Shown here: one piece after another, positions 1 through 64,000 of the stretch
How positions within the stretch are numbered: position 1 is the stretch's first letter
Layout of the letters: the number at the start of each line of letters is the position of its first letter
NCBI GenBank assembly: GCA_964492425.1
Contig: CAZBKB010000005.1
Location: forward strand, 12,468 to 76,467
Origin: an uncultured Gammaproteobacteria bacterium
GTDB taxonomy: Bacteria; Patescibacteriota; Microgenomatia; Curtissbacterales; GWA2-41-24
Reading direction: 5' to 3'
Length of the DNA: 64,000 nt
Position numbers and translations under genes: made by a program
The notes under the pieces: generated by a model
What the model was told of the DNA's origin: nothing
What the model saw: the letters and a program-made list of their open reading frames with translations, nothing else
Database searches by the model: none

Positions 1-771
1 ATAAGTGCTATCGCCCCCTTGTTAATTGTCGCTGCTTTTGCTCTTATTCCAGTGGCGTATAAACAATCACTCTTTTCTATTCCAGAAATCGGAACCCCAG
101 ATTTGTCCTTGTTATTTACAAACCAGTTTGCTGGATATCTCGTTTCTACTCTAAAGCAATACTATAACCAGACTCTGCCTTGGTATTGGGGTGTATATAA
201 ATGGTTGTCATTGACCGTTCCTCACGTTTACTACAAGATAATTAACAGGGCAATCGTATTAGCACTCGTTGGTTTAATTGTCTGGATTGTAATAACAATC
301 AAAAACAAAAAAATAAATAAACAAGATTTAATGATAATTACTTTTATCGCCAGTATATTCATTTACATTTCAACTTTTATAATTTGGGATTTTTACTTTC
401 AAAGAATTTATAGTTATTCGTTCGGTATTCAGGGCAGATATTTTCTACCTCTTATTTTGCCCATTACAACAGTTTTATTTTTTGGCTTAAAAAACTTGTT
501 CCAGTTATTCATTAAAAGATATCTATATGTTGTTTACTTTATATTAATGTTTGCCATGGTCTTATTTAATGACGTTTCCCTAGCTCATGTTTCATCAACA
601 TATTACGATGGCGAGAATGCAGAAGTGCTTATAAGCCAAATAAGCCAATATAAACCTTTTATTTTTAAAGGTTATATAATACCAATCATTATTTCGCTTA
701 CAATTTTGTCGCAATTAATATATTTATATAAACTTTCAATTTACTTTAAAAAAAATAATGAAAGCTATTGA
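1..771 (+). CDS. Polytopic membrane protein, 5'-truncated by window edge (frame open to position 1)
   Basis: ORF 19..771 is open upstream to nt 1. The product is highly hydrophobic with multiple predicted TM helices and sits in a glycosylation locus. No diagnostic motif was recognised. Confidence 0.4.
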   Translation: MSAIAPLLIVAAFALIPVAYKQSLFSIPEIGTPDLSLLFTNQFAGYLVSTLKQYYNQTLPWYWGVYKWLSLTVPHVYYKIINRAIVLALVGLIVWIVITIKNKKINKQDLMIITFIASIFIYISTFIIWDFYFQRIYSYSFGIQGRYFLPLILPITTVLFFGLKNLFQLFIKRYLYVVYFILMFAMVLFNDVSLAHVSSTYYDGENAEVLISQISQYKPFIFKGYIIPIIISLTILSQLIYLYKLSIYFKKNNESY

Positions 772-1312
772 AGAAATAGGACAAAAAAAATTAGGTAGGT
801 TCATCCTTTATTCAATATTAGTGGTAATTTACCACGGAATCATAAATCATTTTCTTTATTTCTCTCCATTCAGAAAATATTTTTTAATCATTCTAGGTGC
901 TCAAATTGGGACAGATTCAATTATTATGGATGTAAGATTTATTAATTGGCACCAAAAAGGTCCTCGTGGACTAACAATTAAGAGCAAATGCTTCGTTAGC
1001 GACGGGGTTATGATAGACCTCTACGATTCAGTAAAACTTGGAAATAACGTGACTCTTGCTCAACGCGTACTGATACTAACGCATACAAATGTTGGTTATA
1101 AAGATCATCCTTTGCAGAGATATTTCCCTAAAAATTCAAAACCTGTTATTTTTAAAGACGGATCATTTATAGGTGCCAATTCGACAATATTACCGGGCGT
1201 GACAATAGGGAAAAACTCATTTGTAGCCGCCGGAAGTGTAGTAATAAAAAATGTACAATCAAACACCTTAGTAGCTGGAGTGCCAGCAGTTAAAGTAAGA
1301 AGAATTTCATGA
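758..1312 (+). CDS. Hexapeptide-repeat (left-handed beta-helix) sugar O-acetyltransferase, WbbJ/WcaF-like
   Basis: C-terminal tandem hexapeptide repeats (IGANSTILPGVTIGKNSFVAAGSVV) follow an N-terminal hydrophobic helix, as in WcaF-type acetyltransferases. It overlaps the upstream gene by 14 nt. Confidence 0.75.
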   Translation: MKAIEEIGQKKLGRFILYSILVVIYHGIINHFLYFSPFRKYFLIILGAQIGTDSIIMDVRFINWHQKGPRGLTIKSKCFVSDGVMIDLYDSVKLGNNVTLAQRVLILTHTNVGYKDHPLQRYFPKNSKPVIFKDGSFIGANSTILPGVTIGKNSFVAAGSVVIKNVQSNTLVAGVPAVKVRRIS

Positions 1313-2463
1313 GACAAAGTTTTATCTCCTCTAGAATTTTGTTTATCTACATAACATTCTTAATAATATATTCATCATTACAATTCATACTAATTTTACG
1401 ACACAAAACATCATACTTATCAGACAGTCTTTTTTATAAACATCTATACCATCAGTTTCAGGGTGATAATTTTAATGATGCCTATCAAAAAGTTATTCAC
1501 AAGCTAGATATATCTAGAGCTACACAAATTGATTGGAATATCTTTTACAACGAAAACCAATACAGGGATACACTACAATATTTTTCTAAGAGGCCATTAT
1601 ATCCATTTTTTGCATATCTAATAAATTCTGTGTTTAACAATGAACTTTTAGCGTTTACCATACCTATATTTGTTGCTTATATTGGTCTCATAATTACAAT
1701 ATTCATACTTTTTAAACAAGGATTAAATTACTTTTTTGCTTCGTTTGGCACATTTCTTTTTGTAAGTTTTTATCCCTTTTTAGATTTATCTACCTATTTT
1801 TTAACTGATACAATCGGTGCTTTTTTTTGGATGCTTCAAGTTGGATTTCTTTTTAAATTCATACAGAAAGGAAGTAGAAAATGGATTGTTTTATTCACTA
1901 TAATGCTTGCAATTTCACTTACAAATAGAGAGCAAAGTATTCTACTTCTTCCGATGCAAATTGCTTTATCAATTATTTTTTACAAACTAAAAATGAATCA
2001 CTTCTTGCATGCGAGTGTAAAAATTACCATGATCAGTGCAGTAATAGTCTTTTGTTATCTTTTAATATCTATTCTTCAAGGGAACAAAACGTTATGGGAT
2101 ACTATACACTATACAATGAACAATTATGGTTATTTTGATAACACCTATAGCGTTACTGAGACGTTATCTTACTTATTTAAACAAGTATACCTTCTGCATA
2201 CTGTTTTTGTCAGAGATTTAATATCACACCATATTTGGTCTCTTATTTCGACTTTTTCAATAGTAGGGACAGTGATTGCGTTAAAAAAAATAACCTTAAT
2301 AAACACAACTTTCATATTATCGGGATTAGCGTCATATTCTTTTGTCTTTTTATTCCCGGAATTAAGTTATCGATATTATTTCCCTGTAATAATTTCCATA
2401 TGTTACTTTTGCTCCTATTTTTTATCTCATCTGGTAAATCTTTCTACGAAAGGAAGGGATTAG
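1309..2463 (+). CDS. Polytopic integral membrane protein of unknown function (glycan-assembly locus)
   Basis: 384 aa with about 10 hydrophobic segments. ATGA overlap with the upstream acetyltransferase suggests translational coupling. No recognisable catalytic motif. Confidence 0.45.
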   Translation: MRQSFISSRILFIYITFLIIYSSLQFILILRHKTSYLSDSLFYKHLYHQFQGDNFNDAYQKVIHKLDISRATQIDWNIFYNENQYRDTLQYFSKRPLYPFFAYLINSVFNNELLAFTIPIFVAYIGLIITIFILFKQGLNYFFASFGTFLFVSFYPFLDLSTYFLTDTIGAFFWMLQVGFLFKFIQKGSRKWIVLFTIMLAISLTNREQSILLLPMQIALSIIFYKLKMNHFLHASVKITMISAVIVFCYLLISILQGNKTLWDTIHYTMNNYGYFDNTYSVTETLSYLFKQVYLLHTVFVRDLISHHIWSLISTFSIVGTVIALKKITLINTTFILSGLASYSFVFLFPELSYRYYFPVIISICYFCSYFLSHLVNLSTKGRD

Positions 2464-3027
2464 ATGTCGCTTACTTACATTCGAAACAAACTACGAAGCA
2501 TCTCATTACCACTCCAGCTAATAGACGAAAGTCTCCCCAGAAGAGGGACCATAGTAGATCTGGGTTGTGGGGAGGGAGTAATCGCCCATTATCTTGCCCA
2601 GAATCGTATGAGAAAAATTATTGGAATAGACAAAAACGTAAAGAGACTTCCAAAATATAGTACAAGTAACCTTCAATTTAGACTTGACGATATTAGCAAT
2701 TTAGATATTAAGAATATACATGGCGCCATCATATCAGATGTTTTACACCATATAAATTTTAGGAAACAACCTTCAATCATAGAAAATATATTCAATCACA
2801 TGAAAGTTGATGGCATTTTAATTATAAAAGAAATTGACAAAGAGGAAGCTATAAGAAGCATCTTATCTCGTCTATGGGATCTTATTTTATATCCTAAAGA
2901 AAAAATCTATTTCTCCAAATCCTCGGATTTAATGATCCAGATAAAAAAGGCAGGTTTTCGCGTCACCATAAAAAGACCATGCAGATTATTCCCAGGCTCA
3001 ACCACTTTGTATATTTGTAAAAAGTGA
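2464..3027 (+). CDS. Class I SAM-dependent methyltransferase
   Basis: Motif I VDLGCGEGV (glycine-rich SAM-binding loop) and motif II/post-I acidic residues. 187 aa. Confidence 0.7.
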   Translation: MSLTYIRNKLRSISLPLQLIDESLPRRGTIVDLGCGEGVIAHYLAQNRMRKIIGIDKNVKRLPKYSTSNLQFRLDDISNLDIKNIHGAIISDVLHHINFRKQPSIIENIFNHMKVDGILIIKEIDKEEAIRSILSRLWDLILYPKEKIYFSKSSDLMIQIKKAGFRVTIKRPCRLFPGSTTLYICKK

Positions 3028-4562
3028 GTATCTTTATAAAAAAATTCTGGTTTGTAATTATTATTGCCATAATCTCAGTTACTTTAAGACTATTTAAACT
3101 AAATGATCTTTTCTATTTTTCCTACGATGAAGCGATTCCGGCCTTTGTCGGAAAGAATCTTTATCTGTTGCACAAATTACCGTTAATTGGGGGAGTAACA
3201 CCATTTGGTTTTCACTTGCCGCCCTACTTTTATTGGCTCCTTTCCATATTGTTATCTCTGGGTAAGCTCCACCCCATTGCATGGGGAATTGCATCAGCAT
3301 TTCTGTCAAGCATCACAATAATTTTAATCTACATAGTTGGGAAAGATTTTTTTAACAAAAGGGTAGGACTTTACGCTGCCGTACTTTGGAGTTTTTCTTA
3401 TATTGCAAATCTATACGACCGACACTTTTGGGCACTATATTGGGGACCTATTCTTACGCTGTCAACACTATTTTGTCTTAAAAAAATCATAAATGGAAAC
3501 AGCAAATTTGTTATTCCTCTTTCTATAGCTTTTGTCTGGGCTATTGCAACCGATCCTTCTAATCTTGTCCTCATATTTTTGGCAATCACCGTGTATGTAT
3601 TATATAGGGTCAAATTTAAAAAAACGGAATTGCTGGGGATATTAATTATTATCTTTTCACTTTTGCCGCTTATGTTCTTCGACCTTCGTCACAACTTTGC
3701 CAACACAAAACCCCTACTGCAATACCTAAAAGCACAAAAGACGGAATCCAGATTCGAAAATCAGGATATGTTGGACCGAACAGCGATTTTTGCCAATTCT
3801 TATACCAGATTAATTTATCCGTTCTCAGATAATGAAGTCGCAAAACAATATTCATATTGCACGTCATTTATAAACGAAAAATATCAAAATATTCCAATAG
3901 CCGTTAGTCTGTTCTCGCTTTTGGCACTCACGATTTTTATGCTCACCACGTTTAAAAATAAAAATGGAAATAAAAAAGTAATCATTTCTCTGCTCATAAT
4001 GATTTACTTTTTGGGCATACAAGCATACGGGGTTATGTTCAACGGTGACATTTTCGAACACTATATAACAGGGCTATTCCCTATATTTTTACTTATTGCC
4101 GCCTACTTCCTAAGCTATCTCCCTAAAAAGCTGGCATATGTCATTTTGGCTATTTTCATTACTGCCAACCTATATAAACTGTCTATTGCCCAAAATTCGC
4201 ACGGCTTGCTGTATAAGAAGCAAGCAATAAAATTTGCCATGACGCAAGTAGGAGATAAAGATTTTTCACTTGAGTCGCTTTCCACATGCTGGAAATATTC
4301 TGGTTATCGTTACCTGTTTGCAGTATACGGCCGCGAACCCGTAAAAAGTTATGTCGATCCCAATTTTGGGCACCTATATGGCAGGACTCCAATTTCACCA
4401 ACACATCCGGAAACTGTTATAGCCTTCGTGACGCACGATTTTAAACAAGAAAACCGGGAGTTTTACGAAAAGTACGCCCTATATAAATCCCACTCAGTAA
4501 CAGACGCTATATTTGGAAACATTGAAGTACTAATTATGGACAATAATTCCGGATGGTTTTAA
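3024..4562 (+). CDS. GT-C fold membrane glycosyltransferase, ArnT/PMT (GT39/GT83)-like
   Basis: N-terminal TM helix followed by a YDEA acidic motif in the first extracytoplasmic loop, about 11 further TM helices and a C-terminal soluble domain. This is the architecture of ArnT/PMT_2 family proteins. Confidence 0.6.
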   Translation: MSIFIKKFWFVIIIAIISVTLRLFKLNDLFYFSYDEAIPAFVGKNLYLLHKLPLIGGVTPFGFHLPPYFYWLLSILLSLGKLHPIAWGIASAFLSSITIILIYIVGKDFFNKRVGLYAAVLWSFSYIANLYDRHFWALYWGPILTLSTLFCLKKIINGNSKFVIPLSIAFVWAIATDPSNLVLIFLAITVYVLYRVKFKKTELLGILIIIFSLLPLMFFDLRHNFANTKPLLQYLKAQKTESRFENQDMLDRTAIFANSYTRLIYPFSDNEVAKQYSYCTSFINEKYQNIPIAVSLFSLLALTIFMLTTFKNKNGNKKVIISLLIMIYFLGIQAYGVMFNGDIFEHYITGLFPIFLLIAAYFLSYLPKKLAYVILAIFITANLYKLSIAQNSHGLLYKKQAIKFAMTQVGDKDFSLESLSTCWKYSGYRYLFAVYGREPVKSYVDPNFGHLYGRTPISPTHPETVIAFVTHDFKQENREFYEKYALYKSHSVTDAIFGNIEVLIMDNNSGWF

Positions 4563-4596
4563 AGGCACATATTGTATACTCAACTAGCCACATCTA

Positions 4597-5835
4597 ATGC
4601 TTTCAACTTTAAAAGGATTATACTTTTCAGACACAGGAAAAGACACGATTATCGTTTTTGCAAGTTCAGCTATCAATGTTTTGGCAGCTGGCATCTTTTT
4701 TATGCTCTCAGTAAGGATTCTGGGTCCGGCAAACTATGGTTTATTTGCAACAGTTGTTGCAACAGGACTACTTGTAGTCAGGTTAACTAATATAGGAATA
4801 GACACCGGAATCTTACGTTTTGCAAGCAAGGGCTCTGCAAGCAATAACGCGGTTCTTTCGCTGGCTTTAAAATCTTACCTCATGCTTGGCGCTTTGGTAG
4901 CAGTTATTGGTTTTGTACTTTCGCCACATATAGCAATTTTTTTAAAACAGCCTCAGATTACGAATCTTCTTCGTATTTCCCTGGGAGCAACAGTTTTTTT
5001 TCATTTAACAAATTTGTTTGTCGCTGGTCTTCAAGCAAACCACCAGTTTGTAAAATCATATATACCACTTATCTCGAATAATTTAATAAGGATAGTTTTG
5101 ATATTATTAGGTGCCTATTTTTTCACCATTGGCCTACTCCAACTAACAATAATTTATTTTTCTGTAACTATAGCTTCCTCAGTAATAGGAAAATTGTTAT
5201 TCCCTATAAGGCTTCAAAAAACTGAGAAACAACTAGCCAGCGATTTTTTTAAATTTAATATCTGGATTGGCTTGGCACTTACAATAAGCGCGATTTCTTT
5301 TGATAATTACTTTTTGCTCAAATTAACTGGCCCTATCCAAACAGGTCTTTATGCAGCGCCGTTCAAAATTTTAAATTTTGTATACGAATTCGGCAGTAGC
5401 TTTACAAGGGTTCTAGCTTCTCGGTTCTCATCGTTTGACTCCAACCAAAAAGCGATTAAATTTTCCCAAAAAGCTTTCGCCTTTCCCATATTGCTTGCAT
5501 GCGGGATGGTTTTTTTGATAATACTAGCGAAGCCTGTAACTCAGTTAGTACTCGGAAGCGAATATCTTGAATCTGTCCAAATCTTAAGAATACTTTCCGT
5601 TGGCTTTATATTTTTCTTTCTTTCAACTGTTCCTAGTTCAATTATCCTTTATTATTTAGGCAAATCTTCTGTTTCTTTTTTTATAACATTGGTGAAATAT
5701 ACTCTATTTGCATTGCTGCTCTGGATGCTTGTGCCAACTCAAAAAGCTCAAGGTGCTGCAATATCTTTTACAATCGCGGAAATTGTATCACTGCTTCTTA
5801 TGTCAGCCTACTCGTTCTACAAAGTGCGAAAATGA
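4597..5835 (+). CDS. Wzx-like polysaccharide flippase (MOP superfamily, Polysacc_synt family)
   Basis: About 12 TM helices. The N-terminal region (SVRILGPANYGLFATVVATGLLVVRLTNIGIDTGILRFASKG) matches the conserved start of Polysacc_synt/Wzx proteins. Confidence 0.6.
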   Translation: MLSTLKGLYFSDTGKDTIIVFASSAINVLAAGIFFMLSVRILGPANYGLFATVVATGLLVVRLTNIGIDTGILRFASKGSASNNAVLSLALKSYLMLGALVAVIGFVLSPHIAIFLKQPQITNLLRISLGATVFFHLTNLFVAGLQANHQFVKSYIPLISNNLIRIVLILLGAYFFTIGLLQLTIIYFSVTIASSVIGKLLFPIRLQKTEKQLASDFFKFNIWIGLALTISAISFDNYFLLKLTGPIQTGLYAAPFKILNFVYEFGSSFTRVLASRFSSFDSNQKAIKFSQKAFAFPILLACGMVFLIILAKPVTQLVLGSEYLESVQILRILSVGFIFFFLSTVPSSIILYYLGKSSVSFFITLVKYTLFALLLWMLVPTQKAQGAAISFTIAEIVSLLLMSAYSFYKVRK

Positions 5836-7250
5836 AACTAGAAAAATTTTTAGATAAGCACACTGTAATTATCTTTGTTTTATTACTCCTAACTCACTTC
5901 ATTTTTCTAATTAATACAAAATTCACTCTATGGCCGGAGATGATGGTCTATCCCTATTTAACAAATAACGGGTTTGATCTTTATACAGATTTAATAAATC
6001 CTTACCCACCCTCTTTTATCTTTTTTTTGTCACAATTTTCTAAACTATTTAATTACTCGATAACAAGTTATCAATTATTAACATGGACAATAATAATATT
6101 TATAGATTTAATAATCTTCCTTCTGACTCAAAAAATTTTTAAAAAATATTATTTATCAATCACATCTTCAATTTTCTTCACATTTTTTTCAATTCCGTTT
6201 GGGATAAATCAATTATGGTTCGATCTTATTCAAACGCCTTTAATACTTTTCTCAGCATACAATTTTTATCTTTTTATAAAAGAAAAAAAACTTCAAAACC
6301 TAGATTTATCAGTACTTTTTGCGCTTGCAGCGTTTTTTATAAAGCAGCAAAGTATCTGGCTCATCATTTTTTACGTTTTTGTTGTTTGGATTATTTATAA
6401 ACGAAAAACATTACCATTGTTTTTAAAAATTAAAAAAACTTACGTATTTCTCGTTTTGGCAGTTATTGTACATTTGCTGCTATTTTTAAAATTTAAAACA
6501 CTTCCCGATTTCTTATTTTGGGTTATTTATTTTCCATTTTTTAAGGCATCGTCAATGCCCGGTTATCTTTCTCTTCCGACACTGAGGCAGCTTTTAACTA
6601 TATCTGGATTGGCTTTATTTTTTCTTCCTGTGGCAACAATCAAAAAAAGAGAATTTAAAATAATTCTTCTAAGTTCACTCCCACTCATGCTTTTTGCTTA
6701 CCCGAGATTTGATTACTTCCATGTTATTCCGGCCCTTGCAGTCCTATCGCTTCTTGTTGGAAAAAATATTCAGCTGGTTCTGAACTCATCACTAGTTGTA
6801 AAAATAGTTGTGACTACTGCAACAGTTATGTTATTAGTTTTTAACACACGTTTTTTAAGCAACAACTGGACCACGGAAATAAGATTTTTTGAAAATGATA
6901 TATTGGCAAGTGCCAGCATGATCTCCATATTCACCAGCGAACAAGATAAAATTTATATCCAAAACGGACCGGACCAGTTATTGCCGCTAGCACTTCGCCT
7001 ACCGCCCAAACCCTGGATAGACGAGTTTCCCTGGTATCTGGAAAATAACACTTACCAACAAAGGGTAACGTCAGCACTAAAAAATGAAAAAGTAAAATTC
7101 ATAGTTTATAAGGAATATTCATACGATGGGCAGTACGAACTTGGTTCATACATCCCACAAGAAATCGCCTCCTATGCCAATAACAACTACGAAAAGTATA
7201 TTCAGTTATCCGGTGGGCTCTGGCTAAATAAAAGAAAGTCCTTTAATTAA
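5832..7250 (+). CDS. Polytopic membrane protein, possible GT-C-like glycosyltransferase
   Basis: 472 aa with many TM helices and a C-terminal soluble domain. ATGA overlap with the upstream flippase. Family not recognised. Confidence 0.4.
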   Translation: MKLEKFLDKHTVIIFVLLLLTHFIFLINTKFTLWPEMMVYPYLTNNGFDLYTDLINPYPPSFIFFLSQFSKLFNYSITSYQLLTWTIIIFIDLIIFLLTQKIFKKYYLSITSSIFFTFFSIPFGINQLWFDLIQTPLILFSAYNFYLFIKEKKLQNLDLSVLFALAAFFIKQQSIWLIIFYVFVVWIIYKRKTLPLFLKIKKTYVFLVLAVIVHLLLFLKFKTLPDFLFWVIYFPFFKASSMPGYLSLPTLRQLLTISGLALFFLPVATIKKREFKIILLSSLPLMLFAYPRFDYFHVIPALAVLSLLVGKNIQLVLNSSLVVKIVVTTATVMLLVFNTRFLSNNWTTEIRFFENDILASASMISIFTSEQDKIYIQNGPDQLLPLALRLPPKPWIDEFPWYLENNTYQQRVTSALKNEKVKFIVYKEYSYDGQYELGSYIPQEIASYANNNYEKYIQLSGGLWLNKRKSFN

Positions 7251-7287
7251 ATCGGACCTTCTGATATATTCAAAAACAGCTGACATC

Positions 7288-8364
7288 ATGGCCAACATTG
7301 CGTTTATAAGTTTTTATTCTGGGGTTGTAGACAGGGGAGTTGAAACTTTCGTACACGAATTAGCAGATAGACTCTCAAAAAAACACAAAATAACAATTTT
7401 CCAGGCCGGTAGCACAATAAATAATCCTGCGGTAAGAACTTATCAAATAATTTCCAACGCAAAAATACCAAAATCCACTATCAACCCTTTGGCAAAAATA
7501 TATCTGGATCCGCAATCGTTAAAAATACTCTTATTCACGACGAAAGCAATACCAAAACTAATGAGAGGAAAATACGACTTGATAATTCCACTAAATGGTG
7601 GTTGGCAGGTTGCAATATGTAAACTGCTCTCGGCTTTTATGAATTTTAAAATTATGGTTACAGGACAGGCAGGAATTGGCAGTGACGATGCTTGGAATTT
7701 ATTTTTTCATCCCCACATTTTTATCGCGCTCACAAAGGCCCAGACCAGTTGGGCTAAAAAATTAACAAATGAAGTAAAAATATCTAATATCCCCAACGGT
7801 GTCGACCTTTCTAAATTTCATCCTAAAATTATGCCCAAAAAAATCAATCTTCCAAAGCCAATCATTGTATGCGCATCAGCATTGGTACCATACAAAAGAA
7901 TAGACCTGACAATAAAAGCCGCTGCAAAAGCCAACCTAAGCCTACTTTTGTTGGGTGATGGGCAAGACCATGGTTCTTTAGATACACTCGGCAAACGTCT
8001 CCTAAAAAATAGGTACTTGAGACTCGTGGTGCCTCATTCAGAAATCCCTCGCTACTTCAGGGCAGGCAATATCTTTAGCCTAGTATCAAAAACAGAAGCC
8101 TTTGGAATCTCGTATATAGAAGCTTTAGCATGTAACTTACCCGTGGTTTGTACCAACGATGAATCCCGGGCAGAAATTATCGGCGACGCAGGAATTTTAA
8201 CTTCGCCCCAGGACATCGACACTTATGCAAAAGATTTAAAAATTGCCGCAAATACCAATTATCGCAATAAACCTTACAACCAGTCGCTAAAATTCTCGTG
8301 GAATAAAATAGCTGAACTTTACGAAAGGGAAATTAGGGATTTGACTAGCGGTAAAAATATATGA
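7288..8364 (+). CDS. Glycosyltransferase family 4 (GT-B, GT1 superfamily)
   Basis: C-terminal EX7E-type motif region SKTEAFGISYIEALACNLPVVCTNDESRAEIIGDAGIL, typical of retaining GT4 enzymes. Confidence 0.75.
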   Translation: MANIAFISFYSGVVDRGVETFVHELADRLSKKHKITIFQAGSTINNPAVRTYQIISNAKIPKSTINPLAKIYLDPQSLKILLFTTKAIPKLMRGKYDLIIPLNGGWQVAICKLLSAFMNFKIMVTGQAGIGSDDAWNLFFHPHIFIALTKAQTSWAKKLTNEVKISNIPNGVDLSKFHPKIMPKKINLPKPIIVCASALVPYKRIDLTIKAAAKANLSLLLLGDGQDHGSLDTLGKRLLKNRYLRLVVPHSEIPRYFRAGNIFSLVSKTEAFGISYIEALACNLPVVCTNDESRAEIIGDAGILTSPQDIDTYAKDLKIAANTNYRNKPYNQSLKFSWNKIAELYEREIRDLTSGKNI

Positions 8365-9191
8365 CTGTTTCAGTAATAATACCTGTGTATAACGAAGAGA
8401 AGTTGATTGCACAGTGCCTGGCGTCCCTAGAAAAACAGTCGGTAAAAAATATAGAAATTATTGTTGTCGATGATGGCTCGACAGACTCATCAAAATCAAT
8501 TGCAAAAAAATTTGATATTACAATACTAAAACAGCACCACAAGGGTCCTGGAAATGCCAGAAACCTTGGAGCAAAAAATGCCAAAGGGGAAATACTCGTT
8601 TTTGTCGATGCCGATATGACTTTTGACAAGCATTTTATTCGTGATTTAACCAAACCAATCTTCGAAAAAACAGCAATTGGTACCTTTTCAAAAAACGAGA
8701 TGGTGGCAAATAAAAACAACAGGTGGTCGGTTTGTTGGAATATAAATAGAAATGTGCCAAAGGATAGGATGCTCTCAGAAAGTTACCCAAATGAAGCGCC
8801 GGTTTACAGGGCCATTCTAAAAAGTGAATTCGATAAAGTTAACGGTTTTGAAACTTCTGGCGCTTATACAGACGATTGGTCGTTATCGGAAAAACTGGGT
8901 CAAAAATCCACAATTGCTCCAGGCGCCATTTACTACCACTCTAATCCGTCAACGGCTCGCGAAGTATGGCTCCAGGCAAGGTGGATAGGAAAGAACAAAT
9001 TTTTAACTGGGAGCGCAATGCGAAAGGTAAAATCAATATTTATTTACAGTTTGCCAATGTCACTGCCCATTGCAATATATAAGGCAATACTCAGGCGTTA
9101 TCCACTTTTTATTTTTTTTAAACTTTTATATGACATGGCCATCACGTTCTCTGTAGCCGAATCATTTTTCACAAAGGTGAAATTTAGATGA
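8361..9191 (+). CDS. Glycosyltransferase family 2
   Basis: N-terminal VSVIIPVYNEE...IEIIVVDDGSTDSS and a DxD (VDAD) motif. ATGA overlap with the upstream gene. Confidence 0.75.
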   Translation: MTVSVIIPVYNEEKLIAQCLASLEKQSVKNIEIIVVDDGSTDSSKSIAKKFDITILKQHHKGPGNARNLGAKNAKGEILVFVDADMTFDKHFIRDLTKPIFEKTAIGTFSKNEMVANKNNRWSVCWNINRNVPKDRMLSESYPNEAPVYRAILKSEFDKVNGFETSGAYTDDWSLSEKLGQKSTIAPGAIYYHSNPSTAREVWLQARWIGKNKFLTGSAMRKVKSIFIYSLPMSLPIAIYKAILRRYPLFIFFKLLYDMAITFSVAESFFTKVKFR

Positions 9192-10633
9192 GTGCAAAAC
9201 TACTAATTTTAATAATATCAGCATCAATCCTATTAAGGCTTGTGGTAATTAATCAAAGCCTATGGCTCGATGAAGGGATAAGCGTAAGCGTAGCCAGCAA
9301 TTTAAGCTACAGTGCCATAATAACAGATTTTTCCCCAGGTGATTTTCACCCCCCATTGCATTATCTTATTCTTAAGCTTTTCATAGACATTCTTGGCCTG
9401 TCAGAATTATCAGCCAGGTTGCCTTCCATACTTTTTGGCTCATCTACTGTGCTGGTTGTATATTTATTGGCAAAAAAACTTTATGACACAAGGACTGCTT
9501 TAACAGCGGCGGCGCTCCTGGCAACATCTCCACTGCATATTTTCTACTCACAAGAGGCAAGGATGTATTCTCAGGCAACACTCTTCTCACTTACATCACT
9601 GTATTTTTTTGTTTCAATTCTTCAAAAGGACAAGTTTGCCAATTGGATTGGCTTCATAAGCTCCCTCGTGCTCGCGTTGTATACGGATTACATCCCAGGC
9701 TTCTTGCTCCCAGCGTACATGGCATATTTATTATTTTTTAGAAAAAAACTCAATAAAACCACGATTAAATCCTTCGTCCCCGCATTCATATTAATATTTG
9801 CCTCTTTGTTGCCCTGGGCAGGCATATTTTACAATCAGTTGAGCATTGGTCTTTCGCTTTCAACTACATCTCCACAGTGGTACGGCGTCATTGGATCTGC
9901 CACGCCCAAAGATTTAGGTTTGGTTTTTATTAAATTCATTATCGGACAGATTTCAGTTGATAATAACCTTACCTATTTGCTGCTTTTCCTGCCGATTGGC
10001 TTGTATGTCATCTTCTTAATCATCATTTCATTTTTACGTATGAGTGTAACCAGATCAACACTATGGTTTTATCTGCTTCTACCAGTGACCTTATCCTTTT
10101 CGGTTTCACTTTTTATACCAGCCTTTTCCTATTTTAGATTGCTATATGTTTTACCTGCTCTTTATGTCATATTGGCATCAGCCATCAATAATCTTCATTG
10201 GACAAAACCAACGATATTCATGCTGACGCTTATGCTCGCAGTCAACCTTTTTTCAACGACAATTTACCTTAGGAATACAAAATTTCAAAGAGAGGATTGG
10301 AGATCGGCAACATCCTATATCAAGGAAAATAAAACCGACAACTCACTTGTTCTTTTCGAATCCAACTATGTGATTAGTTCCTTCGATTACTACAATCGAA
10401 GCGAAGTGGAGGCGATAGGAGTTTTAGATAGTTTTAGCCCGAACCCGGACAAGGTGTCGGATAACGTTAAAACTGCTATCGCTGGAAAAAACAAATTATT
10501 CCTGTTCCAATACCTGTCACCGATTTCCGATCCGCAAGGTATCGTATTCCAATCCCTCATAGAGAATGGATTCAAAAACACAGGTACTAAAGATTTTAGA
10601 GGGGTTGGATTCGTTTATGAATTTACAAAATAA
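9188..10633 (+). CDS. GT-C fold membrane glycosyltransferase, ArnT/PMT_2-like
   Basis: SLWLDEGIS motif after TM1, which is characteristic of the PMT_2/ArnT first loop. Multiple TM helices and a C-terminal soluble domain. Confidence 0.6.
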   Translation: MSAKLLILIISASILLRLVVINQSLWLDEGISVSVASNLSYSAIITDFSPGDFHPPLHYLILKLFIDILGLSELSARLPSILFGSSTVLVVYLLAKKLYDTRTALTAAALLATSPLHIFYSQEARMYSQATLFSLTSLYFFVSILQKDKFANWIGFISSLVLALYTDYIPGFLLPAYMAYLLFFRKKLNKTTIKSFVPAFILIFASLLPWAGIFYNQLSIGLSLSTTSPQWYGVIGSATPKDLGLVFIKFIIGQISVDNNLTYLLLFLPIGLYVIFLIIISFLRMSVTRSTLWFYLLLPVTLSFSVSLFIPAFSYFRLLYVLPALYVILASAINNLHWTKPTIFMLTLMLAVNLFSTTIYLRNTKFQREDWRSATSYIKENKTDNSLVLFESNYVISSFDYYNRSEVEAIGVLDSFSPNPDKVSDNVKTAIAGKNKLFLFQYLSPISDPQGIVFQSLIENGFKNTGTKDFRGVGFVYEFTK

Positions 10634-11441
10634 AAATAAAATTTACGATCTTTTTAAAAAACATTTTTGGCGGCAACACCCTGAGTCTGCACTTCGATAT
10701 GCACCTGTCATATCCGAGATAAAAAAGGTAAAAATTCCAAATCCAAAGATATTGGAAATTGGATCAGGATCACTGGGCATGACGCCATACTTTAAACAAA
10801 AGATCGATGCGATAGATGTGGATTTTTCAGGACCACCATCGCCATATATAAACAAAATAAAAGGTCAAGCATGGAACCTTCCGTTCAAAAAAAACTCTTA
10901 CGATATAACAATTTCTGTTGACGTTCTGGAACATATTCCTCCGCCTTTACGTGAAAAATCTATTTATGAAATAATTAAAGTAACCCGTAAATTAGCATTA
11001 ATTGTTGTCCCCACATCAACAGCATCTGAAGAACAAGACAGGGAACTTCAAAGGCGCTGGAATAATGTCTTCAAAATTAAAAATCAGTTTTTAGATGAGC
11101 ATGTAAAATATGGCCTACCGCAATCAGAAAAAATCCTGGTTTATATAGATAGGAGCAAAAGAGCGCTGAAAAAAGAATTAAAAGTTAAATCTTATCCCAA
11201 TCTAAACCTTGTCGTAAGAAATATTCTTATGAAAACATGGATAACTAAAAATAAATATATTTATTATTTGTATTTAAAAGGTTTTCTTCTTCTTGTCCCC
11301 ATCCTTAAATTTATTAACTTTGGAAAGACTTACAGAAGAGTCTTTGTGATAGAATTCGCGAGTCCAGCCAGAACGCAATTTGAGCCGTATACGACTAGTA
11401 TTGAAAAGGCGAAAATTAAGTTCAAGTGGGGTCGGCAGTGA
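10617..11441 (+). CDS. Class I SAM-dependent methyltransferase
   Basis: ILEIGSGSLG glycine-rich SAM motif and ISVDVLEHIPPP (Methyltransf_11-like). The start was chosen at ATG 10617 (17-nt overlap with the upstream gene). An alternative ATG lies at 10566. Confidence 0.55.
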   Translation: MNLQNKNKIYDLFKKHFWRQHPESALRYAPVISEIKKVKIPNPKILEIGSGSLGMTPYFKQKIDAIDVDFSGPPSPYINKIKGQAWNLPFKKNSYDITISVDVLEHIPPPLREKSIYEIIKVTRKLALIVVPTSTASEEQDRELQRRWNNVFKIKNQFLDEHVKYGLPQSEKILVYIDRSKRALKKELKVKSYPNLNLVVRNILMKTWITKNKYIYYLYLKGFLLLVPILKFINFGKTYRRVFVIEFASPARTQFEPYTTSIEKAKIKFKWGRQ

Positions 11442-12562
11442 AAATAGGAATAGACATATCTCAAATTGTATACAAGACTGGAGTCTCAACGTATACAGAA
11501 AATTTAGTAAAAGCCCTCCTGAAAATAGATAAAAAAAACCAATATCTACTTTTTGGGACATCACTAAGGCAATACACTAATCTTAATAAATTTAAAAAAG
11601 AATTAAATGACACGAGCAAAGTGGATTTTAAAATATTCATGGCGCCAATCAGCTCTTTTGAGGTTTTATTTAATAAAATTCATATCTTTAGCATAAACAA
11701 ATTAATTGGCGATGTGGATGTTCTGCATACATCGGACTGGATAGAACCAAAAGTTATTTCAACGAAGACTAAAAAGATTACAACAATCCACGATATGGTT
11801 CCATTCCTTTTCCCCTCAACGATTCCGAAAAGAATTCTTAATAATCAACTGTGCAGAATGGAAATAGTAAAAAAAGAATCAAACATTATACTCACCCCAT
11901 CCAAAGCAAGCAAAGAAGACATTGTAAAATTTTTAGATTTTCCAGCGGAAAAAATTAAAGTTACACCAGAAGCTCCCGCAAGGGATTTTAAACCGCAACC
12001 AGAGGAAACAATTAATGAAGTATTAGCAAAATATAAAATAAAAAGACCATATATTTTATCTGTCAGCACCCAAGAACCACGTAAAAACATTCACAAATTA
12101 ATAGATGCTTTCGAAAATTTAGTAAAAGATAGAACGGATATCACACTAGTTTTAACTGGTAAAAAAGGTTGGGGTCAAGCGCTCGATGTTGTACCAAGCA
12201 CCATACAGACTGGCTTTGTCACGGAAAAAGAATTAATTGCACTTTATGCAGGGTGTAGAGTATTTGTTTATCCATCACTTTACGAGGGTTTCGGGCTACC
12301 TGTTCTTGAGGCGATGGCTTGTGGAGCACCGGTTGTCACATCAAATAATTCTGCAATGGCAGAAATCGCCGAGAATTCTGCCATTCTTGTCAACCCTAGA
12401 AGTGATGGCCAAATAAGAAAAGCGATAGAGTTGGTACTTGATCTTGATCCTGAAAATTACCAAAAGATGGTACGCGCAAGCCTGGACAAAGCGCGTCAAT
12501 ATACATGGGCAAAAACCGCGAAAGAAACCTTAAATATTTATGAAGAACTTGCAAGGAGTTAA
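11426..12562 (+). CDS. Glycosyltransferase family 4
   Basis: YPSLYEGFGLPVLEAMACGAPVVTSNNSAMAEIAENSAILVNP, a canonical GT4 C-terminal motif block. Confidence 0.8.
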   Translation: MGSAVKIGIDISQIVYKTGVSTYTENLVKALLKIDKKNQYLLFGTSLRQYTNLNKFKKELNDTSKVDFKIFMAPISSFEVLFNKIHIFSINKLIGDVDVLHTSDWIEPKVISTKTKKITTIHDMVPFLFPSTIPKRILNNQLCRMEIVKKESNIILTPSKASKEDIVKFLDFPAEKIKVTPEAPARDFKPQPEETINEVLAKYKIKRPYILSVSTQEPRKNIHKLIDAFENLVKDRTDITLVLTGKKGWGQALDVVPSTIQTGFVTEKELIALYAGCRVFVYPSLYEGFGLPVLEAMACGAPVVTSNNSAMAEIAENSAILVNPRSDGQIRKAIELVLDLDPENYQKMVRASLDKARQYTWAKTAKETLNIYEELARS

Positions 12563-12564
12563 GC

Positions 12565-13659
12565 TTGATAATTGGTCTTGACGGAAACGAAGCAAATGTT
12601 AATAGTAGGGTAGGCTCCGGTGTATATGCCTATGAGCTTCTAAAAGAATTTGCAAAAAGCAAAAATCACAACTTTATTGTTTATTTAAAAGAAAAACCCT
12701 TGAACGATTTGCCCAAACAAACGGCAAATTTTAAATACCGGGTTTTCGGCCCGAAAAAACTTTGGACACAGCTGGCTCTGCCTGTCAATCTCTTAATTGG
12801 TAAAAAACCAGATGTTTTCTTTTCGATGGGGCATTACGGTCCCAGATTTTCGAAAGTTCCTTACACAATAACAATTTTTGATCTTTCCTACCTCCACTTC
12901 CCGGAGCTTTTCAAAAAGAGCGATTTGTATCAACTGACCAATTGGTCGGCATATTCTATAAGAGGAGCAAAACACATTTTTGCAATATCAAGATCTACTA
13001 AGGATGACATTGTAAAAAATTACAAAGTGGATCCGTCAAAAGTCACGGTTACATACATGGGTTACGATAATTCGCGGTTTAAGCCTCAAGCAAAGCAGAA
13101 AATCGATGTAGTTAAGAAAAAATATAAACTTCCCGAAGAATACATTATATTTATTGGTACGATTCAACCTCGAAAAAATATTGAATTTTTACTGGAAGCT
13201 TTTTCTAAGTTAGGAAACCAAAAATTAAAACTTGTAATCGTAGGTAGAAAAGGCTGGTTATTCGAGCAGATCTTCCAAAAAGTTAAAGAACTTCAATTGG
13301 CTTCAGAGGTGATCTTTACAGGGTATGTTTCAAATGCAGATTTGCCTGCATTATTATCCGGCGCAAAACTTTATGTTTCCCCTTCCCTCTGGGAAGGTTT
13401 TGGAATTCCTACAATTGAAGCCCAAGCGTGTGGAGTACCTACTGTCGTTTCAAGCGTTTCATCACTTCCAGAGGTAGTAGGGGAAAGTTCAATACTTATA
13501 AATCCAAAAAGCGTTGAATCAATTTCACAGGGAATGATTAAAGTTATTCGCGATAACAGCTTGGAAACAAGGTTAATACAAGATGGCTTTCAAAACGCAC
13601 GACGTTTTTCCTGGGAAAAGTGTGCACAGCAAACACTTTCAGTCTTAGAAAAACTATAA
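12565..13659 (+). CDS. Glycosyltransferase family 4
   Basis: SPSLWEGFGIPTIEAQACGVPTVVSSVSSLPEVVGESSILINP. A paralog-like neighbour of the previous gene. Confidence 0.8.
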   Translation: MIIGLDGNEANVNSRVGSGVYAYELLKEFAKSKNHNFIVYLKEKPLNDLPKQTANFKYRVFGPKKLWTQLALPVNLLIGKKPDVFFSMGHYGPRFSKVPYTITIFDLSYLHFPELFKKSDLYQLTNWSAYSIRGAKHIFAISRSTKDDIVKNYKVDPSKVTVTYMGYDNSRFKPQAKQKIDVVKKKYKLPEEYIIFIGTIQPRKNIEFLLEAFSKLGNQKLKLVIVGRKGWLFEQIFQKVKELQLASEVIFTGYVSNADLPALLSGAKLYVSPSLWEGFGIPTIEAQACGVPTVVSSVSSLPEVVGESSILINPKSVESISQGMIKVIRDNSLETRLIQDGFQNARRFSWEKCAQQTLSVLEKL

Positions 13660-13711
13660 TAAATACAAATATTATTTAAATTTTAATCTAGTGAATTAAA
13701 TTACGAAAAAG

Positions 13712-15250
13712 TCAGAAAGACTTTACACCAGATGTGTCAACAATAACAATTTCCAAATCCTTAAATATTTGTTTCCAAACAACATTATTATTAGTTTGCA
13801 AACTTTCCCCAACTTGTTGAAATATCACAGCCTTACCAGGATCAGTTTGCTGTATTTGAGTAGGATAAAGACTATAAGAAGCGTAAATCCAGTCAGTAAA
13901 AATGTACCAATAACTTTTAACAGCTGGATACTTTTGCAGGGTATAAAGTTCGGTCCAGCCACCACCCTGTATTTCGCCTATCTGAGACGCTTCAATGGCA
14001 AACTTATCTTCCTTTAATACAGAAATACTTTGTCTAACTAATGCAATCTTTTTAGATAATGGATATTTAATTGAGGAATTTTGTAAAGTGTAATAATTTG
14101 CAAAGAAATAAATTAGTAAAAATAAAGGTAGTGAAATTTTTAATTTTTTTTCAAGAGCAACAAGTGTTGGAGAAATTGTCAATAGAAAAACAGGCATGAT
14201 TACAAGAAAATATAGTTGACTGAAGTTAGACCGGAAGAGTCTGTTAAATAATAACATCCCAAAAATAAAACTAACGATAACTAGCCATGGTATCAACTTT
14301 GATTTGTCTGGCTTTCGCCATAAAATGAAAAGACTCAAGCCCAACAAGGTTACCACTAGAATTTGGCTAAATGGTGAAAACATTGGAGTAGGGTAAATGC
14401 AATCCCCATGGCACCATTGAGAATCTATAAAATGGCTTGGTTTTGTAAACAATATTCGGGTAAGTACATTTATGGCATCACTCATACCAAAAACGCTATA
14501 TAATCTCCCCGGGGACAAACCTTGTCCTTCAAATGGTTTGTTGATTGTATGTAAAAACGGACCCGACACCGCACCGTTATATCTTATTTCCGCAACACCA
14601 AACGGAAGTGCGAAAATGATTAACAAGCACACGAAAATAAACGAATACCAATGTTTAATCGGAAATTTAAAAATCACCCAGCAAACAATAATACTCAGCA
14701 CCAAAACCAATAGATATAAATCCGAATGAAAAGCAAAACCGATTGGTAATGCGAGAACTGGAATAAATTTCAAATCTCCTTTTAAAACCTTAGCTAAAGA
14801 TAGTACGGTAAGAATTGCTAAAAAGGGACCAGGTGTAAGTGGCCATAACCTCCTATCAAGAAGAGAAATTAGAAAAGAACAGGCATACAAAAAACTGGCT
14901 ACAAGGCCAACATTACTGTCATATATAAACTTTCCACATCGAAAGATCATATAAGTAGTAGCGACACCTATAATTGATGCAACACCCTGAACTAAAACTA
15001 GGTTGAAATTTGTTAGGTAATAAAAAATGGAAATTGCATAAAAATAATAAGGACCCATACCGAACCCCAATGTGGAATTTGGGATCAGCAAGCTTGGGGA
15101 TTTATCCCAAATTATATGTCTGATTGTGGCAGTTATTATTTCATCATCACCTGTCCAAAGCTGCAGATTTGCATAATTATAGAATCTAAAAAAAATTGCA
15201 ATTACAATTATTGCACCAAGGAGATAAGCAGATCTGCTGTGTTTTTTCAT
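13712..15250 (-). CDS. GT-C fold membrane glycosyltransferase, ArnT/PMT-like
   Basis: The minus-strand ORF encodes TM1 followed by LWTGDDEIITA (acidic DDE loop motif), about 11 TM helices and a C-terminal soluble domain. Confidence 0.6.
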   Translation of the reverse strand: MKKHSRSAYLLGAIIVIAIFFRFYNYANLQLWTGDDEIITATIRHIIWDKSPSLLIPNSTLGFGMGPYYFYAISIFYYLTNFNLVLVQGVASIIGVATTYMIFRCGKFIYDSNVGLVASFLYACSFLISLLDRRLWPLTPGPFLAILTVLSLAKVLKGDLKFIPVLALPIGFAFHSDLYLLVLVLSIIVCWVIFKFPIKHWYSFIFVCLLIIFALPFGVAEIRYNGAVSGPFLHTINKPFEGQGLSPGRLYSVFGMSDAINVLTRILFTKPSHFIDSQWCHGDCIYPTPMFSPFSQILVVTLLGLSLFILWRKPDKSKLIPWLVIVSFIFGMLLFNRLFRSNFSQLYFLVIMPVFLLTISPTLVALEKKLKISLPLFLLIYFFANYYTLQNSSIKYPLSKKIALVRQSISVLKEDKFAIEASQIGEIQGGGWTELYTLQKYPAVKSYWYIFTDWIYASYSLYPTQIQQTDPGKAVIFQQVGESLQTNNNVVWKQIFKDLEIVIVDTSGVKSF

Positions 15251-15602
15251 AATATTTTTATCATAAAGTATTACTTTAAGTTATAATTATTCCACCAGAA
15301 ACCTATAGAAATGGCAACCCACTGAAATTGTATAACCCTTAAAAAAGTGTATTTTGATCAAATATACGACCCATAGTATAATAGTCAGCACATGGGACGT
15401 TTGGGTGTTGTTCTAACAGTTGGCTCTCTAATCAAAATATCGCTGATAATGTGAACGAGTTTATTTTCAAACTAGATCGAAAATAGAGACGCATTTTGAA
15501 ATCAAAATACGTCAAGAATTCCCATGCTGATAAATAATTAGAAGTCATCAAAAGCTTGTTTTATGGAATAAGCGAACACAATTCTGATATCATAATTAAT
15601 AT

Positions 15603-16199
15603 ATGAGAGACCGGATGGGGAATGAATTAACAAAATCTCAAGTTATTAAAAAGATCAATAATCGAATTTACTGGATATTATTAGATTTTTGGCTATATGT
15701 CCTGAATAGGCTGGCATACGATATGCCTTTACACTTTGTGCGCAGGTTCTTTTTTACCATTTCGGGAATGAAAATAGGCAAAGATTCATTTATTCATATG
15801 TGGACGAGGGTCTATAAACCGTCCGGGATAGAAATAGGCAACGAAACAATTATTGGTGACCATTGTTTCCTGGACGGTAGGGCAACACTTAAAATCGGCA
15901 ATAACGTAGATATTGCGACGGGAGTTTTAATATACAACAGTGAGCACGACGTTCACTCAGATGGATTTGATCCAATAGAAGAACCGGTTGAAATTGGCGA
16001 TTATGTATTTATCGGCCCGCGGGCAATAATTCTTCCCGGCGTTAAAATCGGTAAAGGTGCTGTTATCGCAGCAGGCGCAGTTGTCACATCAGATGTTGGC
16101 GATTTCCAAATAGTAGGCGGCGTTCCGGCAAAAATCATAGGGGAGCGCAAAAACAAAAGTCCGAACTATAAACTCGGCCGCGCCAGGTTGTTTCAATAA
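15603..16199 (+). CDS. Hexapeptide-repeat sugar O-acetyltransferase (WbbJ/maltose acetyltransferase-like)
   Basis: Repeated [LIV]G-x4 hexapeptides (IGNETIIGDHCFLDGRATLKIGNNVDIATGVLIY ... IGKGAVIAAGAVV). Confidence 0.75.
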   Translation: MRDRMGNELTKSQVIKKINNRIYWILLDFWLYVLNRLAYDMPLHFVRRFFFTISGMKIGKDSFIHMWTRVYKPSGIEIGNETIIGDHCFLDGRATLKIGNNVDIATGVLIYNSEHDVHSDGFDPIEEPVEIGDYVFIGPRAIILPGVKIGKGAVIAAGAVVTSDVGDFQIVGGVPAKIIGERKNKSPNYKLGRARLFQ

Positions 16200-16201
16200 G
16201 G

Positions 16202-17092
16202 ATGGATTTATCCGTTATCATTGTCAATTGGAATACCAAAAATTTACTTGAAGATTGTTTGTCATCGATTTTCAAATTAACAAAAGGTGTAAAGTTCGAA
16301 ATTATCGTCGTTGACAATGCTTCAAAGGATGGCAGTCCTCAAATGGTTAAGGCGAGGTTTTCTAAAGTTATTTTAATCAAAAACAACAACAACCGAGGTT
16401 TTACTAAAGCAAATAACCAAGGGATCAAAGTGACAAAAGGGGAGTACATTCTCCTATTAAATTCAGACGCATACCTTATTGAAAATTCCCTAAAAAAGCT
16501 GCTAGAGGCAGTAAAATCTAAAAATAACAAAGCAGTTTTGGCTCCCCTGCTCCTAAACGAAAACAGGACAATTCAGCAATCGGTAGGCTTTTTCCCGCAC
16601 TTGCCCCAGGTGTTTTTGTGGATGAGTTTTTTAGACGATTTGCCTCTAGGACAATTCCTAAATCCCTATCATGTGGACCATGATTCGTTCTACAAGAAGG
16701 AACACGTTGTTGATTGGGCAACAGGGGCGGCACTTTTTTTCCCAAAATCAATGATTCCCAAAACTGGCCTGCTTGATGAGAAAATATTTATGTATGGTGA
16801 AGATGTTGAATGGTGCTATCGAATTAAAAAAGCCGGTTACAATATGTATTTCACACCCGAAACCAAAATCGTCCACAGCGGTCGAGGTTCGTCGGGTAAA
16901 ATACTAAAAGGTGCATTAGTGGGTGAATTTATTGGCCTCAGGTATTTTTATAAAAAACACAAAGGTTATGTGGCTTTGCAAATTCTAAGAGTCTTCCTTA
17001 AAATAGGAGCATTGGCAAGAATTATTATCTTTTCCGCATTAGGAAGATTTAGACTTGCCAAGTTCTATGTTGAAGCTTTTAAAGTGGCTTGA
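16202..17092 (+). CDS. Glycosyltransferase family 2
   Basis: LSVIIVNWNTKNLL...EIIVVDNASKDGS and a DxD-containing region. Rhamnosyltransferase-like GT2 architecture. Confidence 0.75.
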   Translation: MDLSVIIVNWNTKNLLEDCLSSIFKLTKGVKFEIIVVDNASKDGSPQMVKARFSKVILIKNNNNRGFTKANNQGIKVTKGEYILLLNSDAYLIENSLKKLLEAVKSKNNKAVLAPLLLNENRTIQQSVGFFPHLPQVFLWMSFLDDLPLGQFLNPYHVDHDSFYKKEHVVDWATGAALFFPKSMIPKTGLLDEKIFMYGEDVEWCYRIKKAGYNMYFTPETKIVHSGRGSSGKILKGALVGEFIGLRYFYKKHKGYVALQILRVFLKIGALARIIIFSALGRFRLAKFYVEAFKVA

Positions 17093-18620
17093 CGATCATA
17101 TCTTAGAGTTTCTGTCATTTGCCCTCATAATACTTATTCCGCTTTATCCAAAAATTCCTCTTGCGGATATTCTACCCGGCTATATTGTCAGAATTCGTTT
17201 TGATGATCTCCTGGTTGGTTTTGCATTTCTTGTTTGGACTATCCAGGTGATGAGAAAGAAAGCTACAGTCAAAGGCAATCCGCTCATATTACCAATCTTA
17301 GCCTATATCCTCATAGGTTTTGCTTCATCTCTTTCCGCAATATTTATAACAAAAACGGTTCCACAAGAAACTCTGCATGTAAGTAAATTGTTTTTACATT
17401 GGGCCAGGAGAGTAGAGTACTTTTCGGTATTCTTTATATTTTTCTCATCAATTAAATCCCCGCGGCAGATTAGAGAGTACGTTTATCTCTCTGCAATAGC
17501 TCTTCTTGCGGTTTCCATCTATGGATTTGGACAAAAGTATTTGTATTGGCCGGCTTTTTCCACAATGAATCGTGAGTTTTCAAAAGGGATAAAGCTTTAT
17601 CTGACAGAAAATGCGAGGGTACTTTCCACATTCGGCGGCCATTACGATCTAGCTGCATACTTAATGATTTTGCTTACGCTATTTGTGCCTCTCGCAATGA
17701 TTGTTAAAAAATGGTTTCACAAACTCCTTTTTTTTGCAGCATCAATTACTGGTTTTTGGCTTATGATTCTTACAGTCTCGAGGACATCTTTTATCGCATA
17801 TCTTGTTTCGATAACTGTTGCATATGGTCTGTTGATTTCTAAAAAAGGTTGGGTTTGGGCACTACCAAGGTGGTTTGTTGTAATTTTCCTATCCCTTGCT
17901 GTTATGTTATTTTTTGGTGACTTATCAGACCGTTTTGCTCACGTTCTAAAAGTAGATGGTATTAAAAATTTAGCGCTCAAGCCATGGACGGAGAAACCAA
18001 CTGATAATAATGCTTTTTTAGAAATTGGTTCAAAATCAGACACACCACCCTCAACATCAAAACCAGGAGATGATAGCATCCAATCTAAAAAACCTTCTGA
18101 TGTATATGTTGATGTACCGGAATTTGGAATAGATGGTGTGCCTTCTTCTCTTTCAGCACGTCCTCGGGTTTATTCACAAAACGCAATTCAGTATGACCTC
18201 TCAACAGGTATACGCCTCGATTACACCTGGCCAAAAGCAATCGAAGGACTTGCCAGAAATCCACTGTTAGGTTCAGGCTACTCAACTTTGACCAAAAAGA
18301 ATATAGAAGATTTTACAGAAGCCGAATCGACAGATAACGATTTTCTGCGTGCACTTGGCGAAACAGGGCTTCTTGGCTTTTTAACATTTTATGGAATCAT
18401 CGCTGTTGTCTTTTACCAGGTAGTAATTTCTTATAAAAAAATAAAAGATATTTTCAACGCTACAATCATCGCTTCAATATTTGCTGCAATCGTTGGTCTT
18501 TTAGTTAATGCGTTTTACATAGATGTCTTTGTTGCATCAAAAGTTGCCTACACATTTTGGATAATGGTTGCCATTCTTCTTGCCACTATCAAATTCTCAC
18601 AAAGCAAAACGCAGAAGTGA
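17055..18620 (+). CDS. O-antigen ligase/polymerase-like membrane protein (Wzy_C family)
   Basis: Multiple TM helices. A Wzy_C-like core around LTVSRTSFIAYLVS. A large periplasmic loop carries a low-complexity P/S/T/D-rich insert. Confidence 0.55.
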   Translation: MPSSMLKLLKWLDDHILEFLSFALIILIPLYPKIPLADILPGYIVRIRFDDLLVGFAFLVWTIQVMRKKATVKGNPLILPILAYILIGFASSLSAIFITKTVPQETLHVSKLFLHWARRVEYFSVFFIFFSSIKSPRQIREYVYLSAIALLAVSIYGFGQKYLYWPAFSTMNREFSKGIKLYLTENARVLSTFGGHYDLAAYLMILLTLFVPLAMIVKKWFHKLLFFAASITGFWLMILTVSRTSFIAYLVSITVAYGLLISKKGWVWALPRWFVVIFLSLAVMLFFGDLSDRFAHVLKVDGIKNLALKPWTEKPTDNNAFLEIGSKSDTPPSTSKPGDDSIQSKKPSDVYVDVPEFGIDGVPSSLSARPRVYSQNAIQYDLSTGIRLDYTWPKAIEGLARNPLLGSGYSTLTKKNIEDFTEAESTDNDFLRALGETGLLGFLTFYGIIAVVFYQVVISYKKIKDIFNATIIASIFAAIVGLLVNAFYIDVFVASKVAYTFWIMVAILLATIKFSQSKTQK

Positions 18621-20050
18621 AAAAAATCGAAATTATTATAATTGGAGCAATAATTTTGCTTGCCTTTTTACTTCGCCTCTACAAAATAGACAGGCCTCTT
18701 GCAGATTGGCATTCATGGCGACAGGCAGATACGGCGGCTGTTTCACGAAATTTTGTAAAGGAAGAATTCAATTTGCTAATCCCCAAATTCGATGACATGT
18801 CCAAACAAGCAAACGGCCTTGATAACCCCAATCGCTATCGTTTTGTAGAATTCCCTATATACAACGCAATAATTGCCGTTATATGGAAGATCACAAGCGT
18901 GCAAACATTATATGCCAGGCTTACAACTGTATTGTTTACCCTTTTTTCAACATTATTCTTATATTTAATAGTCAGAAAATTCTCATCTATTCTTACAGCA
19001 GCCTTATCTGCCTTTTTCTTCGCATCAATTCCATACAACATATTCTATTCGTCATCTATACTGCCTGGGCCCTTTATGGTTTTTTCAATTCTCGGACTAT
19101 ACTTTTTCTTCATCAAGTTCTTAGAAAATGAATCCACAATATTTCTGATTCTATCGGTACTTTTTGCCAACTTGGCCCTCTTGTCTTGGCCAATAGCAAT
19201 CTTCTTCTTCCTTCCTGTAATTTATCTCGCTTTCGAAAAATTCAAACTAAACATATTTAAAAATTTCAAACTTTGGGTCTTTACGATATCTTCAATTCTA
19301 CCGTTTTTTGCCTGGAGAATATGGATTCTAAATTTCCCACAAGGTATCCCAAATTGGCGTTTTGTAATAAACGAAGACAACATTCGTTTCAAAGGTGCCT
19401 TTTTTCGATGGATATTTGCGGAAAGGTTGGGAAATTTAATACTGGCCTTCGGTGGTGTACCTCTCTTTATATTGGGCGTGGTTCTAAAGCAGGGTAAAGA
19501 AAAGCTTTTTTACTATTCCATACTCGCCTCGGGCATGCTTTACGTTATTGTTTTTGCCTCAGGGAACGTTAGACACGATTATTATCAAGTTCCGCTTGTT
19601 CCAGCGCTGTCAATCTTAATGGCCAAAGGAACAGAAATACTCGTTAGCAGGAGGTCGAGTATTTTCAACAAGTATACAAGCATCATTATCACCATTTTCT
19701 TAATTTTTCTAATGTACGCATTTGGTTACCTTCAAGTACGAGGTTATTACTGGATAAACAAACCTCAAATTTTAGAAGCCGGTGCGGCAGTAGATCGACT
19801 TTTGCCCAAAGATGCAACAGTTATTGCTCCTTACAATGGTGATGCAGCTTTTCTATACCAGACTAACAGACACGGTTATCCTATAACAGATAGGTCACTT
19901 GAGGATTTTGTTAATCAAGGCACCAAGTATTTAGTATCCGTAGAACCCGATGACGAGGGTATCAAAAACTTGGCCGAAAAATGTAAAATCATAGAATCAA
20001 ATGCCAGATATGTTATTGTCGAAATGTCCAAAGAATGCCTAAATTTCTAG
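18617..20050 (+). CDS. Polytopic membrane protein, putative GT-C-like glycosyltransferase
   Basis: The start was chosen at GTG 18617 (GTGA overlap with the upstream stop). An ATG at 18557 would overlap by 64 nt. TM1 is followed by RPLADWHSWRQADTA and about 11 TM helices. Confidence 0.45.
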   Translation: MKKIEIIIIGAIILLAFLLRLYKIDRPLADWHSWRQADTAAVSRNFVKEEFNLLIPKFDDMSKQANGLDNPNRYRFVEFPIYNAIIAVIWKITSVQTLYARLTTVLFTLFSTLFLYLIVRKFSSILTAALSAFFFASIPYNIFYSSSILPGPFMVFSILGLYFFFIKFLENESTIFLILSVLFANLALLSWPIAIFFFLPVIYLAFEKFKLNIFKNFKLWVFTISSILPFFAWRIWILNFPQGIPNWRFVINEDNIRFKGAFFRWIFAERLGNLILAFGGVPLFILGVVLKQGKEKLFYYSILASGMLYVIVFASGNVRHDYYQVPLVPALSILMAKGTEILVSRRSSIFNKYTSIIITIFLIFLMYAFGYLQVRGYYWINKPQILEAGAAVDRLLPKDATVIAPYNGDAAFLYQTNRHGYPITDRSLEDFVNQGTKYLVSVEPDDEGIKNLAEKCKIIESNARYVIVEMSKECLNF

Positions 20051-21244
20051 ATGAAAATTTTAATGCTAACCCCATACTTGCCCTATCCTTTGGTATCCGG
20101 CGGACAAATACGTACTTACAATCTTCTAAAAAACTTATCAAAAAAACATAAAATCACGCTAGTCTCTTTTATCCGTGAACCACGAGAAAAACAATACTTG
20201 CAATATTTACGGCCATTTTGTGAAGATATCTTAATTTACCAAAGAAGAAAAGCCTGGTCCCTAATAAATATAATGTTGGCGGCTATAACTCCATACCCGT
20301 TTCTAGTATCCATTTATATCAGCCTTTCCCTTCGTCGGGATATTAAAGAGTTAATTGTTAAAAAAAACTTTGATCTTATTCATGCAGAAACATTTTATGT
20401 TATGCCCAATATTCCACAAACAAACGTTCCTATTTATCTTGTCGAACAAGTTATCGAATATCTGGTCTATCAAAGATTTGTTGAGGGACTACCCTTATGG
20501 CTTATACTCTTAAAACCATTATTGCTATTCGACGTAATAAAGATAAAATTTTGGGAGAAATATTATTGGGGTAGAGCAAAAAGGCTTGCAGCGATGTCCC
20601 AGGATGATAAAGAATTTATAGAAAACACTAGCCCCAAGCTAAAAGTTGATGTTGTCGCCAATGGGGTAGATATCGACTATTTCACCAGTACCAAAAAAGT
20701 AAAGACTAAAAACCCGACAATCCTATTTATTGGTAATTTTAAATGGTTGCCAAATAGGGATGCTGCAAAATTTTTAGCTACTGAAATCTGGCCAAAAATT
20801 AAAAAAAATTTGCCATCTGCCAAACTTTGGATTGTTGGTAAAAATCCCTCAAAAGATCTTAAAGCCTACGAGTCTCCAAGTGTAAATGTTGATGAAACGG
20901 TAGAAGACATCAGAACCGCTTATGGCAGAAGCGATGTTCTTCTGGCACCAATTAGAAATGGCCGCGGAACAAAGTATAAAATTTTGGAAGCGATGGCGAC
21001 TCGCACCCCAATTGTAGGTACATCTTTGGCAACAGAAGGCATTAATATAAAAAATAAAATTCATGCCTTTGTAGCAGACAAATCCGAAGATCTAGCCGCA
21101 AGTACTGTACATATTCTAAAAAATAAAAAAGAAGGCGAAAAACTTGCCCAGAATGCATACAAACTTGTTGCCCAAGATTATAGTTGGGTCAAAATATCAG
21201 CAAATCTCGACAAAGTATATCGTGAAGTAGGGGGTAAAAAATGA
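20051..21244 (+). CDS. Glycosyltransferase family 4
   Basis: N-terminal MKILMLTPYLPYPLVSGGQIRTYNLLKNLS and C-terminal GTKYKILEAMATRTPIVGT. Confidence 0.8.
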   Translation: MKILMLTPYLPYPLVSGGQIRTYNLLKNLSKKHKITLVSFIREPREKQYLQYLRPFCEDILIYQRRKAWSLINIMLAAITPYPFLVSIYISLSLRRDIKELIVKKNFDLIHAETFYVMPNIPQTNVPIYLVEQVIEYLVYQRFVEGLPLWLILLKPLLLFDVIKIKFWEKYYWGRAKRLAAMSQDDKEFIENTSPKLKVDVVANGVDIDYFTSTKKVKTKNPTILFIGNFKWLPNRDAAKFLATEIWPKIKKNLPSAKLWIVGKNPSKDLKAYESPSVNVDETVEDIRTAYGRSDVLLAPIRNGRGTKYKILEAMATRTPIVGTSLATEGINIKNKIHAFVADKSEDLAASTVHILKNKKEGEKLAQNAYKLVAQDYSWVKISANLDKVYREVGGKK

Positions 21245-22140
21245 AATTATCGATTGTCATTGTCTCCTATAACGTTCAAGAGCTTTTAGATAAATGTTTA
21301 AAATCCATATATATCGCTTCTAAAAATATCGACCATGAAATTTACGTTGTAGATAACAATTCCCAAGATGGAACAAAAGAGCTGATTATAAATAAACATC
21401 CGCGAGTGCGGTTAATTGCAAATACTCACAATATTGGTTTTTCAAAAGCTAATAACCAGGCAATCAAGTTTGCAAAAGGGGAATATGTCCTTATCTTAAA
21501 TCCGGACACTGTGCTCATGCCCGACACTCTTGTCAAAATGCTCAAGTTTATGGATCAAAAGGATGCAAAAGTAGCCATAGCAACATGTAAGATAGAGCTA
21601 CCCAGTGGCTTGCTCGATCGTGATTGCAGACGCAGTTTCCCAACTCCCGCAAGAGCCCTTACACACTTCACAGGACTTTCTAAAATATTCAGGGGAACAA
21701 AAATATTTGATTCCTACTATATGGGTTATATCTCGATTAACCAAGAAACTGAGGTTGACGCTTGTGTTGGTGCTTTTATGTTTATTAGGCGCAAAATCTT
21801 AAAGGAAGTAGGCAACTTTGATGAAGACTATTTTTTCTATGGTGAAGATTTGGATCTTTGTTATCGTATACGTCAACATAATTACAAAATTTTCTATACT
21901 CCAATTACCAAAATTATTCACCACAAAGGTGCGTCATCCGGCATCAAAAAACACTCAGCCGAATTATCTAAAGCACCTGAAGAGTCTAAAAAGAGGGCAA
22001 TTGTTGAATCAACACATGCAATGGAACTTTTTTATAAAAAACATTACAAAGGTAAATACCCCCTCTTTATTACGTTTGCAGTGATAATAGCGATTGAGAT
22101 TGTTAAAAATATAAGGCTTTTCAGGCATAATTTTTTATGA
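21241..22140 (+). CDS. Glycosyltransferase family 2
   Basis: LSIVIVSYNVQELL...YVVDNNSQDGT and LNPDTVL (DxD-like) motifs. ATGA overlap with the upstream gene. Confidence 0.75.
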   Translation: MKLSIVIVSYNVQELLDKCLKSIYIASKNIDHEIYVVDNNSQDGTKELIINKHPRVRLIANTHNIGFSKANNQAIKFAKGEYVLILNPDTVLMPDTLVKMLKFMDQKDAKVAIATCKIELPSGLLDRDCRRSFPTPARALTHFTGLSKIFRGTKIFDSYYMGYISINQETEVDACVGAFMFIRRKILKEVGNFDEDYFFYGEDLDLCYRIRQHNYKIFYTPITKIIHHKGASSGIKKHSAELSKAPEESKKRAIVESTHAMELFYKKHYKGKYPLFITFAVIIAIEIVKNIRLFRHNFL

Positions 22141-23237
22141 AGATTGGAATAGATGCAAGATTTGTGGGGCCCCAAGGAACAGGGCTAGGTAAATACACCG
22201 AAAAGCTAATCGAAAATCTTGAAAAAATCGATACAAGAAATCAATTTTATATCTTCCTGCGCCAAAGCAACTGGTCATTTCTAAAGTTGACAGGGGGAAA
22301 CTTTACAAAAGTTTTAGCAGACGTCCCCTGGTACTCCCTGGAAGAACAGATAAAAATGGCAGGGATTTATAAATCAAAACATTTAGATCTTCTGCATGTC
22401 CCCCACTTCAATGTTCCTATCCTTTACAACCTGGTGTTTATAGTTACAATACATGATTTAATACATCATAAATTTTCGCAGGAATCAACAACAACCAAAA
22501 ATCCGTTTATTTTCAAAATAAAAAGGTTTGCCTACAAAAGGATAATCACCCATGCTGTGACAAAATCCAAAAAAATATTTGTTCCTTCAAATTATGTTAA
22601 AGAAGAAATCATCAATAACTTTAACCTCGACGCTAAAAAAATTGTTGTAACTTATGAAGCTGCAGAAGAAGAATACTCACAAGGAACAAAATCAAAAGCT
22701 TCAAAATCAAACCAGATAATTTATGTAGGCAATACCTATCCTCATAAAAACATAGCGAAACTTCTGGAAGCTCTAAACATTTTAAAATCAGAAATTAAAA
22801 ATTTAAAATTGATCATCGTCTGTCCCCGGGATGTCTTTACAAATAGGCTGGCAAAAGAAATTACAGATAAGGGTTTAACCCAAGAAGTTGAAATTCTTCC
22901 TTATCAAAATGTAGATCAGCTAGTTAGAATTTTTGCAAAATCCAAGGCTTATATTTTTCCATCTCTGGAAGAAGGTTTCGGTATACCAGGTCTAAACGCT
23001 ATGGCCGCAGGCCTGCCAGTTATTGCATCAAATATTCCAACCTTAAAAGAAATCTACGAAAATGCGGCTATGTACTTTAATCCAAACGACCCAAAAGACA
23101 TTGCCGAAAAAATAAACCAGGTCATCGGCAGTTCAGATATCAGAAAAAGTTTGATCTTTGAAGGTGGGAAACAGGTAAAAAAATATTCATGGCTAAAAAT
23201 GACCAAAGAAACCCTTGCGGTTTACCGCTCAGTCTAA
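22137..23237 (+). CDS. Glycosyltransferase family 4
   Basis: FPSLEEGFGIPGLNAMAAGLPVIASNIPTLKEIYENAAMYFNP. Confidence 0.8.
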   Translation: MKIGIDARFVGPQGTGLGKYTEKLIENLEKIDTRNQFYIFLRQSNWSFLKLTGGNFTKVLADVPWYSLEEQIKMAGIYKSKHLDLLHVPHFNVPILYNLVFIVTIHDLIHHKFSQESTTTKNPFIFKIKRFAYKRIITHAVTKSKKIFVPSNYVKEEIINNFNLDAKKIVVTYEAAEEEYSQGTKSKASKSNQIIYVGNTYPHKNIAKLLEALNILKSEIKNLKLIIVCPRDVFTNRLAKEITDKGLTQEVEILPYQNVDQLVRIFAKSKAYIFPSLEEGFGIPGLNAMAAGLPVIASNIPTLKEIYENAAMYFNPNDPKDIAEKINQVIGSSDIRKSLIFEGGKQVKKYSWLKMTKETLAVYRSV

Positions 23238-23295
23238 TTTAACAAACACAGCTTTTCAATAGAAGAATGTTAGGACGTATAATCCCAACCTCAAG

Positions 23296-23460
23296 AAGAC
23301 AGCCCTCACATATGATCCTTCGACTTCGTTCAGAGCGACTGATTTCAATCTATTAGGTTTTTACTTTAGGCTGTGGAGATAGGATAATCAACATACTACT
23401 CCGACCAAATTTTAATGTCAATAATCAAAAAGTTGCAGACTAATCTATAACTTGTATAAT
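23296..23460 (+). repeat. Diverged copy (R0) of the cassette-junction module, including an outward promoter
   Basis: gatccttcgacttcgttcagagcgactgatttcaatcta ... tttaggctgtggagataggataatcaacatactac ... ttttaatgtcaataatcaaaaagttgcag aligns segment by segment with the R1/R3 modules (gatgacccttcaatttcattcagggtt ... tttgggctatggagataaggtgtttccactatagcac ... ttttctgtcaataatctaaaagttgacac). Confidence 0.5.
23432..23460 (+). promoter_or_regulatory. Candidate sigma70-like promoter with extended -10 (TTGCAG-17-TGTTATAAT)
   Basis: ttgcag at 23432-23437, a 17-nt spacer, then tgt+tataat at 23452-23460. This lies 17 nt upstream of the small ORF at 23478. Confidence 0.4.
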
Positions 23461-23477
23461 CTTTCATTAGCCCCGAT

Positions 23478-23639
23478 ATGACAGAGAGACAACAGCAACT
23501 AGCACGAATTTCTGAAACAAGAACACTATCAACTACAGATAGATTATCGCTCGCCTATTTAGCAAGACAAAATTTTGAGGAGGCAATTGAGATTGCAGCT
23601 CAAACCAAGGGAGGACATTCAAACAATTCTTGCAAGTGA
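23478..23639 (+). CDS. Small hypothetical ORF (53 aa), possibly a frameshifted remnant
   Basis: ATG 23478 to TGA 23639. A +1 frame continues as ILASDDEIAKQAVAYFGRV*, suggesting a decayed gene. No homology recognised. Confidence 0.2.
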   Translation: MTERQQQLARISETRTLSTTDRLSLAYLARQNFEEAIEIAAQTKGGHSNNSCK

Positions 23640-23709
23640 CGACGAAATTGCAAAGCAAGCAGTGGCATATTTTGGCCGAGTGTGAAAACAAAACTATCGG
23701 TGTGCCTTT

Positions 23710-24132
23710 TTAATTTGTATCGAGTGGGTATTGGCTTAAGTGCTTAACAAAGGGAAGATTTACAGCCTTAACAAATTTAGAGTCTGCAGTAAAAAGATCA
23801 CAATTATTTTCTTGAGCTAAGATTGCATATGAAGCATCGTAAACTGTAACCTTATGCTCTTTGGCAAATTTTAAACATTTGGGGAAAAAATCTGGAGTGG
23901 GATTAAATATCTCTATCTTGAAATTCACGAAAAGATTCCAAGCTGCACTTATATCTTTGAGCGTTAATTCAGCTTTAGAAGAAAGAACATTTGCAAGTTC
24001 ATACAAAAGGATGTCGGGAGCGATAACTTTTTGTTCACCTGCTAAAAACTTGTCCAGTAGTATCAAAGATACATGTCTTGTATCTTCTTCCCTTAGCCAT
24101 TTATAAATAATTGAAGTATCGGCTACTACCAT
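23710..24132 (-). CDS. vapC: PIN-domain ribonuclease toxin VapC
   Basis: MVVADTSIIYKWL (conserved Asp5), internal acidic residues and C-terminal FTADSKF. 140 aa. It overlaps the upstream antitoxin gene by 7 nt. Confidence 0.75.
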   Translation of the reverse strand: MVVADTSIIYKWLREEDTRHVSLILLDKFLAGEQKVIAPDILLYELANVLSSKAELTLKDISAAWNLFVNFKIEIFNPTPDFFPKCLKFAKEHKVTVYDASYAILAQENNCDLFTADSKFVKAVNLPFVKHLSQYPLDTN

Positions 24133-24383
24133 TTTCCTTCATATCTCATCTCTCTTAATGATTGAACTATGTCAAAATCTTTTAGCTTTCTTTTCAATAC
24201 TCTTGCGACCTTACGACGATTTGCATGAATTTGATTAACTTGGGTTTGAGAGCGAGTTTTATCTTCGGTGCGTATTTTTTCCCTAACTACTGCAGATAAG
24301 CTTTGACGTTTTTTGGCAGCTTCAGCTTTCAGTCTCAAGTAATCCTCCTCAGAAATTCTTATATTAGTAGTAACATAATTCAT
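24126..24383 (-). CDS. vapB: Ribbon-helix-helix type antitoxin (VapB-like)
   Basis: 85 aa. N-terminal beta-strand TNIRISEEDYLRLKAEAAKK (RHH pattern). It lies directly upstream of the PIN gene and overlaps it. Confidence 0.55.
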   Translation of the reverse strand: MNYVTTNIRISEEDYLRLKAEAAKKRQSLSAVVREKIRTEDKTRSQTQVNQIHANRRKVARVLKRKLKDFDIVQSLREMRYEGKW

Positions 24384-24384
24384 A

Positions 24385-24417
24385 ATACAATTGTATCATT
24401 GTATTGATATTTGTCAA
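24385..24417 (-). promoter_or_regulatory. vapBC promoter with palindromic operator
   Basis: On the minus strand, TTGACA (plus 24412-24417) is followed by a 16-nt spacer and TACAAT (plus 24390-24395). A perfect 12-bp palindrome atacaattgtat (24385-24396) overlaps the -10 and abuts the vapB ATG at 24383, so the transcript would be leaderless. Confidence 0.45.
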
Positions 24418-24453
24418 TTCTTCAACTAACACATATAATCTCAGTAATCAATA

Positions 24454-24660
24454 ATGAAGACTACCCTAGTGCATGATGACCCTTCGATAGACTCAGGGCA
24501 GTTGCTCAATCTCGAAGGTCTTTTTATTCTGAGCGAAGCAAAAATCAGAGACGAAGTTCTCTATTTGGGCTATGGAGATAAGGTGTTTCCACTATAGCAC
24601 TTGCAACTTTTCTGTCAATGCTACAAATTGACATCAAACCTGATGATATGTAATATGTGA
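24454..24660 (+). repeat. Cassette-junction module R1: remnant of the GT 5' end plus a conserved 114-bp block plus promoter
   Basis: It begins atgaagactaccctagtgcatgatgac (M K T T L V H D D, matching MKIALVHDDF of the GT at 28348). Positions 24506-24619 are 114/114 identical to 27547-27660. Confidence 0.7.
24628..24656 (+). promoter_or_regulatory. Near-consensus sigma70-like promoter driving cassette gene 1 (TTGACA-17-TAATAT)
   Basis: ttgaca at 24628-24633, a 17-nt spacer, then taatat at 24651-24656. The ATG at 24665 is only 8 nt downstream of the -10, so the mRNA would be leaderless or have a very short leader. Confidence 0.5.
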
Positions 24661-24664
24661 AACG

Positions 24665-25507
24665 ATGGTTAGAGAAAGAGACTACAAGCCAATAGAAATT
24701 CCGCAAACTGAGCCTCTTGTTATTCTCAGAAACCAGAAATTTTTCCCATTTTCAAATCTTGAATTACCTGAGGAAACAATAGGACATTTTGATTTTGCAA
24801 GCCAGGAGTTTCAGCTTCAAGAAGAAGATGGCATCACTACGGGTAGATTTCTGTATCAAGATGTGATGAGCAATGGTAACACGGCAATGTGGAACTTCCC
24901 TTTTCTTGCCGAAAAGTATTACACCTTAGGCTCTACAGAAGACGATCTAAAGCAATATACTGAGACATATCCTGACTCACCGCATAGGAGAATAATGTTT
25001 AAAGTTGCATTTGACCTTCCGAGGCCTATGGATCCAGAAAGTGAGTTCCGTAAGACGACTAGAATCAGAGTTGAAAATGGACAAACTGGAAATGTGTTTT
25101 ACGCAGTAGAGGCAAGGGCACAAGGTGGATATGACCGAACAAGATCCCCAAAAGATGGGCACTACGCCATACTTTACGATAGCTTCTACTACAAAGGAGA
25201 ACAGTGGGATGATCGTTTGAATAAACATGCTCACTTAGATATTCCAGAAGAAAGATGGCCTGAGATACATCAGCAGGTAGCAGATTATGAAGAAGATAAC
25301 TCCAAGCCTTACCCACAAGAGCTTGCAGACGCACATCGAAGAGTAAGAGAAGAGGATGATAGACGCTCTTATTTAATGCCATTTCGCTTGTCTATCATCA
25401 CGAAACCAGAAGTGGCAAGAGGTATTGCACTAACCATTGAGCAGGTTCCTATGGGTTCTGTAGATCTAAGTGTCAACACACCAGACCAAGTGTTGCACGG
25501 GCACTAA
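24665..25507 (+). CDS. Hypothetical protein (280 aa), cassette gene 1, no recognisable domain
   Basis: Clean ORF with visibly higher G+C than the flanking genes. Acidic and aromatic-rich. Flanked by junction repeats R1 and R2. Confidence 0.5.
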   Translation: MVRERDYKPIEIPQTEPLVILRNQKFFPFSNLELPEETIGHFDFASQEFQLQEEDGITTGRFLYQDVMSNGNTAMWNFPFLAEKYYTLGSTEDDLKQYTETYPDSPHRRIMFKVAFDLPRPMDPESEFRKTTRIRVENGQTGNVFYAVEARAQGGYDRTRSPKDGHYAILYDSFYYKGEQWDDRLNKHAHLDIPEERWPEIHQQVADYEEDNSKPYPQELADAHRRVREEDDRRSYLMPFRLSIITKPEVARGIALTIEQVPMGSVDLSVNTPDQVLHGH

Positions 25508-25694
25508 TCAATTAACCTTAAAATCATCCTCAGCTAAAAAATTGTTAAAATCAGATAGTGAAAATTGCACTAGTACACGATGACTTCAATCTCGAAGGTT
25601 TTTTGTTTGGGGCGTGTTGATAAGACAATTCCATAGTACCACTTGCAAGTTTTAAGTCAAGAAATCAAAATGATGCAAGTTAAAATAGAAGTCT
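25508..25694 (+). repeat. Cassette-junction module R2 (3' repeat plus GT 5' remnant plus diverged 5' module)
   Basis: 25513-25589 matches 28303-28379 (native GT upstream plus first codons) at 75/77. It then carries caatctcgaaggtttttt... and a diverged ccatagtaccacttgcaagtttt. Confidence 0.65.
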
Positions 25695-26873
25695 ATGCCA
25701 GAAAGATTTGAAAGACGAGTCACAAGACCAGTTCAAGTAGGAGAGATAACTATTGGTGGGGATAACCCCATTGCTGTGCAATCAATGGTAACTAGGGAAA
25801 CTCAGGATATTCAAGGAGTAACGGAACAAATCAAACAACTCAACCTCGCAGGTGCTGAAATTGTTAGAGTAACGACACCTACAATTCAAGACGCAGAGTC
25901 GCTTGCTGAAATAAAAGTTGAACTTAAAAGACGATATAAAGATGTACCACTTGTTGCAGATGTTCATCATCAAGGCACAAACATTGCAGTAGAGGCTTCA
26001 AAACATGTTGAGAAAGTTCGCATAAACCCTGGGCTTTTTGTTTACCATAAGAGAACATCCCAGGAAGAATATACACACAATGAGATTGATGAACAAAGGA
26101 ATGAAATTGACTCTGCCTTATCTCCACTTATAAGTGCATGTAGAGAAAGAGGTGTTGCCCTGAGGGTTGGAGTAAATCATGGCAGCCTTGCAGAAAGACT
26201 TACTGTCATGTATGGCGACACACCAGAAGGAATGGTTCAGTCCGCAATGGAATATCTAAAAATATGCGAGGGCTATGGCTTCAAAGATGTAGTGGTTTCG
26301 TTAAAAGCTAGTAGAGCTCCCACCATGATTGCAGCCAATAGGCTAATGGTTGAGCGAATGGATGAGGAGAATATGAACTACCCCATCCATTTAGGTGTTA
26401 CAGAAGCTGGCAAAGACCAATACGCAAGGATTAAAAGCACTTACGGAATTGCAACTCTACTCTCAGAAGGTGTTGGGGATACTATTCGGGTTTCCTTAGC
26501 AGAAGACCCAGTTAAAGAGTTATCCGTTTGTTATGACATCCTTCAAGCAGGAGGCCTTAGGCGTACCAAATCTGAACCAATAGCTTGTCCAGGTTGTGGA
26601 AGAACTAAGTTTGACCTTGATACCGTCACTGATGACATATTTGGTGCAACTGAGCATTTAAAAGGTTTAAGTATTGCTGTGATGGGGTGCATTGTAAACG
26701 GGCCTGGGGAAATGGCAGATGCTGATTATGGCTATGTTGGTCTGGGTGGTGGCAAAATAGCTCTATACAGAGGAAAAGAAGTAATCAGGACTGTCCAGCA
26801 AGAAGAAGCAAGAGATTCTTTAATTGCACTTATAAAAGAAGATGGAAAATGGATAAACCCACCTTCTAATTAA
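25695..26873 (+). CDS. ispG: 4-hydroxy-3-methylbut-2-enyl diphosphate synthase IspG/GcpE
   Basis: Diagnostic IspG blocks: PIAVQSMV, AEIVRVT, VPLVADVHH, RINPG, VGVNHGSL, HLGVTEAG, LSEGVGDTIRVSL, and the [4Fe-4S] Cys ligands in ACPGCGR and GCIVNGPGE. Collinear with E. coli IspG. Confidence 0.85.
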   Translation: MPERFERRVTRPVQVGEITIGGDNPIAVQSMVTRETQDIQGVTEQIKQLNLAGAEIVRVTTPTIQDAESLAEIKVELKRRYKDVPLVADVHHQGTNIAVEASKHVEKVRINPGLFVYHKRTSQEEYTHNEIDEQRNEIDSALSPLISACRERGVALRVGVNHGSLAERLTVMYGDTPEGMVQSAMEYLKICEGYGFKDVVVSLKASRAPTMIAANRLMVERMDEENMNYPIHLGVTEAGKDQYARIKSTYGIATLLSEGVGDTIRVSLAEDPVKELSVCYDILQAGGLRRTKSEPIACPGCGRTKFDLDTVTDDIFGATEHLKGLSIAVMGCIVNGPGEMADADYGYVGLGGGKIALYRGKEVIRTVQQEEARDSLIALIKEDGKWINPPSN

Positions 26874-26905
26874 CCCTAAAATCTTCCTCAGCTAAAAATT
26901 GCGTG
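26871..26905 (+). repeat. Partial copy of the 3' junction repeat after ispG
   Basis: taaccctaaaatcttcctcagctaaaaattgcg matches the start of the 28303/25513 repeat (2 mismatches) and then diverges. Confidence 0.4.
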
Positions 26906-26918
26906 CTAAAATGCCTGA

Positions 26919-27239
26919 GTGGACACATCGTTTGTCAGAAGAAAAGTTGAAAGCGGAGAATATGACCTTTCAAGCCATGCTCACCGAGAAAGACAAGAAG
27001 AACAAATTACAGTAGCAGAAATAGAGCAGGCTCTCCTTACAGGTGATATAATTGAAAAGTATCCAAAAGACGAGAGAGGCGAAAGCTGTTTAGTTGCAGC
27101 AAAAACAGAAAATAAACCAATGCATATAGTGTGTGGAAAACGAGACAGCAGGTTATTAATAGTTACAGTCTACAGACCAAAACTGCCTACTTGGGAAAAT
27201 TATAAACAAAGAACAAAGGAGTTGAAAAGCCGTGTCTAA
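26919..27239 (+). CDS. DUF4258-like small protein (putative toxin-like partner)
   Basis: 106 aa. SSHAHRERQEEQITVAEIEQALLTGDIIEKYP...ESCLV.G...RPMHIVCG...IVTVYRP resembles the DUF4258 family. GTG start. It overlaps the downstream Zn-finger gene by 8 nt. Confidence 0.45.
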   Translation: MDTSFVRRKVESGEYDLSSHAHRERQEEQITVAEIEQALLTGDIIEKYPKDERGESCLVAAKTENKPMHIVCGKRDSRLLIVTVYRPKLPTWENYKQRTKELKSRV

Positions 27240-27471
27240 TTGTTACTTTTGCAAAGGAAAAACCGAAATTAGAAATGTGAACGTGGACTTCAGATGGAAG
27301 GATAAGCTTTTCGTCTTTAAAAGTGTTCCCGTAGAGGTTTGTATCCAATGCGGAGAAAAGTACTACAGTGCAGAAATTTCCAAAAAACTAGATGATTTTG
27401 TCAAAAAACAATCAGAAGCAAAGATCAGTCCACAAAATACCATCCAAGTCCCCGTTTTCAATTGGCAATAA
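27232..27471 (+). CDS. YgiT-type (MqsA N-terminal-like) zinc-finger protein
   Basis: 79 aa. CYFCKG ...(32)... CIQCGEKYY forms a four-Cys zinc ribbon, as in YgiT-type antitoxin-like proteins that commonly pair with DUF4258. Confidence 0.5.
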   Translation: MSNCYFCKGKTEIRNVNVDFRWKDKLFVFKSVPVEVCIQCGEKYYSAEISKKLDDFVKKQSEAKISPQNTIQVPVFNWQ

Positions 27472-27489
27472 ATCTGTTGCTATAATCTT

Positions 27490-27711
27490 CTCATGCGGAT
27501 TGCGTTAGTACACGATGACCCTTCAATTTCATTCAGGGTTATAAATTCAATCTCGAAGGTCTTTTTATTCTGAGCGAAGCAAAAATCAGAGACGAAGTTC
27601 TCTATTTGGGCTATGGAGATAAGGTGTTTCCACTATAGCACTTGCAACTTTTCTGTCAATAATCTAAAAGTTGACACGTAACTAATCCCAGGTATAGAAT
27701 CAGCCTGTTTT
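27490..27711 (+). repeat. Cassette-junction module R3 (GT 5' remnant plus conserved 114-bp block plus promoter)
   Basis: atgcggattgcgttagtacacgatgac (M R I A L V H D D). 27547-27660 is identical to 24506-24619. Confidence 0.7.
27671..27700 (+). promoter_or_regulatory. Sigma70-like promoter driving cassette gene 3 (TTGACA-18-TAGAAT)
   Basis: ttgaca at 27671-27676 and tagaat at 27695-27700. The ATG at 27712 follows with no Shine-Dalgarno sequence. Confidence 0.45.
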
Positions 27712-28305
27712 ATGACAGTAGAGCAACAGCACGAAATTAGAGGCTGGTTGGATGTTATTGCATCTATTCGACAAAAGAGAGCAGAGGCATCACGAGCTGC
27801 TTATTCCTTAAAAGATGTTAGCAGAAAAGATTACGATGGTTTAGATGTGGAGCGATTTGGAGATATTACCACAGGTTTATCAATGGTACTAAAACCAGAG
27901 GAAATAGATGAAGCCCCTCTTGAAATACAAATGGTCCTGAACGATTTAGGTTTAACCTCCGAAGACCAAATTCAAGCCCAGCTAATATTGAAACAATCAG
28001 ACGGCTCACGTGGTTATGATTTTGTACTTAAGCCTACTGAATTAGTAGGAGGGAGAATGGGAATACTTTTAGACAGCAATGGCAGTCACGCAGTTTTAGG
28101 TGGTCCAAGATCAAGGAGCTTTGATGGCATACATCAAACTGTTGAAACATATGAAGGTAAATCAGCAGAAATCTACGAGAACTATAGATTTGGTATGGGA
28201 GATGCTCAAAATCCAAACTTAGTTGAAATTCTATATTCGTGTGTTAAATGGTTCGCAACCTTAGCAGAAAATAGACGAAAGACTCCACCAGAACCTATTA
28301 GTTAA
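27712..28305 (+). CDS. Hypothetical protein (197 aa), cassette gene 3, no recognisable domain
   Basis: Clean ORF with higher G+C than the host genes. Flanked by R3 and the native junction copy. Confidence 0.45.
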   Translation: MTVEQQHEIRGWLDVIASIRQKRAEASRAAYSLKDVSRKDYDGLDVERFGDITTGLSMVLKPEEIDEAPLEIQMVLNDLGLTSEDQIQAQLILKQSDGSRGYDFVLKPTELVGGRMGILLDSNGSHAVLGGPRSRSFDGIHQTVETYEGKSAEIYENYRFGMGDAQNPNLVEILYSCVKWFATLAENRRKTPPEPIS

Positions 28306-28400
28306 CCCTAAAATCATCCTCAGCTAAAAAATTGTTAAAATCAGATAGTGAAAATTGCACTAGTACATGATGACTTCACTCAGGCTGGCGGGGCAGAAAG
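28303..28400 (+). repeat. Native target copy: upstream region plus first about 17 codons of the GT4 gene, shared by all junction modules
   Basis: taaccctaaaatcatcctcagctaaaaaattgttaaaatcagataGTGaaaattgcactagtacatgatgacttcactcaggctggcggggcag. Copies or remnants lie at 25513, 26871, 24454 and 27500. Confidence 0.6.
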
Positions 28401-29472
28401 TCTGTTTGCCACAATTGCTGCCCTTTATCCGAATGCGCCGATTTACACTTCCCTAGTCAATTGGCGCAAACTGCCCGCATCAATCGATAGAAACAGGATC
28501 CGACCCTCATTTATGCAAAAAATCCCATTTGCCGCAAGCTTTTTTAAACTCCTTTTGCCGCTTTACCCGCTAGCCTTTGAAAGTTTCGACTTTGACAACT
28601 ACGACCTTGTCATTTCTTCGACAACTCGTTTTGCCAAATCGATAATCACAAAACCCAAAACTTGTCATATTTCTTATTTAAATAGCACACCTAGATTTTT
28701 GTGGGAAGAGGACAAAAAAAATGTCTATTTGCCAAAAATTTTGCTGTTTCTCTTAAGCCCCTTTTTTCGTTGGTTAAAACGCTGGGACTTATCATCAGCC
28801 CAAAGAGTTGATTATTTTCTTGCCAATTCCCAAAACGTAAGTCAAAAAATCCTCAAAATATACAGACGAAAAAATAAAGTTATTTATCCTTTTGCCGACA
28901 CCACTTTCTTTACTCCCGATAGAATCCATAATTGGAAACTTAAAAGCAAGAATTATTACCTTATTGTTACCAGACTTGTTAAATGGAAAAAAATAGACAT
29001 CGCAATTGAGGCGGTGAATGATATAGGTGCAAATTTAATAATTATCGGTGACGGGCCTGACAAGGGGAGGCTGGAGGGAATAGCGGTCAGGGACCAGCGG
29101 TCAGGAACCAGAGATCAGGTTACTTTTATCGGCAAGATAACACGAGAGGAGCTAAAAAGCTGTTACCAGAACTGCAGGGCGCTTATTGTGACACAAGAAG
29201 AGGATTTTGGTATTGCAACTGTCGAGGCTCAAGCTTGCGGTACTCCGGTTATAGCTTATGGGAAAGGTGGCACAGTCGAGATCATCACAGACAAAAAAAC
29301 GGGTGTATTCTTTAGTTCTCAAACCATGTCTTCGCTAAAAGATGCAATTTCAACGTCTTCTAGGTTAAAATATGATAAGTTAGCTATAAGACACAATGCT
29401 CTTCGTTTCACAAAAACTAACTTTGAAAAAATATTTAAGGAAATCGTAAGACAATATGCCAAATCAGCCTGA
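28348..29472 (+). CDS. Glycosyltransferase family 4 (target gene of the cassette array)
   Basis: GTG start with no Shine-Dalgarno sequence. The N-terminus is MKIALVHDDFTQAGGAESL. GT4 C-terminal block VTQEEDFGIATVEAQACGTPVIAYGKGGTVEIITDKKTGVFF. Confidence 0.8.
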   Translation: MKIALVHDDFTQAGGAESLFATIAALYPNAPIYTSLVNWRKLPASIDRNRIRPSFMQKIPFAASFFKLLLPLYPLAFESFDFDNYDLVISSTTRFAKSIITKPKTCHISYLNSTPRFLWEEDKKNVYLPKILLFLLSPFFRWLKRWDLSSAQRVDYFLANSQNVSQKILKIYRRKNKVIYPFADTTFFTPDRIHNWKLKSKNYYLIVTRLVKWKKIDIAIEAVNDIGANLIIIGDGPDKGRLEGIAVRDQRSGTRDQVTFIGKITREELKSCYQNCRALIVTQEEDFGIATVEAQACGTPVIAYGKGGTVEIITDKKTGVFFSSQTMSSLKDAISTSSRLKYDKLAIRHNALRFTKTNFEKIFKEIVRQYAKSA

Positions 29473-30556
29473 TCTCAAAATCGCTCTTTTTTGCGGTGGT
29501 AGTGGTACCCGTATGTGGCCTATGAGTCGCAAAAATTTACCTAAACAGTTTCAACCACTTATTGAAAACACGTCTACTTTCGAAATGATGATCACGCGTC
29601 TCACTAAAAAGTATCCGCACTCAAGCATATTCCCAGTAACAACCAGAGATAATGTTCAATGGATAGTAAAACTCGCCCCTGAAATTCCGCTGGAAAATAT
29701 CATTATTGAACCTGAGGTGAGAGATACAGCAGCAGCGGTTGGACTATCAGCCGCAGTTCTTGATAAAAAATTTGACAACCCTAATGTTCTCGGCCTTTGG
29801 AGTGATCACGTTGTAAGAAACGAAGAAGAATTTATAAGGGCTATTGAGCTTGCAAACGAAACAGCAAACGAGATGGACAAGTTTATAGAAATTGGTGTGC
29901 GCCCCACATTCCCCAGTGTCGCATTAGGATATTTAAAAGTCGGCAAGATGATTAAAAGATCAAACGGTATGGGCATTTTTGAATTTGTCACCCAAATAGA
30001 AAAGCCTGCTTACAAAGATGCTAAAAAATTTGTGGAATCTTGGGAATACCTTTGGCATATTGGCTATGCTCTTTGGTCAGCCAAAAAGATGCTTGGCTAT
30101 TATGAAAGATTTTTCAAGGAAGGCTGGGAACCTCTCATAAAAATACAAAAAGCCTGGGGAACACCTGATCAGGAGAAAATATTACAGAGAGAATATATCA
30201 ATATACCCAAAAACTCTATCGACTTTGCTGTTAATTCCCACCTAACAGGGGAGGATCAAATTGTTATTTCTACAGATCTCGGCTGGCGTGATGTTGGCAC
30301 TTGGAATGAGTTAAAAGATGAAATGGCGGCTAACCCTCGCGACAATATTATTCAGGGTGATGTAATAGATTTGGATCTGAAAGACTGCCTTGTTTACTCA
30401 TCACACAAACAAAAAATTATCGCGGCAATTGGTCTTGAGGGGCTGATAATTGTAGATACAGAGGACGCACTCTTGATCTGCCCAAAAGATAGGACTCAAG
30501 ATGTTAAGCAAATTATTGACAAACTCAAAGAGAGTAAAAGAGAAAGTCACCTTTAA
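29456..30556 (+). CDS. manC: Mannose-1-phosphate guanylyltransferase (NTP_transferase family)
   Basis: N-terminal KIALFCGGSGTRMWPMSRKNLPKQF (GGxGTRLWPLS signature). About 360 aa. It overlaps the upstream GT by 17 nt. Confidence 0.7.
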   Translation: MPNQPDLKIALFCGGSGTRMWPMSRKNLPKQFQPLIENTSTFEMMITRLTKKYPHSSIFPVTTRDNVQWIVKLAPEIPLENIIIEPEVRDTAAAVGLSAAVLDKKFDNPNVLGLWSDHVVRNEEEFIRAIELANETANEMDKFIEIGVRPTFPSVALGYLKVGKMIKRSNGMGIFEFVTQIEKPAYKDAKKFVESWEYLWHIGYALWSAKKMLGYYERFFKEGWEPLIKIQKAWGTPDQEKILQREYINIPKNSIDFAVNSHLTGEDQIVISTDLGWRDVGTWNELKDEMAANPRDNIIQGDVIDLDLKDCLVYSSHKQKIIAAIGLEGLIIVDTEDALLICPKDRTQDVKQIIDKLKESKRESHL

Positions 30557-30565
30557 TTCCACTGC

Positions 30566-31216
30566 ATGTTTTACGACTTCACAAAAAGAATAATTGATAT
30601 TGTTGGAAGTATAATTGCACTTTTGATCGTCTCCCCTGTATTTGTTACTTTCGCAGTACTGGTTAAAATCACATCGACTGGCCCTATTTTTTACACACCA
30701 GTTAGAGTAGGCAAAGACGGAAGGCCTTTTAAAATGCTGAAATTTAGAAGTATGCAAATGTATAAAATCGGCGGAGTTTTAGTCCATGCTCAGAAATATC
30801 TTGACACAAACCCAAAGCTTAAAAAGGAGTATCAAAAAAATAGTTTCAAACTTACAAATGATCCGCGAGTTACGCCGATTGGGAAAATACTACGTAGGTT
30901 TTCAATAGATGAATTACCACAACTTATTAATATACTTACAGGAGACATGTCGCTGGTTGGCCCACGAGCATATCAGCAGGATGAGCTGCTTCATCAGCAA
31001 AAAGTTTATCCCAATACCGCAAAGTTCGTTAAAATCATTCTGAATGCCCGCCCGGGGGCATCCGGTCCCTGGCAGGTTTCCGGTAGATCATTTATTAACT
31101 TTGACACTAGAGTTCAAATGGATGCAACTTATGTTAAAAGAAGATCCACTCTCTACGATTTTTGGATAATCATCAGGACGCCGATTGCCATGATAACCGG
31201 AACAGGTGCCGTTTAA
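30566..31216 (+). CDS. Initiating phosphoglycosyl transferase (Bac_transf family, PglC/WbaP C-domain-like)
   Basis: IIDIVGSIIALLIVSPVF (re-entrant helix), RPFKMLKFRSM, and DELPQLINILTGDMSLVGPRA (conserved catalytic DE and PRP region). Confidence 0.75.
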   Translation: MFYDFTKRIIDIVGSIIALLIVSPVFVTFAVLVKITSTGPIFYTPVRVGKDGRPFKMLKFRSMQMYKIGGVLVHAQKYLDTNPKLKKEYQKNSFKLTNDPRVTPIGKILRRFSIDELPQLINILTGDMSLVGPRAYQQDELLHQQKVYPNTAKFVKIILNARPGASGPWQVSGRSFINFDTRVQMDATYVKRRSTLYDFWIIIRTPIAMITGTGAV

Positions 31217-33022
31217 ATGAAAAAGTATAAGAGAATAATTCTAATATTAATCTTATTATTTTTCTTTTTTGGGGTATTTACCGCATTTAGTTTGTTTAAT
31301 GCTTACAAATCAGCAAAACACGTCTCTGCCGCTCTTAATTCTCAAGACCTTGATGCTGCTAAAAATTCTATAAAAAAGGCAAGAAATGAGCTCAAGATGG
31401 CCAATACGGCACTTATCGTCTTTACCCCGCTCAGATTCGTACCTCTGGTTGGTTGGTATATAGCAGATGTCCAGCGTGGTACATATGCCGCGGTTGCCAC
31501 TCTCGATGCGGCACAAGTTATGGCAGAAGCAATTACACCTTACGCGGACATTCTAGGCCTTAGGGGTCAAGGCACTTTTTTAGGTGGCACAGCCCAGGAG
31601 CGTGTTGCCAGTATCATTGAGACACTTTCCAAAGTTTCACCGCAGCTTAATGAAATTGGAGACAATTTAAAAGAAGCAAAGGATCAAATTAGTAAAATCC
31701 AAGCATGGAAATATCCGAATTTTCTACCTGGCAGACCAAAAGATAAAATAGAATCTGCCCAAACCGCCATTATTCAGTTTGAAACTTTAATAGTAGATGC
31801 CAAGCCTTTCATAGAGGTCTTGCCTGAAATAATGGGCCAAGGTAGTGAGAAAACTTATCTTGTACTGTTGCAAAACGACAAGGAGTTACGGCCAACAGGA
31901 GGCTTTATTACAGCATATGCAATACTGAAGGTTAACAAAGGTGATGTAAAAATAGAGCTTTCTGAAGATATTTATAAACTCGACGATACCCTAACAAAAA
32001 GAGTTGCGGCACCAGACCATATAAAAAAATACTTAGAGGTGCAGTCACTTAACTTGCGCGACTCAAATATATCACCAGATTATTTGTCATCCATCAAACT
32101 TTTTGAAGACCTTTACCAATACAGTACTGCGAAAAAGCAATATGAAGGTATTATCGCTTTGAATACAAACTTTGTCCTTAAAATGATAAAAGCGCTTGGG
32201 CCAATTGAGATTGATGGCACTAAATATACTGCGGAGGTAATAGACGAATGCGCCTGTCCGCAAATTATTTATCAGCTAGAACAATACACTGGGCAGCCTA
32301 CGCCTTTCCAAAGGGAAGACAGAAAGGGTATCATTGGCGTTCTTATGCAGCAGCTTCTGGCAAAAACTTTTGAAGCACCCCAGTCTACTTGGCCAGATAT
32401 TTTAGGAGCGGTTGTATCTTCACTTCAGGAAAAAGACCTGCTACTTTATTTTGAAAATATCTCAACCCAAGAGGCAGTTGAAAAAGTTAATTTTGCTGGC
32501 CGCATTTATCAATACGACAGTGATTTTTTACACATCAACGAAAGTAATCTTGGTGGAGCAAAATCGAACATTTACATAAAGGAAAAAGTTAAACAGGAAA
32601 TAAAAAGAGATAAAGATATTACTATAAAGAAAGTGACTATCGAATATAAATATCCTCGCAAAATGGACAACTGTAGCCTGGAGCGCAAAGGTGGTCTTTG
32701 TCTTGCCGGAATTTACAGAGACTGGATTCGTCTTTATGTTCCCAAGGGTTCAAAGATCATCGCAGCGAATGGAAGCGAAGCTCCCCTAGAAACCTATGAC
32801 GAGCTAGGCAAAACTGTGTTTGAAGGTTTTTTAACTGTGCGTCCCGAAGGTACTGCCAAATTTGAAATAGAATATTCACTGCCGATTGAGTTCTCAAAGG
32901 AGTATAAACTTCTCGTGCAAAAACAACCAGGGGCTCCGGCACATGAATACGAAATAAATGCTTTTGGCAAAAGAATATCATTCCCCCTTAATACTGATAA
33001 AGAATTTATTGCAAAAATTTAA
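31217..33022 (+). CDS. Membrane-anchored extracytoplasmic protein (601 aa), possibly DUF4012 family
   Basis: Single N-terminal TM followed by a large soluble domain. The size, architecture and position next to a phosphoglycosyl transferase resemble DUF4012 proteins. The family call is from memory and is not motif-verified. Confidence 0.35.
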   Translation: MKKYKRIILILILLFFFFGVFTAFSLFNAYKSAKHVSAALNSQDLDAAKNSIKKARNELKMANTALIVFTPLRFVPLVGWYIADVQRGTYAAVATLDAAQVMAEAITPYADILGLRGQGTFLGGTAQERVASIIETLSKVSPQLNEIGDNLKEAKDQISKIQAWKYPNFLPGRPKDKIESAQTAIIQFETLIVDAKPFIEVLPEIMGQGSEKTYLVLLQNDKELRPTGGFITAYAILKVNKGDVKIELSEDIYKLDDTLTKRVAAPDHIKKYLEVQSLNLRDSNISPDYLSSIKLFEDLYQYSTAKKQYEGIIALNTNFVLKMIKALGPIEIDGTKYTAEVIDECACPQIIYQLEQYTGQPTPFQREDRKGIIGVLMQQLLAKTFEAPQSTWPDILGAVVSSLQEKDLLLYFENISTQEAVEKVNFAGRIYQYDSDFLHINESNLGGAKSNIYIKEKVKQEIKRDKDITIKKVTIEYKYPRKMDNCSLERKGGLCLAGIYRDWIRLYVPKGSKIIAANGSEAPLETYDELGKTVFEGFLTVRPEGTAKFEIEYSLPIEFSKEYKLLVQKQPGAPAHEYEINAFGKRISFPLNTDKEFIAKI

Positions 33023-33028
33023 CATTTT

Positions 33029-33661
33029 ATGAATTTTAAATCAGAGGGAATTGTTCTCAGTAGAAAAAGTTTTCAGGAGGCAGATAGACTGGTTACCTTT
33101 TATACTAGAGATTACGGCAAAATTACCTGTATCGCCAAAGGTGTTAAAAGACCAAAATCAAGAAAAGCTGGACACTTGGAGCTTGCAACTTACTGTACTA
33201 TTTTTGTGGTCAAAGGCAAGAACATGGATATATTAACTGAAGTTGAAACTAAAAAAGCCTTTGGTCTGGAAAATCTTCCCAGCCAAAAAACGAATGAGAT
33301 ATATCATTTACTGGAACTTATTGACAACTTAACACCCACAAATCAAAAGAACAAAGAAGTCTTTGACTTGCTTGTAAGCTTTTTAAAAGTTATAAAAGAA
33401 AACAACAATTACGAGCTTCTTCTTGTTGCATTTAAAATCAAACTCTTGTCTATGCTTGGCTTTTTCTCCAGTAAAAATTTAAAAGATTCAAAATCTAAAG
33501 ATTTGCTGCAAAACTTTGAAACAAAAGACTTACAAACACTTCATAAAAAATTTAAAACAGGCTATAAATATTTGAAACTTTTAGCGTTTCTTGATAGCAT
33601 TATTGAAAAGATAACAGAGCGGAAACTTAAAACAAGTCGCTTTATACATGCCCAAATCTAA
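33029..33661 (+). CDS. recO: DNA repair protein RecO (short form)
   Basis: N-terminal OB-fold signature SEGIVLSRKSFQEADRLVTFYTRDYGKITCIAKGVKR... then HLLELID. 210 aa. Confidence 0.6.
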   Translation: MNFKSEGIVLSRKSFQEADRLVTFYTRDYGKITCIAKGVKRPKSRKAGHLELATYCTIFVVKGKNMDILTEVETKKAFGLENLPSQKTNEIYHLLELIDNLTPTNQKNKEVFDLLVSFLKVIKENNNYELLLVAFKIKLLSMLGFFSSKNLKDSKSKDLLQNFETKDLQTLHKKFKTGYKYLKLLAFLDSIIEKITERKLKTSRFIHAQI

Positions 33662-34487
33662 AAGAAATCTTTACATTCTTGCTGCAGCGGCATTTGTTTT
33701 TATTTTTGCAGCAATATATTTTTTATTTGTTTTTCAAAAATCTCCAAAATTATCAAAAGTTGATAGATCAGCCTTTGAAGTAAAATCAATAATAGACATA
33801 GAAGTTACAAAAAGGCCTTTTGTAACACTTACCCCTACAGCACCTGGTGCAGAAATCATTATCTCCATAGAAAATATGAGCGAGTTTGATAATATTGAAT
33901 ACGAACTTACATACTTAGCAGATAATCCTCAAATTCCAGGAGAAAAGATTCAAAGAGGCTCAACTGGAATTGATGTTGACACAAAATCGCCCAAATATAA
34001 GAAATCGATGCTGCTGGGAACTGCCTCAAGAGGGGTATCCAATCCAGACAGGGGGATAGAGGAGGGTAAATTAACACTTCATATGTTCAAAGGTAATACT
34101 GAATACCAATCAGAAACTCCGTGGTATTTATTCGAGATAGGCCTTACTACAACCGAAATCTCAACACCTGATGGCAATTTAAGTATAAAAACCCCTAAAC
34201 TAACTAAAGATTATTTTGCGATTGTGTCAGATACGGTTGGTCTTCCTCCAGAAGGGGACATTGATAAGGGTAAAGCAGAATTACCAATTTATGGGGTCTT
34301 TTCAACTACTCCTAAATTCACCCAAAAAGCAGATCTTACACTTAGGGTAAAAGGTCAAAATTCAAAACTTTATATCTATAACAATCAAAATAACACTTGG
34401 GGTAATATTGACTCAACTCAAGCGGGAGAGAACATCAAAGCCAAAATTGAAATTTTCTCAACATATGTGGTAGTCTCCCAAAAATGA
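33648..34487 (+). CDS. Membrane-anchored hypothetical protein (signal-anchor plus beta-rich ectodomain)
   Basis: N-terminal hydrophobic anchor (ILAAAAFVFIFAAIYFLFVF). No recognisable domain. Confidence 0.4.
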   Translation: MPKSKRNLYILAAAAFVFIFAAIYFLFVFQKSPKLSKVDRSAFEVKSIIDIEVTKRPFVTLTPTAPGAEIIISIENMSEFDNIEYELTYLADNPQIPGEKIQRGSTGIDVDTKSPKYKKSMLLGTASRGVSNPDRGIEEGKLTLHMFKGNTEYQSETPWYLFEIGLTTTEISTPDGNLSIKTPKLTKDYFAIVSDTVGLPPEGDIDKGKAELPIYGVFSTTPKFTQKADLTLRVKGQNSKLYIYNNQNNTWGNIDSTQAGENIKAKIEIFSTYVVVSQK

Positions 34488-35788
34488 CATTAGACAAGAT
34501 CGTCTCCTTTGCAAAAAGGCGTGGTTTTATTTACCCCGGTTCGGAAATATATGGCGGCCTTGGCGGTACATGGGATTATGGTCCTCTTGGTGTCGAGCTT
34601 AAGAACAACATCAAACGCGAATTTTGGAAATCCATGATCAACCTGCGCGAAGATGTTGTTGGTCTTGACGCTGCAATTATCATGAACCCAAAAGTATGGG
34701 AGGCATCAGGCCATATTCAGGCCTTTACCGATCCGTTGGTAGAATGCAAAATCTGCCACTCCCGCCTCAGGGCTGACCAGTTAGAAGAAATCCAAAGTCA
34801 CGAAGAAAATCACCAAGAAAAAGAAATTGTGTGGACCAATCCAAAAAAATTTAATTTACTTGTGGAGGCAAAGCTCGGAGTTGTGGAGAATTCAAAACAA
34901 AAAGTTTATCTTCGTGGGGAAATTACCCAAGGTGTTCATGTTAATTTTAAAAACGTTCTTGACTCAACCCGAGTTTCGATACCCTTTGGTATTGCACAAA
35001 TTGGAAAAGCTTTCAGAAACGAAATCACACCCGGTAATTTTACTTTCCGCTCGCGGGAATTTGAACAAATGGAACTGCAGTATTACATCAGACCCGAGGA
35101 GCAGGAATCTAAAAAATGGTACAAATACTGGAAAGAAGAACGAATGAAATGGTATCTCTCACTTGGGATGACCAAGAATAGTCTGCGATTCCGGCAGCAC
35201 GAAGAAAGCGAACGGGCACATTATGCTCTGGATGCTTGGGATATAGAGTACAATTCACCATTCGGCTGGAAAGAATTTGAGGGAATTCATCACCGTGGTG
35301 ATTGGGATCTCAAACGTCATCAAGAGTATTCCGGTCAGGATCTCACTTATTTCGACCAAGAATCTGGCAAAAAGTACTTGCCATACATCATTGAAACATC
35401 CGGTGGAGTAGACCGTGCAGCTTTATTTTTCTTATTAGATGCTTACAGTGAAGATAAAGATAGGATAGTTCTCAAACTTAATCCAAAGCTTGCCCCATAC
35501 AAAGCGGCAGTCTTTCCGCTCCTTGCAAACAAAAGCCAGCTGGTTAAAAAAGCAAGAAGTGTCTACCAGAAACTTAAAATATCGAATATTGGACCAGTTG
35601 CCTGGGACGACCGCGGTAATATCGGTAAACGTTACTTCGCCCAAGATGAGGCAGGAACGCCTTTCTGTATCACCATTGATTTTGAAACGCTAGAAGATGA
35701 TTCGGTCACAATCCGTGACCGCGACAGCGCCAGGCAAGAAAGAATAAAAATTTCTGAAATCAAAGTTCGCGTAGAAAAAAGTCTTTAA
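34484..35788 (+). CDS. glyQS: Glycine--tRNA ligase (alpha2 dimeric type)
   Basis: MTLDKIVSFAKRRGFIYPGSEIYGGLGGTWDYGPLGVELKNNIK matches the GlyRS N-terminus. Class II motifs are present. 434 aa. Confidence 0.85.
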   Translation: MTLDKIVSFAKRRGFIYPGSEIYGGLGGTWDYGPLGVELKNNIKREFWKSMINLREDVVGLDAAIIMNPKVWEASGHIQAFTDPLVECKICHSRLRADQLEEIQSHEENHQEKEIVWTNPKKFNLLVEAKLGVVENSKQKVYLRGEITQGVHVNFKNVLDSTRVSIPFGIAQIGKAFRNEITPGNFTFRSREFEQMELQYYIRPEEQESKKWYKYWKEERMKWYLSLGMTKNSLRFRQHEESERAHYALDAWDIEYNSPFGWKEFEGIHHRGDWDLKRHQEYSGQDLTYFDQESGKKYLPYIIETSGGVDRAALFFLLDAYSEDKDRIVLKLNPKLAPYKAAVFPLLANKSQLVKKARSVYQKLKISNIGPVAWDDRGNIGKRYFAQDEAGTPFCITIDFETLEDDSVTIRDRDSARQERIKISEIKVRVEKSL

Positions 35789-35871
35789 TTCTCTAGGTTC
35801 TAATTAAGGGACGGGTTGACTAACAGAATGTATCTTATCATACTGGTACCAGCACAAAAGCTAAAAAACTT

Positions 35872-37473
35872 GTGGCAACAATCCAAAATTTTGATTTAGA
35901 CGATAAACCATATGACCATTGCGGGATTGCGGCAGCTTTAGTCAAAGAGGGTATCAACGCTTCAAACATAGTTGTAGAAATGGGCAAAGCTCTCCAGCAC
36001 AGAGGCCAAAACGGTGGAGGACTTGGAGTAAAAGCGCAGGGCAAACTTCTCAAAATATATAAAAAAACACAAGCTTTCAACGAAATATTCCGCTCTGTAG
36101 AAGTCATTGAAGAGAATTCCTTAAGGGGTGAGCTTGCACTAGCTCACCTGAGATATCCAACCGAAGGTGCAAGTCGCGAAAATTGTGACGCCCAGCCATT
36201 TTTTGCTTCATATGGCGGTTGGGAAATTGCCCTTGGTCATAACGGGAGTATAGTTGATGTCAAACGGCACAAAAACAAACTCAAGAAATTCAATATAAAA
36301 ACCGATTCCGATTCTGACAGCGAAATCCTTGCATGGCTTATTGTGACAGCTCCCGGAATCACTTGGAAGCAAAAAGTTTCAACTGCCCTAGCCGACGTCA
36401 AAGGGGCTTATTCCCTGGCAATGATCACAAATGACGATAAGCTGTTGGCTCTTCGCGACCCATGGGGTATCAGACCTCTTGTCTGGACCCAAGACAACGG
36501 ACATGTCTTTGTAGCATCAGAAACTTGTGCCCTCGATAGAATAAGTATCAGAAATAGTCAAAAACTTGATGCAGGAAAACTCTTGATTGCAGACAAGGAT
36601 GGCGTGACAATTACAGATTATACTTTGGCGCAAAAACAAAGCTTTTGCGTATTTGAAAAACTTTACTTCTCAAATGAAACCTCAACCTGGGACGGTGTAA
36701 TTGGTGAAAATAGAGAAGCTTTAGGGCAGGAACTTGCCAGACAAGAAATAAGATTGCTTGAAAAAGGAGAAATTAAAAAGGAAGTATTTAATAAGATAGA
36801 TTATATTGTTGCAGTTCCGGATACTGCGCGACCAGGGGCATTTGCCTTCTATGAAACATTAAAGCACGAATTGCCTGCAATGCCAAAATTTAGGTACTTC
36901 AGAGGTCTTGTTAAAGAAAGATACGATTACGCAAAAAGAACATTTATAGAGGATGATCCATTTCTTAGAAAGCGTCACATAGAAAAAAAGTTTTTCGTTT
37001 CCCCAACCATAATAGGCAAATCTATTTATCTTATAGATGATACTGCAGTAAGACTTAATACATATAAAATCTTAGTCGAGCATTTACTTAAAATCGGGGT
37101 TATGGAGATTCATTGTAGATTCCTAGCACCAAAGTTTGTAAATCCATGTTTTTTAGGAGTTAATATAGGTTCTCGAGATGAATTAGGGGCTGTTAAAAAA
37201 GACAAAAATGGCAAATATACAATATTTAGTGATGAAGCAATAAGAAAGATGCTAAACGTTGCATCAGTCAAATATCTTTCTATACAAGGTTTAGCCAAAT
37301 CTCTAGGTTTAACACAGGAAGAAATGCAAGAAAGTCATTGTACAGGTTGCCTTAACTACCATAACCCTTTCGACATGAGACAGTTTGATAAGGAATATAA
37401 AAATACGCCATACGCTGTGAAAGGACCAGCAGAAACTAAGCTCCAAATTTACTCACAGGTTCAAGCAATTTAG
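35872..37473 (+). CDS. purF: Amidophosphoribosyltransferase PurF ([4Fe-4S] type with N-terminal propeptide)
   Basis: Collinear with B. subtilis PurF. Nucleophile Cys in YDHCGIAA, followed by LQHRGQNGGG, LALAHLRY, ALGHNGSIVD, TDSDSEILAWLI, RPLVWTQDNGHVFVASETCALD, the PRTase loop IYLIDDTAVRLNT, and the cluster cysteines PCFLG and CTGCLNYHNP. Confidence 0.8.
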   Translation: MATIQNFDLDDKPYDHCGIAAALVKEGINASNIVVEMGKALQHRGQNGGGLGVKAQGKLLKIYKKTQAFNEIFRSVEVIEENSLRGELALAHLRYPTEGASRENCDAQPFFASYGGWEIALGHNGSIVDVKRHKNKLKKFNIKTDSDSDSEILAWLIVTAPGITWKQKVSTALADVKGAYSLAMITNDDKLLALRDPWGIRPLVWTQDNGHVFVASETCALDRISIRNSQKLDAGKLLIADKDGVTITDYTLAQKQSFCVFEKLYFSNETSTWDGVIGENREALGQELARQEIRLLEKGEIKKEVFNKIDYIVAVPDTARPGAFAFYETLKHELPAMPKFRYFRGLVKERYDYAKRTFIEDDPFLRKRHIEKKFFVSPTIIGKSIYLIDDTAVRLNTYKILVEHLLKIGVMEIHCRFLAPKFVNPCFLGVNIGSRDELGAVKKDKNGKYTIFSDEAIRKMLNVASVKYLSIQGLAKSLGLTQEEMQESHCTGCLNYHNPFDMRQFDKEYKNTPYAVKGPAETKLQIYSQVQAI

Positions 37474-37533
37474 TACTCAGATTTTTAAAGTTCTAATAGT
37501 AGCTTAAAACACCCATTGACAATCGAATAAAAA

Positions 37534-37569
37534 TGGTGAAAAATGGTTATAGATGGTGAATATTGGTGA
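37534..37569 (+). promoter_or_regulatory. Candidate MraZ operator: four direct TGGT(G/T)A repeats with exact 10-bp phasing upstream of mraZ
   Basis: tggtga 37534-37539, tggtta 37544-37549, tggtga 37554-37559 and tggtga 37564-37569. A ttgaca hexamer lies at 37516-37521. mraZ starts at 37663. Confidence 0.55.
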
Positions 37570-37662
37570 TTCTGAATAATATAGAACACCAATTAAGCCC
37601 CGATAGCTTAGCTGCCCGGGTGTTTTACTAGCCTCTTCGAGAAAAGGTTGTAAGGGATTCCA

Positions 37663-38064
37663 ATGTTTTTGGGCAGCTATGTACCTTCGTTTGATTTAAC
37701 TACGAGAAGGATTGCTTTGCCAAAAAAAATACGTGACTATCTTGCGACAAGTGAAATCATACTATCCTACGGCTTCGATAAATGCCTGTTTGGCTTTGAT
37801 ATTAAATCCTGGCAACAAGAGGCAAACAAACAGCTTAATTTACCGCTTACCGACAAACGCTCACGCAATATTCGCCGATTCTTCTTTTCTTCAGCAATCC
37901 GTATCATGCTTGATGATCAAGGCCGTTTTGTCATACCTCTTGCTTTATTGGAGTATGCGCAAATAAAAGAACCAGTAATTACTGGTTCTGGAGATCATTT
38001 TGAAATTTGGGATCAACAGATTTGGAAAGAACAACTGAAAAAGATAACAGCGCAAGAGACATGA
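37663..38064 (+). CDS. mraZ: Transcriptional regulator MraZ
   Basis: First gene of the dcw cluster. Duplicated MraZ/SpoVT-AbrB-like halves with LDDQGRFVIPLALLEYA (DxxxR-type motif). 133 aa. Confidence 0.8.
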   Translation: MFLGSYVPSFDLTTRRIALPKKIRDYLATSEIILSYGFDKCLFGFDIKSWQQEANKQLNLPLTDKRSRNIRRFFFSSAIRIMLDDQGRFVIPLALLEYAQIKEPVITGSGDHFEIWDQQIWKEQLKKITAQET

Positions 38065-38924
38065 TTCGGTTTCATACAAGCGTACTTCTAAATGAGGCGA
38101 TAGGTTTTTTGAAGCCAGAAAGCGGTAAGAGTTTTATAGATGCGACAGCTGGAGGCGGGGGTCACACACAAGACCTGCTAAAAAGAGGAGCAAGAGTTTT
38201 AGCGCTGGATAGGGATCCAGAGGCAATTGAATACTTAAAGCAAAAAAAAGAGGAAAATTTAACAGTCGAAAAAGGAAATTTTTCGCACATTTATACAATT
38301 GCACAAGAAAACGGGTTTAAAGAAGTAGACGGCATTCTTTTTGATCTTGGTGTTTCCTCTTATCAACTAGAATCAGCGCAGAGGGGATTTAGCTTTCAAA
38401 AAGATGGGCCACTAGACATGCGCATGGAGCCTGAACTTGAAGTGCAAGCTAGTAATATTGTTAATCATTTTGAGAAAAGGAGGTTGAATGAAATCTTTAA
38501 AGTATTTGGTCAAGAAAAGCTTAGTTTGGCAATTGCTGAGGCTATTTGCAGCACCCGTCAAATAAAGCTGCTTGAAACTACAAAAGATTTAGAAAAAGTA
38601 GTTTATGAGGTGTATAGGAAAAAAAACGTAAAGACAAAGTTGCATCCTGCAACAAAAGTTTTTCAGGCACTACGGATAGTAGTAAATAGCGAACTTTTAA
38701 ATTTAGAAGAAGCCTTGCCGCAGACGACACGGTTACTAAAAAAAAGTGGCCGGTTGGTAATTGTAAGTTTTCATTCTCTTGAAGATGCAATAGTCAAACG
38801 ATTCTTCAAGGACTGTAAAGAATTAAAAACGCTTACAAAACTACCTATCGGCCCAAGTATCTTAGAAATACAAAGAAATCCAAGGTCAAGAAGCGCAAAA
38901 CTTAGGGCAGCAGAAAAACTCTAA
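38061..38924 (+). CDS. rsmH: 16S rRNA (cytosine1402-N4)-methyltransferase RsmH (MraW)
   Basis: MIRFHTSVLLNEAIGFL..FIDATAGGGGHT. The start was chosen at ATG 38061 (ATGA overlap with the mraZ stop). The long ORF from 38007 probably over-extends. Confidence 0.85.
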   Translation: MIRFHTSVLLNEAIGFLKPESGKSFIDATAGGGGHTQDLLKRGARVLALDRDPEAIEYLKQKKEENLTVEKGNFSHIYTIAQENGFKEVDGILFDLGVSSYQLESAQRGFSFQKDGPLDMRMEPELEVQASNIVNHFEKRRLNEIFKVFGQEKLSLAIAEAICSTRQIKLLETTKDLEKVVYEVYRKKNVKTKLHPATKVFQALRIVVNSELLNLEEALPQTTRLLKKSGRLVIVSFHSLEDAIVKRFFKDCKELKTLTKLPIGPSILEIQRNPRSRSAKLRAAEKL

Positions 38925-38939
38925 CACAGGAGAATATTT

Positions 38940-39272
38940 ATGAAACTGCCTAGAGACTATAAAAAGGAACAATTTAATAAAATTAATCAGATTAGCATCT
39001 TGCCAACAGTTGCAGGTTCAATTCGGCTTAAAGTTGTGTTTATTTCTTTATTTTTACTTGTCGGGCTAGTTTTTGTACAACTAGTATTTGCAAATAGTTT
39101 GGCAACCGACGGTGAAAAACTTTCACTCACTCAAGAGGAAATTAGAAGGCTCGAGCGTGAAAATACAACTCTTAAAGCAGAAATAGCTGAAGTCTCAGCG
39201 CTTACAAAATTAGCCCAAAAGGCCAAGGATGACGGATTCATAAAACCAAAATCTATAACGACTATCGACTAA
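38940..39272 (+). CDS. ftsL: Cell division protein FtsL-like (single TM plus coiled coil)
   Basis: 110 aa. One TM (VVFISLFLLVGLVFVQLVF) followed by a heptad-like LTQEEIRRLERENTTLKAEIAEV. It lies between rsmH and ftsI. Confidence 0.55.
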   Translation: MKLPRDYKKEQFNKINQISILPTVAGSIRLKVVFISLFLLVGLVFVQLVFANSLATDGEKLSLTQEEIRRLERENTTLKAEIAEVSALTKLAQKAKDDGFIKPKSITTID

Positions 39273-39290
39273 TTTTGTTAAACTGATTAA

Positions 39291-41033
39291 GTGGACAGGC
39301 TCAAAATTGTTCGGGGAATAATTTATCTTGTTACACTTGCAATAATTATCAGGCTTGTATATTGGCAATTTATAGCAGGTGTACAGTCCGCCCCAAGCCA
39401 AATCAAACAAGAAGGCAGAATTCCTGCGGCAAGAGGAGAGATTTACACATCTGATAATTTTCCGATAGTGGCCAATCAGGAAGCTTTTATCTTGTTTACT
39501 AAACCAAAAGAAATTAATATAAAACCGTCAGATATAGCCACAAAAGTTGCCCCACTTTTAATATCTGAAAAATATTCAACGATGGAAGCGGAGCTTGGTG
39601 AAGATGAGTTAGAAAAAAAAAATAAAGAAATAGAACAGCAAGAAACAAGCGTAATTCAAAAGATATCAGAAGAAAAACTTTTTTGGGTGCAGCTGGCAAG
39701 AAAAATTACGAAACAAACTAAAGAAAAGATAGAAAGTTTTAATCTTAGTGGCATCGGTTTTCAGCAAGATACAAGAAGAATATACCCAGAATCCTCCATG
39801 GCTGCACACCTTTTAGGTTTTGTTGGTTCTAACCAGTTTGGTGAAGACATGGGTTATTTTGGGTTAGAAGGTTACTACGATAATCAGCTGAGGGGCAAAG
39901 ATGGGCGTGGTGGTCAAATAGAAGATCCTCTTGGTCTCCCGATACTTGTTGCAAAGTTTGAACCTATTCCGCCCAAAAAAGGGAACTCTCTTTATTTATC
40001 AATAGACAGAGGCGCCCAATTTATTGTCGAAGATAGATTAAGGCAAGCAGTTGAAAAGTATGGAGTAAAACAAGGTGTGGTAATAATTTCTGACGTAAAA
40101 AGTGGAAAAATACTTGCTATGGCATCTTCGCCTACGTACATTCCAAACCTCTTTGCAGAATTTACAGAAGATCTGTATAGAAACCCAGCTGTAGCAGATA
40201 CGTATGAACCAGGATCAACTTTTAAACTTATAACAATGGCTTCAGCTCTAGATCAGGGTTTAGTAGAACCAAATACAAAGTGCACAGTATGCACTGGACC
40301 AAGAAGAATCGGCGGTTACGAAATATCAACATGGAACAAAAAATATTATCCTAACTCAACTATGGTCGAAGTTATCCAACATTCTGACAATATAGGCATG
40401 ACATTTGTGTCCCAAAAATTGGGGATAAATAAGTTTGTGGACTATATAACTCGGTTCGGTTTCGGGCAAAAGACTGGTGTTGATCTCCAAGACGAAGCGA
40501 GTGGTGTAATCAGGCCAGTTAGCGATTGGAAAGAAATTGATCTTGCAACAGCCTCCTTTGGTCAGGGGATTGCTGTAACACCGATACAGATGATTCAAGC
40601 TGTTCAAGCAATTGCAAATGGTGGTAGGTTAATCTCACCCAAAATAGTGAATAAAATAGTATCAGATGACAAAAAAGAGATTGTTAAACCAGAAAAAGAC
40701 ATTCAAGTTATTTCCCCTAAAACGGCTTCTCAAATAACCGAAATGATGGTCAACGCAGTTGAACAGGGAGAGGCAAAAGCATTCGCACCGCAAGGCTATA
40801 GAATTGCCGGCAAAACCGGTACAGCCCAAATTCCCGTAGCTGGCCATTACGATTCTGAAAAAACTATAGCGAGTTTCATTGGCTTTGCACCAGCAGATGA
40901 CCCTAAATTTGTCATGCTCATTAGCTTTACAGAACCCTCATCATCAGTTTTTGGCTCAGAAACTGCAGCGCCAACATTCTTTGCAATTGCTAAAGACTTG
41001 TTCAATTACTGGGGAATATCGCCAAGAGACTAA
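39291..41033 (+). CDS. ftsI: Peptidoglycan D,D-transpeptidase FtsI (class B PBP)
   Basis: GTG start. N-terminal TM. Transpeptidase motifs STFK (GSTFKLIT), SxN (HSDNIGM) and KTGT (AGKTGTAQ). Confidence 0.85.
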   Translation: MDRLKIVRGIIYLVTLAIIIRLVYWQFIAGVQSAPSQIKQEGRIPAARGEIYTSDNFPIVANQEAFILFTKPKEINIKPSDIATKVAPLLISEKYSTMEAELGEDELEKKNKEIEQQETSVIQKISEEKLFWVQLARKITKQTKEKIESFNLSGIGFQQDTRRIYPESSMAAHLLGFVGSNQFGEDMGYFGLEGYYDNQLRGKDGRGGQIEDPLGLPILVAKFEPIPPKKGNSLYLSIDRGAQFIVEDRLRQAVEKYGVKQGVVIISDVKSGKILAMASSPTYIPNLFAEFTEDLYRNPAVADTYEPGSTFKLITMASALDQGLVEPNTKCTVCTGPRRIGGYEISTWNKKYYPNSTMVEVIQHSDNIGMTFVSQKLGINKFVDYITRFGFGQKTGVDLQDEASGVIRPVSDWKEIDLATASFGQGIAVTPIQMIQAVQAIANGGRLISPKIVNKIVSDDKKEIVKPEKDIQVISPKTASQITEMMVNAVEQGEAKAFAPQGYRIAGKTGTAQIPVAGHYDSEKTIASFIGFAPADDPKFVMLISFTEPSSSVFGSETAAPTFFAIAKDLFNYWGISPRD

Positions 41034-41053
41034 AAAAATGCTAATATAGTTCA

Positions 41054-41350
41054 ATGGATTCGTTTATAATCAATAATTTTATGGCAGTACAGAAGTTCAC
41101 TCCTCTCACATCAGTGATTATTGCGTTAATATTTATTTGGTCCATTTTTTGGAAAGGAACTGCACTTTGGCATGCGTCGCAAAATAGGGAGAAAATATGG
41201 TTTATCGCTATTATTTTATTAAATACAGGTGGTATTCTAGAGATAGCTTATTTGTTTTACTTTTCAAAAAGTAAGCTTGCTCTACGAGAGGCAAAGATTT
41301 TTGTAAAAACCTTGAGTTTTAAGAATATAAAAAAACTACTAACCTCATAA
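41054..41350 (+). CDS. Small membrane protein of unknown function
   Basis: 98 aa with two predicted TM helices. Embedded between ftsI and murE. No homology recognised. Confidence 0.35.
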   Translation: MDSFIINNFMAVQKFTPLTSVIIALIFIWSIFWKGTALWHASQNREKIWFIAIILLNTGGILEIAYLFYFSKSKLALREAKIFVKTLSFKNIKKLLTS

Positions 41351-41512
41351 CTGCAAACTAGCACTCATATATACATAAGTGACAACCACACGCAGTACGG
41401 TATTATGCCTATCTAGAGCCAAAAACACGTAATCTCTGCAACAAAAAAACAAATTAATGTGAATCATAAGCCTATAGAAATCTTTTGGCAGATTAATATA
41501 TAATTAACCTAC

Positions 41513-42721
41513 ATGTGGCAAAAGATAAAAAACGTTTACCATCTTACCCAAGCTCTGGCTGCCTCCGCCTACTTTGGGTTTCCCTCACGTCATTTAACAG
41601 TCCTTGCAGTGACTGGCACAGATGGCAAAACCACAACCATCAGTATGATTTATCACATCCTCAATTCGTCAGGTAAAAAAACCTCGATGGTTTCTTCACT
41701 TGGTGCACAGATTGCAGATGAATCAATTGACACGGGTTATCACGTTACTACACCCAATCCCTGGCAGCTGCAGAAACTTTTAAAAAAAGCACATATCAAA
41801 GGTTCAGAATATTTCATACTCGAAGCGACCTCTCATGGTTTAGACCAAAATAGATTAGCATTTATTAACATTCACATAGCAATCATTACAAATATCACAA
41901 GCGAGCACATTGATTATCATAAAAGTTGGTTAAATTATGCAAAATCTAAGTCAAAAATATTTAAAAATGTCAAGTATTCAATTTTAAATATTGATGACAG
42001 CAAATCATACAATTTTTTAAAAGACAAGACTTTTGGTAAAGTGATCACTTACTCACAAAATAGAGATGCGGATTATGACCTTAAAAAATATCCTATAAAA
42101 TTACAGGTTTTAGGTGAATACAATTTATCAAATGCACTTGCGGCGTGTGCGGCAACAAATACCCTGGGAATTCCCAAGCGAGATATCATAAGCTCTCTTA
42201 CTAAATTTTCGAGTGTAAAAGGAAGACTTGAAAAAATCGACATTGGACAAGCATTTGATACTATTGTTGATTTCGCACATACACCACACGCATTAGAGAC
42301 AGTATTAGCTGCTTTAAAAAAGACCAATCCGAAATCAAGAATTATTGCAGTCTTTGGGGCAGCTGGTGAAAGGGATGCATCTAAAAGGCCACTCATGGGT
42401 GAGATAGCAGCCAAATATGCAAATATCGTTGTTGTTACCGCAGAGGATCCAAGAAACGAAAATCCTAAGGATATCGCAGAAGATATCGCATCAGGTCTTA
42501 AAAAACATGGCAAAAAAGAGGATAAGGATTTTTTTATTGTGCTTGATCGCAGGAGTGCAATACAATTTGCAGTAAATAAAGCAAAAAAAGGTGATGTATT
42601 AGGCTTTTTTGGCAAAGGCCATGAAAAAAGCTTGTGCATCGGGAAAAAGGAGTGTCCATGGAATGAAATTCAAGAAGTAGAGAATGCAGTTAGAAAGCAA
42701 ATAAAAAATGGCAAAAACTGA
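41513..42721 (+). CDS. murE: UDP-N-acetylmuramoyl-tripeptide ligase MurE (short form lacking the N-terminal domain)
   Basis: Mur ligase P-loop VTGTDGKTTT near the N-terminus. EATSHGLDQNRL matches the MurE ME.SSH.L.Q.R block. C-terminal Mur ligase domain present. Confidence 0.6.
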   Translation: MWQKIKNVYHLTQALAASAYFGFPSRHLTVLAVTGTDGKTTTISMIYHILNSSGKKTSMVSSLGAQIADESIDTGYHVTTPNPWQLQKLLKKAHIKGSEYFILEATSHGLDQNRLAFINIHIAIITNITSEHIDYHKSWLNYAKSKSKIFKNVKYSILNIDDSKSYNFLKDKTFGKVITYSQNRDADYDLKKYPIKLQVLGEYNLSNALAACAATNTLGIPKRDIISSLTKFSSVKGRLEKIDIGQAFDTIVDFAHTPHALETVLAALKKTNPKSRIIAVFGAAGERDASKRPLMGEIAAKYANIVVVTAEDPRNENPKDIAEDIASGLKKHGKKEDKDFFIVLDRRSAIQFAVNKAKKGDVLGFFGKGHEKSLCIGKKECPWNEIQEVENAVRKQIKNGKN

Positions 42722-44705
42722 TTTTTCAGCGATCATTTTGGCAGCGGGAGTAGGTAAAAGGATGAACAGTGAAAAATCCAAAGTCCTTCATAAAATTGGC
42801 ACCAAGCCTATGATCCAAAAAACTGTAGAGACGTTAGAAAATTTAGCCCCACATCAGATTATTGTTGTTGCAAATAGGGCAAATAAAGACGAGCTCAAAA
42901 GCGTTATTCCAAATACTACCATAGTTATCCAAGATAAGCCTTTGGGAACTGCAGACGCCACAGCTATTGGATTACAACAGGTCAGTCCTCCTAGCATACG
43001 AGACATTGCTGTGCTTTATGGGGACGATACAGCTTTCTATAGCCCCGAAACTATCAAACATGTGTTCAACTTCCATCAAAAATCCAAAGCTAAAATCACG
43101 TTTGTCACCATCAAAAGAGAAAATCCCGAGAGGTTGGGAAGAATCATAAGAAGTGGCGAAAAACTTTTAGGAATAATTGAGGACAAAGATGCAACTGAAG
43201 AGCAAAAGAAAATTAGAGAGGTAAACGATGGTTTGTATTTCTTTGATAAAAGTTATTTAAAGGCAAATATCCACAAACTTAAGCCATCCAGAACCACTGG
43301 TGAGCTTTATATTACCGACCTTATCGCGCTCGCGTTAGAAAACCATCAAAAAGTTGAAACGTATAAACTCGATAATGAAGCTGAATGGCATGGCATTAAT
43401 ACGCAAGTTGAACTTGCGAAAGCAAACTTTAAAATCAACAAGTCAATACATATTATGGGTATTTCTGGAGCTGGAGCTTCAGCTATTGCTGGGATTTCAA
43501 AAGCCGAAGGCTATAAGGTATCTGGGTGCGATATCAATCCTAATTCTTCATACATCGACAAGTCAGAGATAAAAATTGTCAAAGGTCACAACAAAGCTCA
43601 TCTGGATTCTATCTCTTGCCTGGTTATCTCCCCCGCTGTTGTGAAATTCAATCCAAAAAACGAGGAGGTTATCAGCGCAAAAGATAAAGGCTTATCAGTT
43701 CTAACTTGGCAGGAATTCCAAGGATCCATACTTATGGAAAATAAATTAACAATTGCAGTTGCAGGAGCATACGGAAAATCAACAACAACTGCTATGATCG
43801 GCAAACTACTTTCAGACACCGGACTCGATCCAACAATAGAAATCGGCGCAAAAATGCTCAATTGGGGTAAAAATTTCAGAGTTGGTAAATCAAAATATTA
43901 CGTCTGTGAAGCAGATGAATATAACGATAATTTTTTAAATTATAGACCCGGCATTGCTGTAGTTCTGAACGTCGATTGGGACCACCCGGACTATTTCAAG
44001 AGTCGTCAACAAGCCGAAAAATCTTTCATGTCATTTATAAACAATATTAAAGACGACGGGTATCTGATAACGACACAAGAAATTATTGAAAAGATATGTA
44101 AAAATATCAGAAAAGATATAATAATTACAAAAATATCTAAATTTTCAAATATCAATCTAAAGATTATTGGAGATTTTAGAATAGAAAATGCAAATGCCGC
44201 ACTCACACTTGCCCAAATTCTCAAAATTGATCTTGAAAAAGCCCGAAAGTCAATAAATAACTTTAGTGGATTAGGGAGAAGGCTTGAGTTTAAAGGCGAA
44301 CTAGGAGGTGTAAAGTTTTATGATGATTATGCAGTTCAGCCTTATACTGTACAGAAAACTGCAAATGCTCTAAGACAAAAATATAAAAAAAGAAAAATTA
44401 CCCTAGTGCTAGAGCCTCACACATTCACAAGAGTAAATATGTTCTTCAATGATTTTGTGCAGAAATTAAAGAATACAAATGTTGACCAGATCCTCATCAC
44501 CGACGTTTACGCAGCCAGAGAAAAGGGTAATAAAAGTAGTCTATCGAGAAAATTAGCCAACGTTATAGGCAAAAAAGCATGGTACATTGGCTCTGTCAAG
44601 GATATTGCAGATAACATAAGAAATAATATGGACCTTTTTGATGTCGTTTTAACAATGGGTGCAGGTGAGGTTTACAAAGTATATGATTTAGTTAAAAATG
44701 GATAA
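42708..44705 (+). CDS. murC: Fusion protein: GlmU-type UDP-GlcNAc pyrophosphorylase domain (N) plus UDP-N-acetylmuramate--L-alanine ligase MurC (C)
   Basis: Residues 1-240 are collinear with the E. coli GlmU uridyltransferase domain (AIILAAGVGKRMNS..KVLH, GIIEDKDATEEQKKIREVNDGLY, ELYITDLIALA), with no LbH acetyltransferase domain. Residues about 245-665 are MurC (IMGISGAGASAIAG, GAYGKSTTTAMIG, CEADEYNDNF). Confidence 0.75.
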   Translation: MAKTDFSAIILAAGVGKRMNSEKSKVLHKIGTKPMIQKTVETLENLAPHQIIVVANRANKDELKSVIPNTTIVIQDKPLGTADATAIGLQQVSPPSIRDIAVLYGDDTAFYSPETIKHVFNFHQKSKAKITFVTIKRENPERLGRIIRSGEKLLGIIEDKDATEEQKKIREVNDGLYFFDKSYLKANIHKLKPSRTTGELYITDLIALALENHQKVETYKLDNEAEWHGINTQVELAKANFKINKSIHIMGISGAGASAIAGISKAEGYKVSGCDINPNSSYIDKSEIKIVKGHNKAHLDSISCLVISPAVVKFNPKNEEVISAKDKGLSVLTWQEFQGSILMENKLTIAVAGAYGKSTTTAMIGKLLSDTGLDPTIEIGAKMLNWGKNFRVGKSKYYVCEADEYNDNFLNYRPGIAVVLNVDWDHPDYFKSRQQAEKSFMSFINNIKDDGYLITTQEIIEKICKNIRKDIIITKISKFSNINLKIIGDFRIENANAALTLAQILKIDLEKARKSINNFSGLGRRLEFKGELGGVKFYDDYAVQPYTVQKTANALRQKYKKRKITLVLEPHTFTRVNMFFNDFVQKLKNTNVDQILITDVYAAREKGNKSSLSRKLANVIGKKAWYIGSVKDIADNIRNNMDLFDVVLTMGAGEVYKVYDLVKNG

Positions 44706-45714
44706 GTCAAAAATTGAAGAAGCTAAGAATATACTCGGCCCTTTGAGAGTTTACGAAAAAGAACCACTCTCAAAGCACACATACTTTAAAATTGGTGGTC
44801 TAGCAGATTTATTTTTTGAAGCCAAAAACACCGATGATTTTACTCTGGCTTTGGAAACTGCCTTTAGACTAAAGATACCTTTCGTTGTTTTAGGTAGTGG
44901 TGCAAATGTTTTGGTCTCCGACGAAGGCTATCCAGGCATCGTTATTAAAAATAAAACAGACGGGGTCAAGCTTGTCGGTATTAAAGGAACAATGGGCAGG
45001 GAAGGAGCTGGTATAAAAGAAGCACTTGTTTGGGTCGCATCTGGAACACTCATGAACAGGCTTGCTCGTTTTACTATCGATCAAGGCTTAGAAGGTTTGG
45101 AATTTCTGCTTTCTGTTCCCGGTACTATTGGCGGCGGCATTAAAATAAACTCTCATTATGAGGTTGAAAAAGGTGAATTTATTGGCAATTCGCTGGCAGC
45201 AGCTACACTTTTTGACCCAACAAATGGTGAAACAAAAAAGGTGGATAGAAAATATTTCGAGTTCGCCTATGACGCTTCTAAAATCCAAAAAACAGGAGAA
45301 ATTGTAATAGATGCGACTTTTAGGGTCACAAAAGCAAAAGATAAAAACGCTCTTTGGCAAAAAGCTACAAACGATGTAAAAAGACGAAACGATGAGCAAC
45401 CTATAGGGATTGCTTGTTCAGGTTGCATTTTTCAAAACATCAGCCACGATGATGCAATGAGACTTGCAACACCCAACATAACAACATCTACGGGATATAT
45501 AATACAAAGCTTAGGACTCAAAGGAACAAAAATAGGTGGTGCTCAAATATCGGAAAAACATGCTAATTATATTTTAAACATAAATGATGCTACGGCAAAC
45601 GATGTTTACAATTTGATAAACTTAATTAAACTTAAAGTGAAAAAAACATATGGCTTAGATTTAAAAGAGGAAATATTTCTTGTAGGAAAATTTGATGGCA
45701 AAGCTGTTAATTAA
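44698..45714 (+). CDS. murB: UDP-N-acetylenolpyruvoylglucosamine reductase MurB
   Basis: FAD-binding N-terminus YFKIGGLADLFFEAKN...IPFVVLGSGANVLVSDEGYPGIVI. 338 aa. Confidence 0.8.
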   Translation: MDKSKIEEAKNILGPLRVYEKEPLSKHTYFKIGGLADLFFEAKNTDDFTLALETAFRLKIPFVVLGSGANVLVSDEGYPGIVIKNKTDGVKLVGIKGTMGREGAGIKEALVWVASGTLMNRLARFTIDQGLEGLEFLLSVPGTIGGGIKINSHYEVEKGEFIGNSLAAATLFDPTNGETKKVDRKYFEFAYDASKIQKTGEIVIDATFRVTKAKDKNALWQKATNDVKRRNDEQPIGIACSGCIFQNISHDDAMRLATPNITTSTGYIIQSLGLKGTKIGGAQISEKHANYILNINDATANDVYNLINLIKLKVKKTYGLDLKEEIFLVGKFDGKAVN

Positions 45715-46948
45715 AGGTCCGGCCAAACTTTCCGGTACAATTAAAATAGCCGGTAACAAAAACTCGGTGCTTCCAATTATGGCAGCGAGTCTTCTTGCGA
45801 AAGACCCAAGCACGATTGAAAATGTGCCTCACATATCCGACGTAGCTGTGCTTGCTCAGCTGCTAAAGCTAACTGGTGTAGAAACGAGATTTCATTCAAC
45901 TTCAAAACTTACTGTCAATCCGGCAAAAGTAAAAAAAGTGGAATTTCCTAATGAATTCACAGAAAAATTAAGAGCATCTGTCATCTTGATTGCTCCAATG
46001 CTTGCCCGTATTGGCTATATAAAAATGGGATATCCAGGGGGAGACATCATAGGCAGACGTCCTCTCGATACTCATTTTCAAGTATTAGAAGCTATGGGAG
46101 CAAAAGTGAAGAAAGAAGAAGACTACTTTGAAGTTTTCGCGGATAAATTAACGGGAGCTGAAATATTTCTTCATGAAGCATCTGTAACAGCCACAGAAAA
46201 TGCCATAATTGCAGCATCGGTTGCAACTGGCCAAACAGTAATCAAACGAGCTGCTTCCGAACCTCACGTCGTAGACCTATGTGAATATTTAATAAAAATA
46301 GGAGCAAAGATTGAAGGGGTCGGGAGTAATGTTTTGAAAATAACAGGCAGCGAAAACTTTTATGGAACAACTCATTCTATCCGTCCGGATCATATAGAAG
46401 TTGGTACTTTTGCAATTTTGGCAGCTGTTACTAAAAGTAGGCTTGAATTAGTTCCTGTTATTAAAGAAGATTTGGATATGACGCTTCTAACTCTAAAAAA
46501 ATTTGGGGTTAAATACGAAATTAAGAATAATAGGCTATATATTATCCCTGCCAAATTAACTGCAATTGAAAAGGTAGTAACAGACATCTGGCCAGGTTTT
46601 CCAACAGACCTCATGGCACCAATGATAGTTTTAGCAACGCAAGCGGAAGGTGTTACTATTCTCCATGACTGGATGTATGAGTCACGGATGTTTTTTGTTG
46701 ACAAACTTCTTTCTATGGGAGCAAAAGTGGAAATAGCAGACCCGCATAGAGTATTTGTATACGGTCCAACAAAACTTCATGGCCAAAAATTAGATACGCC
46801 GGACATCCGCGCTGGCATGGCACTTGTTATTGCTGCCCTGGCAGCATCTGGAAAAAGCGAAATTGATAAAGCAGAACTTATCGAACGTGGTTACGAAAAC
46901 ATTGTCGAGCGCCTCTCTGCTTTAGGGGCAAAAGTTACGAAAATTTAA
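45695..46948 (+). CDS. murA: UDP-N-acetylglucosamine 1-carboxyvinyltransferase MurA
   Basis: MAKLLIKGPAKLSGTIKIAGNKNSVLPIMAASLLA is the canonical MurA N-terminus. ATG 45695 was chosen over TTG 45692. Confidence 0.85.
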   Translation: MAKLLIKGPAKLSGTIKIAGNKNSVLPIMAASLLAKDPSTIENVPHISDVAVLAQLLKLTGVETRFHSTSKLTVNPAKVKKVEFPNEFTEKLRASVILIAPMLARIGYIKMGYPGGDIIGRRPLDTHFQVLEAMGAKVKKEEDYFEVFADKLTGAEIFLHEASVTATENAIIAASVATGQTVIKRAASEPHVVDLCEYLIKIGAKIEGVGSNVLKITGSENFYGTTHSIRPDHIEVGTFAILAAVTKSRLELVPVIKEDLDMTLLTLKKFGVKYEIKNNRLYIIPAKLTAIEKVVTDIWPGFPTDLMAPMIVLATQAEGVTILHDWMYESRMFFVDKLLSMGAKVEIADPHRVFVYGPTKLHGQKLDTPDIRAGMALVIAALAASGKSEIDKAELIERGYENIVERLSALGAKVTKI

Positions 46949-47098
46949 ACTGGATGTTTTATATTGCAGTTCACCTAAGTGGTAAATCTGCCGAGGATAA
47001 AATCTCGCTGCTTACTAATTATGAAATAATTGAAGACCTCAATAAGAAAAATAGCTCTTATTCCTATTTGATAAAAAAAACAAAATTGCCAGGGTCAG

Positions 47099-48229
47099 AT
47101 GTTTGATAAACTGAAAAAAATTCTAGGAAGGACTTATTATCCTCTCAATAAAATAGAATTAAATAAAAAAAGGTTACTAAAAAATTACGATTATCTTAAG
47201 TCTCTTGACAATAATTTACAAATAGCACCTGTTGTCAAAAGCAATGCATATGGTCATGGTATAGAAGAAGTTTCAAAAATACTAGACAGTCAAAAACCGC
47301 CATTTTTTTGTGTTGATAGTCTATTTGAAGCGTATCAACTTAAAAAAGCGAAGATTAAATCACCCATACTCATTATGGGTTTCGTGGACGGAAGAAATCT
47401 TAAAGCCAGGAAACTACCTTTTTCTTTTGCGGTTTTCGATTTGGACTTTGCTAAAGCCTTAAATAAATATCAACCCGGTGCAAAGGTACATATTAAAGTT
47501 GATACTGGTATGAATCGTATAGGCGTATCGTTAAAAAGTTTAGCCAAATTTCTCTACCAAATTAAAAAATTAAAAAACCTCGAAGTCGAAGGCTTAATGT
47601 CGCACCTTTCATCCCCTAGGTCGTCCGAAAGTTATACCAACTATCAAATTGATAATTACAAAAAGGCGATCAGAATATTTGAGGATTCAGGCTTTTTCCC
47701 CAAATGGAAGCATTTAGCAGCATCAGGGGGACTTTTTAACATAAGGCCCAAAACTTTAGAAAAGATATCAAACCTGGCTCGCTGTGGAATTGCACTTTAT
47801 GGAGCAAGTGGAGAAGGCCAAACAAGGCCTGTCATTGAGCTTAAATCTCAAATAGTCCAAATTAAAAAATTAAACAAGGGAGACCTTGTTGGTTATGATC
47901 GTACGTATAAAGTCAAAGGGCCAACAACAATTGGAATTTTGCCGATAGGTTATAACGACGGGATAGACAGAAAGTTGTCCAATAACGGCTACGTTTCACA
48001 TACATATAATAAGGTAAATTGTCCAATAATTGGTAGGGTGAGTATGAATATAACAACAATAGATATCACCAAAGTTAAAAAAGCAAAAGTGGGAGACGAA
48101 ATCACTGTTATATCGTCAAAGCTAACTGACATAAACAGCATTACAAATTTAGCAATACAAATAAACACAATTCCGCACGATATATTGGTTCATTTACACC
48201 CAAAATCCATCAAAAGAATTATCGTTTAG
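47099..48229 (+). CDS. alr: Alanine racemase
   Basis: PLP-binding lysine motif APVVKSNAYGHG. About 376 aa with a C-terminal beta domain. Confidence 0.8.
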   Translation: MFDKLKKILGRTYYPLNKIELNKKRLLKNYDYLKSLDNNLQIAPVVKSNAYGHGIEEVSKILDSQKPPFFCVDSLFEAYQLKKAKIKSPILIMGFVDGRNLKARKLPFSFAVFDLDFAKALNKYQPGAKVHIKVDTGMNRIGVSLKSLAKFLYQIKKLKNLEVEGLMSHLSSPRSSESYTNYQIDNYKKAIRIFEDSGFFPKWKHLAASGGLFNIRPKTLEKISNLARCGIALYGASGEGQTRPVIELKSQIVQIKKLNKGDLVGYDRTYKVKGPTTIGILPIGYNDGIDRKLSNNGYVSHTYNKVNCPIIGRVSMNITTIDITKVKKAKVGDEITVISSKLTDINSITNLAIQINTIPHDILVHLHPKSIKRIIV

Positions 48230-48282
48230 CCCCATAGTTTGCTTCAATCAATGATCATGGGATATAATACAACTTTGATCTT

Positions 48283-49482
48283 ATGAACCTAACGCTTTAT
48301 GAAGAAGTAAGAGGTTGGAAAGTTCCTTTTCATAAATCTAAAACAACGTTAGCAAAAAATTACCTTAGACTTCTTTCAAATGTAGAGATTATTGGAGTTG
48401 CTGGTAGTGTTGGCAAAACCATAACGCAAAACACGATCTACTCTGTTCTCTCACAAAAATACCATACGGTGGTGGGAGAAGAGAATCTGGATCCTACATT
48501 TAGAATCCCAAAAACAATTTTACAAACGAAACCGTGGCATAAATATTTAATTTTGGAATATGGTATCGAACACCCTGGAGAAATGGATTATTACACAAGT
48601 CTTGTGACTCCAAAATATGCTGTAGTAACTACAATTTCCGAAGAACATCTAAAATATTTTAAAGATTTGGAAGGAGTTTTCGAAGAAGAGTCAAAAATAG
48701 TCAAAAATTTACCAAAAAATGCCTACGCAATACTTAATGCAGATGACGCTATGACTCATAAACTGGCAACACTGACCAGGGCAACGGTCGTTTGGTATGG
48801 TCAACGTGCTAAACGCGGTGTAAAAATATCTCATTACCAACAAAACCTGCATGGTTCGAAATTTAGAATACATTACGCAGGAAACATTGCGTCGGTCCAT
48901 ACAAAAATAGTAGGTAAACATCAACTAGTGTCTGCTTATGCGGCTGCAACTATAGGTATTCTGTCAGGTTTAACTATAAAACAAATTGCCAAGGGTTTAT
49001 CCCTGGCAACTGCTCCCAATCACAGACTTAATCTTAAAATAACTGAGCATGTAAACATTATCGATGACACTTACAATTCTTCACCTAAAGCAGCCATTGA
49101 GGCAGTTAAAACCTTAACTCAACTTGGCAAAAGTAAAAAGAAAATAGTAGTTCTTGGGACAATGAGAGATTTAGGTAGTCAAACAAAAAGTGCTCATAAA
49201 AAGCTTGGTTTGCAAATATCCAAAACTAGAATAAACTATTTGCTAACCATCGGTAGAGGCGCACACGTTATTTCTCAAAGTGCCAAAAAACAGGGTTTTA
49301 AAGGCAAAATTACAAATGTTAAAAGTACTAGAGAAGCTATAAAGTTTCTCAAACCTATTGTCACAAAAAAGACTGTGGTACTTATCAAAGGGTCAAGACA
49401 CGAACACTTAGAAAGGGTGGTTCTTGGATTGCTTCATAAATCTACAGCAATTGAATGTTATCATTGTGGAAAGCTAAAATAG
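48283..49482 (+). CDS. murF: UDP-MurNAc-pentapeptide synthetase MurF (short form)
   Basis: Mur ligase P-loop IGVAGSVGKTITQ, followed by a VGEENLDPTFRIPKTIL block (MurF GN.NN.IG.P.T.L-like). It is the only Mur ligase not otherwise accounted for in the cluster. Confidence 0.55.
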   Translation: MNLTLYEEVRGWKVPFHKSKTTLAKNYLRLLSNVEIIGVAGSVGKTITQNTIYSVLSQKYHTVVGEENLDPTFRIPKTILQTKPWHKYLILEYGIEHPGEMDYYTSLVTPKYAVVTTISEEHLKYFKDLEGVFEEESKIVKNLPKNAYAILNADDAMTHKLATLTRATVVWYGQRAKRGVKISHYQQNLHGSKFRIHYAGNIASVHTKIVGKHQLVSAYAAATIGILSGLTIKQIAKGLSLATAPNHRLNLKITEHVNIIDDTYNSSPKAAIEAVKTLTQLGKSKKKIVVLGTMRDLGSQTKSAHKKLGLQISKTRINYLLTIGRGAHVISQSAKKQGFKGKITNVKSTREAIKFLKPIVTKKTVVLIKGSRHEHLERVVLGLLHKSTAIECYHCGKLK

Positions 49483-49505
49483 AAATAGTGTTGGGCAAAT
49501 AGTAT

Positions 49506-50540
49506 ATGTTTCAAATTCTTGGATTAATCCTTCTCTCGTTTTTTACAGTAAGCATACTTTCTGTTCCTTTTATTAATTTCCTTTATAAAATAAAATTCCA
49601 AAGACAAAAACAAAAAACTACTGATATATTCGAGGGAAGAACAGTAATATTTGATAAACTCCATGCGCACAAAGCAGGCACACCTGTTGGTGGTGGCGCA
49701 TTAATTATCTTTGTTGTCACCGTCCTGTATTTATTTATTATTTCAACCATGCCTTATTTAGGAATGGCAAGAACAGCTGTTTATCCCTATAGCAAAGAAG
49801 TACAAATCCTACTGTTTACATTCCTTTCATTTGGCGTCCTTGGACTCTATGACGATCTTCGTAAAACATTCGGTTTCAAAAGAGCAAATTTTTGGGGGAT
49901 TCGCGCAAGATTCAAATTTATAGCACAGTGGGTTCTGGCATTTATTATTGCATCTACCCTATATTTTTCCCTTGGTATTGATATTGTCAACGTAAGATTT
50001 TTTGATGTTATGAGTTTAGGTTATTTTTATATCCCATTTGCCGCATTTGTGATTGTCTCATTTACAAACGCCGTAAATATTTCAGATGGCTTGGATGGGC
50101 TGGCATCAGGGCTGCTTTTAATTTGTATCACTGCATTCCTTGTAATATCCGGAGCAATTTTAGACACAACATTATCTGTATTTTTGGGTCTTTGGATAGG
50201 TGCGCTCATTGCCTTTTTATACTTTAATATCTGGCCGGCTCGTATTATTCTTGGTGATGTCGGAGCCCTCTCATTCGGTGCGACTTTAGCTGTTGCCGGC
50301 TTGATTTTGGGAAAACCAATTGCATTAGTTCTGATTGGGGGCATGTTTGTTGTAGAGGTAGCATCATCTGCTGCACAGCTTCTGTCAAAAAAAATTCGCG
50401 GAAAAAAATTATTTGAGGTTGCACCACTACACCTTTTAGTCCAACACAAAGGTTGGGAAGAGCCAAAAATCGTATCCCGTTTCTGGCTGGCGCAATTAAT
50501 TTTAGCAGTGCTGGGTCTTTGGCTATCATTTAAAAAATGA
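49506..50540 (+). CDS. mraY: Phospho-N-acetylmuramoyl-pentapeptide transferase MraY
   Basis: NAVNISDGLDGLASG (NAxNxTDGLDGLA signature) and 10 TM helices. Confidence 0.85.
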   Translation: MFQILGLILLSFFTVSILSVPFINFLYKIKFQRQKQKTTDIFEGRTVIFDKLHAHKAGTPVGGGALIIFVVTVLYLFIISTMPYLGMARTAVYPYSKEVQILLFTFLSFGVLGLYDDLRKTFGFKRANFWGIRARFKFIAQWVLAFIIASTLYFSLGIDIVNVRFFDVMSLGYFYIPFAAFVIVSFTNAVNISDGLDGLASGLLLICITAFLVISGAILDTTLSVFLGLWIGALIAFLYFNIWPARIILGDVGALSFGATLAVAGLILGKPIALVLIGGMFVVEVASSAAQLLSKKIRGKKLFEVAPLHLLVQHKGWEEPKIVSRFWLAQLILAVLGLWLSFKK

Positions 50541-50568
50541 TTTCGGCCTCATTAAATCTAATTTAATA

Positions 50569-51915
50569 ATGACTAGCAGAAAAAAAGTTATTGTTTTAGG
50601 TCTCGGTATCGAAGGTTTATCACTAGTCAAATATTTTTCCAAAAATTACGAAGTATCAGTTTTTGATGAAAAAGTAGAAAGTGATATTGAAAAACAAGCA
50701 ACAGAAGCAGTCAAAGGATATGGTGCTAAGCTTTATTTAGGCAATATAAAAAAGTTACCGAAATTTGATATTATAGCCCGTTCCCCAGCAGTTAGGCCAG
50801 ATTATCCACTGATTTCAAAATTAACAAAAAAAGGGTCTTTATTAACCAGTGCTACAAAAATATTTTTCAACATATGCAAAGGAGAAATAATTGGAGTTAC
50901 AGGCACCAAAGGCAAAGGTACTACCTGTACTCTAATCTATAAGTTGTTAAAAACTCAATACAATAATGTTCATCTTGCGGGCAATATTGGTATCCCCATG
51001 CTGGACATATTGCCTAAAATTAAAAAGTCTTCCAAAGTCGTTTTAGAACTTTCCAGTTTTCAATTAATGGACTTGGGAAAAAGTCCCCACATTGCTGTAG
51101 CTTTAATGGCTACATCAGAGCATTTAAACTGGCACAAAGATCAAAACGAATATTTAAAAGCAAAAAGTAACATTTCAAAGTATCAAAATACAACCGACTA
51201 TGCTGTAATCAATGCCGATTTCCCAAAATCAATAAAGCTCACAAAAGAAACAAAAGCAAAAAAATATTTTTTTTCAACCACAAAAGAAACAAATGGTGTA
51301 TACGTAAAGTCAAATAACATTATATCAGCTATCGGTGAACAAGAGCGAGTCTGTACAGCTACAGAAGTTCTTCTTCCTGGCAGACACAATTTGCAAAACG
51401 TTCTTGCAAGTTGCACTGTTGCAAAAATCTATGGCATAACTAGCAGCAATATACGAAAGGTTTTAAAAAATTTTAAAGGATTGGAACACAGACTGCAGCT
51501 TGTAGCCACAAAAGAAGGTGTAAAGTATTACAACGACTCATTCTCTACAATACCCGAAACAACAATTGCAGCAATGGAAGCATTTAATGGTCCTAAAATT
51601 TTAGTCCTTGGTGGATCCTCAAAAAATTCTGATTTTAGAAAATTAATTAATAAAATCGAAACTACTTCAACAGTAAAAAACATAGTCCTTATAGGAAAGG
51701 AGAGTATCAGGATAAAAGGTTTAATCAAAGATGACCGAACGAGAAAAAAAATAATAACAGGGCTGAATTCAATGGCAGAAGTTGTTACAAAATGTAAAAA
51801 TTTATCAAAATCTGGAGATATCGTATTGCTTTCCCCCGCTTGTGCATCTTTTGATATGTTCAAAAATTATAAAGATCGCGGAAATCAGTTTATAAAAGCA
51901 GTCAACCTATTATGA
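50569..51915 (+). CDS. murD: UDP-N-acetylmuramoylalanine--D-glutamate ligase MurD
   Basis: IGVTGTKGKGTTCTLI P-loop and GNIGIPMLD (MurD GN.G.P). 448 aa. Confidence 0.8.
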   Translation: MTSRKKVIVLGLGIEGLSLVKYFSKNYEVSVFDEKVESDIEKQATEAVKGYGAKLYLGNIKKLPKFDIIARSPAVRPDYPLISKLTKKGSLLTSATKIFFNICKGEIIGVTGTKGKGTTCTLIYKLLKTQYNNVHLAGNIGIPMLDILPKIKKSSKVVLELSSFQLMDLGKSPHIAVALMATSEHLNWHKDQNEYLKAKSNISKYQNTTDYAVINADFPKSIKLTKETKAKKYFFSTTKETNGVYVKSNNIISAIGEQERVCTATEVLLPGRHNLQNVLASCTVAKIYGITSSNIRKVLKNFKGLEHRLQLVATKEGVKYYNDSFSTIPETTIAAMEAFNGPKILVLGGSSKNSDFRKLINKIETTSTVKNIVLIGKESIRIKGLIKDDRTRKKIITGLNSMAEVVTKCKNLSKSGDIVLLSPACASFDMFKNYKDRGNQFIKAVNLL

Positions 51916-53033
51916 GAGTTGATCAAGGAAGGTTACGGCTAAAATCGCAGCGCAAACAGTTAGACATGCCGCTTGTCATTTCAACTGCCGCACTTATTTT
52001 AATTGGTTTAATAATAATATATGACGCTTCTGTGGTTGCAGCTTACCGTGATTTTAACGATAAATTCCATTTTTTTGCTAACCAACTAATATGGGCAATG
52101 GTCGGTACTTTTTCATTAATTTTCTTCACTTTTTTCGATTACAAAAAAATTATAAAGATTGCACCTTATATATTCTTGGCAAGTTTCATATTATTGCTTC
52201 TTGTACTCGTACCATTTATAGGTACAGAAGTTTTGGGGGCAAGGCGTTGGATAAATATAGGTACTTTTACTTTTCAGCCATCGGAATTTGCCAAACTTGC
52301 TGTTGTTTTTTATGCAACTTATATAATTTCAAAATTTGAAAATTTCAAAATGCGCTTAAAGGATACTTTAATTGTTTATTTTTTACCAATATTTTTTGTT
52401 ATGTTGTCAGTTGTTATTCAACCGGATTTAGGCACGGCACTTATTTTTTTTGGCGTTGCTGCCATAATATATTTTACAGCCGGAGCTCCCATCATTCACT
52501 TTTTACTTACGGCACCCTTTTTAGTGCTGGCAGTCATAGGTGCAATAATTACTCACCCTTACAGAATAGAACGTATAAAAGCTTTTTTAGACCCAAGCTA
52601 CGATCCACAAGGATCCTCATACCATATTAATCAAATAATCATTGCGCTGAAAACTGGCGGCCTATTTGGAGTAGGTCTAGGTTCATCAAGGAGTAAATTT
52701 GAGTTCATTCCCGAAGTCCATAGCGATGCTATATTTGCAGTTGTAGTCGAAGAAGTAGGTCTAGTTGGTGCACTAATACTTATATCAATATTTATTTTTT
52801 TAATAACAAGAGCAATAAAAATTGCCAGAGAATCATACGATTATGAAAGTAAAGTTTTAGCAAGTGGCATAGTGGCGCTCATTGCCACGCAAACTCTTAT
52901 TAATCTTTCAGCCATAGTTGCCCTAATACCCCTCACGGGCGTTCCCCTCCCTTTTATTTCCTATGGAGGCTCATCTCTTTTTGTGACATTAACTGCCATA
53001 GGTATCTTACTAAATGTAAGGAGACAATCATGA
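51912..53033 (+). CDS. ftsW: Peptidoglycan glycosyltransferase FtsW (SEDS family)
   Basis: 10-TM SEDS architecture. Conserved RWINIGTFTFQPSEFAKL and C-terminal PLTGVPLPFISYGGSSL. Confidence 0.8.
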   Translation: MRVDQGRLRLKSQRKQLDMPLVISTAALILIGLIIIYDASVVAAYRDFNDKFHFFANQLIWAMVGTFSLIFFTFFDYKKIIKIAPYIFLASFILLLLVLVPFIGTEVLGARRWINIGTFTFQPSEFAKLAVVFYATYIISKFENFKMRLKDTLIVYFLPIFFVMLSVVIQPDLGTALIFFGVAAIIYFTAGAPIIHFLLTAPFLVLAVIGAIITHPYRIERIKAFLDPSYDPQGSSYHINQIIIALKTGGLFGVGLGSSRSKFEFIPEVHSDAIFAVVVEEVGLVGALILISIFIFLITRAIKIARESYDYESKVLASGIVALIATQTLINLSAIVALIPLTGVPLPFISYGGSSLFVTLTAIGILLNVRRQS

Positions 53034-54121
53034 AAAAAGTTTTAATCTGCGGCGGTCACCTAACACCTGCGCTAGCAGTTATAGAACAGTTGAAAAGAGA
53101 AAAGATTGAAATAATCTTTATCGGTCGAAAACATTCGATTGAAGGTTCGAAGAATCTCTCAACAGAATTTGTAAAAATTAAAGCTCTAAATATTAAGTTT
53201 TTACCACTTTTAACAGGCAGACTTCAAAGAAAAATCACCACCCATACGTTTATCTCAATCATTAAAATTCCAATAGGTCTGCTTCAAAGTTTTATTTATC
53301 TTCTTCTCAACAAGCCCAATGTGGTTGTTTCTTTTGGGAGCTATCTTTCAACCCCGGTTGTCATTTCTGCATGGCTTCTGGGTATACCATCCATAACCCA
53401 CGAACAAGCAACAAAGATTGGTATCGCCAACAAAATAAATTCTCTCTTTACTCGCGAATTTTACTCTGCTTGGCAGCTGCAAGGATTAGACAGTCGCTCA
53501 GTAATTGGCAACCCTACTAGGCTTTGCATTTATCAAAAATCAGCAAAAAATAAACGTATACAACAATTTCTAAAAACTAATAAAAAAATTCTCTATATTA
53601 CGGGGGGAAATTTAGGCTCTCACTATATTAATAGAATAATTTTTGAAAGCCCAAAGAGGTTAAAAGAATATAAGATTATCCATCAACTTGGTAATGCAAA
53701 TTACAAAGGAGATCACCAGACGGCAGGAAAAATTAATGATTCAAACTATTTTGCCCTTCCTTATATAGAGGACTCGGATATAGGTGCAGTTCTCAACTGC
53801 GCACATATTGTTGTATCAAGGTCTGGCGCCAATACTATCTGGGAACTCGCGCTCCTTAAAAAAGTTTCGCTTTTAATTCCCTTGCCATTTGCAGGTGCAA
53901 AGGAGCAGGAACATAATGCAAAGGTGCTGGAAGAAGCTGGTTCAGCTCTCATAATTCATCAAAAAAATCTAACACTCCAGACCTTGGAATCTGGCCTAAA
54001 AGAGATTAGTGCCAATTATGCAAAATACACAAAGAACGCGCACAATTTTTCTGGCAAGCTTAAAAAAGACGCAGCAACTGTTCTTAAAAATCATATTCTT
54101 AAATATCTGAAAAATGCTTAA
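53030..54121 (+). CDS. murG: UDP-GlcNAc--undecaprenyl-PP-MurNAc-pentapeptide GlcNAc transferase MurG
   Basis: ICGGHLTPALAV (G-loop 1), GG(N)LGS and the C-terminal SRSGANTIWELALL region. Confidence 0.8.
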   Translation: MKKVLICGGHLTPALAVIEQLKREKIEIIFIGRKHSIEGSKNLSTEFVKIKALNIKFLPLLTGRLQRKITTHTFISIIKIPIGLLQSFIYLLLNKPNVVVSFGSYLSTPVVISAWLLGIPSITHEQATKIGIANKINSLFTREFYSAWQLQGLDSRSVIGNPTRLCIYQKSAKNKRIQQFLKTNKKILYITGGNLGSHYINRIIFESPKRLKEYKIIHQLGNANYKGDHQTAGKINDSNYFALPYIEDSDIGAVLNCAHIVVSRSGANTIWELALLKKVSLLIPLPFAGAKEQEHNAKVLEEAGSALIIHQKNLTLQTLESGLKEISANYAKYTKNAHNFSGKLKKDAATVLKNHILKYLKNA

Positions 54122-54800
54122 AAAAGTCTTTTTTTTAACCCTCGTCTTAATCCCACTCACATTAGGTTTGTATGTACTCAAAAGCTTTACAAAACTAAAA
54201 ACGCTCGAAATTAAAGGTGGAAATACTTGTATAAACCAATCAGAAGTTTATAAAAAAAATAAAATTCTCAATCAGAACCTATTCATATTGTCAGAGGAGC
54301 TACTTGAGGAGAAAATAAAAGAGGAATTTCCTTGCACGACAGCTGTAAAAGTTACAAAAGACTTTCCTTCCACCATAATTGTTAATGTGCAAACTTCCGA
54401 GGTTATAGTTGAGATATCAGACAAGCCCTTCAGTCTCACAAGTGAAGGTTTAGTTACTAAAAGCCAAAGTGGCAATAACCTCCCAAAACTTTTTTTGCCA
54501 CAAGAGGTAACTGTCGAAGAAAATAAGAAAATCGGAAGCGAAAAAGTCCTATTCGCCTTAAGGCTTCTAAAAGGTCTTTTAAAATCGGATTTTACTCCGA
54601 CCCAAGTAAGATTTATAGACGACATAGATATTATTGTCTATAGCCAGACAGAAGCCAAAGCAATTTTTACAACGACCAAAGACCCCAATGTTCAGGTTGA
54701 CTCTTTACAGTCTGTCTTGGCAAAAGCTAAAATAGATGCGTCAAAAATCTCACAAATTGATCTGCGCTTTAATAAGCCCGTGATTACTTACAATAAATAA
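54114..54800 (+). CDS. ftsQ: Cell division protein FtsQ/DivIB-like (POTRA)
   Basis: Single N-terminal TM, then a POTRA-like segment LKTLEIKGGN. It lies between murG and ftsA. Confidence 0.5.
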   Translation: MLKKVFFLTLVLIPLTLGLYVLKSFTKLKTLEIKGGNTCINQSEVYKKNKILNQNLFILSEELLEEKIKEEFPCTTAVKVTKDFPSTIIVNVQTSEVIVEISDKPFSLTSEGLVTKSQSGNNLPKLFLPQEVTVEENKKIGSEKVLFALRLLKGLLKSDFTPTQVRFIDDIDIIVYSQTEAKAIFTTTKDPNVQVDSLQSVLAKAKIDASKISQIDLRFNKPVITYNK

Positions 54801-56077
54801 TGTCTAAAGATAAAGTAATAGTTGGCATAGATGTTGGCTCCACGAAAATTACGACCATTATCGCATCTATCCAAGAAGATGAAACTCCAAATATCATCGG
54901 TGTATCTTCCTCTTCCGCTGGGGGTCTGAGAAAAGGTCAAGTTGTAGATATCGATGAAGCAGTAGCTAGCATAACGCAGTCGCTCGAAAGTGCAGAAAGG
55001 ATGGCAGGTTACTCAGCAGGCTCAGCTTTTGTTTCGGTTGACGGTGTACACATAGAATCACAAAACTCCAAAGGAGTTGTAGCAATTTCGAATCCCCAAG
55101 GGGAAATATCAGCAGAAGACATTACTCGTGTAATTGAAGCAGCGCGTGCAATTTCACTACCGTCTTCAAAAGAAATATTACATGTTATCCCAAGGTATTT
55201 TATTGTTGATTCCCAAAGCGGCATTAAAGACCCAATTGGCATGAACGGCGTGCGCTTGGAAGTAGAAACACACATTGTCACTGGCGCTACAACTGCTCTC
55301 AGAAACATAGCCAAATGCGTTTCTCAAGTAGGCGTAAATGTGGAAGGTATGGTTTTTTCGGGACTGGCTTCATCGTATTCGGTTCTGTCAGACACGGAAC
55401 GTGAACTTGGAGTTGTGTTGGTGGATTTTGGTGGAGGCACAACTGATGTTGCCATATTCATAGACGGTGCACCTGCACATTGCGCTGCTCTGCCAGTAGG
55501 AGCCAGAAATGTCACCAATGATTTGGCAATAGGTCTCAGGATCTCACTCGAAAGTGCAGAAAAGATTAAACTGGCGCTTTCCAAACCTCCCAGAACAGCA
55601 GTAGAACCAGATGAAAACGGTAAGGCTCATGATAAAAAAGAGTCAGATAGCCTGGATATTTCCGGACTTTCAATAGAAGAAGACCTGAAGTTAGTTTCCA
55701 AAAAAACATTAACAGACGGTATTATCAAACCAAGACTTCGAGAAATTATCAACATGGTGAAATTGGAATTACAAAAATCTGGTTACGCAGGACTTACCCC
55801 CTCCGGAGTAGTTTTAACAGGTGGTGGAGCGCAGACCGCTAACTTTGTGGAAATTGCCAGACAAGAGCTTGGCATGCCGGTACGCCTTGGTGTCCCGCAA
55901 GGGGCCAAAGGCCTGATAGACGAGATATCTACACCAGCCTATGCTGCCGGCTTAGGGCTTATTATTTACGGATCAAGTTTCAGCCAGGAAAATGTACGTT
56001 TGCCACTTGTTGGTAGAATAGAAATTAAAGGTGTTATGGCCAAAGGCATAAGTCTTATAAAATCACTTCTCCCATGA
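54800..56077 (+). CDS. ftsA: Cell division protein FtsA
   Basis: Actin-fold phosphate-1 motif VGIDVGSTKITT, followed by VVDFGGGTTDVAIF and GVVLTGGGA. Confidence 0.85.
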   Translation: MSKDKVIVGIDVGSTKITTIIASIQEDETPNIIGVSSSSAGGLRKGQVVDIDEAVASITQSLESAERMAGYSAGSAFVSVDGVHIESQNSKGVVAISNPQGEISAEDITRVIEAARAISLPSSKEILHVIPRYFIVDSQSGIKDPIGMNGVRLEVETHIVTGATTALRNIAKCVSQVGVNVEGMVFSGLASSYSVLSDTERELGVVLVDFGGGTTDVAIFIDGAPAHCAALPVGARNVTNDLAIGLRISLESAEKIKLALSKPPRTAVEPDENGKAHDKKESDSLDISGLSIEEDLKLVSKKTLTDGIIKPRLREIINMVKLELQKSGYAGLTPSGVVLTGGGAQTANFVEIARQELGMPVRLGVPQGAKGLIDEISTPAYAAGLGLIIYGSSFSQENVRLPLVGRIEIKGVMAKGISLIKSLLP

Positions 56078-56148
56078 GCTAAAACTCTTGCAAATAAACA
56101 GCCCCTGTGTTAAATTGTGCAGGCTTTTAGCACTAACTTCATGATTCC

Positions 56149-57252
56149 ATGTTAATTAAACCCGATGTCAACAGATTCGCAAAAATAAAAGTGCTTGGAA
56201 TCGGCGGCGGTGGAACAAATGCCCTAAATTCCATGATTACTCAATCACAAATTCAAGGTGTAGATTTCGTCGCTATCAACACTGATCAACAGCATTTACT
56301 TGCATGTCACGCTCAGACAAAAGTGCAGATAGGTGATGGCTTAACCAAAGGCCTAGGTGCTGGTGCGAATCCAGAATTAGGTAAGAAGGCGGCCGAAGAG
56401 TCCCTTGAGCGAATAAAAGATGTTGTAACCGGAGCTGACATGGTTTTTTTAACATATGGTTCCGGTGGTGGAACAGGTACCGGAGCTGGCCCGGTAATTG
56501 CCGAAATGGCAAAAAAACTTGGTATTCTTACAGTTGCAGTAGTTACCAAACCATTTGGTTTCGAAGGCACAAGAAGAATGATAGTCGCAGACGAAGGTAT
56601 AGATGCACTCAGAGACAAGGTCGATACTCTTATCGTAATCCCCAACCAAAAACTTTTGGAAGTTGTTGACAAAAATGTGTCGCTTCTCGAAGCATTCAAG
56701 CTTGCAGATTCAGTACTTTCACAAGGAGTACAGGGAATCTCCGATATTATAGTAATGCCTGGTTTAATCAACGTAGATTTTGCAGATGTTAAGGCGATCA
56801 TGATCAATGCCGGTTCGACTTTAATGGGCGTCGGCACGGCATCCGGTGAAAACAGGGCAGCGGCAGCGGCTAGATCGGCTATCGCATCACCACTTCTTGA
56901 TGCATCAATAGATGGTGCCAGAGGAGTACTTTTTAATATCACTGGCGGATCAGACATGACCATGAGTGAAGTTGATGAAGCAGCCAAAGTTATCACGACC
57001 CAGGCAGACCCGGATGCGCAGATAATTTTTGGTGCAGCAATAGACGAAAAGTTAATTGACCAGGTTAAGGTAACAGTTGTGGCAACAGGTTTCGACGAAA
57101 CTAGGAGAAAGTATGTACAGATTACACCTCCAGACCTTTCGATGATGCCACAAAGTCAACAATCAGACGACCAAATCGATAAGTCGCCTACTAACGGCCA
57201 GATAGATGATGACGAATTCGACGTTCCCACATTCCTGCGTCAGATAAGATAA
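56149..57252 (+). CDS. ftsZ: Cell division GTPase FtsZ
   Basis: [15 protein letters not shown] and the tubulin signature [12 protein letters not shown]. The C-terminal tail ends [14 protein letters not shown]. Confidence 0.9.
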
Positions 57253-57421
57253 CTTCTGTTTAAGTTTCCAAAGTAAGTAAAAGACTGAAGGGTGCTAACA
57301 ATATATAGCACGATTCCCTTGTCATAACAGGCAATAGGGGAGTTTGGTACTTGCGGAACTCGTTGTTCCAATAGGCTAATCGCTTGAATTAAGAGAAGAA
57401 AATTGCTAGAATAATAGCTAC

Positions 57422-58561
57422 ATTCCTCGCAAGAATCCTTCTCAGCCGCAAGTTGCTCCCCGAAAGGGAGCATGCATATTTCAGAAAAGGACTTCAAGTC
57501 TTTTATAACTGTAAAACAGAACTTGGCACCACAATCCGTGAGGCATTGTTTAAGTCGTCTCGGCATCATCAACAGGTGGTTTGCAGACAAAGACCTGAAC
57601 AAAGACAATGTCGAGAAGTTTTATATGGAGCTTAAAGCCAAAGGCTTAAAAAATAATTCTCTCAATACTTATCACACAACATTCAGTCAGATTAGAAATT
57701 ACTGCCTAGATAGAGGGCTTCCAGCCGATTTCTATAGCGGCTTTAAGGCATACAAGAAGACAAAACCGGACATACTTGTTTTTACCCCAGAAGAAATTGA
57801 AAAAATAATAAGCACAGAACTTACTTACGGAAAGTTTTACGGCAAAGATGTTTCTTTCTTAAACTTCAGGTACAGAACGCTCACTATGTTTCTTGCATAT
57901 ACAGGTTGCAGATATTCAGAAGCAGCAGACCTCCAGATAAAGCGGCTAGATTTGTCTGCTGGAAGGGCCATTTTTATAAATACTAAAACAAACGAAAATA
58001 GGCCTGCCTATATAACTGAACCGCTTAAATCAAATCTTATGCAACTAGTAGATGGTAGAACTCCAGATGAATTTGTTTTCAGAAACGCAGTCGAAAAGCA
58101 CATTCATGTCTCTGACTATAGTGCAGACCTGAAAAGGCGTGCTAGGACTGCTGGTGTTACCAAAAGAACATTTCCACATAACTTCAGGCACACTTATATA
58201 ACACTTATGCTCGAGGCGGAAGTGCCAATAACAGAAGTGGCATCACTTGTTGGTCACAAGGACATCCAAACCACATACGATACATATATGCATCTCGCGG
58301 ATAGGACTTTGCAGAAAGCTGCCATGAGGCACCCGCTAGTTAGGAGAAATGTAAACCCAGCAGAAATAGTAAAAACTGTCAAAGAAACCCTTGAAAGTCT
58401 TCACCTAGAGAACGACGCAAGGTTTACCTTCAGCCTTTCAGAAACATCGAACGGATTGCAGTTTTCTCTTCAAACAAAGAACGAATAGGGGACTGAATCA
58501 GTTATAATTCAATCCCCTTTCTCAGCTCGCAAGCTACTCCGCCTGAATTCCTCGCAAGAAT
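57422..58561 (+). mobile_element. Integrase module bounded by a perfect 15-bp direct repeat (attcctcgcaagaat)
   Basis: The direct repeat lies at 57422-57436 and 58547-58561. Adjacent imperfect repeats ccttctcagccgcaagttgctcc (57437-57459) and ctttctcagctcgcaagctactcc (58517-58540) are arranged in swapped order. The module lies immediately after ftsZ at the start of a defense island. Confidence 0.4.
57472..58488 (+). CDS. Tyrosine site-specific recombinase/integrase (phage integrase family)
   Basis: N-terminal SAM-like core-binding domain. The catalytic domain has R (TGCRYSE), HNFRHTYIT, VGHKDIQTTYDTYMH (H-x-x-R ... Y). Higher G+C than its surroundings. Confidence 0.8.
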   Translation: MHISEKDFKSFITVKQNLAPQSVRHCLSRLGIINRWFADKDLNKDNVEKFYMELKAKGLKNNSLNTYHTTFSQIRNYCLDRGLPADFYSGFKAYKKTKPDILVFTPEEIEKIISTELTYGKFYGKDVSFLNFRYRTLTMFLAYTGCRYSEAADLQIKRLDLSAGRAIFINTKTNENRPAYITEPLKSNLMQLVDGRTPDEFVFRNAVEKHIHVSDYSADLKRRARTAGVTKRTFPHNFRHTYITLMLEAEVPITEVASLVGHKDIQTTYDTYMHLADRTLQKAAMRHPLVRRNVNPAEIVKTVKETLESLHLENDARFTFSLSETSNGLQFSLQTKNE

Positions 58562-58725
58562 TAATTGGGTAGCTTTTCCTGTTCTATTAACAACTCCAAG
58601 GCCCGTTCGGTAAATGTTTTAAGCGTCTCTCGCTTTTTTACTGCCTCAAGTTTGGCAACCTGATGCAGTTCTTTGTCTATTCTTATTTGCTTGGTTTGTT
58701 TTATGTCGATTTGTCGATTGTTCAT
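58561..58725 (-). CDS. Ribbon-helix-helix (CopG/antitoxin-like) small protein
   Basis: The start was chosen at ATG (plus 58725) giving 54 aa: MNNRQIDIKQTKQIRIDKELHQVAKLEAVKKRETLKTFTERALELLIEQE (beta-alpha-alpha RHH pattern). The longer 104-aa ORF to 58875 runs through a GC-rich non-coding-looking stretch. Confidence 0.35.
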   Translation of the reverse strand: MNNRQIDIKQTKQIRIDKELHQVAKLEAVKKRETLKTFTERALELLIEQEKLPN

Positions 58726-59330
58726 GTTATTTCGGAGGGCCCCTAGAACCTTCCCTCCCTCGCTCCCTCTGGGAATATACATAGTTAAATTAGCTATATA
58801 TATCTTGCTGCCACCCAGAATCTTGTCTGGGTCAAAGGCTGCACATTCCCGTCGGTCGCTTCGGTCGGTCGCCACTAATCTTCAGCTAGTTTTATTTTTA
58901 GTCGCCTAACTACTCGTAGCGGTCGAGCCCTCTGCGACAATAAAAAAACACCGGGACGAAATGAATTTCTTCATCTCGTTTTGCCAGTGTTTGGGTCGAA
59001 AAATGCTTTCTCGACTTAAATCGACTATAACTCAAATCGACACAAATGTCAAGTTTAGCCTATTCGGACAACATAATTGTAATAACTTACAGACCATGAA
59101 AGAGGTTATTAGTTTTAGCAGAAACACTTGAACAGATTTAAGGATTTCTGTACCTTTAATGTGTCGAAATACCTCCCATATATCTCTATATAGTTTATGA
59201 ACTATGTATTATCTCTTATACATAATATATATTATGATGCGTGTGCCTAGAGCGTCGCCATCTAAATTAAAAAAGGTACTAAACTATCAAGGACTAACCG
59301 ACCAGTTCTTGTTATAATCATTACACCTCT

Positions 59331-60101
59331 ATGAATATCTCTGATTTAAAACTTTTTGCAGAAAGCAACGATATAAAAATGGCAAATCAGAGCACAATTG
59401 CATCGGAAGCAGCAGACATTATTACGAAACGATATAACTACAGCCTTGATGCTATTAAAATTAACTTTGATAAGCTTTTGTATGAAACAGAAAGAGAAAC
59501 TTACAAAGTTTATTTGAAATATCAGAAGGAATACGGGAAAAAAGTATTTGACAAATTCACAGCAGAGTTAATAAAAAACAAAGAATTAAAACAACTCGGA
59601 GAAGTTGGTGAAGTTTTAGGTAATTATTTCGAAGTTTTTGATAAGTTTTTTCTTTCTTTAGCACAATCTAGGAAAGCCCGAGCTGGTAAGTCTTTTGAGG
59701 CTATACACAATGCATTATTTAAAGAACTGTCTTATCCATTCGATGAACAAAGGGTGATAAACGGAAAGCCAGATTTCATTATGCCCTCATATGACCATTA
59801 CATGAATAATGCACCAGACTGCATTATCTTTACTGCAAAAAGAACGCTAAGAGAAAGGTGGCGACAAATTGTAATAGAAGGTACTAGAGGTTTGGGCTTT
59901 TTTCTTGCGACAATCGACGAAAACATAAGTGCAAACCAAGTCTTAGAGGCACACAACAACAGAATCTTCATAGTCTGTCCAGAAATAATTAAGAAGGAAA
60001 AATATTCAAATGCAATTAATGTATTAAGTTTTACCCAATTTTTTAAAGATTATCTTGACCCAGCATTAGCAAGATGGAAAAGGAATGAGATAGTTTCATA
60101 A
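59331..60101 (+). CDS. Type II restriction endonuclease (specificity unknown)
   Basis: 256-aa ORF ending 2 nt before the C5-MTase gene. It has a PD-(D/E)xK-like arrangement (KPDFIMP ... [10 protein letters not shown]). The call rests mainly on genomic context. Confidence 0.45.
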
Positions 60102-60103
60102 AT

Positions 60104-61195
60104 ATGAAGAAGAAGTTCACATTCATTGATTTATTCGCCGGAATAGGAGGGACTAGAATTGCATTTGAAGGTGCTGGAGGTGAATGTGTATTTACTTCAG
60201 AGTGGGATAAGTATTGTCAATTTACATATCTGGCAAATTTTAAGGAGAAACCACATGGTGATATTAGAGTAATTGATGAAAAAAACATTCCAGACCATGA
60301 CCTGCTCTTAGCAGGGTTTCCATGTCAGCCATTTTCAATAGCAGGCGTTTCTAAAAATAAAAGCTTGGGCAGAGCCCACGGTTTCAAACATGTTAAGCAG
60401 GGAAATCTTTTTTTTGACATTGCAAGGATAATTCTTGAAAAAAGACCAAAAGCATTTTTACTCGAGAATGTAAAAAATCTTAAAACTCATGACAAAGGTA
60501 ACACATTTAAGGTTATAAGTGAGACATTGGATAGCCTTGGGTATGAGACTTTTGTTGAAGTATTGGACGCGAAATCTTATGTACCGCAACACAGGGAAAG
60601 AATTTTTATTGTGGGATTCCGAAAGGAAATAAGTAAAAGTATTAAATTCAATTTTCCAAAATCTCATAAACGAAATAAAAACTTAAAAGATATACTCGAA
60701 AAAACCGTTGATAGTAAATATACCCTGTCGGATAAGCTCTGGAATTATTTACAAAATTATGCAAAAAAACACAAAGAAAAAGGTAACGGATTTGGTTTTG
60801 GTTTAATTGACCCCGAAACGGATGATATTACTCGAACGCTAAGTGCTAGGTACTACAAGGATGGTTCGGAAATTTTAATTAGGCAGAAAAATAAGAACCC
60901 ACGAAGGCTTACACCTCGAGAGTGTGCACGATTAATGGGATTTGACGACAGCTTTAAAATAGCAGTTTCGGACACGCAGGCATACAAGCAATTCGGCAAT
61001 GCTCTTTGTGTGCCTTTGGTAAGTTCTATAGCAAAAGAAATGATTAAAGGTTTAAACTCTTATGGAATTATAAAAAATTATGGACAAACTGACGACTCAA
61101 GAAAGAAGCTGGAATATGTCCAGAATCAAATCAAGAAATACAAAGCCAGAGATGAAGCTGAGAAGATTTCTCCACAAGTCAGGCTACCGATATAG
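60104..61195 (+). CDS. dcm: DNA (cytosine-5)-methyltransferase
   Basis: Motif [11 protein letters not shown], motif [10 protein letters not shown] (catalytic Cys), ENV (FLLENV) and motif [10 protein letters not shown]. Its 3' end overlaps vsr by 116 nt in another frame. Confidence 0.85.
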
Positions 61196-61487
61196 AATAC
61201 ATTACCCCATTACTGGTAGGCCAGATATCGCCTTTCCATCAAAACAAATAGCTCTATTCATTCATGGTTGTTTTTGGCATCAGCATGGTTGCAAAAACTC
61301 AGTGATTCCCAAAACCAATACAGATTTCTGGATGCATAAATTACAATCAAATGTTGAACGAGACTCAAAAGTTACGAAACTGTTAAAAAAAGACGGTTGG
61401 ACTGCTTATACCTTATGGGAGTGCGAACTTGAGGAACGATTTGAACATGAAGCAGGAAGGTTGGTGAAAAAATTACACAATCGATAA
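61080..61487 (+). CDS. vsr: Very short patch repair endonuclease Vsr
   Basis: [58 protein letters not shown] and [11 protein letters not shown] are collinear with E. coli Vsr. Confidence 0.8.
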
Positions 61488-61530
61488 AATGGGCATTCTT
61501 TTTTACCCTGTAGTATAATTTTCACGCCTA

Positions 61531-63006
61531 ATGACGATAACAAAATCTGAATACTTATTATTTCTTAAACATCCAGCTTGGCTGTGGCTTAAAAAACATG
61601 CCAAAGACAAATTACCAGCAACATCTGCAGAACTGCAAAGACTTTTTGATTTGGGACATGTTTTCGAGACATACGCTGAAAAACTTTTTCCCAATGCAAT
61701 AAAGTTAGGTTTTCGAGAATATCAGGAGTATTTGGACCTTCCCACCAAGACAGTTGAACTTCTGAATAATGGCGTAAAAACTATTCTGCAAGGAAGAATT
61801 GAAATCAATAATCTAACATGTATTTTCGATTGTTTAGACAAAGTTGGTAAGGATGAATTTGACTTGATAGAAATTAAGGGAAGCACTTCAGCGAAACCCG
61901 AGCATCATTTAGACCTCGCATTTCAGCTTCTTGTTATAGAGTCTGCCGGTTACAAGGTAAGGAACATTAAAATAATCCATGTAAACAATGCTTTTATAAG
62001 GAATGGTGAAATATCTCCTGATGAAATAACTACTGTTACCGATGCTACCAAAGAAGTGCGTGCCTTGGAAGAATTTACAAAGACAAGCATTAAAAAGGCA
62101 TTTGAGATAATCAATTCTGACATCATGCCAAGTTTATCGCCTCGACACGCCTCAACAGGTGCACTAAAAGAATGGATAGAAATTCATTCATACATAAACG
62201 GGGGGTTGCCAAGTCACCATGTTTATAATATTTCATCCCCAAACCCCGCCGCATTAGGTGAGCTTGAAGACCTGCATATAGAAAAGATTGAAGATATTCC
62301 AGATGATTTCAACCTTAGTGCAAAGCAAAGATGGCAAGTAATTGCAAATAAGAGTGGGAGGCAAACAGATAAGAAGAAAATTAAGGAGTTTATAAAATCA
62401 ATTGAATATCCGCTTTACTTCTTAGATTACGAAACTTTAGCAGGAGTAATTCCACCGTTCGATGGATTAAAACCATATGAGCAATTACCGTTTCAGTATT
62501 CTCTGCACATTTTAAAAAAAAGAGATTCAAAGCTGGAGCACGAGGAATATTTGCATACCGATAGCACTAACCCTTTGCCTCAACTTTTGAAACAATTAAA
62601 AAATGATATTGGAACAAAAGGAACAGTCTTAGTGTGGAACGAATCTTTTGAAAAAAGATGCAATGACTTGATGGCTATGCTTGCTCCAGAATATGCTGAC
62701 TTTTTAAAATCAGTTAATGCAAGAATTATTGACTTAATGAAGCCATTTGCTAAAGGATGGTTTGTAGACAAAGAATTTAGGGGGAGCTCATCTATTAAAA
62801 AAGTTTTACCAGCCTTGGTTAACAAATTATCTTACAAGGAGTTGTCAATTAGTGAAGGAGGCTTAGCTCAATCCATATGGATGGATACTTTTTTAAATGG
62901 GGAGAACACACAACAGAAAGAAAAAATTGCGAGTGACCTTCGGGAGTATTGTAAGACTGATACTCTCGCAATGTTTGAAATCTACAAACTGCTTAAAAAT
63001 TTTTAA
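61531..63006 (+). CDS. Two-nuclease protein: N-terminal Cas4/RecB-like PD-(D/E)xK domain plus C-terminal DEDDy 3'-5' exonuclease-like domain (DUF2779-like)
   Basis: N-terminus: FDCLDK ... DLIEIKGSTSAK (D ... ExK) then HHLDLAFQLLV. C-terminus: YFLDYETL (Exo I DxE), VWNESFEKRC (Exo II-like), YCKTDTLAMFEIY (Exo III YxxxD). Confidence 0.5.
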   Translation: MTITKSEYLLFLKHPAWLWLKKHAKDKLPATSAELQRLFDLGHVFETYAEKLFPNAIKLGFREYQEYLDLPTKTVELLNNGVKTILQGRIEINNLTCIFDCLDKVGKDEFDLIEIKGSTSAKPEHHLDLAFQLLVIESAGYKVRNIKIIHVNNAFIRNGEISPDEITTVTDATKEVRALEEFTKTSIKKAFEIINSDIMPSLSPRHASTGALKEWIEIHSYINGGLPSHHVYNISSPNPAALGELEDLHIEKIEDIPDDFNLSAKQRWQVIANKSGRQTDKKKIKEFIKSIEYPLYFLDYETLAGVIPPFDGLKPYEQLPFQYSLHILKKRDSKLEHEEYLHTDSTNPLPQLLKQLKNDIGTKGTVLVWNESFEKRCNDLMAMLAPEYADFLKSVNARIIDLMKPFAKGWFVDKEFRGSSSIKKVLPALVNKLSYKELSISEGGLAQSIWMDTFLNGENTQQKEKIASDLREYCKTDTLAMFEIYKLLKNF

Positions 63007-63823
63007 ACCAGTCCTCGTCAATCGTTACTACTTCTTCTGTTCTCACAAAGATACCTAAACCAAGCTCCTTCATTTTCTCGACCAGCTGCTCTCCATCAAC
63101 CAAGTCAATAGGGGTTGAACCATCTCTCGATGCTTCAAGTTTAGCGTCCCTTGTGAATGAGCCTGTTGTAATTAGCAAACCTTTATCAGCTCTACCCACC
63201 ATTGTTCCTTTAAATTCTCTTATTTGTTGAGAGGTAACAGTTCCTTGGTATCTCTTACACTGAAAGATTACTTTGAAGCTAAGAAAACCTCCAATTCTTA
63301 CAATGCCAGTCCCGTCAATTCCACCATCACCTGATTTTCCTGTCACCTTAACTTGAATGAAACCAGCTTCCCTCAAAACTCTCTGGCAAAGCCGTTCAAA
63401 TTCTGAAGGGTCAAGGGACTTTAAAATCTCTAAGAGCTCATCTTGCCAATCAGGTTGTTTTGTGTCTGATTTTCCAGTTTCTTGTACTTCATCATCAACT
63501 TCTGTTTTGTCAATATTTTTGACTGTTTTATTAACCTCATCCTTGTCAACAGATTTCGTTTCTACACCCTTGCTAGTTAAAGACCAGACACCTCTCGAAG
63601 AATTTTCAAGTAGACCAAATCTTTTTAGATAATTCCTCGCCCATGCAAGCCTGTAGCTAAGTTTAGTTCTATTGCCTCTATGAATCTCACTAATTTCTGC
63701 ATCACTAAGTTTTAAGATTTCTGCAACTTTTTCCTCAAGTTCAGAAACAGAAGCAGAGTTACCAAGTTCGTGTAACGCCTCAAGTAAAGGATTAAATAAA
63801 CCATCATATTTAGGTACAGTCAT
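62993..63823 (-). CDS. mrr: Type IV (modification-dependent) restriction endonuclease Mrr
   Basis: N-terminal Mrr_N winged helix (LFNPLLEALHELGNSASVSELEEKV). C-terminal Mrr_cat PD-(D/E)xK: GKSGDGGIDGTGI ... VIFQCKRY. It converges on and overlaps the upstream nuclease gene by 14 nt. Confidence 0.8.
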   Translation of the reverse strand: MTVPKYDGLFNPLLEALHELGNSASVSELEEKVAEILKLSDAEISEIHRGNRTKLSYRLAWARNYLKRFGLLENSSRGVWSLTSKGVETKSVDKDEVNKTVKNIDKTEVDDEVQETGKSDTKQPDWQDELLEILKSLDPSEFERLCQRVLREAGFIQVKVTGKSGDGGIDGTGIVRIGGFLSFKVIFQCKRYQGTVTSQQIREFKGTMVGRADKGLLITTGSFTRDAKLEASRDGSTPIDLVDGEQLVEKMKELGLGIFVRTEEVVTIDEDWFKNF

Positions 63824-63914
63824 AATATTATTTTACAATAAATATCCCTTCAGTGTGTTCTAAATAATTTATTTTATAGCAGAGTTTGGGTTTAAAAAAT
63901 TATAATAAGGTTAC

Positions 63915-64000
63915 ATGAAACCTACTGAAGTGATGAGCACACTCGCAAACCCTTGGAAAAAATACAATGAGTTTTTTGACAAAGGCTGTAGGAATATTTG
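63915..64000 (+). CDS. 5' end of an ORF truncated by the window edge
   Basis: ATG 63915 opens MKPTEVMSTLANPWKKYNEFFDKGCRNI... to the window end. Too short to classify. Confidence 0.15.
   Translation, partial: MKPTEVMSTLANPWKKYNEFFDKGCRNI

Follow-up and report, generated by a model that had tools for sequence, protein, structure and literature searches.

The gene ispG, encoding HMBPP synthase, raises a question of residence: it lies among small repeat-bounded units, and it could be a recent arrival with a special purpose or an old occupant of the chromosome. The window (the whole stretch of 64,000 nucleotides analysed) belongs to Candidatus Curtissbacteria (Microgenomates, CPR), a placement obtained from an FtsZ search. 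The reading favoured here, held at a probability of roughly 0.6, is that a working ispG is a long-fixed occupant of a single unit within a modular array, which stands at a recombination hotspot before a glycosyltransferase (GT) gene, and that the gene has been inherited vertically under selection.

The gene and the array that holds it

Identity of IspG was assessed by profile search. The protein matched Pfam PF04551 (GcpE; 401 bits, model positions 1-342/343), TIGR00612 (440.5 bits, cutoff 280.25, model positions 1-357/357), which places it within that equivalog, and NF001540 (404.5 bits, cutoff 345); the full-length match also includes PF26540. Residues C298, C301, C332 and E339, which we take to be the [4Fe-4S] ligands in the C-terminal domain, as in IspG of E. 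coli and Aquifex, sit in CPGCGRT...MGCIVNGPGE, and the three Cys columns and the Glu column showed no variation in an alignment of 16 sequences or among the six orthologues examined. The initial annotation had named a genuine IspG/GcpE with its Cys ligands; PF04551, TIGR00612 and the invariant Cys and Glu residues bear this out and, judged from its sequence, ispG is a genuine, intact isoprenoid-pathway gene.

The array comprises five units flanked by two GT genes; at the boundary of each unit stands a copy of the 27 nt with which the downstream GT gene begins (Table 1). The GT start, GTGAAAATTGCACTAGTACAyGATGAC, is present at 25558-25584 and 28348-28374, the former (in junction J2) being identical to the real start at 26/27 positions; further copies were found at 24454-24480 (J1, reading MKTTLVHDD) and 27493-27519 (J4, reading MRIALVHDD), with a degenerate one near 23293. 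A 27-nt boundary motif, TTAACCnnAnAATCnTnCTCAGCTAAA, comes after ORF280, ispG and ORF197 and has exactly three copies in 64 kb (25512, 26870 and 28302; 0 expected), and a shared 5' module stands ahead of four units. The modules of J1 and J4 contain the two copies of a 114-nt exact repeat (24506-24619 and 27547-27660). J2 consists of the motif (25512-25538), the GT copy and a short 5' module (25585-25694). Junction lengths were uneven, with a short form in which GATGAC is joined to TTCAATCTCGAAGG and a long form with ~25 extra nt of decayed GT codons; because the junctions are not uniform, messy or homologous recombination fits them better than a precise site-specific reaction.

Table 1. Array features and anchor genes, in window coordinates
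Feature	Position	Strand	Basis or remark
GT4-family glycosyltransferase, left anchor	22137..23237	+	Pfam Glycos_transf_1, 109 bits; L007 orthologue 66% aa
Junction J0: degenerate GT 5'-end copy, then diverged 5' module	23293..23477	+	sequence reading, junction alignment
Unit 0 cargo: 53-aa ORF (+), VapC (PIN)/VapB (RHH) on minus strand	23478..24383	.	PIN, 54.6 bits
Junction J1: promoter and GT 5' fragment, decayed GT codons, 5' module	24384..24664	+	sequence, junction alignment
Unit 1 cargo: ORF280	24665..25507	+	no family match
Junction J2: left edge of ispG unit	25508..25694	+	repeat search, junction alignment
ispG (HMBPP synthase)	25695..26873	+	392 aa, intact; profile matches and orthologues at the same locus in L006/L007
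Boundary motif copy overlapping ispG stop codon	26870..26896	+	motif count; likewise follows ispG in L006/L007
DUF4258 toxin-like and MqsA-like zinc-finger antitoxin-like genes, ispG unit	26919..27471	+	DUF4258, 77.5 bits
Junction J4: promoter and GT 5' fragment, decayed GT codons, 5' module	27472..27711	+	sequence, alignment, promoter scan
Unit 3 cargo: ORF197	27712..28305	+	no family match; three independent assemblies of same population
Boundary motif (28302-28328) and true GT gene start (28348-28374)	28302..28374	+	repeat search
GT4-family glycosyltransferase, right anchor; 5' end is the repeated target	28348..29472	+	Pfam; synteny with L006/L007

Promoter-like sites (10-11/12 consensus matches, and consensus matches only) lie upstream of ORF280 (24628-24656) and ORF197 (27671-27700). 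J1 has, besides the former, a plus-strand site at 24411-24439 and a minus-strand site running from 24618 to 24591; J0 bears a minus-strand site running from 23421 to 23393. The promoter scan listed none for ispG itself. As a promoter (TTAACC-17-TAAAAA), the boundary motif fell short of the criteria of the scan and is at most a possible one. Readings as a terminator or attC site were dropped on RNA folding, in which junction hairpins and the 3' motif folded no better than shuffles. An Rfam scan of 22800-28800 (E<=1) gave no match, and a scan for the boundary motif across GTDB representative genomes gave 0 matches. The window contains no tRNA gene, so the array is not a tRNA-targeted island.

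The ispG unit spans the GT-start copies at 25558-25584 and 27493-27519. The earlier description of a single-gene cassette between junction repeats thus stands as to the repeats, which are real, and falls as to the single gene, since the DUF4258/MqsA-like pair behind ispG shares its unit. The repeats support placing ispG in a cassette-like unit whose boundaries match those of the neighbouring ORFan and toxin-antitoxin units. Both gene pairs, PIN/RHH and DUF4258/MqsA-like, consist of adjacent small genes with domains matching type II toxin-antitoxin systems, the antitoxin matches being weak (RHH_1 of VapB in Pfam; MqsA_antitoxin at only 19 bits, below cutoff). ORF280 and ORF197 had no match in Pfam, NCBIfam, PADLOC or PHROGs; ORF280 has six homologues among 1.84 billion representatives, and an exact look-up returned no identical record. 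The possibility that ORF280, ORF197 and unit 0 are decayed copies of ispG was tried with tblastx and blastn, which found nothing. No recombinase domain was detected in the cargo proteins (IspG, toxin-antitoxin pairs and ORFans) with Pfam, NCBIfam, PADLOC or PHROGs.

Collapse of strain variants at the repeats could in principle have produced the array as an assembly chimera; contigs of other assemblies do end at or near array repeats, and the portion left of 25187 is present only in the window assembly. Seven contig records from four sources, however, reproduce 25187-36873 at 99.98-100%, and the order ORF280(3')-ispG-TA-ORF197-GT was seen on single contigs of independent assemblies. This agreement means that 25187-36873 is not an assembly artefact, and a chimera is hardly credible; the array to the left of 25187 is a one-assembly result.

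Age and distribution of ispG

The initial annotation had given ispG a foreign G+C. Its G+C is 41.7%, where genes average 37.1% (sd 3.2), and ranks fifth highest, with FtsZ (44.5%), FtsA (44.0%) and GlyRS (42.5%) among the genes above it. The excess is confined to codon positions 1 and 2 (GC1 56.7%, GC2 39.9%); GC3, at 28.5%, is under the host average (31.8%, sd 4.2), and the choice of synonymous codons resembles that of the host (log-likelihood z = +0.43). Neither compositional mark of a recently acquired genomic island, in silent-site G+C or in codon usage, is found in ispG, and the claim of foreign composition fails.

Two related genomes (L006 and L007) carry IspG orthologues (85% and 84% aa identity) in the corresponding syntenic position and with matching flanks, among the same neighbours as in the window: a GT and, downstream of the right-anchor GT in the window, ManC, a Bac_transf polyprenyl-phosphate sugar transferase, DUF4012 and RecO. 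Identity of these neighbours to the window proteins is 47-82%, against 84-85% for IspG. The left-anchor GT4 has its orthologue directly upstream of ispG in L007, where the junction ahead of ispG is 73% identical to J2, and the toxin-antitoxin pair behind ispG recurs in L006 (80% and 89% aa); unit 0 cargo, ORF280 and ORF197 are all missing from both genomes. Among the three ispG sequences pS is ~0.74 (saturated), dN ~0.10 and dN/dS ~0.03. Saturated synonymous sites together with this ratio indicate an old, selected resident, and purifying selection of such strength indicates that the protein is in use. ispG is a long-standing, host-adapted occupant of its slot and not a recent foreign arrival.

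In a fourth relative the gene is absent. This genome, L097, is syntenic with L006 in a six-frame comparison (membrane protein 56-60% aa, toxin-antitoxin pair 75-79%) and retains the boundary motif and the toxin-antitoxin pair at a site without ispG; a search of this site for an ispG remnant gave, as best local alignment, a decayed GT-start copy below the shuffle threshold. L095 and L096 have other cargo ahead of the same motif, L095 also with a GT fragment and 5' module, and direct repeats of the target sequence flank units in the window array, on both sides of ispG in L007, and in L095. Recurrence at the hotspot, proposed earlier as a check, was thus found in part: ispG recurs in L006 and L007, is absent in L097, and L095 and L096 show other cargo at the motif. 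IspG formed only three close clusters, at >=74% identity, against more than 120 FtsZ clusters at >=79%, whose named matches were all Curtissbacteria but one, labelled Patescibacteria group. Being absent at the L097 site and rare among Curtissbacteria, ispG is evidently an accessory gene in this group; L097 could also have lost the gene by deletion, in which case its empty site would not be ancestral.

A neighbour-joining tree placed the window, L006 and L007 sequences in one clade (100% bootstrap) within a clade of 17 low-G+C sequences (94%) whose sister is an Armatimonadota/Dehalococcoidia/Gemmatimonadota group; the IspG of Moraniibacteria grouped with Bacteroidota. Where the initial annotation had looked to phylogeny for a donor lineage, the nearest relatives formed a small, low-G+C clade of metagenomic sequences whose gene contexts are CPR-like, and gene context and G+C suggest a CPR origin for the 17-member clade. 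Against GTDB representatives, the best among the matches listed were 61-62% identical and came from distant phyla only.

These data bear on two opposed accounts. That ispG is a recent, compositionally foreign, horizontally moving cassette kept for a non-isoprenoid purpose draws on its sharing boundary repeats with the neighbouring cassettes, on its rarity in Curtissbacteria and absence at the L097 site, and on the sparseness of MEP genes in CPR (PMC6107057). Host-like GC3 and codon use, a locus common to three genomes between which synonymous divergence has reached saturation (dN/dS 0.03), and a diverged, older-looking junction (61-66% identical to J1/J4, when the junctions of ORF280 and ORF197 share 114 identical nt) all tell against it, as does the outcome of the sequence searches run, in which no ispG copy with these flanks was seen at another site or in another host. 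Its 'recent' and 'foreign G+C' parts are largely refuted and the account as a whole is very improbable; the movement ascribed to ispG in the initial annotation does not hold on a recent timescale.

The converse account, in which ispG never moved but is a native gene upstream of the GT operon around which cassettes were inserted, is unlikely. In its favour, ispG is adjoined by the 5' core CAACTTTTCTGTCAAT and by the 3' motif in the window, L006 and L007, the ispG unit looks the oldest, and L006 keeps the order ispG-TA-GT; the shared flanks could be regulatory flanks of ispG itself, copied onto later cassettes from its promoter region and from the stretch between ispG and the GT. In L007, however, a decayed GT start, ATGAAAATTGCATCAGTTAATGACGAC (MKIASVNDD), lies to the left of ispG and a second copy to its right, the signature of inserted units, and the boundary motif that follows ispG in L006 and L007 occurs without it in L095, L096 and L097, which argues that it is not an ispG-specific flank. 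Most Curtissbacteria, moreover, lack IspG, and sister lineages house the gene elsewhere, in an ispH/uppS cluster.

Pathway context

No dedicated MEP gene besides ispG was found among the 56 window ORFs scanned with Pfam or among precomputed Pfam hits on identical contigs, which agrees with the initial annotation; the sole IspD-family match is a secondary one (35 bits) to a Mur-ligase fusion protein, in its NTP_transferase domain. That annotation had considered an isolated ispG unusual. MEP genes are scattered in most bacteria, so that the absence of others within 64 kb is normal; in E. coli, for example, ispG adjoins hisS. The enzyme probably performs the ordinary conversion of MEcPP to HMBPP in the supply of isoprenoid precursors. 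This supply would feed undecaprenyl-type carrier lipids, provided that the genome encodes IspH and the upstream MEP enzymes at other loci; candidate users nearby are glycan genes (Bac_transf, GTs, Wzy-like) and peptidoglycan genes (MraY, MurG).

A mevalonate-route genome without the rest of the MEP pathway could instead retain IspG as an orphan, to process MEcPP or HMBPP of a host cell or for a redox or stress function. Published work (PMC6107057) credits most Microgenomates with mevalonate-pathway genes and describes MEP genes as sparse in CPR, and the strong purifying selection indicates a protein that is used. Among the best 120 of 6030 IspH matches there was no CPR-type sequence with the multi-source pattern expected of the (Rifle) datasets holding this genome, a figure that describes those 120 matches and not a genome inventory. 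Candidates P0251 and P0257 belong to other lineages; P0263 and P0264 are on 1.3-1.5 kb contigs from other runs. The orphan role is improbable, given also that relatives of the same clade keep ispG beside ispH and uppS (in L010 and L102 it adjoins uppS, isopentenyl phosphate kinase, ispH and a prenyl diphosphate synthase) and that we know of no IspG function independent of MEcPP. We give little credence, too, to a joint reading in which the array is an undescribed, integrase-less cassette-capture hotspot of CPR, with small units bearing promoter-like sites that insert in the first GT codons and restore the GT start, and in which a mevalonate-using Microgenomate keeps one captured unit, such an orphan terminal-MEP enzyme, e.g. 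for host-cell MEcPP/HMBPP.

In a group in which the MEP pathway is patchy, a gene of central metabolism is here a slot-borne accessory, and the locus offers a place to study gain, movement and loss of isoprenoid genes in CPR. It also raises the question of whether IspG and IspH coexist with a mevalonate-type route, isopentenyl phosphate kinase adjoining ispH in the relatives.

Proposed mechanism and comparison with known systems

Under the favoured reading of a long-fixed ispG in a modular array, each unit would comprise a GT 5'-end fragment, the shared 5' module with its promoter-like sites, and cargo, and a complete unit would end with the 27-nt boundary motif, a fresh GT upstream region and the first nine codons; each insertion would regenerate the GT start. 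ispG would have entered, or been relocated into, the slot before the lineages of the window, L006 and L007 split, followed by vertical inheritance, strong purifying selection and fully host-like codon usage, and the ORF280, ORF197 and VapBC units would be later, window-specific additions. Insertion may have proceeded by site-specific recombination with a recombinase acting in trans, or by homologous Campbell-type insertion through ~30-70 nt of GT-start homology. A profile search of the window found no recombinase within the array or adjoining it; the one tyrosine recombinase lies 30 kb off at 57472-58488 and stays far under the cutoffs for integron integrases (56.5 bits against TIGR02249, cutoff 265).

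As a gene, ispG is ordinary, with a full-length TIGR00612 match, PF04551 and PF26540, the ligand residues, purifying selection and clade relatives that adjoin ispH and uppS; the exotic claims of foreign composition and recent mobility fail. Its setting is not: unlike ordinary ispG it belongs to a variable array within a locus for glycan synthesis, where repeats bound its unit, in a group mostly without the gene and in a radiation in which MEP genes are reported to be sparse.

Sedentary chromosomal integron arrays resemble this one in their tandem small units, mostly of one or two genes in one orientation, in their richness in toxin-antitoxin pairs and ORFans, and in the conserved motif that ends each unit. 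Integron cassettes are generally promoterless and expressed from Pc, whereas the units here have their own promoter-like sites (consensus matches only), with copies of a host gene's 5' end at their boundaries; there is no adjacent intI or attI, and the boundary motif, unlike attC, folds at 0 kcal/mol and belongs to none of the inverted repeats listed by the repeat search. CIME-like integrase-less elements accrete in tandem at an att site in a gene end, and some elements, such as SXT in prfC, rebuild the 5' end of the gene they target. The array shares with these the target-end direct repeats around each unit, the tandem piling up, and insertions that each bring a new promoter and 5' coding end and leave the target gene intact; it differs in units of just 0.9-1.9 kb, in junction positions that vary by ~25 nt, and in units devoid of an integrase of their own, excisionase or transfer genes. 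In the minimal mobile elements of Neisseria, genes are exchanged between conserved genes through flank homology. Varied cargo between the same conserved flanks, the lack of a dedicated mobility gene and the plausibility of exchange by homologous recombination are common to both, but the present units accumulate in tandem instead of displacing one another, and each has a duplicated target fragment. Searches of the literature on integrons in Patescibacteria and on Curtissbacteria found nothing relevant, and the comparisons suggest that the array matches no system considered here or found in the literature searched. Its unusual feature is that the 5' end of the host gene is regenerated at every unit; this, together with array motifs that are nearly invariant although synonymous sites are saturated, points to a recombination or regulatory system of CPR.

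Identity, composition and ancestry of ispG

The gene was identified as ispG (IspG/GcpE) by a Pfam GcpE match of 401 bits covering the entire model and by the NCBIfam equivalog TIGR00612 (440.5 bits; cutoff 280). The CPGCGRT...MGCIVNGPGE blocks, with Cys298, Cys301, Cys332 and Glu339, show no variation across 16 aligned homologues or in a codon-by-codon comparison of six IspG orthologues. Judged by its sequence, the gene is intact and under strong constraint, and the identification made in the initial annotation holds. Its G+C content (41.7 %; gene mean 37.1 %, sd 3.2) ranks fifth, with the FtsZ, FtsA and GlyRS genes above it. The excess sits at codon positions 1 and 2 (GC1 56.7 %, GC2 39.9 %); GC3 (28.5 %) lies under the host mean (31.8 %) and synonymous codon choice is host-typical (z=+0.43, leave-one-out likelihood), which contradicts the foreign G+C ascribed to the gene. 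The raised G+C is attributable to the amino-acid make-up of a conserved enzyme.

The donor lineage was sought, as had been proposed, in a bootstrapped NJ tree of 59 IspG sequences (387 columns). The window protein and those of L006 and L007, two metagenome contigs from relatives, form one clade (100 % bootstrap), nested in a 17-member clade (94 %) of low-G+C (35–40 %) metagenomic sequences; the sister of the latter comprises Armatimonadota, one Dehalococcoidia and one Gemmatimonadota, followed by Cyanobacteria. IspG of Moraniibacteria (Parcubacteria, CPR) is distant and groups with Bacteroidota. From gene context and G+C we infer that the 17-member clade is CPR. On two of its contigs, L010 and L102, ispG stands beside uppS, an isopentenyl phosphate kinase (IPK) gene (NF040647, 185 bits), ispH (TIGR00216, 212 bits) and a short-chain prenyl diphosphate synthase gene, contexts indicating that the window ispG belongs to the type with which its presumed CPR relatives make isoprenoids. 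Unlike in L010 and L102, the gene is located at a glycosyltransferase (GT) hotspot in the window lineage.

Anatomy of the array and its possible assembly

The array was defined by reading positions 23200–28400 and by using a repeat finder. Five units lie between two GT4-family genes, and the 27 nt that open the downstream GT gene (to ...CTAGTACAyGATGAC, encoding M/V-K-I-A-L-V-H-D-D) recur at each junction. A shared 5′ module (TTCAATCTCGAAGG ... CACTTGCAACTTTTCTGTCAAT) stands to the right of every GT fragment; those preceding ORF280 and ORF197 are identical over 114 nt. In three units the cargo is followed on its right by the 27-nt boundary motif TTAACCyTAAAATCwTCCTCAGCTAAA, which was matched three times in 64 kb (0 expected). 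The junction repeats reported initially were thus recovered; the single-gene cassette was not, because a DUF4258/MqsA-like pair belongs to the cargo of the ispG unit. At 25187–36873 the window agrees to 99.98–100 % with several independent assemblies that sample the same groundwater population, so the ispG part of the array is not an assembly artefact; left of 25187 the window is the sole assembly.

Features of the ispG array (window positions)
Feature	Position	Strand	Remark
ispG (IspG/GcpE)	25695–26873	+	392 aa, full length
left GT4-family glycosyltransferase	22137–23237
right (downstream) GT4-family glycosyltransferase	28348–29472
degenerate GT-start copy	near 23293
GT-start copy	24454–24480
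GT-start copy	25558–25584		26/27 identical to true start
GT-start copy	27493–27519
true GT start	28348–28374
5′ core copy	23393–23421
5′ module/core, ORF280 unit	24506–24619		identical to ORF197 copy
5′ core copy	25633–25660
5′ module/core, ORF197 unit	27547–27660		identical to ORF280 copy
boundary motif	at 25512
boundary motif	at 26870
boundary motif	at 28302
cargo: 53-aa ORF + VapBC
cargo: ORF280	24665–25507
cargo: ispG + DUF4258/MqsA-like pair
cargo: ORF197

ORF280 matched no family in Pfam, NCBIfam, PADLOC or PHROGs, and only six homologues (35–61 % identity, three of them fragments) were found among 1.84 billion representative proteins; its codon use is host-like and it appears to be a real, very rare protein family. 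The right GT gene is called as 374 aa (GTG start) or 319 aa, depending on the pipeline; the repeated 27-nt fragment fits the 374-aa call. No obvious Shine–Dalgarno sequence precedes this GTG or the starts of ispG, ORF280 and ORF197.

Direct repeats of the GT start flank every unit, and at its right end each unit rebuilds the sequence upstream of the GT gene together with the first nine codons. This arrangement suggests that a circular unit would integrate by recombination within the GT-start sequence, through either a recombinase acting in trans or homologous recombination; a precise site-specific reaction fits poorly with junctions that differ by ∼25 nt of decayed GT codons. An integron was rejected: no intI lies nearby, the sole tyrosine recombinase being 30 kb off and far under the integron-integrase cutoff, the 3′ motif showed no secondary structure on folding, and some units own promoter-like sites. 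The ispG gene itself is ordinary; it sits in a variant of hotspot and tandem-accretion architectures that are already known.

All four window copies of the 5′ core contain a strong minus-strand promoter-like site (TTGACA-16-TATAGT with an upstream TG, 11/12 matches, in the two identical cores; weaker in the other two). It points away from the cargo toward the GT-start fragment; an antisense or small RNA could be transcribed from it. When the 126-nt minus-strand stretch was folded, the result was not significant (z=−1.15). At the end of the dcw region, a restriction-modification/defence cluster (57472–63823) starts with a XerA-like tyrosine recombinase (106 bits, under all curated cutoffs), followed by an EcoRII-C-domain endonuclease with a C5 cytosine methylase, a DUF2779/Cas4-like protein and a Mrr-type endonuclease. 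The window contains no tRNA genes.

Residence and accessory status of ispG

The two closest IspG proteins (85 and 84 % identity) are encoded on L006 and L007, from other samples, at the same syntenic position. The order on L007 is GT4, ispG, toxin–antitoxin pair, GT, ManC, Bac_transf, DUF4012, RecO, GlyRS and GlmS-like; L006 shares the downstream order and has different upstream genes. Flanking orthologues are 47–82 % identical to those of the window. Among the three ispG genes pS is ∼0.74 (synonymous sites saturated), dN ∼0.10 and dN/dS ∼0.03, whereas ispG has the same 5′ core (AACTTTTCTGTCAAT) and 3′ motif at its sides in each genome; near-invariance of such short non-coding elements while silent sites are saturated argues for functional flanks. 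Neither L006 nor L007 has a counterpart of ORF280, ORF197 or VapBC. The ispG junction is 61–66 % identical to the ORF280 and ORF197 junctions, which have 114 identical nt in common, and 73 % identical to the ispG junction of L007. On this evidence the ORFan units look younger than the ispG unit, having apparently been added around it.

On L007, a decayed GT start (ATGAAAATTGCATCAGTTAATGACGAC, M-K-I-A-S-V-N-D-D) left of ispG is fused to the end of the upstream GT4 gene, and a second copy stands right of ispG before a Phd/ParE pair, with the true GT start next; ispG is thus bracketed like the other units. Scanning metagenome contigs for the boundary motif gave five records only. L095 has a GT fragment, the 5′ module, a two-gene cargo (73 and 199 aa, the latter matching only a PHROG of unknown function) and then the motif; in L096 a different small ORF precedes it. 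L097 is syntenic with L006 (membrane protein 56–60 %, DUF4258/MqsA pair 75–79 % amino-acid identity in a six-frame comparison) and retains the motif at the boundary, but contains neither ispG nor the 277-aa gene. Recurrence of ispG at the hotspot extends to L006 and L007 and not to L097. The "empty" site of L097 (1182–1340, minus strand) seems to have kept a decayed copy of the GT start (AATCGCAATACTATACGTTGA-TTCAA) as well as a piece (AGTTGCTCA) similar to J1, the junction preceding ORF280 (24384–24664); its reading as an emptied unit is only suggestive, since the alignment scored less than the 95 % level given by shuffles.

A small Cys-x-x-Cys ORF (MVRRKSTCGLCKPHKKWK...) occurs ∼90–110 nt 3′ of the boundary motif in L095 (∼390–330, minus strand) and L096 (511–663), and further downstream in L006 (5285–5410), where it separates the toxin–antitoxin pair from the GT gene; the window lacks it.

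Samples came from Rifle aquifer groundwater (PRJNA268031). Searching with the window FtsZ gave >120 clusters (79–94 % identity), the named ones all Candidatus Curtissbacteria (Microgenomates group, Patescibacteria/CPR) but one ("Patescibacteria group bacterium"); the host was identified from this search as Curtissbacteria. IspG gave three clusters at at least 74 % identity, then ∼14 at 66–73 %, against the >120 FtsZ clusters at at least 79 % in comparable data, which indicates that most Curtissbacteria lack ispG. Such rarity is consistent with the findings of Hoshino and Gaucher 2018 (PMC6107057), according to whom genes of the mevalonate pathway occur in most Microgenomates and those of the MEP pathway are sparse in CPR.

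The horizontally moving cassette of the initial annotation stands as to its cassette-like and accessory character; recent mobility is countered by the shared slot in three genomes and the saturated synonymous sites. The initial observation is largely borne out, except for the foreign G+C and the single-gene unit, and the interpretation built on it is supported in part: the gene is cassette-like and accessory, yet old, host-adapted and long vertically inherited.

Pathway context

ispG lies in a 55-kb cell-envelope region with GT2 and GT4 genes, PMT_2-type membrane proteins, a Wzy-like protein, a flippase-like protein and Bac_transf, followed by the dcw cluster (MraY, MurG, FtsW). Pathways of this region use polyprenyl-phosphate carriers; IspG would make HMBPP for IPP/DMAPP, and hence carrier lipid. 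The gene scan bore out that the 64-kb window contains no other MEP gene. MEP genes are scattered in E. coli, and a lone one in such a window is normal for bacteria. A search with the CPR-type IspH of L010 gave a small clade similar in size to that of IspG; among the matches listed it has ∼15 clusters, none with the multi-source pattern expected of the Rifle datasets. Possibly, the window lineage has ispG without the usual ispH. A non-isoprenoid role for the ispG product is speculative, neither supported nor refuted; interest in ispG would rise if the genome lacked the other MEP genes.

In the sister IspG lineages, ispH adjoins an archaeal-type IPK gene (L102, 2121–4510; L100, 2388–4727; L010, 12641–15065), so a mevalonate-type kinase clusters with terminal MEP enzymes. 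IspH of L102 and L100 (531 aa) has an N-terminal extension of ∼215 aa. L100 (1213–4727) and L101 (1168–4682) share the order sigma factor, small ORF, IPK, ispH and uppS with L010 (9367–15065), but ispG and the first uppS are missing after the sigma factor gene; this lineage, too, seems to gain and lose ispG. Inside the dcw cluster of the window, positions 42708–44705 encode a 665-aa protein whose N-terminal sugar-nucleotidyl transferase domain (NTP_transferase, 74 bits; secondary IspD match, 35 bits) is fused to an entire Mur ligase comprising catalytic, middle and C-terminal domains.

Follow-up and report, generated by a model that had tools for sequence, protein, structure and literature searches.

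Four direct repeats of the form (A)TGGT(G/T)A, set upstream of mraZ, very probably constitute an MraZ operator within the core promoter of the dcw cluster in the 64,000-nt stretch of DNA analyzed here (hereafter the window; G+C = 37%). The array is exactly phased, unique, conserved and linked to mraZ, and its geometry and core match those of operators proven in other bacteria. The site lies upstream of mraZ at the dcw promoter and is built of at least three (here four) direct repeats with a 10-bp period; the array is conserved while its flanks diverge, and the cognate MraZ carries two DXXXR motifs, the first in a variant loop. Multi-box copies of the array number one in the 64-kb window and none elsewhere in the flanks of related loci.

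A phased four-box array in the dcw promoter

An earlier note on this DNA had placed TGGT(G/T)A repeats at 37534, 37544, 37554 and 37564, next to a TTGACA hexamer and about 95–130 nt upstream of the mraZ start. Read directly, the sequence around the boxes (cacccaTTGACAatcgaataaaaaTGGTGAaaaaTGGTTAtagaTGGTGAatatTGGTGAttct) has the repeats at exactly these four positions, in exact 10-bp steps; the TTGACA hexamer is present at 37516–21, and the array occupies the interval 94–129 nt before the mraZ ATG at 37663. The elements of the promoter, with the number of related array-linked regions (out of 71) that retain each base of the TGG core, are as follows.

37516..37521, + strand: −35 hexamer TTGACA of the dcw (mraZ) promoter; TTGAC[AC] lies 12–13 nt 5′ of box 1 in 71/71 array-linked regions
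37534..37539, + strand: putative MraZ box 1, TGGTGA, preceded by A at 37533; T68 G71 G69 of 71
37539..37544, + strand: predicted −10 element AAAAAT, 17 nt past TTGACA; promoter scan 10/12
37544..37549, + strand: putative MraZ box 2, TGGTTA; T71 G71 G71 of 71
37551..37552, + strand: predicted transcription start, in the TAGA spacer before box 3, 7–8 nt past the −10 and placed from the −10 position only
37554..37559, + strand: putative MraZ box 3, TGGTGA, about +3 to +8; T69 G70 G70 of 71
37564..37569, + strand: putative MraZ box 4, TGGTGA, about +13 to +18, doubling as the 5′ arm of helix P1 in the leader; G67 G69 T67 of 71

Box 1 begins 12 nt past TTGACA in the window and forms the 3′ end of the −35/−10 spacer (the last 5 of its 17 nt), while the predicted −10 shares its first base with the end of box 1 and its final T with the beginning of box 2. 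A scan of 37300–37800 for terminators found none.

A single TGGTKA hexamer occurs at background level in the window (74 matches versus 66 ± 8 expected). The four-box phased pattern, by comparison, has one site in the 64 kb and no match in 100 dinucleotide-preserving shuffles, and three-box phased patterns are likewise confined to the mraZ promoter site within the window and absent from the shuffles.

mraZ, its product and the dcw cluster

The genes at the head of the cluster are listed below.

37663..38064, + strand: mraZ, 133 aa, presumed reader of the boxes; Pfam PF02381 at 8.6e-23, in two stretches
38061..38924, + strand: rsmH/mraW; Pfam Methyltransf_5 at 1.1e-95

The rsmH ATG overlaps the mraZ stop codon as ATGA (38061–38064), an arrangement that suggests translational coupling of the two genes. 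Downstream of rsmH follow an ftsL-like ORF, ftsI, several mur ligases, murB, murA, alr, mraY, murD and ftsA, and the series that runs from mraZ and rsmH through ftsL-like/ftsI, mur and mraY to ftsA thus marks the head of a full dcw cluster. Within it, a 665-aa ORF (42708–44705) joins an N-terminal nucleotidyl-transferase domain (PF00483) to a complete Mur ligase with catalytic, middle and C-terminal domains, an unusual fusion.

The window MraZ has 443 homologs, and those that carry names belong to Candidatus Curtissbacteria (Microgenomates, CPR/Patescibacteria); the MraZ chains 1n0e and 9qlr in the PDB match it at 1e-15 to 1e-16. The Asp/Arg pairs of both DNA-binding loops are kept, D11 with R15/R16 and D84 with R88. 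In a HMMER alignment to M. genitalium MraZ, the second DXXXR motif is intact (D84-x3-R88), and the first, D11-LTT-R15-R16, has one inserted residue that brings R16 opposite Arg15, with Thr14 opposite Lys13 (window F-D11-L-T-T-R15-R16-I-A-L-P versus M. genitalium L-D-N-K-N-R-I-S-L-P). In this MraZ subfamily the first loop (residues 9–20, FDLTTRRIALP, within 37663–37722 of the window) is one residue longer than that of E. coli or Mycoplasma and has an extra Arg. Because of the Thr at the Lys13 equivalent and the longer first loop, the details of DNA recognition may differ from those of the characterized proteins.

Conservation of the array among related loci

The earlier note had proposed that dcw promoter regions of related genomes be compared for conservation of the repeats. 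An MraZ alignment supplied 80 loci from species-representative genomes, and 79 upstream regions, consisting of the window and related Microgenomates loci, were scored with each region anchored on its −35. TTGACA-N12/13-(A)TGG(T)(G)(A) ×4 at exact 10-bp phase is present in 71/79 regions, and most of the others are truncated where their contigs end. In L016, a Curtiss-like locus, the 330 nt preceding mraZ hold no array. Nearly all loci read cTTGACA-N12/13-TGGTGAAAAATGGT(A/T)ATAGATGGTGAnnnnTGGTGA upstream of mraZ, or a lineage variant of it.

Position by position, the box consensus is A-T-G-G-T-G-A, with the TGG triplet retained in 67–71 of the 71 regions for every box. The base preceding TGG is A in 56–70 of the 71 for boxes 1–3 and mixed in box 4, and is G in only 0–15. 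The sequence 5′ of the −35 and the spacer between the −35 and box 1 show no conservation. The same division is seen in the closest relative (L202; MraZ 86% identical), in which the whole array is identical and both of these segments have diverged. In L021, a second, partial copy of the array (tagaTGGTGAtaaaTGGTGA) lies in the leader, about 60–100 nt past the main array, and represents a local duplication of boxes 3 and 4.

Searched on both strands, the 254 kb of the 80 loci contain four-box phased TGG arrays at 65 loci, all of them at most 330 nt upstream of mraZ; three-box arrays in the same sequence number 92 inside the 330 nt upstream of mraZ and 0 outside. The gene upstream is a class-II glutamine amidotransferase (GATase) gene in the window and a different one in 51/72 loci, with the array kept next to mraZ; since only 21/72 loci have the window's upstream gene, the array travels with mraZ. 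A metagenome scan by DNA pattern alone returned at least seven Curtiss-type arrays among the matches listed, and in 6/6 testable cases mraZ follows. The relaxed four-box metagenome matches listed (L082–L161) are mostly perfect 10-bp minisatellites such as TGGTGATTAA; these tandem repeats, which give up to 17 or more overlapping matches and are concentrated in metagenome Ga0126342, are unrelated to mraZ.

That four hexamers fell into this arrangement by chance would accord with the background frequency of lone TGGTKA hexamers in the window, but is refuted by the array as a whole, which appears in 0/100 shuffles, is conserved in 71 regions and occurs only upstream of mraZ in 254 kb; we give this explanation practically no weight.

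A further explanation is that the conserved segment is simply a core promoter with its initial transcribed sequence (−10, discriminator, start and A-rich bending), in which the TGG periodicity is incidental and no dedicated regulator is involved. The −10 and the predicted start do lie inside the array, and the box spacers AAAA and TAGA are conserved too, so part of the conservation reflects the promoter rather than the operator. The hexamer homologous to the −10, which ends at the T of box 2, reads nAnnAT in all lineages (AAAAAT, GAAAAT, AACTAT, AATAAT, AATTAT) and retains the two most important −10 positions. Against a promoter-only origin, however, the four TGG triplets are the most invariant feature, including that of box 4, which at about +13 lies outside the expected range of promoter elements, and there is no further phased array in the 64-kb window or in the 254 kb of loci, which surely hold many promoters. 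We consider it improbable that the promoter accounts for the array by itself, and retain the MraZ operator as our reading.

Box sequence and MraZ loop type

Across the 71 array-linked regions, the sequence of the boxes differs between groups of loci in step with the first DNA-binding loop of MraZ. A long loop of the type xx[ST][RK]R is paired with ATGGTGA boxes (29 loci), and boxes 1, 3 and 4 each have T at position 4 in 29/29 of these. Where the loop is D[DE]RGR (12 loci), boxes 1 and 3 carry ATGGG (11/12 each), box 2 is ATGGATA and box 4 is TGGTA, while a [TS]GxGR loop (16 loci) accompanies ATGG(C/T)GG, ATGGTTA, ATGGTGA and A(A/T)GGTGA. Such co-variation is what regulator–operator co-evolution would be expected to look like and is suggestive of it; it does not amount to proof, because each loop type is also a clade and the pairing is confounded with phylogeny. 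These clade-specific pairings nonetheless offer natural variants for testing the recognition rules derived from the 2026 cryo-EM structure of MraZ on its operator.

Direct repeats about one helical turn apart are used by other regulator families as well, and the array might accordingly serve another regulator of this kind, for example an OmpR/PhoB- or WalR-type response regulator of cell-wall genes, with MraZ a mere neighbor. This general property of helical-turn repeats speaks for such a regulator. The array, however, always lies directly upstream of mraZ, whatever the gene on its other side, its 4+6 geometry and TGG core agree with proven MraZ boxes, and the flavor of the boxes tracks the MraZ loop type. 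Taken together, these observations make a different regulator improbable and favor MraZ as the protein that reads the array.

The mraZ leader RNA

The predicted start leaves a leader of 112 nt, which folds at −44.1 kcal/mol, better than 200/200 shuffles (z = −2.9). No Rfam family was assigned to it: a search of 37400–37800 at E ≤ 10 gave best scores of 12–18 bits, none of them close to a gathering score, from chance-level eukaryotic snoRNA/lncRNA models. Three leader elements, P1, P2 and P3, recur in Curtiss-like loci; the strands of P1 and P3 in the window are given here.

37587..37593, + strand: P1 3′ arm CACCAAT, pairing with ATTGGTG at 37562–68; in the MFE structure, and the helix is predicted by RNAalifold
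37609..37617, + strand: P3 5′ strand, leader motif UAGCUGCCC, complementary to mraZ codons 3–6 at 9/9 positions
37671..37679, + strand: P3 3′ strand GGGCAGCUA, in mraZ codons 3–6; from complementarity, RNAalifold consensus and MFE

The P1 helix is identical in the closest relative, and in other relatives box 4 or box 3 pairs with CACCA(A/T)(T/C), for example CACCATC, located 3–24 nt downstream of box 4. This pairing raises the question of whether boxes 3 and 4 are kept mainly as RNA, forming the 5′-terminal stem P1 of a leader that controls mRNA stability or translation, with the DNA repeat secondary. In line with this, boxes 3 and 4 have their complement in a CACCA(T/A)(C/T) element that lies past box 4, at a distance that differs between loci, and the leader as a whole folds better than every shuffle. 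On the other hand, boxes 1 and 2, upstream of the predicted start, are conserved as strongly, and Gottesmanbacteria-type loci, with 34-nt leaders and no CACCA element, keep four phased boxes. We therefore regard a primarily RNA-based origin as quite unlikely; if these two boxes act in the RNA as well, they more likely do so on top of the DNA operator than in its place. Some RNA-level constraint may act on these boxes, as both are probably transcribed and box 4 pairs with the downstream CACCA.

In relatives, P2 is an ACUCC(UG)/(CG)GGAGU hairpin with a variable loop. Under a covariance model, 75.7% of cells are paired versus 36–55% in slid controls, the covariation score is 0.20 versus ≤0.10 in controls, and 6/9 pairs show changes on both sides; these values come from an alignment fitted to that same model, with a few weak matches among its members. 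The window's own P2 is degenerate (arms 37595–602 / 37617–24, with two internal mismatches); its arms were misaligned by MAFFT, and its 3′ arm (37617–27) can alternatively pair with 37582–90. We had taken ACACC/GGUGU for a compensatory change of ACUCC/GGAGU, an interpretation we have withdrawn since the closest relative shows ACACC to be in the P1 3′ arm (CACCAAT).

P3 is a candidate long-range helix. In the window it would have 9 perfect pairs, or 12 with G-U, and in most loci the potential duplex is 10–16 nt, formed between the loop motif (A)GCUGCCC, usually extended by GGGAG, and mraZ codons 2–6. GCUGCCC is conserved in nearly all Curtiss-like leaders. On the coding side, codons 3–5 are CTG (or TTG), GGC and AGC in 26–28/28 loci, all of them rare choices that account for 10%, 24% and 10% of their synonymous sets in the genes of the window, and the nearby codons for Ser9, Phe10 and Asp11 vary freely among loci. 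Daviesbacteria-type loci, in which residue 5 is Glu, have the complementarity shifted to UGCCCAGAAA with UUUUUGGGCG. Single-sequence shuffle tests of P3 were only moderately significant, and no double-compensatory change was found among the compared loci, as the coding side hardly varies.

A genuine P3 would shut the ribosome-binding site and start codon inside a long-range helix, adding translational control of MraZ and setting its level of translation. Since P3 and hairpin P2 compete over the GGGAGU segment, P3 might function as a switch. We put forward, as a tentative and on balance doubtful proposal, that mraZ in Curtissbacteria (and, in shifted form, in Daviesbacteria) is under stacked control by an MraZ operator and a previously undescribed structured leader in which the GCUGCCC loop and codons 2–6 form a pseudoknot-like helix. 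A speculative thought is that the leader UGCCCG mimics 16S rRNA around C1402, the RsmH target; the idea rests on 5 nt.

Other sequence features were noted in the leaders. Several loci (L003, L010, L011, L012, L013, L015, L019, L024 and L029) have CCCTCC-(loop)-GGAGGG hairpins about 20–40 nt before the mraZ start, in 2–3 copies in some, in which an SD-like GGAGGG would pair with an anti-SD-like CCCTCC; the window is without them. The long leaders (140–245 nt) of L011, L012, L013, L015, L020, L024, L108, L118 and L122 hold an extra conserved module, (a)agtcctttcaagtt, which sits in the P2 loop region upstream of GCTGCCC. In the window, TAAAACACCCATT (37505–37517, reaching and overlapping the −35) recurs as TAGAACACCAATT after box 4 (37582–37594), a repeat that may represent an inverted GGTG box or chance, and TAAAACACCC (37505–14) is perfectly complementary to GGGTGTTTTA at 37618–27. 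CACCnATTGACA is common to the window and its closest relative, L202, and absent from other loci.

Proposed mode of control and significance

By the arrangement of the promoter, four neighboring MraZ subunits within one oligomer would insert their SpoVT/AbrB-type cradles, one apiece, into successive major grooves, and the bound protein would cover a single helix face between about −17 and +18, interleaved with the −10. As the predicted −10 falls between boxes 1 and 2 and the predicted start just before box 3, bound MraZ should occlude the promoter; RNA polymerase would be blocked, resulting in negative autoregulation of mraZ together with the downstream division and cell-wall genes. We infer the −10, the start site, MraZ binding and repression as the direction of control from this layout, and hold autorepression with less confidence than the identity of the operator. 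The sign of regulation is uncertain given that an activating role has been reported for the MraZ of M. gallisepticum.

These findings would extend the MraZ autoregulatory operator to the Patescibacteria (CPR), a vast radiation of uncultured bacteria in which hardly any transcription-factor sites have been characterized; among the top matches of a literature search, no paper mentioned both MraZ and these lineages. Promoters in these genomes could be annotated with the help of a promoter/operator model that combines TTGACA-N17-nAnnAT and four phased ATGGTGA boxes. The understanding of MraZ itself is unchanged: the array adds an example from an unstudied phylum to an established type of switch, from which it departs in minor, lineage-specific ways, and it is the leader RNA that most deserves further study.

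Comparison with known MraZ operators

In E. coli, the MraZ boxes of Pmra reportedly consist of three TGGGN repeats, a description attributed to Eraso et al. 2014. Read directly, the E. coli K-12 promoter has TTGACA, a 17-nt spacer ending in ...cc and then GTAAACtcctttcaGTGGGAaattGTGGGGcaaaGTGGGA, with GTGGGAaattGTGGGGcaaaGTGGGA downstream of TTGACA; its MraZ is annotated as a repressor. The perfect TTGACA −35 and the 10-bp box period are shared with the window. With GTAAAC taken as its −10, E. coli would have its first TGG 10 nt past the end of that element, which is also the distance of box 3 from the predicted −10 in the window. The boxes differ in sequence (TGGG in E. coli, TGGT here) and in number, in that E. 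coli has three, all past the −10, and the window has two extra boxes upstream of and across it.

Published MraZ operators are described as GTG(G/T) boxes with 6-nt spacers, usually three in number (PMC12957436). An exception is M. genitalium, whose four boxes (AAAGTGT-N3 ×3 + AAAGTGG) are engaged by four MraZ subunits in the cryo-EM structure of Sanchez-Alba 2026, with Lys13, Arg15 and Arg86 contacting the TG(T/G) triplet and the transcription start located inside box 1 (PMC12957436). For M. genitalium and M. gallisepticum, PMC8475190 cites Fisunov 2016 for an operator of AAAGTG(T/G)-N3 ×4. The window array resembles these operators in its four direct boxes, 10-bp period, A-rich 5′ flank, TG(G/T) triplet and location at the mraZ promoter and start. 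Unlike the Mycoplasma boxes, those described here have A or T rather than G before TGG and a conserved TGA after the core; the M. genitalium boxes are all at or past +1, whereas boxes 1 and 2 here would flank the −10, and the window MraZ, with its longer first loop, is without an equivalent of Lys13.

Repression in B. subtilis depends on three boxes of the form GTGG[A/T]G, spaced 4 nt apart, and the array has a single occurrence in the sequence searched, at the mraZ promoter (White et al. preprint, bioRxiv 10.1101/2022.02.09.479790). The 6+4 layout and the core TGG(T)G are common to both arrays, and GTGGTG versus ATGGTGA is the closest sequence match among the known boxes. B. subtilis differs in having three boxes rather than four and G rather than A before TGG; its operator function is experimentally proven, and that of the window array is proposed.

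Together, these comparisons bear on two further claims of the earlier note. It had stated that MraZ binds short direct repeats spaced 10 bp apart, and the period, box length and TGG core found here do agree with experimentally proven operators. It had also called the array a lineage-specific MraZ-box variant, which is a fair description in that A replaces G before TGG; the variation is mild and leaves the contacted core TG(T/G) intact. Set against the canonical cores GTG(G/T), TGGGN and GTGG[A/T]G, the boxes agree in TGG and not in the first base. The local differences are modest: A for G before TGG, boxes that appear interleaved with the −10, and a longer first loop lacking the Lys13 equivalent. 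Overall, the AAAATGGTGA units of the window combine the period and TGG core of known operators with an A-rich 5′ flank as in Mycoplasma and a B. subtilis-like extension.

Follow-up and report, generated by a model that had tools for sequence, protein, structure and literature searches.

A GlmU-type uridyltransferase domain fused to MurC in the dcw cluster of Curtissbacteria

In the Curtissbacteria lineage, the N-terminal uridyltransferase half of GlmU (GlmU_N) is joined in frame to MurC, and this fusion is real and lineage-wide, not an assembly artefact. The chimera is probably a bifunctional enzyme made of two joined neighbours, in which co-expression and a probable place in a Mur enzyme assembly, rather than hand-over of a product, would be what the fusion provides. 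GlmU is regarded as a universally bifunctional and essential bacterial enzyme and serves as a drug target. In this lineage as a whole, however, just the uridyltransferase half is retained, built into its cell-division and cell-wall operon, and the nearest database relatives of the domain suggest that many other Patescibacteria likewise possess this half only. The fusion brings no new principle of biochemistry, but extends the known range of natural Mur chimeras by a new type, which ties hexosamine activation to the Mur ligases.

One reading frame in a conserved gene block

The window, meaning the whole stretch of 64,000 nucleotides that was analysed, encodes the chimera as the single ORF that the earlier note had described (Table 1), and inspection of this frame revealed neither a stop nor a frame change inside it. 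Pfam divides the protein into NTP_transferase (residues 8-242), Mur_ligase (PF01225, 247-341), Mur_ligase_M (PF08245, 351-464) and Mur_ligase_C (PF02875, 524-653), the last three following the domain order of MurC. The fusion shares its first 14 nt with the end of murE and its last 8 nt with the beginning of murB. The surrounding dcw cluster comprises, in this order, mraZ, rsmH, ftsL, ftsI, DUF5652, murE, glmU_N~murC, murB, murA, alr, murF, mraY, murD, ftsW, murG, ftsQ, ftsA, and ftsZ. The genes murB and murA, also recognized earlier directly downstream, are confirmed by profile scores above the curated cut-offs for both, MurA being the consumer of the predicted product of the N-terminal domain.

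Table 1. Features of the chimeric gene and its surroundings (positions in the window).
Feature	Position	Strand	Description
dcw cluster	37663..57252	+	mraZ to ftsZ
murE	41513..42721	+	402 aa, without N-terminal domain; immediately 5' of the fusion, translationally coupled
GlmU_N~MurC chimera	42708..44705	+	single ORF, 665 aa, ATG start
GlmU-type sugar-1-phosphate uridylyltransferase domain	42708..43445	+	residues 1-246; profile, PDB and residue evidence
Junction	43404..43445	+	helix 233-241 straight into MurC strand beta-1 (residues 246-250)
MurC N-terminal (UDP-binding) domain	43446..43730	+	glycine-rich loop G251-x-x-G254-x-G256
MurC central ATPase domain	43758..44099	+	P-loop G356-K357-S-T-T, E401/D403/E404, H426-P-D
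MurC C-terminal domain	44277..44666	+	R524-R525, DDYAVQP (539-545), P570-H571...R575
murB (UDP-N-acetylmuramate dehydrogenase)	44698..45714	+	TIGR00179, 170.7 bits (cut-off 144.5)
murA (UDP-GlcNAc 1-carboxyvinyltransferase)	45695..46948	+	TIGR01072, 489.8 bits (cut-off 392.7)

The same fusion, which the earlier note had proposed to look for in related genomes, occurs in at least 120 full-length non-redundant homologues (52-72% identity) and in 24 complete copies from GTDB species genomes, most of which bear the name Candidatus Curtissbacteria; three contig-truncated ORFs that still cross the junction and four single-domain fragments come in addition. The order murE, glmU_N~murC, murB, murA is the same in every complete locus. 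An identical protein (P0001) was obtained from an independent assembly (ENA contig k141_366959), and the 90% cluster of the window protein has a second member on a 77-kb NCBI/ENA contig. The two halves are similarly constrained within the homologue set, with mean pairwise identities of 53% and 58%. A single-base error could mimic such a fusion, since the two separate genes of outgroups overlap by 4 nt, but the recurrence of the junction, in frame, across many independent assemblies and sources, in the complete species-level genomes and in a protein assembled twice leaves a sequencing or assembly error, the refutation that had been envisaged, with a practically negligible probability, and this explanation is rejected.

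The N-terminal uridyltransferase domain

Residues 7-246 align with positions 2-239 of the 452 positions of the NCBIfam GlmU model TIGR01173, with 196 bits. The match stops at this point, MurC begins at residue 247, and neither an LbH acetyltransferase half nor a Hexapep match was found in the ORF, in agreement with the earlier reading of the domain as the uridyltransferase half of GlmU lacking LbH. The whole-protein score (194.5-196 bits) falls under the curated cut-off of 366.85 bits, as for a homologue of the N-terminal half only. The best 17 PDB sequence matches of the domain are all GlmU (E-values from 6e-35 to 6e-23, with the next match at 3e-7), and the modelled domain likewise matches GlmU structures. 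An RmlA identity, raised earlier as a possible refutation, is rejected by these PDB matches and by the far lower scores of the rmlA_long (66 bits, cut-off 320) and rmlA (44 bits, cut-off 361) models. A neighbor-joining tree of N-domains was poorly resolved and served as a hint only.

The signature of the window protein reads LAAGVGKRM...SK, with Lys at residue 17 and Ser at residue 24, whereas the reference GlmU signature is L-x2-G-x-G-T-x-M-x4-P-K, including the catalytic Arg/Lys. The replacement of T17 by Lys or Arg is found in most family members, while Ser in place of P24 is recorded for the window protein. Residues R18, K25, Q75, G80, T81, Y104, D107, G144, E158, N173, and N231 are the counterparts of E. 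coli R18, K25, Q76, G81, T82, Y103, D105, G140, E154, N169, and N227. The nine E. coli positions from Q76 to N227, which we take to be the contacts with uracil, GlcNAc and Mg2+, are all present in the window protein and kept in 103-120 of 120 homologues. Each of the 11 catalytic or ligand-contacting positions is kept in at least 103 of the 120, most of them in at least 116; R18 and K25 occur in 119-120, and the catalytic pair together with the metal ligands D105 and N227 (E. coli numbering) in 116-120.

Bacterial GlmU structures (E. coli 1HV9/1FWY, M. tuberculosis 3D8V, S. pneumoniae 1G95) share with the chimera the uridyltransferase fold, the signature, and the UDP-GlcNAc/Mg2+ ligands, and the collinearity extends into the first turns of the helical arm between the domains. 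Beyond this arm they carry the LbH acetyltransferase and trimerization domain, whereas the chimera continues with MurC, in addition to having Lys/Arg at T17.

The MurC part and the junction

Residues 247-665 align with positions 2-449 of the MurC model TIGR01082 at 332.6 bits, 2.5 bits under the curated cut-off of 335.1, while other ligase models score far lower (Mpl 175, MurD 78, and MurE 44 bits). The earlier assignment of this part to MurC is supported. Family members show no variation in the motifs G356-K357-S-T-T, E401/D403/E404, H426, and R524-R525. In the AlphaFold2 model of the chimera (pLDDT 91, pTM 0.85), superposition of the MurC part on its H. influenzae counterpart gives a TM-score of 0.82-0.84 and an rmsd of 2.7 Å. 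The chimera shares with solved MurC structures the three-domain architecture, the P-loop, the metal ligands, and the Arg/His of the C-domain, but differs from them in its 246-residue N-terminal extension, in a central ATPase domain about 25-40 residues shorter than that of E. coli MurC, and in having DDYAVQP instead of DDYGHHP. The amino-acid pocket is unlike that of E. coli, with this variant and a Thr at the R383 equivalent; DDYAVQP is also found in Clostridium MurC.

The short helix that leads into MurC (residues 233-241) is the start of the GlmU inter-domain arm, and a flexible linker is absent. The spacing from W227 to H248 is fixed at 22 residues in 98 of 120 homologues, and the modelled junction reaches pLDDT values of 89-92. 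A structure search with the model found no PDB chain spanning both the GlmU_N and the MurC parts.

Origin of the fusion

In Patescibacteria outgroups, including Daviesbacteria, glmU_N and murC are separate yet adjacent genes that overlap by 4 nt (ATGA/GTGA in loci L038, L039, L064 (Daviesbacteria), and L066). Woesebacteria have instead fused other pairs of the block, with MurE~GlmU_N and MurC~MurB. The MurE~GlmU_N proteins of Woesebacteria and other Patescibacteria (for example QQG41164.1) contain the same truncated uridyltransferase, with about 45% identity, within a murE-glmU_N-murC-murB block; GlmU_N is located there at the C terminus because it was fused to its upstream neighbor, and the MurC of those genomes differs in being fused to MurB. 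Among the nearest database relatives of the domain, Patescibacteria included, glmU_N is commonly free-standing and truncated, lacking the acetyltransferase half. Since the outgroups keep the genes separate and Woesebacteria fuse other pairs, the fusion is best read as an end-to-end join of translationally coupled neighbors. In the Curtissbacteria lineage, a free-standing glmU_N of 250 aa would have been joined to the murC directly 3' of it, a step that would require no more than the loss of the stop at the 4-nt ATGA overlap. The series of free, MurE-fused, and MurC-fused forms offers a clean natural experiment on the fusion of coupled neighboring genes.

Function of the chimera

The most probable reading is that of two independent active sites in one polypeptide. 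As predicted from conserved residues, the N-domain would convert UTP and GlcNAc-1-P into UDP-GlcNAc and PPi, and the C-terminal part would act as MurC, the UDP-MurNAc:L-alanine ligase. The steps of MurA and MurB fall between those of GlmU and MurC, so a passage of product from site to site is not expected and direct channelling is unlikely. The precursor channelling that the earlier note had cautiously suggested is the weaker part of its reading for this reason, and because sister lineages fuse the domain to MurE or leave it free, which points to neighbor fusion, co-expression, and complex assembly. The fusion would keep the two activities co-expressed at 1:1, and it probably anchors the first committed nucleotide-sugar step within a Mur enzyme assembly. 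Either effect, co-expression or the formation of a Mur complex, is a likelier benefit than direct channelling, and the fusion may also be close to neutral. Two genomes (L033/L034) keep a MurC fusion with a different, non-orthologous nucleotidyltransferase and an HAD domain, which gives a hint that the physical link itself is selected for, beyond neutrality.

It is possible, although unlikely, that the chimera belongs to a non-canonical UDP-GlcNAc route not yet described, with a GNAT in place of LbH or salvage through an anomeric kinase, and at the same time a built-in subunit of a Mur assembly. This reading covers Microgenomates and other Patescibacteria, with the uridyltransferase fused to MurC or MurE depending on the lineage. 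An HAD-type phosphomutase may accompany the dedicated GNAT (compare P0139, a GlmU_N~HAD~GNAT protein, and the GNAT gene beside glmS described below), and the Mur assembly would compensate for MurE and MurF having lost their N-terminal domains.

The earlier note had rightly raised the question of where the GlcN-1-P acetyltransferase activity resides, and GlcNAc-1-P would have to arise by a route that does not use LbH. No stand-alone homologue of the GlmU C-terminal half was found in the window, which contains only two hexapeptide proteins of about 190 aa. Both (758-1312 and 15603-16199) sit in a glycan cluster and were rejected as GlmU-C, being WcaF/maltose-O-acetyltransferase-like, with GlmU matches limited to a generic 45-residue hexapeptide stretch (32-35 bits). 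A 533-aa amidotransferase 5' of mraZ was rejected as GlmS, since it is PurF-like and the SIS domain is absent. With Woesebacteria GlmS as query, the 120 matches listed were dominated by Woesebacteria and Microgenomates (at least 66% identity), swamping any from Curtissbacteria.

The candidate acetyltransferase is a GNAT family tied to GlmU_N in relatives by gene fusion and by gene neighborhood, as in Woesebacteria, where its gene sits between glmS and murE~glmU_N. The Woesebacteria GNAT gave no GNA1-like match in the PDB (best E 0.0045, a phosphinothricin acetyltransferase), and tblastn against the window and all fetched loci returned only itself. The split pathway of eukaryotes and archaea (the GNAT GNA1, the mutase AGM1, and UAP1; archaeal ST0452) likewise uncouples uridylyl transfer from an LbH acetyltransferase, and the genomic link between a GNAT and GlmU_N in the relatives of the chimera recalls it. 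The chimera departs from that pathway in having a uridyltransferase of the bacterial GlmU type. The relatives' GNAT, moreover, does not detectably resemble any GNA1 of solved structure, and the search of the window did not find it. The synthesis of GlcNAc-1-P in CPR bacteria becomes a testable question, with this GNAT family as a concrete candidate.

A distinctly unlikely alternative is that the chimera is the adaptive core of a metabolon, recruiting MurA, MurB, and the MurE and MurF without N-terminal domains so that UDP-sugar intermediates stay local, a form of functional channelling that does not need adjacent active sites. The junction, which is fixed in length and confidently modelled as rigid, is consistent with it, as are the lack of an N-terminal domain in both MurE and MurF of the lineage, the other chimeras in the same gene block of sister lineages, the retention of the MurC fusion with a non-orthologous partner in L033/L034, and the in vitro binding of Mur chimeras to other Mur ligases (PMC10214165). 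Nevertheless, the same pattern would be expected if overlapping genes had fused neutrally in a streamlined genome, and the outgroups function with the two genes apart.

The N-domain could also be, as in the AmgK/MurU salvage pathway, a MurNAc-alpha-1-phosphate uridylyltransferase that turns salvaged muramic acid into UDP-MurNAc and passes it directly to the attached MurC for the consecutive step. MurU from Pseudomonas putida (4Y7T), a small stand-alone sugar-1-phosphate uridylyltransferase supplying the Mur pathway, belongs to the same superfamily, such a role would make biochemical sense of the MurC partner in a scavenging episymbiont, and a related protein (P0141) joins GlmU_N to an APH-fold kinase, recalling the AmgK/MurU pairing. 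Profile and structure comparisons reject this identity: the MurU model NF045761 (cut-off 250) is outside the best 25 NCBIfam matches of the N-domain, the 25th of which scores 28 bits against 196 for GlmU, and 4Y7T gave no match at E <= 1e-3 in the PDB search. Moreover, the GlcNAc-contacting residues of GlmU are kept, murA and murB provide the de novo route to UDP-MurNAc directly downstream, and orthologous free-standing or MurE-fused copies adjoin glmS (L006, L043, L081), all of which makes this role improbable.

Highly improbable, finally, is a catalytically dead N-domain that binds UDP-GlcNAc or UTP as a sensor controlling MurC. In canonical GlmU the LbH domain holds the trimer together, and its loss here, like the T17K change, would suit such a role, but the catalytic pair and metal ligands are conserved as described above, the window shows no second GlmU, and among the nearest relatives the domain commonly occurs as a free-standing orthologue.

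Relation to natural Mur chimeras

Known natural Mur chimeras include MurE-MurF, MurC-Ddl, MurC-MurB, MurG-MurC, and MurD-FtsW (Shirakawa et al. 2023, PMC10214165), as well as the MurB/C chimera of Verrucomicrobium (PMC4803751). They often join non-consecutive steps, and have been interpreted in terms of stability, stoichiometry, or complex assembly (PMC10214165). The GlmU_N~MurC type is absent from that survey, which left out unidentified species, and a literature search on GlmU with CPR, Patescibacteria, or Curtissbacteria found nothing relevant. Like those chimeras, GlmU_N~MurC is a lineage-conserved single polypeptide that unites two peptidoglycan-precursor enzymes encoded by adjacent genes of the dcw cluster. 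The difference lies in the partner: Mur, Ddl, or Fts proteins in the known cases, and here one half of GlmU, an enzyme of the hexosamine pathway.

Identity of the two halves

The earlier note had read glmU_N~murC as a single 665-residue reading frame joining the uridyltransferase half of GlmU (GlmU_N) to MurC, and the uninterrupted frame, together with the Pfam and NCBIfam matches, bears this out. Residues 7-246 match positions 2-239 of the 452 in the GlmU model TIGR01173 (196 bits), where the match stops. As the note had stated, the left-handed beta-helix (LbH) acetyltransferase half is missing: no part of the whole frame aligns with it. A test for the LbH domain was negative, which places the chimera outside bifunctional GlmU. 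The chimera shares 14 nt at its start with the end of murE, which lies upstream, and 8 nt at its stop with the beginning of murB. The murB gene (170.7 bits, cut-off 144.5) and murA 3' of it (489.8 bits, cut-off 392.7) lie directly downstream, as also noted earlier.

Coordinates of the features in the window and in the comparison loci
Feature	Coordinates	Strand	Remarks
glmU_N~murC chimera	42708-44705	+	665 codons, ATG start, no internal stop
NTP_transferase domain	chimera residues 8-242		Pfam
Three Mur-ligase domains	chimera residues 247-341, 351-464, 524-653		Pfam
Surface-glycan cluster	1-31200
WcaF-like hexapeptide acetyltransferases (two)	758-1312, 15603-16199		in glycan cluster
ManC-like guanylyltransferase	29456-30556		in glycan cluster
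WbaP-like sugar transferase	30566-31216		in glycan cluster
PurF-like Ntn amidotransferase	35872-37473		533 aa, directly 5' of mraZ; TIGR01134 233 bits (cut-off 350), full model coverage
DUF5652 small membrane protein	41054-41350		between ftsI and murE
MurE	41513-42721		402 aa
Region with alr after murA	45714-48283
MurF	48283-49482		399 aa
Putative restriction-modification island	57472-63823		from translations
Tyrosine-recombinase-like gene	57472-58488		directly after ftsZ; from translation
C5 DNA-methyltransferase-like gene	60104-61195		adjoining putative endonuclease; from translation
Mrr-like gene	62993-63823	-	from translation
Woesebacteria block, L006 (CP066686.1)	3003-13289		murA, CofD-family gene, glmS, GNAT (opposite strand), murE~glmU_N, hypothetical gene, murC~murB
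GNAT, L006	7496-7981	-	161 aa, divergent, between glmS and murE~glmU_N
Alternative MurC fusion, L033	4657-7281		875 aa
Alternative MurC fusion, L034	5354-8071		906 aa

Two other identities for the N-terminal domain were rejected. MurU is a MurNAc-1-P uridylyltransferase and would make the fusion to MurC biochemically consecutive; its model is outside the 25 best NCBIfam matches, and its structure 4Y7T gives no match. RmlA, the alternative named in the note, fails in both profile and PDB comparisons, with 44-66 bits for RmlA models versus 196 for GlmU; the PDB sequence search returns 17 GlmU entries first (E 6e-35 to 6e-23), followed by the archaeal ST0452 enzyme at 3e-7 and RmlA at 5e-4. Alignment with E. 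coli GlmU shows that all 11 positions which we take to be catalytic or to bind uracil, GlcNAc or Mg2+ (R18, K25, Q76, G81, T82, Y103, D105, G140, E154, N169, and N227) occur in the window protein and are kept in 103-120 of the 120 listed homologues, and that the signature T17 is Lys/Arg in the family. With these positions kept and matches of GlmU type, the N-domain looks like an active GlcNAc-1-P uridylyltransferase.

The C-terminal part is very probably a true MurC. Residues 247-665 match positions 2-449 of TIGR01082 at 332.6 bits (trusted cut-off 335.1), and other ligase models score well below this (Mpl 175, MurD 78, MurE 44 bits). Compared with E. coli MurC, the family keeps invariant the glycine loop of the N-domain, the P-loop GKSTT, the E-x-D-E and H-P-D metal sites, the RR pair, and the P-H...R motif of the C-domain; roughly 25-40 residues are missing from the central domain. 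The C-domain motif DDYGHHP of E. coli is invariably DDYAVQP here, which is judged no defect because Clostridium MurC (33-36% identity; comparison loci L044-L063, L072, L073, and L080) carries the same variant. The MurC half is thus complete, as had been claimed, with three domains and intact motifs, though its score is 2.5 bits below the trusted cut-off.

Distribution and predicted structure

The same fusion, which the note had proposed to look for in related genomes, recurs in at least 120 full-length homologues (648-695 aa, 52-72% identical) among 5.8 billion clustered proteins, each with both domain sets. The listed sequences come from ENA, JGI, NCBI, and Logan assemblies, and the named ones are nearly all from Candidatus Curtissbacteria (e.g., KKR88077.1 and OGD88616.1), publicly annotated only as MurC, "sugar phosphate nucleotidyltransferase", or hypothetical. 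A species-level scan, using one genome for each GTDB species, found 24 complete chimeras, three contig-truncated frames still spanning the junction, and four one-domain fragments. In the HMM-based gene map, every complete locus is ordered murE (~400 aa), glmU_N~murC (~665 aa), murB, murA, and in most Curtissbacteria loci murE is preceded by ftsI and then DUF5652.

The family joins two catalytic modules, both complete, through a rigid junction in a single conserved protein. In an AlphaFold2 model computed from 29 members of the family (mean pLDDT 91, pTM 0.85), the MurC part superposes on Haemophilus influenzae MurC (target-normalised TM 0.82-0.84, rmsd 2.7 A) and the N-terminal part matches GlmU structures; a structure search with the model found no PDB chain spanning both. 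The junction, of fixed length in 98 of 120 listed sequences, is modelled as a short helix leading directly into strand beta-1 of MurC (pLDDT ~90). The two halves are under similar constraint, with mean pairwise identities of 53% and 58%. The recurring in-frame fusion, the shared gene order, the fixed-length junction, and this like constraint rule out an assembly artefact.

Origin of the fusion

Relatives of the N-domain were collected by an exhaustive HMMER search of 1.84 billion 50%-identity representatives, of which the whole Curtissbacteria family is a single one. Behind it, free-standing proteins of about 250 aa dominate: they make up 92 of the 150 best matches, and fragments may account for some of these. 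Others include seven MurE~GlmU_N proteins, a second, divergent GlmU_N~MurC (P0167), and single fusions to an APH-fold kinase, SDR, or C39 peptidase (P0141, P0159, P0228). The closest long relatives are thus no LbH-bearing GlmUs; besides the single fusions just named, they are GlmU_N~HAD hydrolase proteins of ~470-500 aa (P0163, P0154, P0158).

Four outgroup loci, L038, L039, L064 (Candidatus Daviesbacteria), and L066, carry glmU_N (250 aa) as a separate gene flanked by murE and murC. It shares 4 nt (ATGA or GTGA) with the murC start, and its product ends 8-12 residues past the helix that forms the chimera junction. In Woesebacteria and relatives, glmU_N is instead joined to the upstream murE, and murC to murB; this MurE~GlmU_N family has at least 120 members among the matches listed. 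Separate overlapping neighbours and alternative fusions thus identify the Curtissbacteria chimera as two translationally coupled neighbouring genes joined end to end. In a rough neighbor-joining tree, the N-domains of Curtissbacteria form a single clade and P0167 groups with a free-standing copy, a weak hint of more than one fusion event.

The missing acetyltransferase

Within the 64-kb window, no GlmU C-terminal homologue, stand-alone or otherwise, GlmS, GlmM, or GNAT was recognised, so that the search for a separate acetyltransferase suggested by the note came up empty there. The two hexapeptide proteins are WcaF/maltose-acetyltransferase-like and located in the polysaccharide cluster, and the amidotransferase encoded 5' of mraZ resembles PurF and lacks the SIS domain of a GlmS. 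A PurF-like gene is found at this position in L001, L014, and L074 as well, which is odd, as the lineage is not expected to make purines de novo.

A reasonable candidate for replacing the LbH acetyltransferase, with a eukaryote-like order of steps, is the GNAT of the closed Woesebacteria genome CP066686.1 (L006), since gene fusion and neighbourhood tie it to GlmU_N. The arrangement of this sister lineage is also listed for L007, and the glmS in its dcw block is bona fide (622 bits). P0139, a GlmU_N~HAD~GNAT protein, shares 33% identity with this GNAT over its C-terminal domain (residues 466-626; E 4e-30). Among five metagenomic loci with homologues of the GNAT, it adjoins murE in two: in L083 this murE is part of a fusion with glmU_N, and in L081 the contig edge truncates it, with glmS on the other side of the GNAT. 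In a third (L085) the GNAT is 3.5 kb from glmU_N. It has no similarity to solved GNA1 structures in the PDB and was not found in the window or in the other loci gathered before these five. For the window organism, salvage is equally possible.

Possible role and novelty

The N-domain would make UDP-GlcNAc, MurA and MurB, encoded by the next two genes, would convert it into UDP-MurNAc, and the MurC module would then add L-Ala. The precursor channelling suggested earlier is unlikely to mean direct hand-over between the fused sites, because the two activities lie three steps apart, with those of MurA and MurB intervening. Known Mur chimeras have been explained by stability, stoichiometry, and assembly of Mur complexes (PMC10214165), and this is the reading favoured here. 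The fusion may also be nearly neutral. However, in L033 (Curtissbacteria RIFCSPHIGHO2_01_FULL_41_11) and L034 (Patescibacteria H41-bin136), the MurC encoded at this place in the locus has another fusion partner at its N-terminus, which combines an archaeal-GlmU/RmlA-long-type nucleotidyltransferase with a HAD hydrolase domain. This favours a degree of selection on the physical linkage.

The glmU_N~murC fusion fits the definition of natural Mur chimeras and differs by its new partner: it is absent from the catalogue of MurE-MurF, MurC-Ddl, MurC-MurB, MurG-MurC, MurD-FtsW, and MraY-MurG (PMC10214165). That survey explicitly left out unidentified species and therefore did not cover CPR MAGs. In full-text literature searches, no paper was found that connects GlmU to CPR, Patescibacteria, or Curtissbacteria, and the sequences have been public under generic names since the first Curtissbacteria MAGs. 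The parts are ordinary and the combination is new relative to the catalogue. The finding is real, and the note interpreted it correctly. What makes it significant is not so much channelling as the picture of a lineage with a truncated GlmU within the dcw operon, fused alternatively to MurE or MurC in sister lineages, and the question of where its GlcNAc-1-P comes from.

Other features of the window and compared loci

MurE and MurF lack an N-terminal domain, as their model matches start at about positions 89 and 63. MurE has ~400 aa in most complete Curtissbacteria loci (419-444 aa in a few) versus 418-467 aa in outgroups. After murA, most Curtissbacteria loci (compared across L009-L037) have ddl, whereas the window has alr, and no ddl anywhere in its cluster. 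The large surface-glycan cluster also encodes several GT2/GT4 glycosyltransferases, GT39-like multi-span membrane proteins, a Wzx-like flippase, and an O-antigen-ligase-like protein. Judged from translations, the region after ftsZ looks like an integrated restriction-modification island. Several contigs with Curtissbacteria-type gene order and chimeras 52-57% identical (L008, L010, L016, L017, L024-L026, L035, and others) are titled "uncultured Gammaproteobacteria bacterium", and one "Candidatus Saccharimonadales"; such names seem to be placeholders or taxonomic errors.
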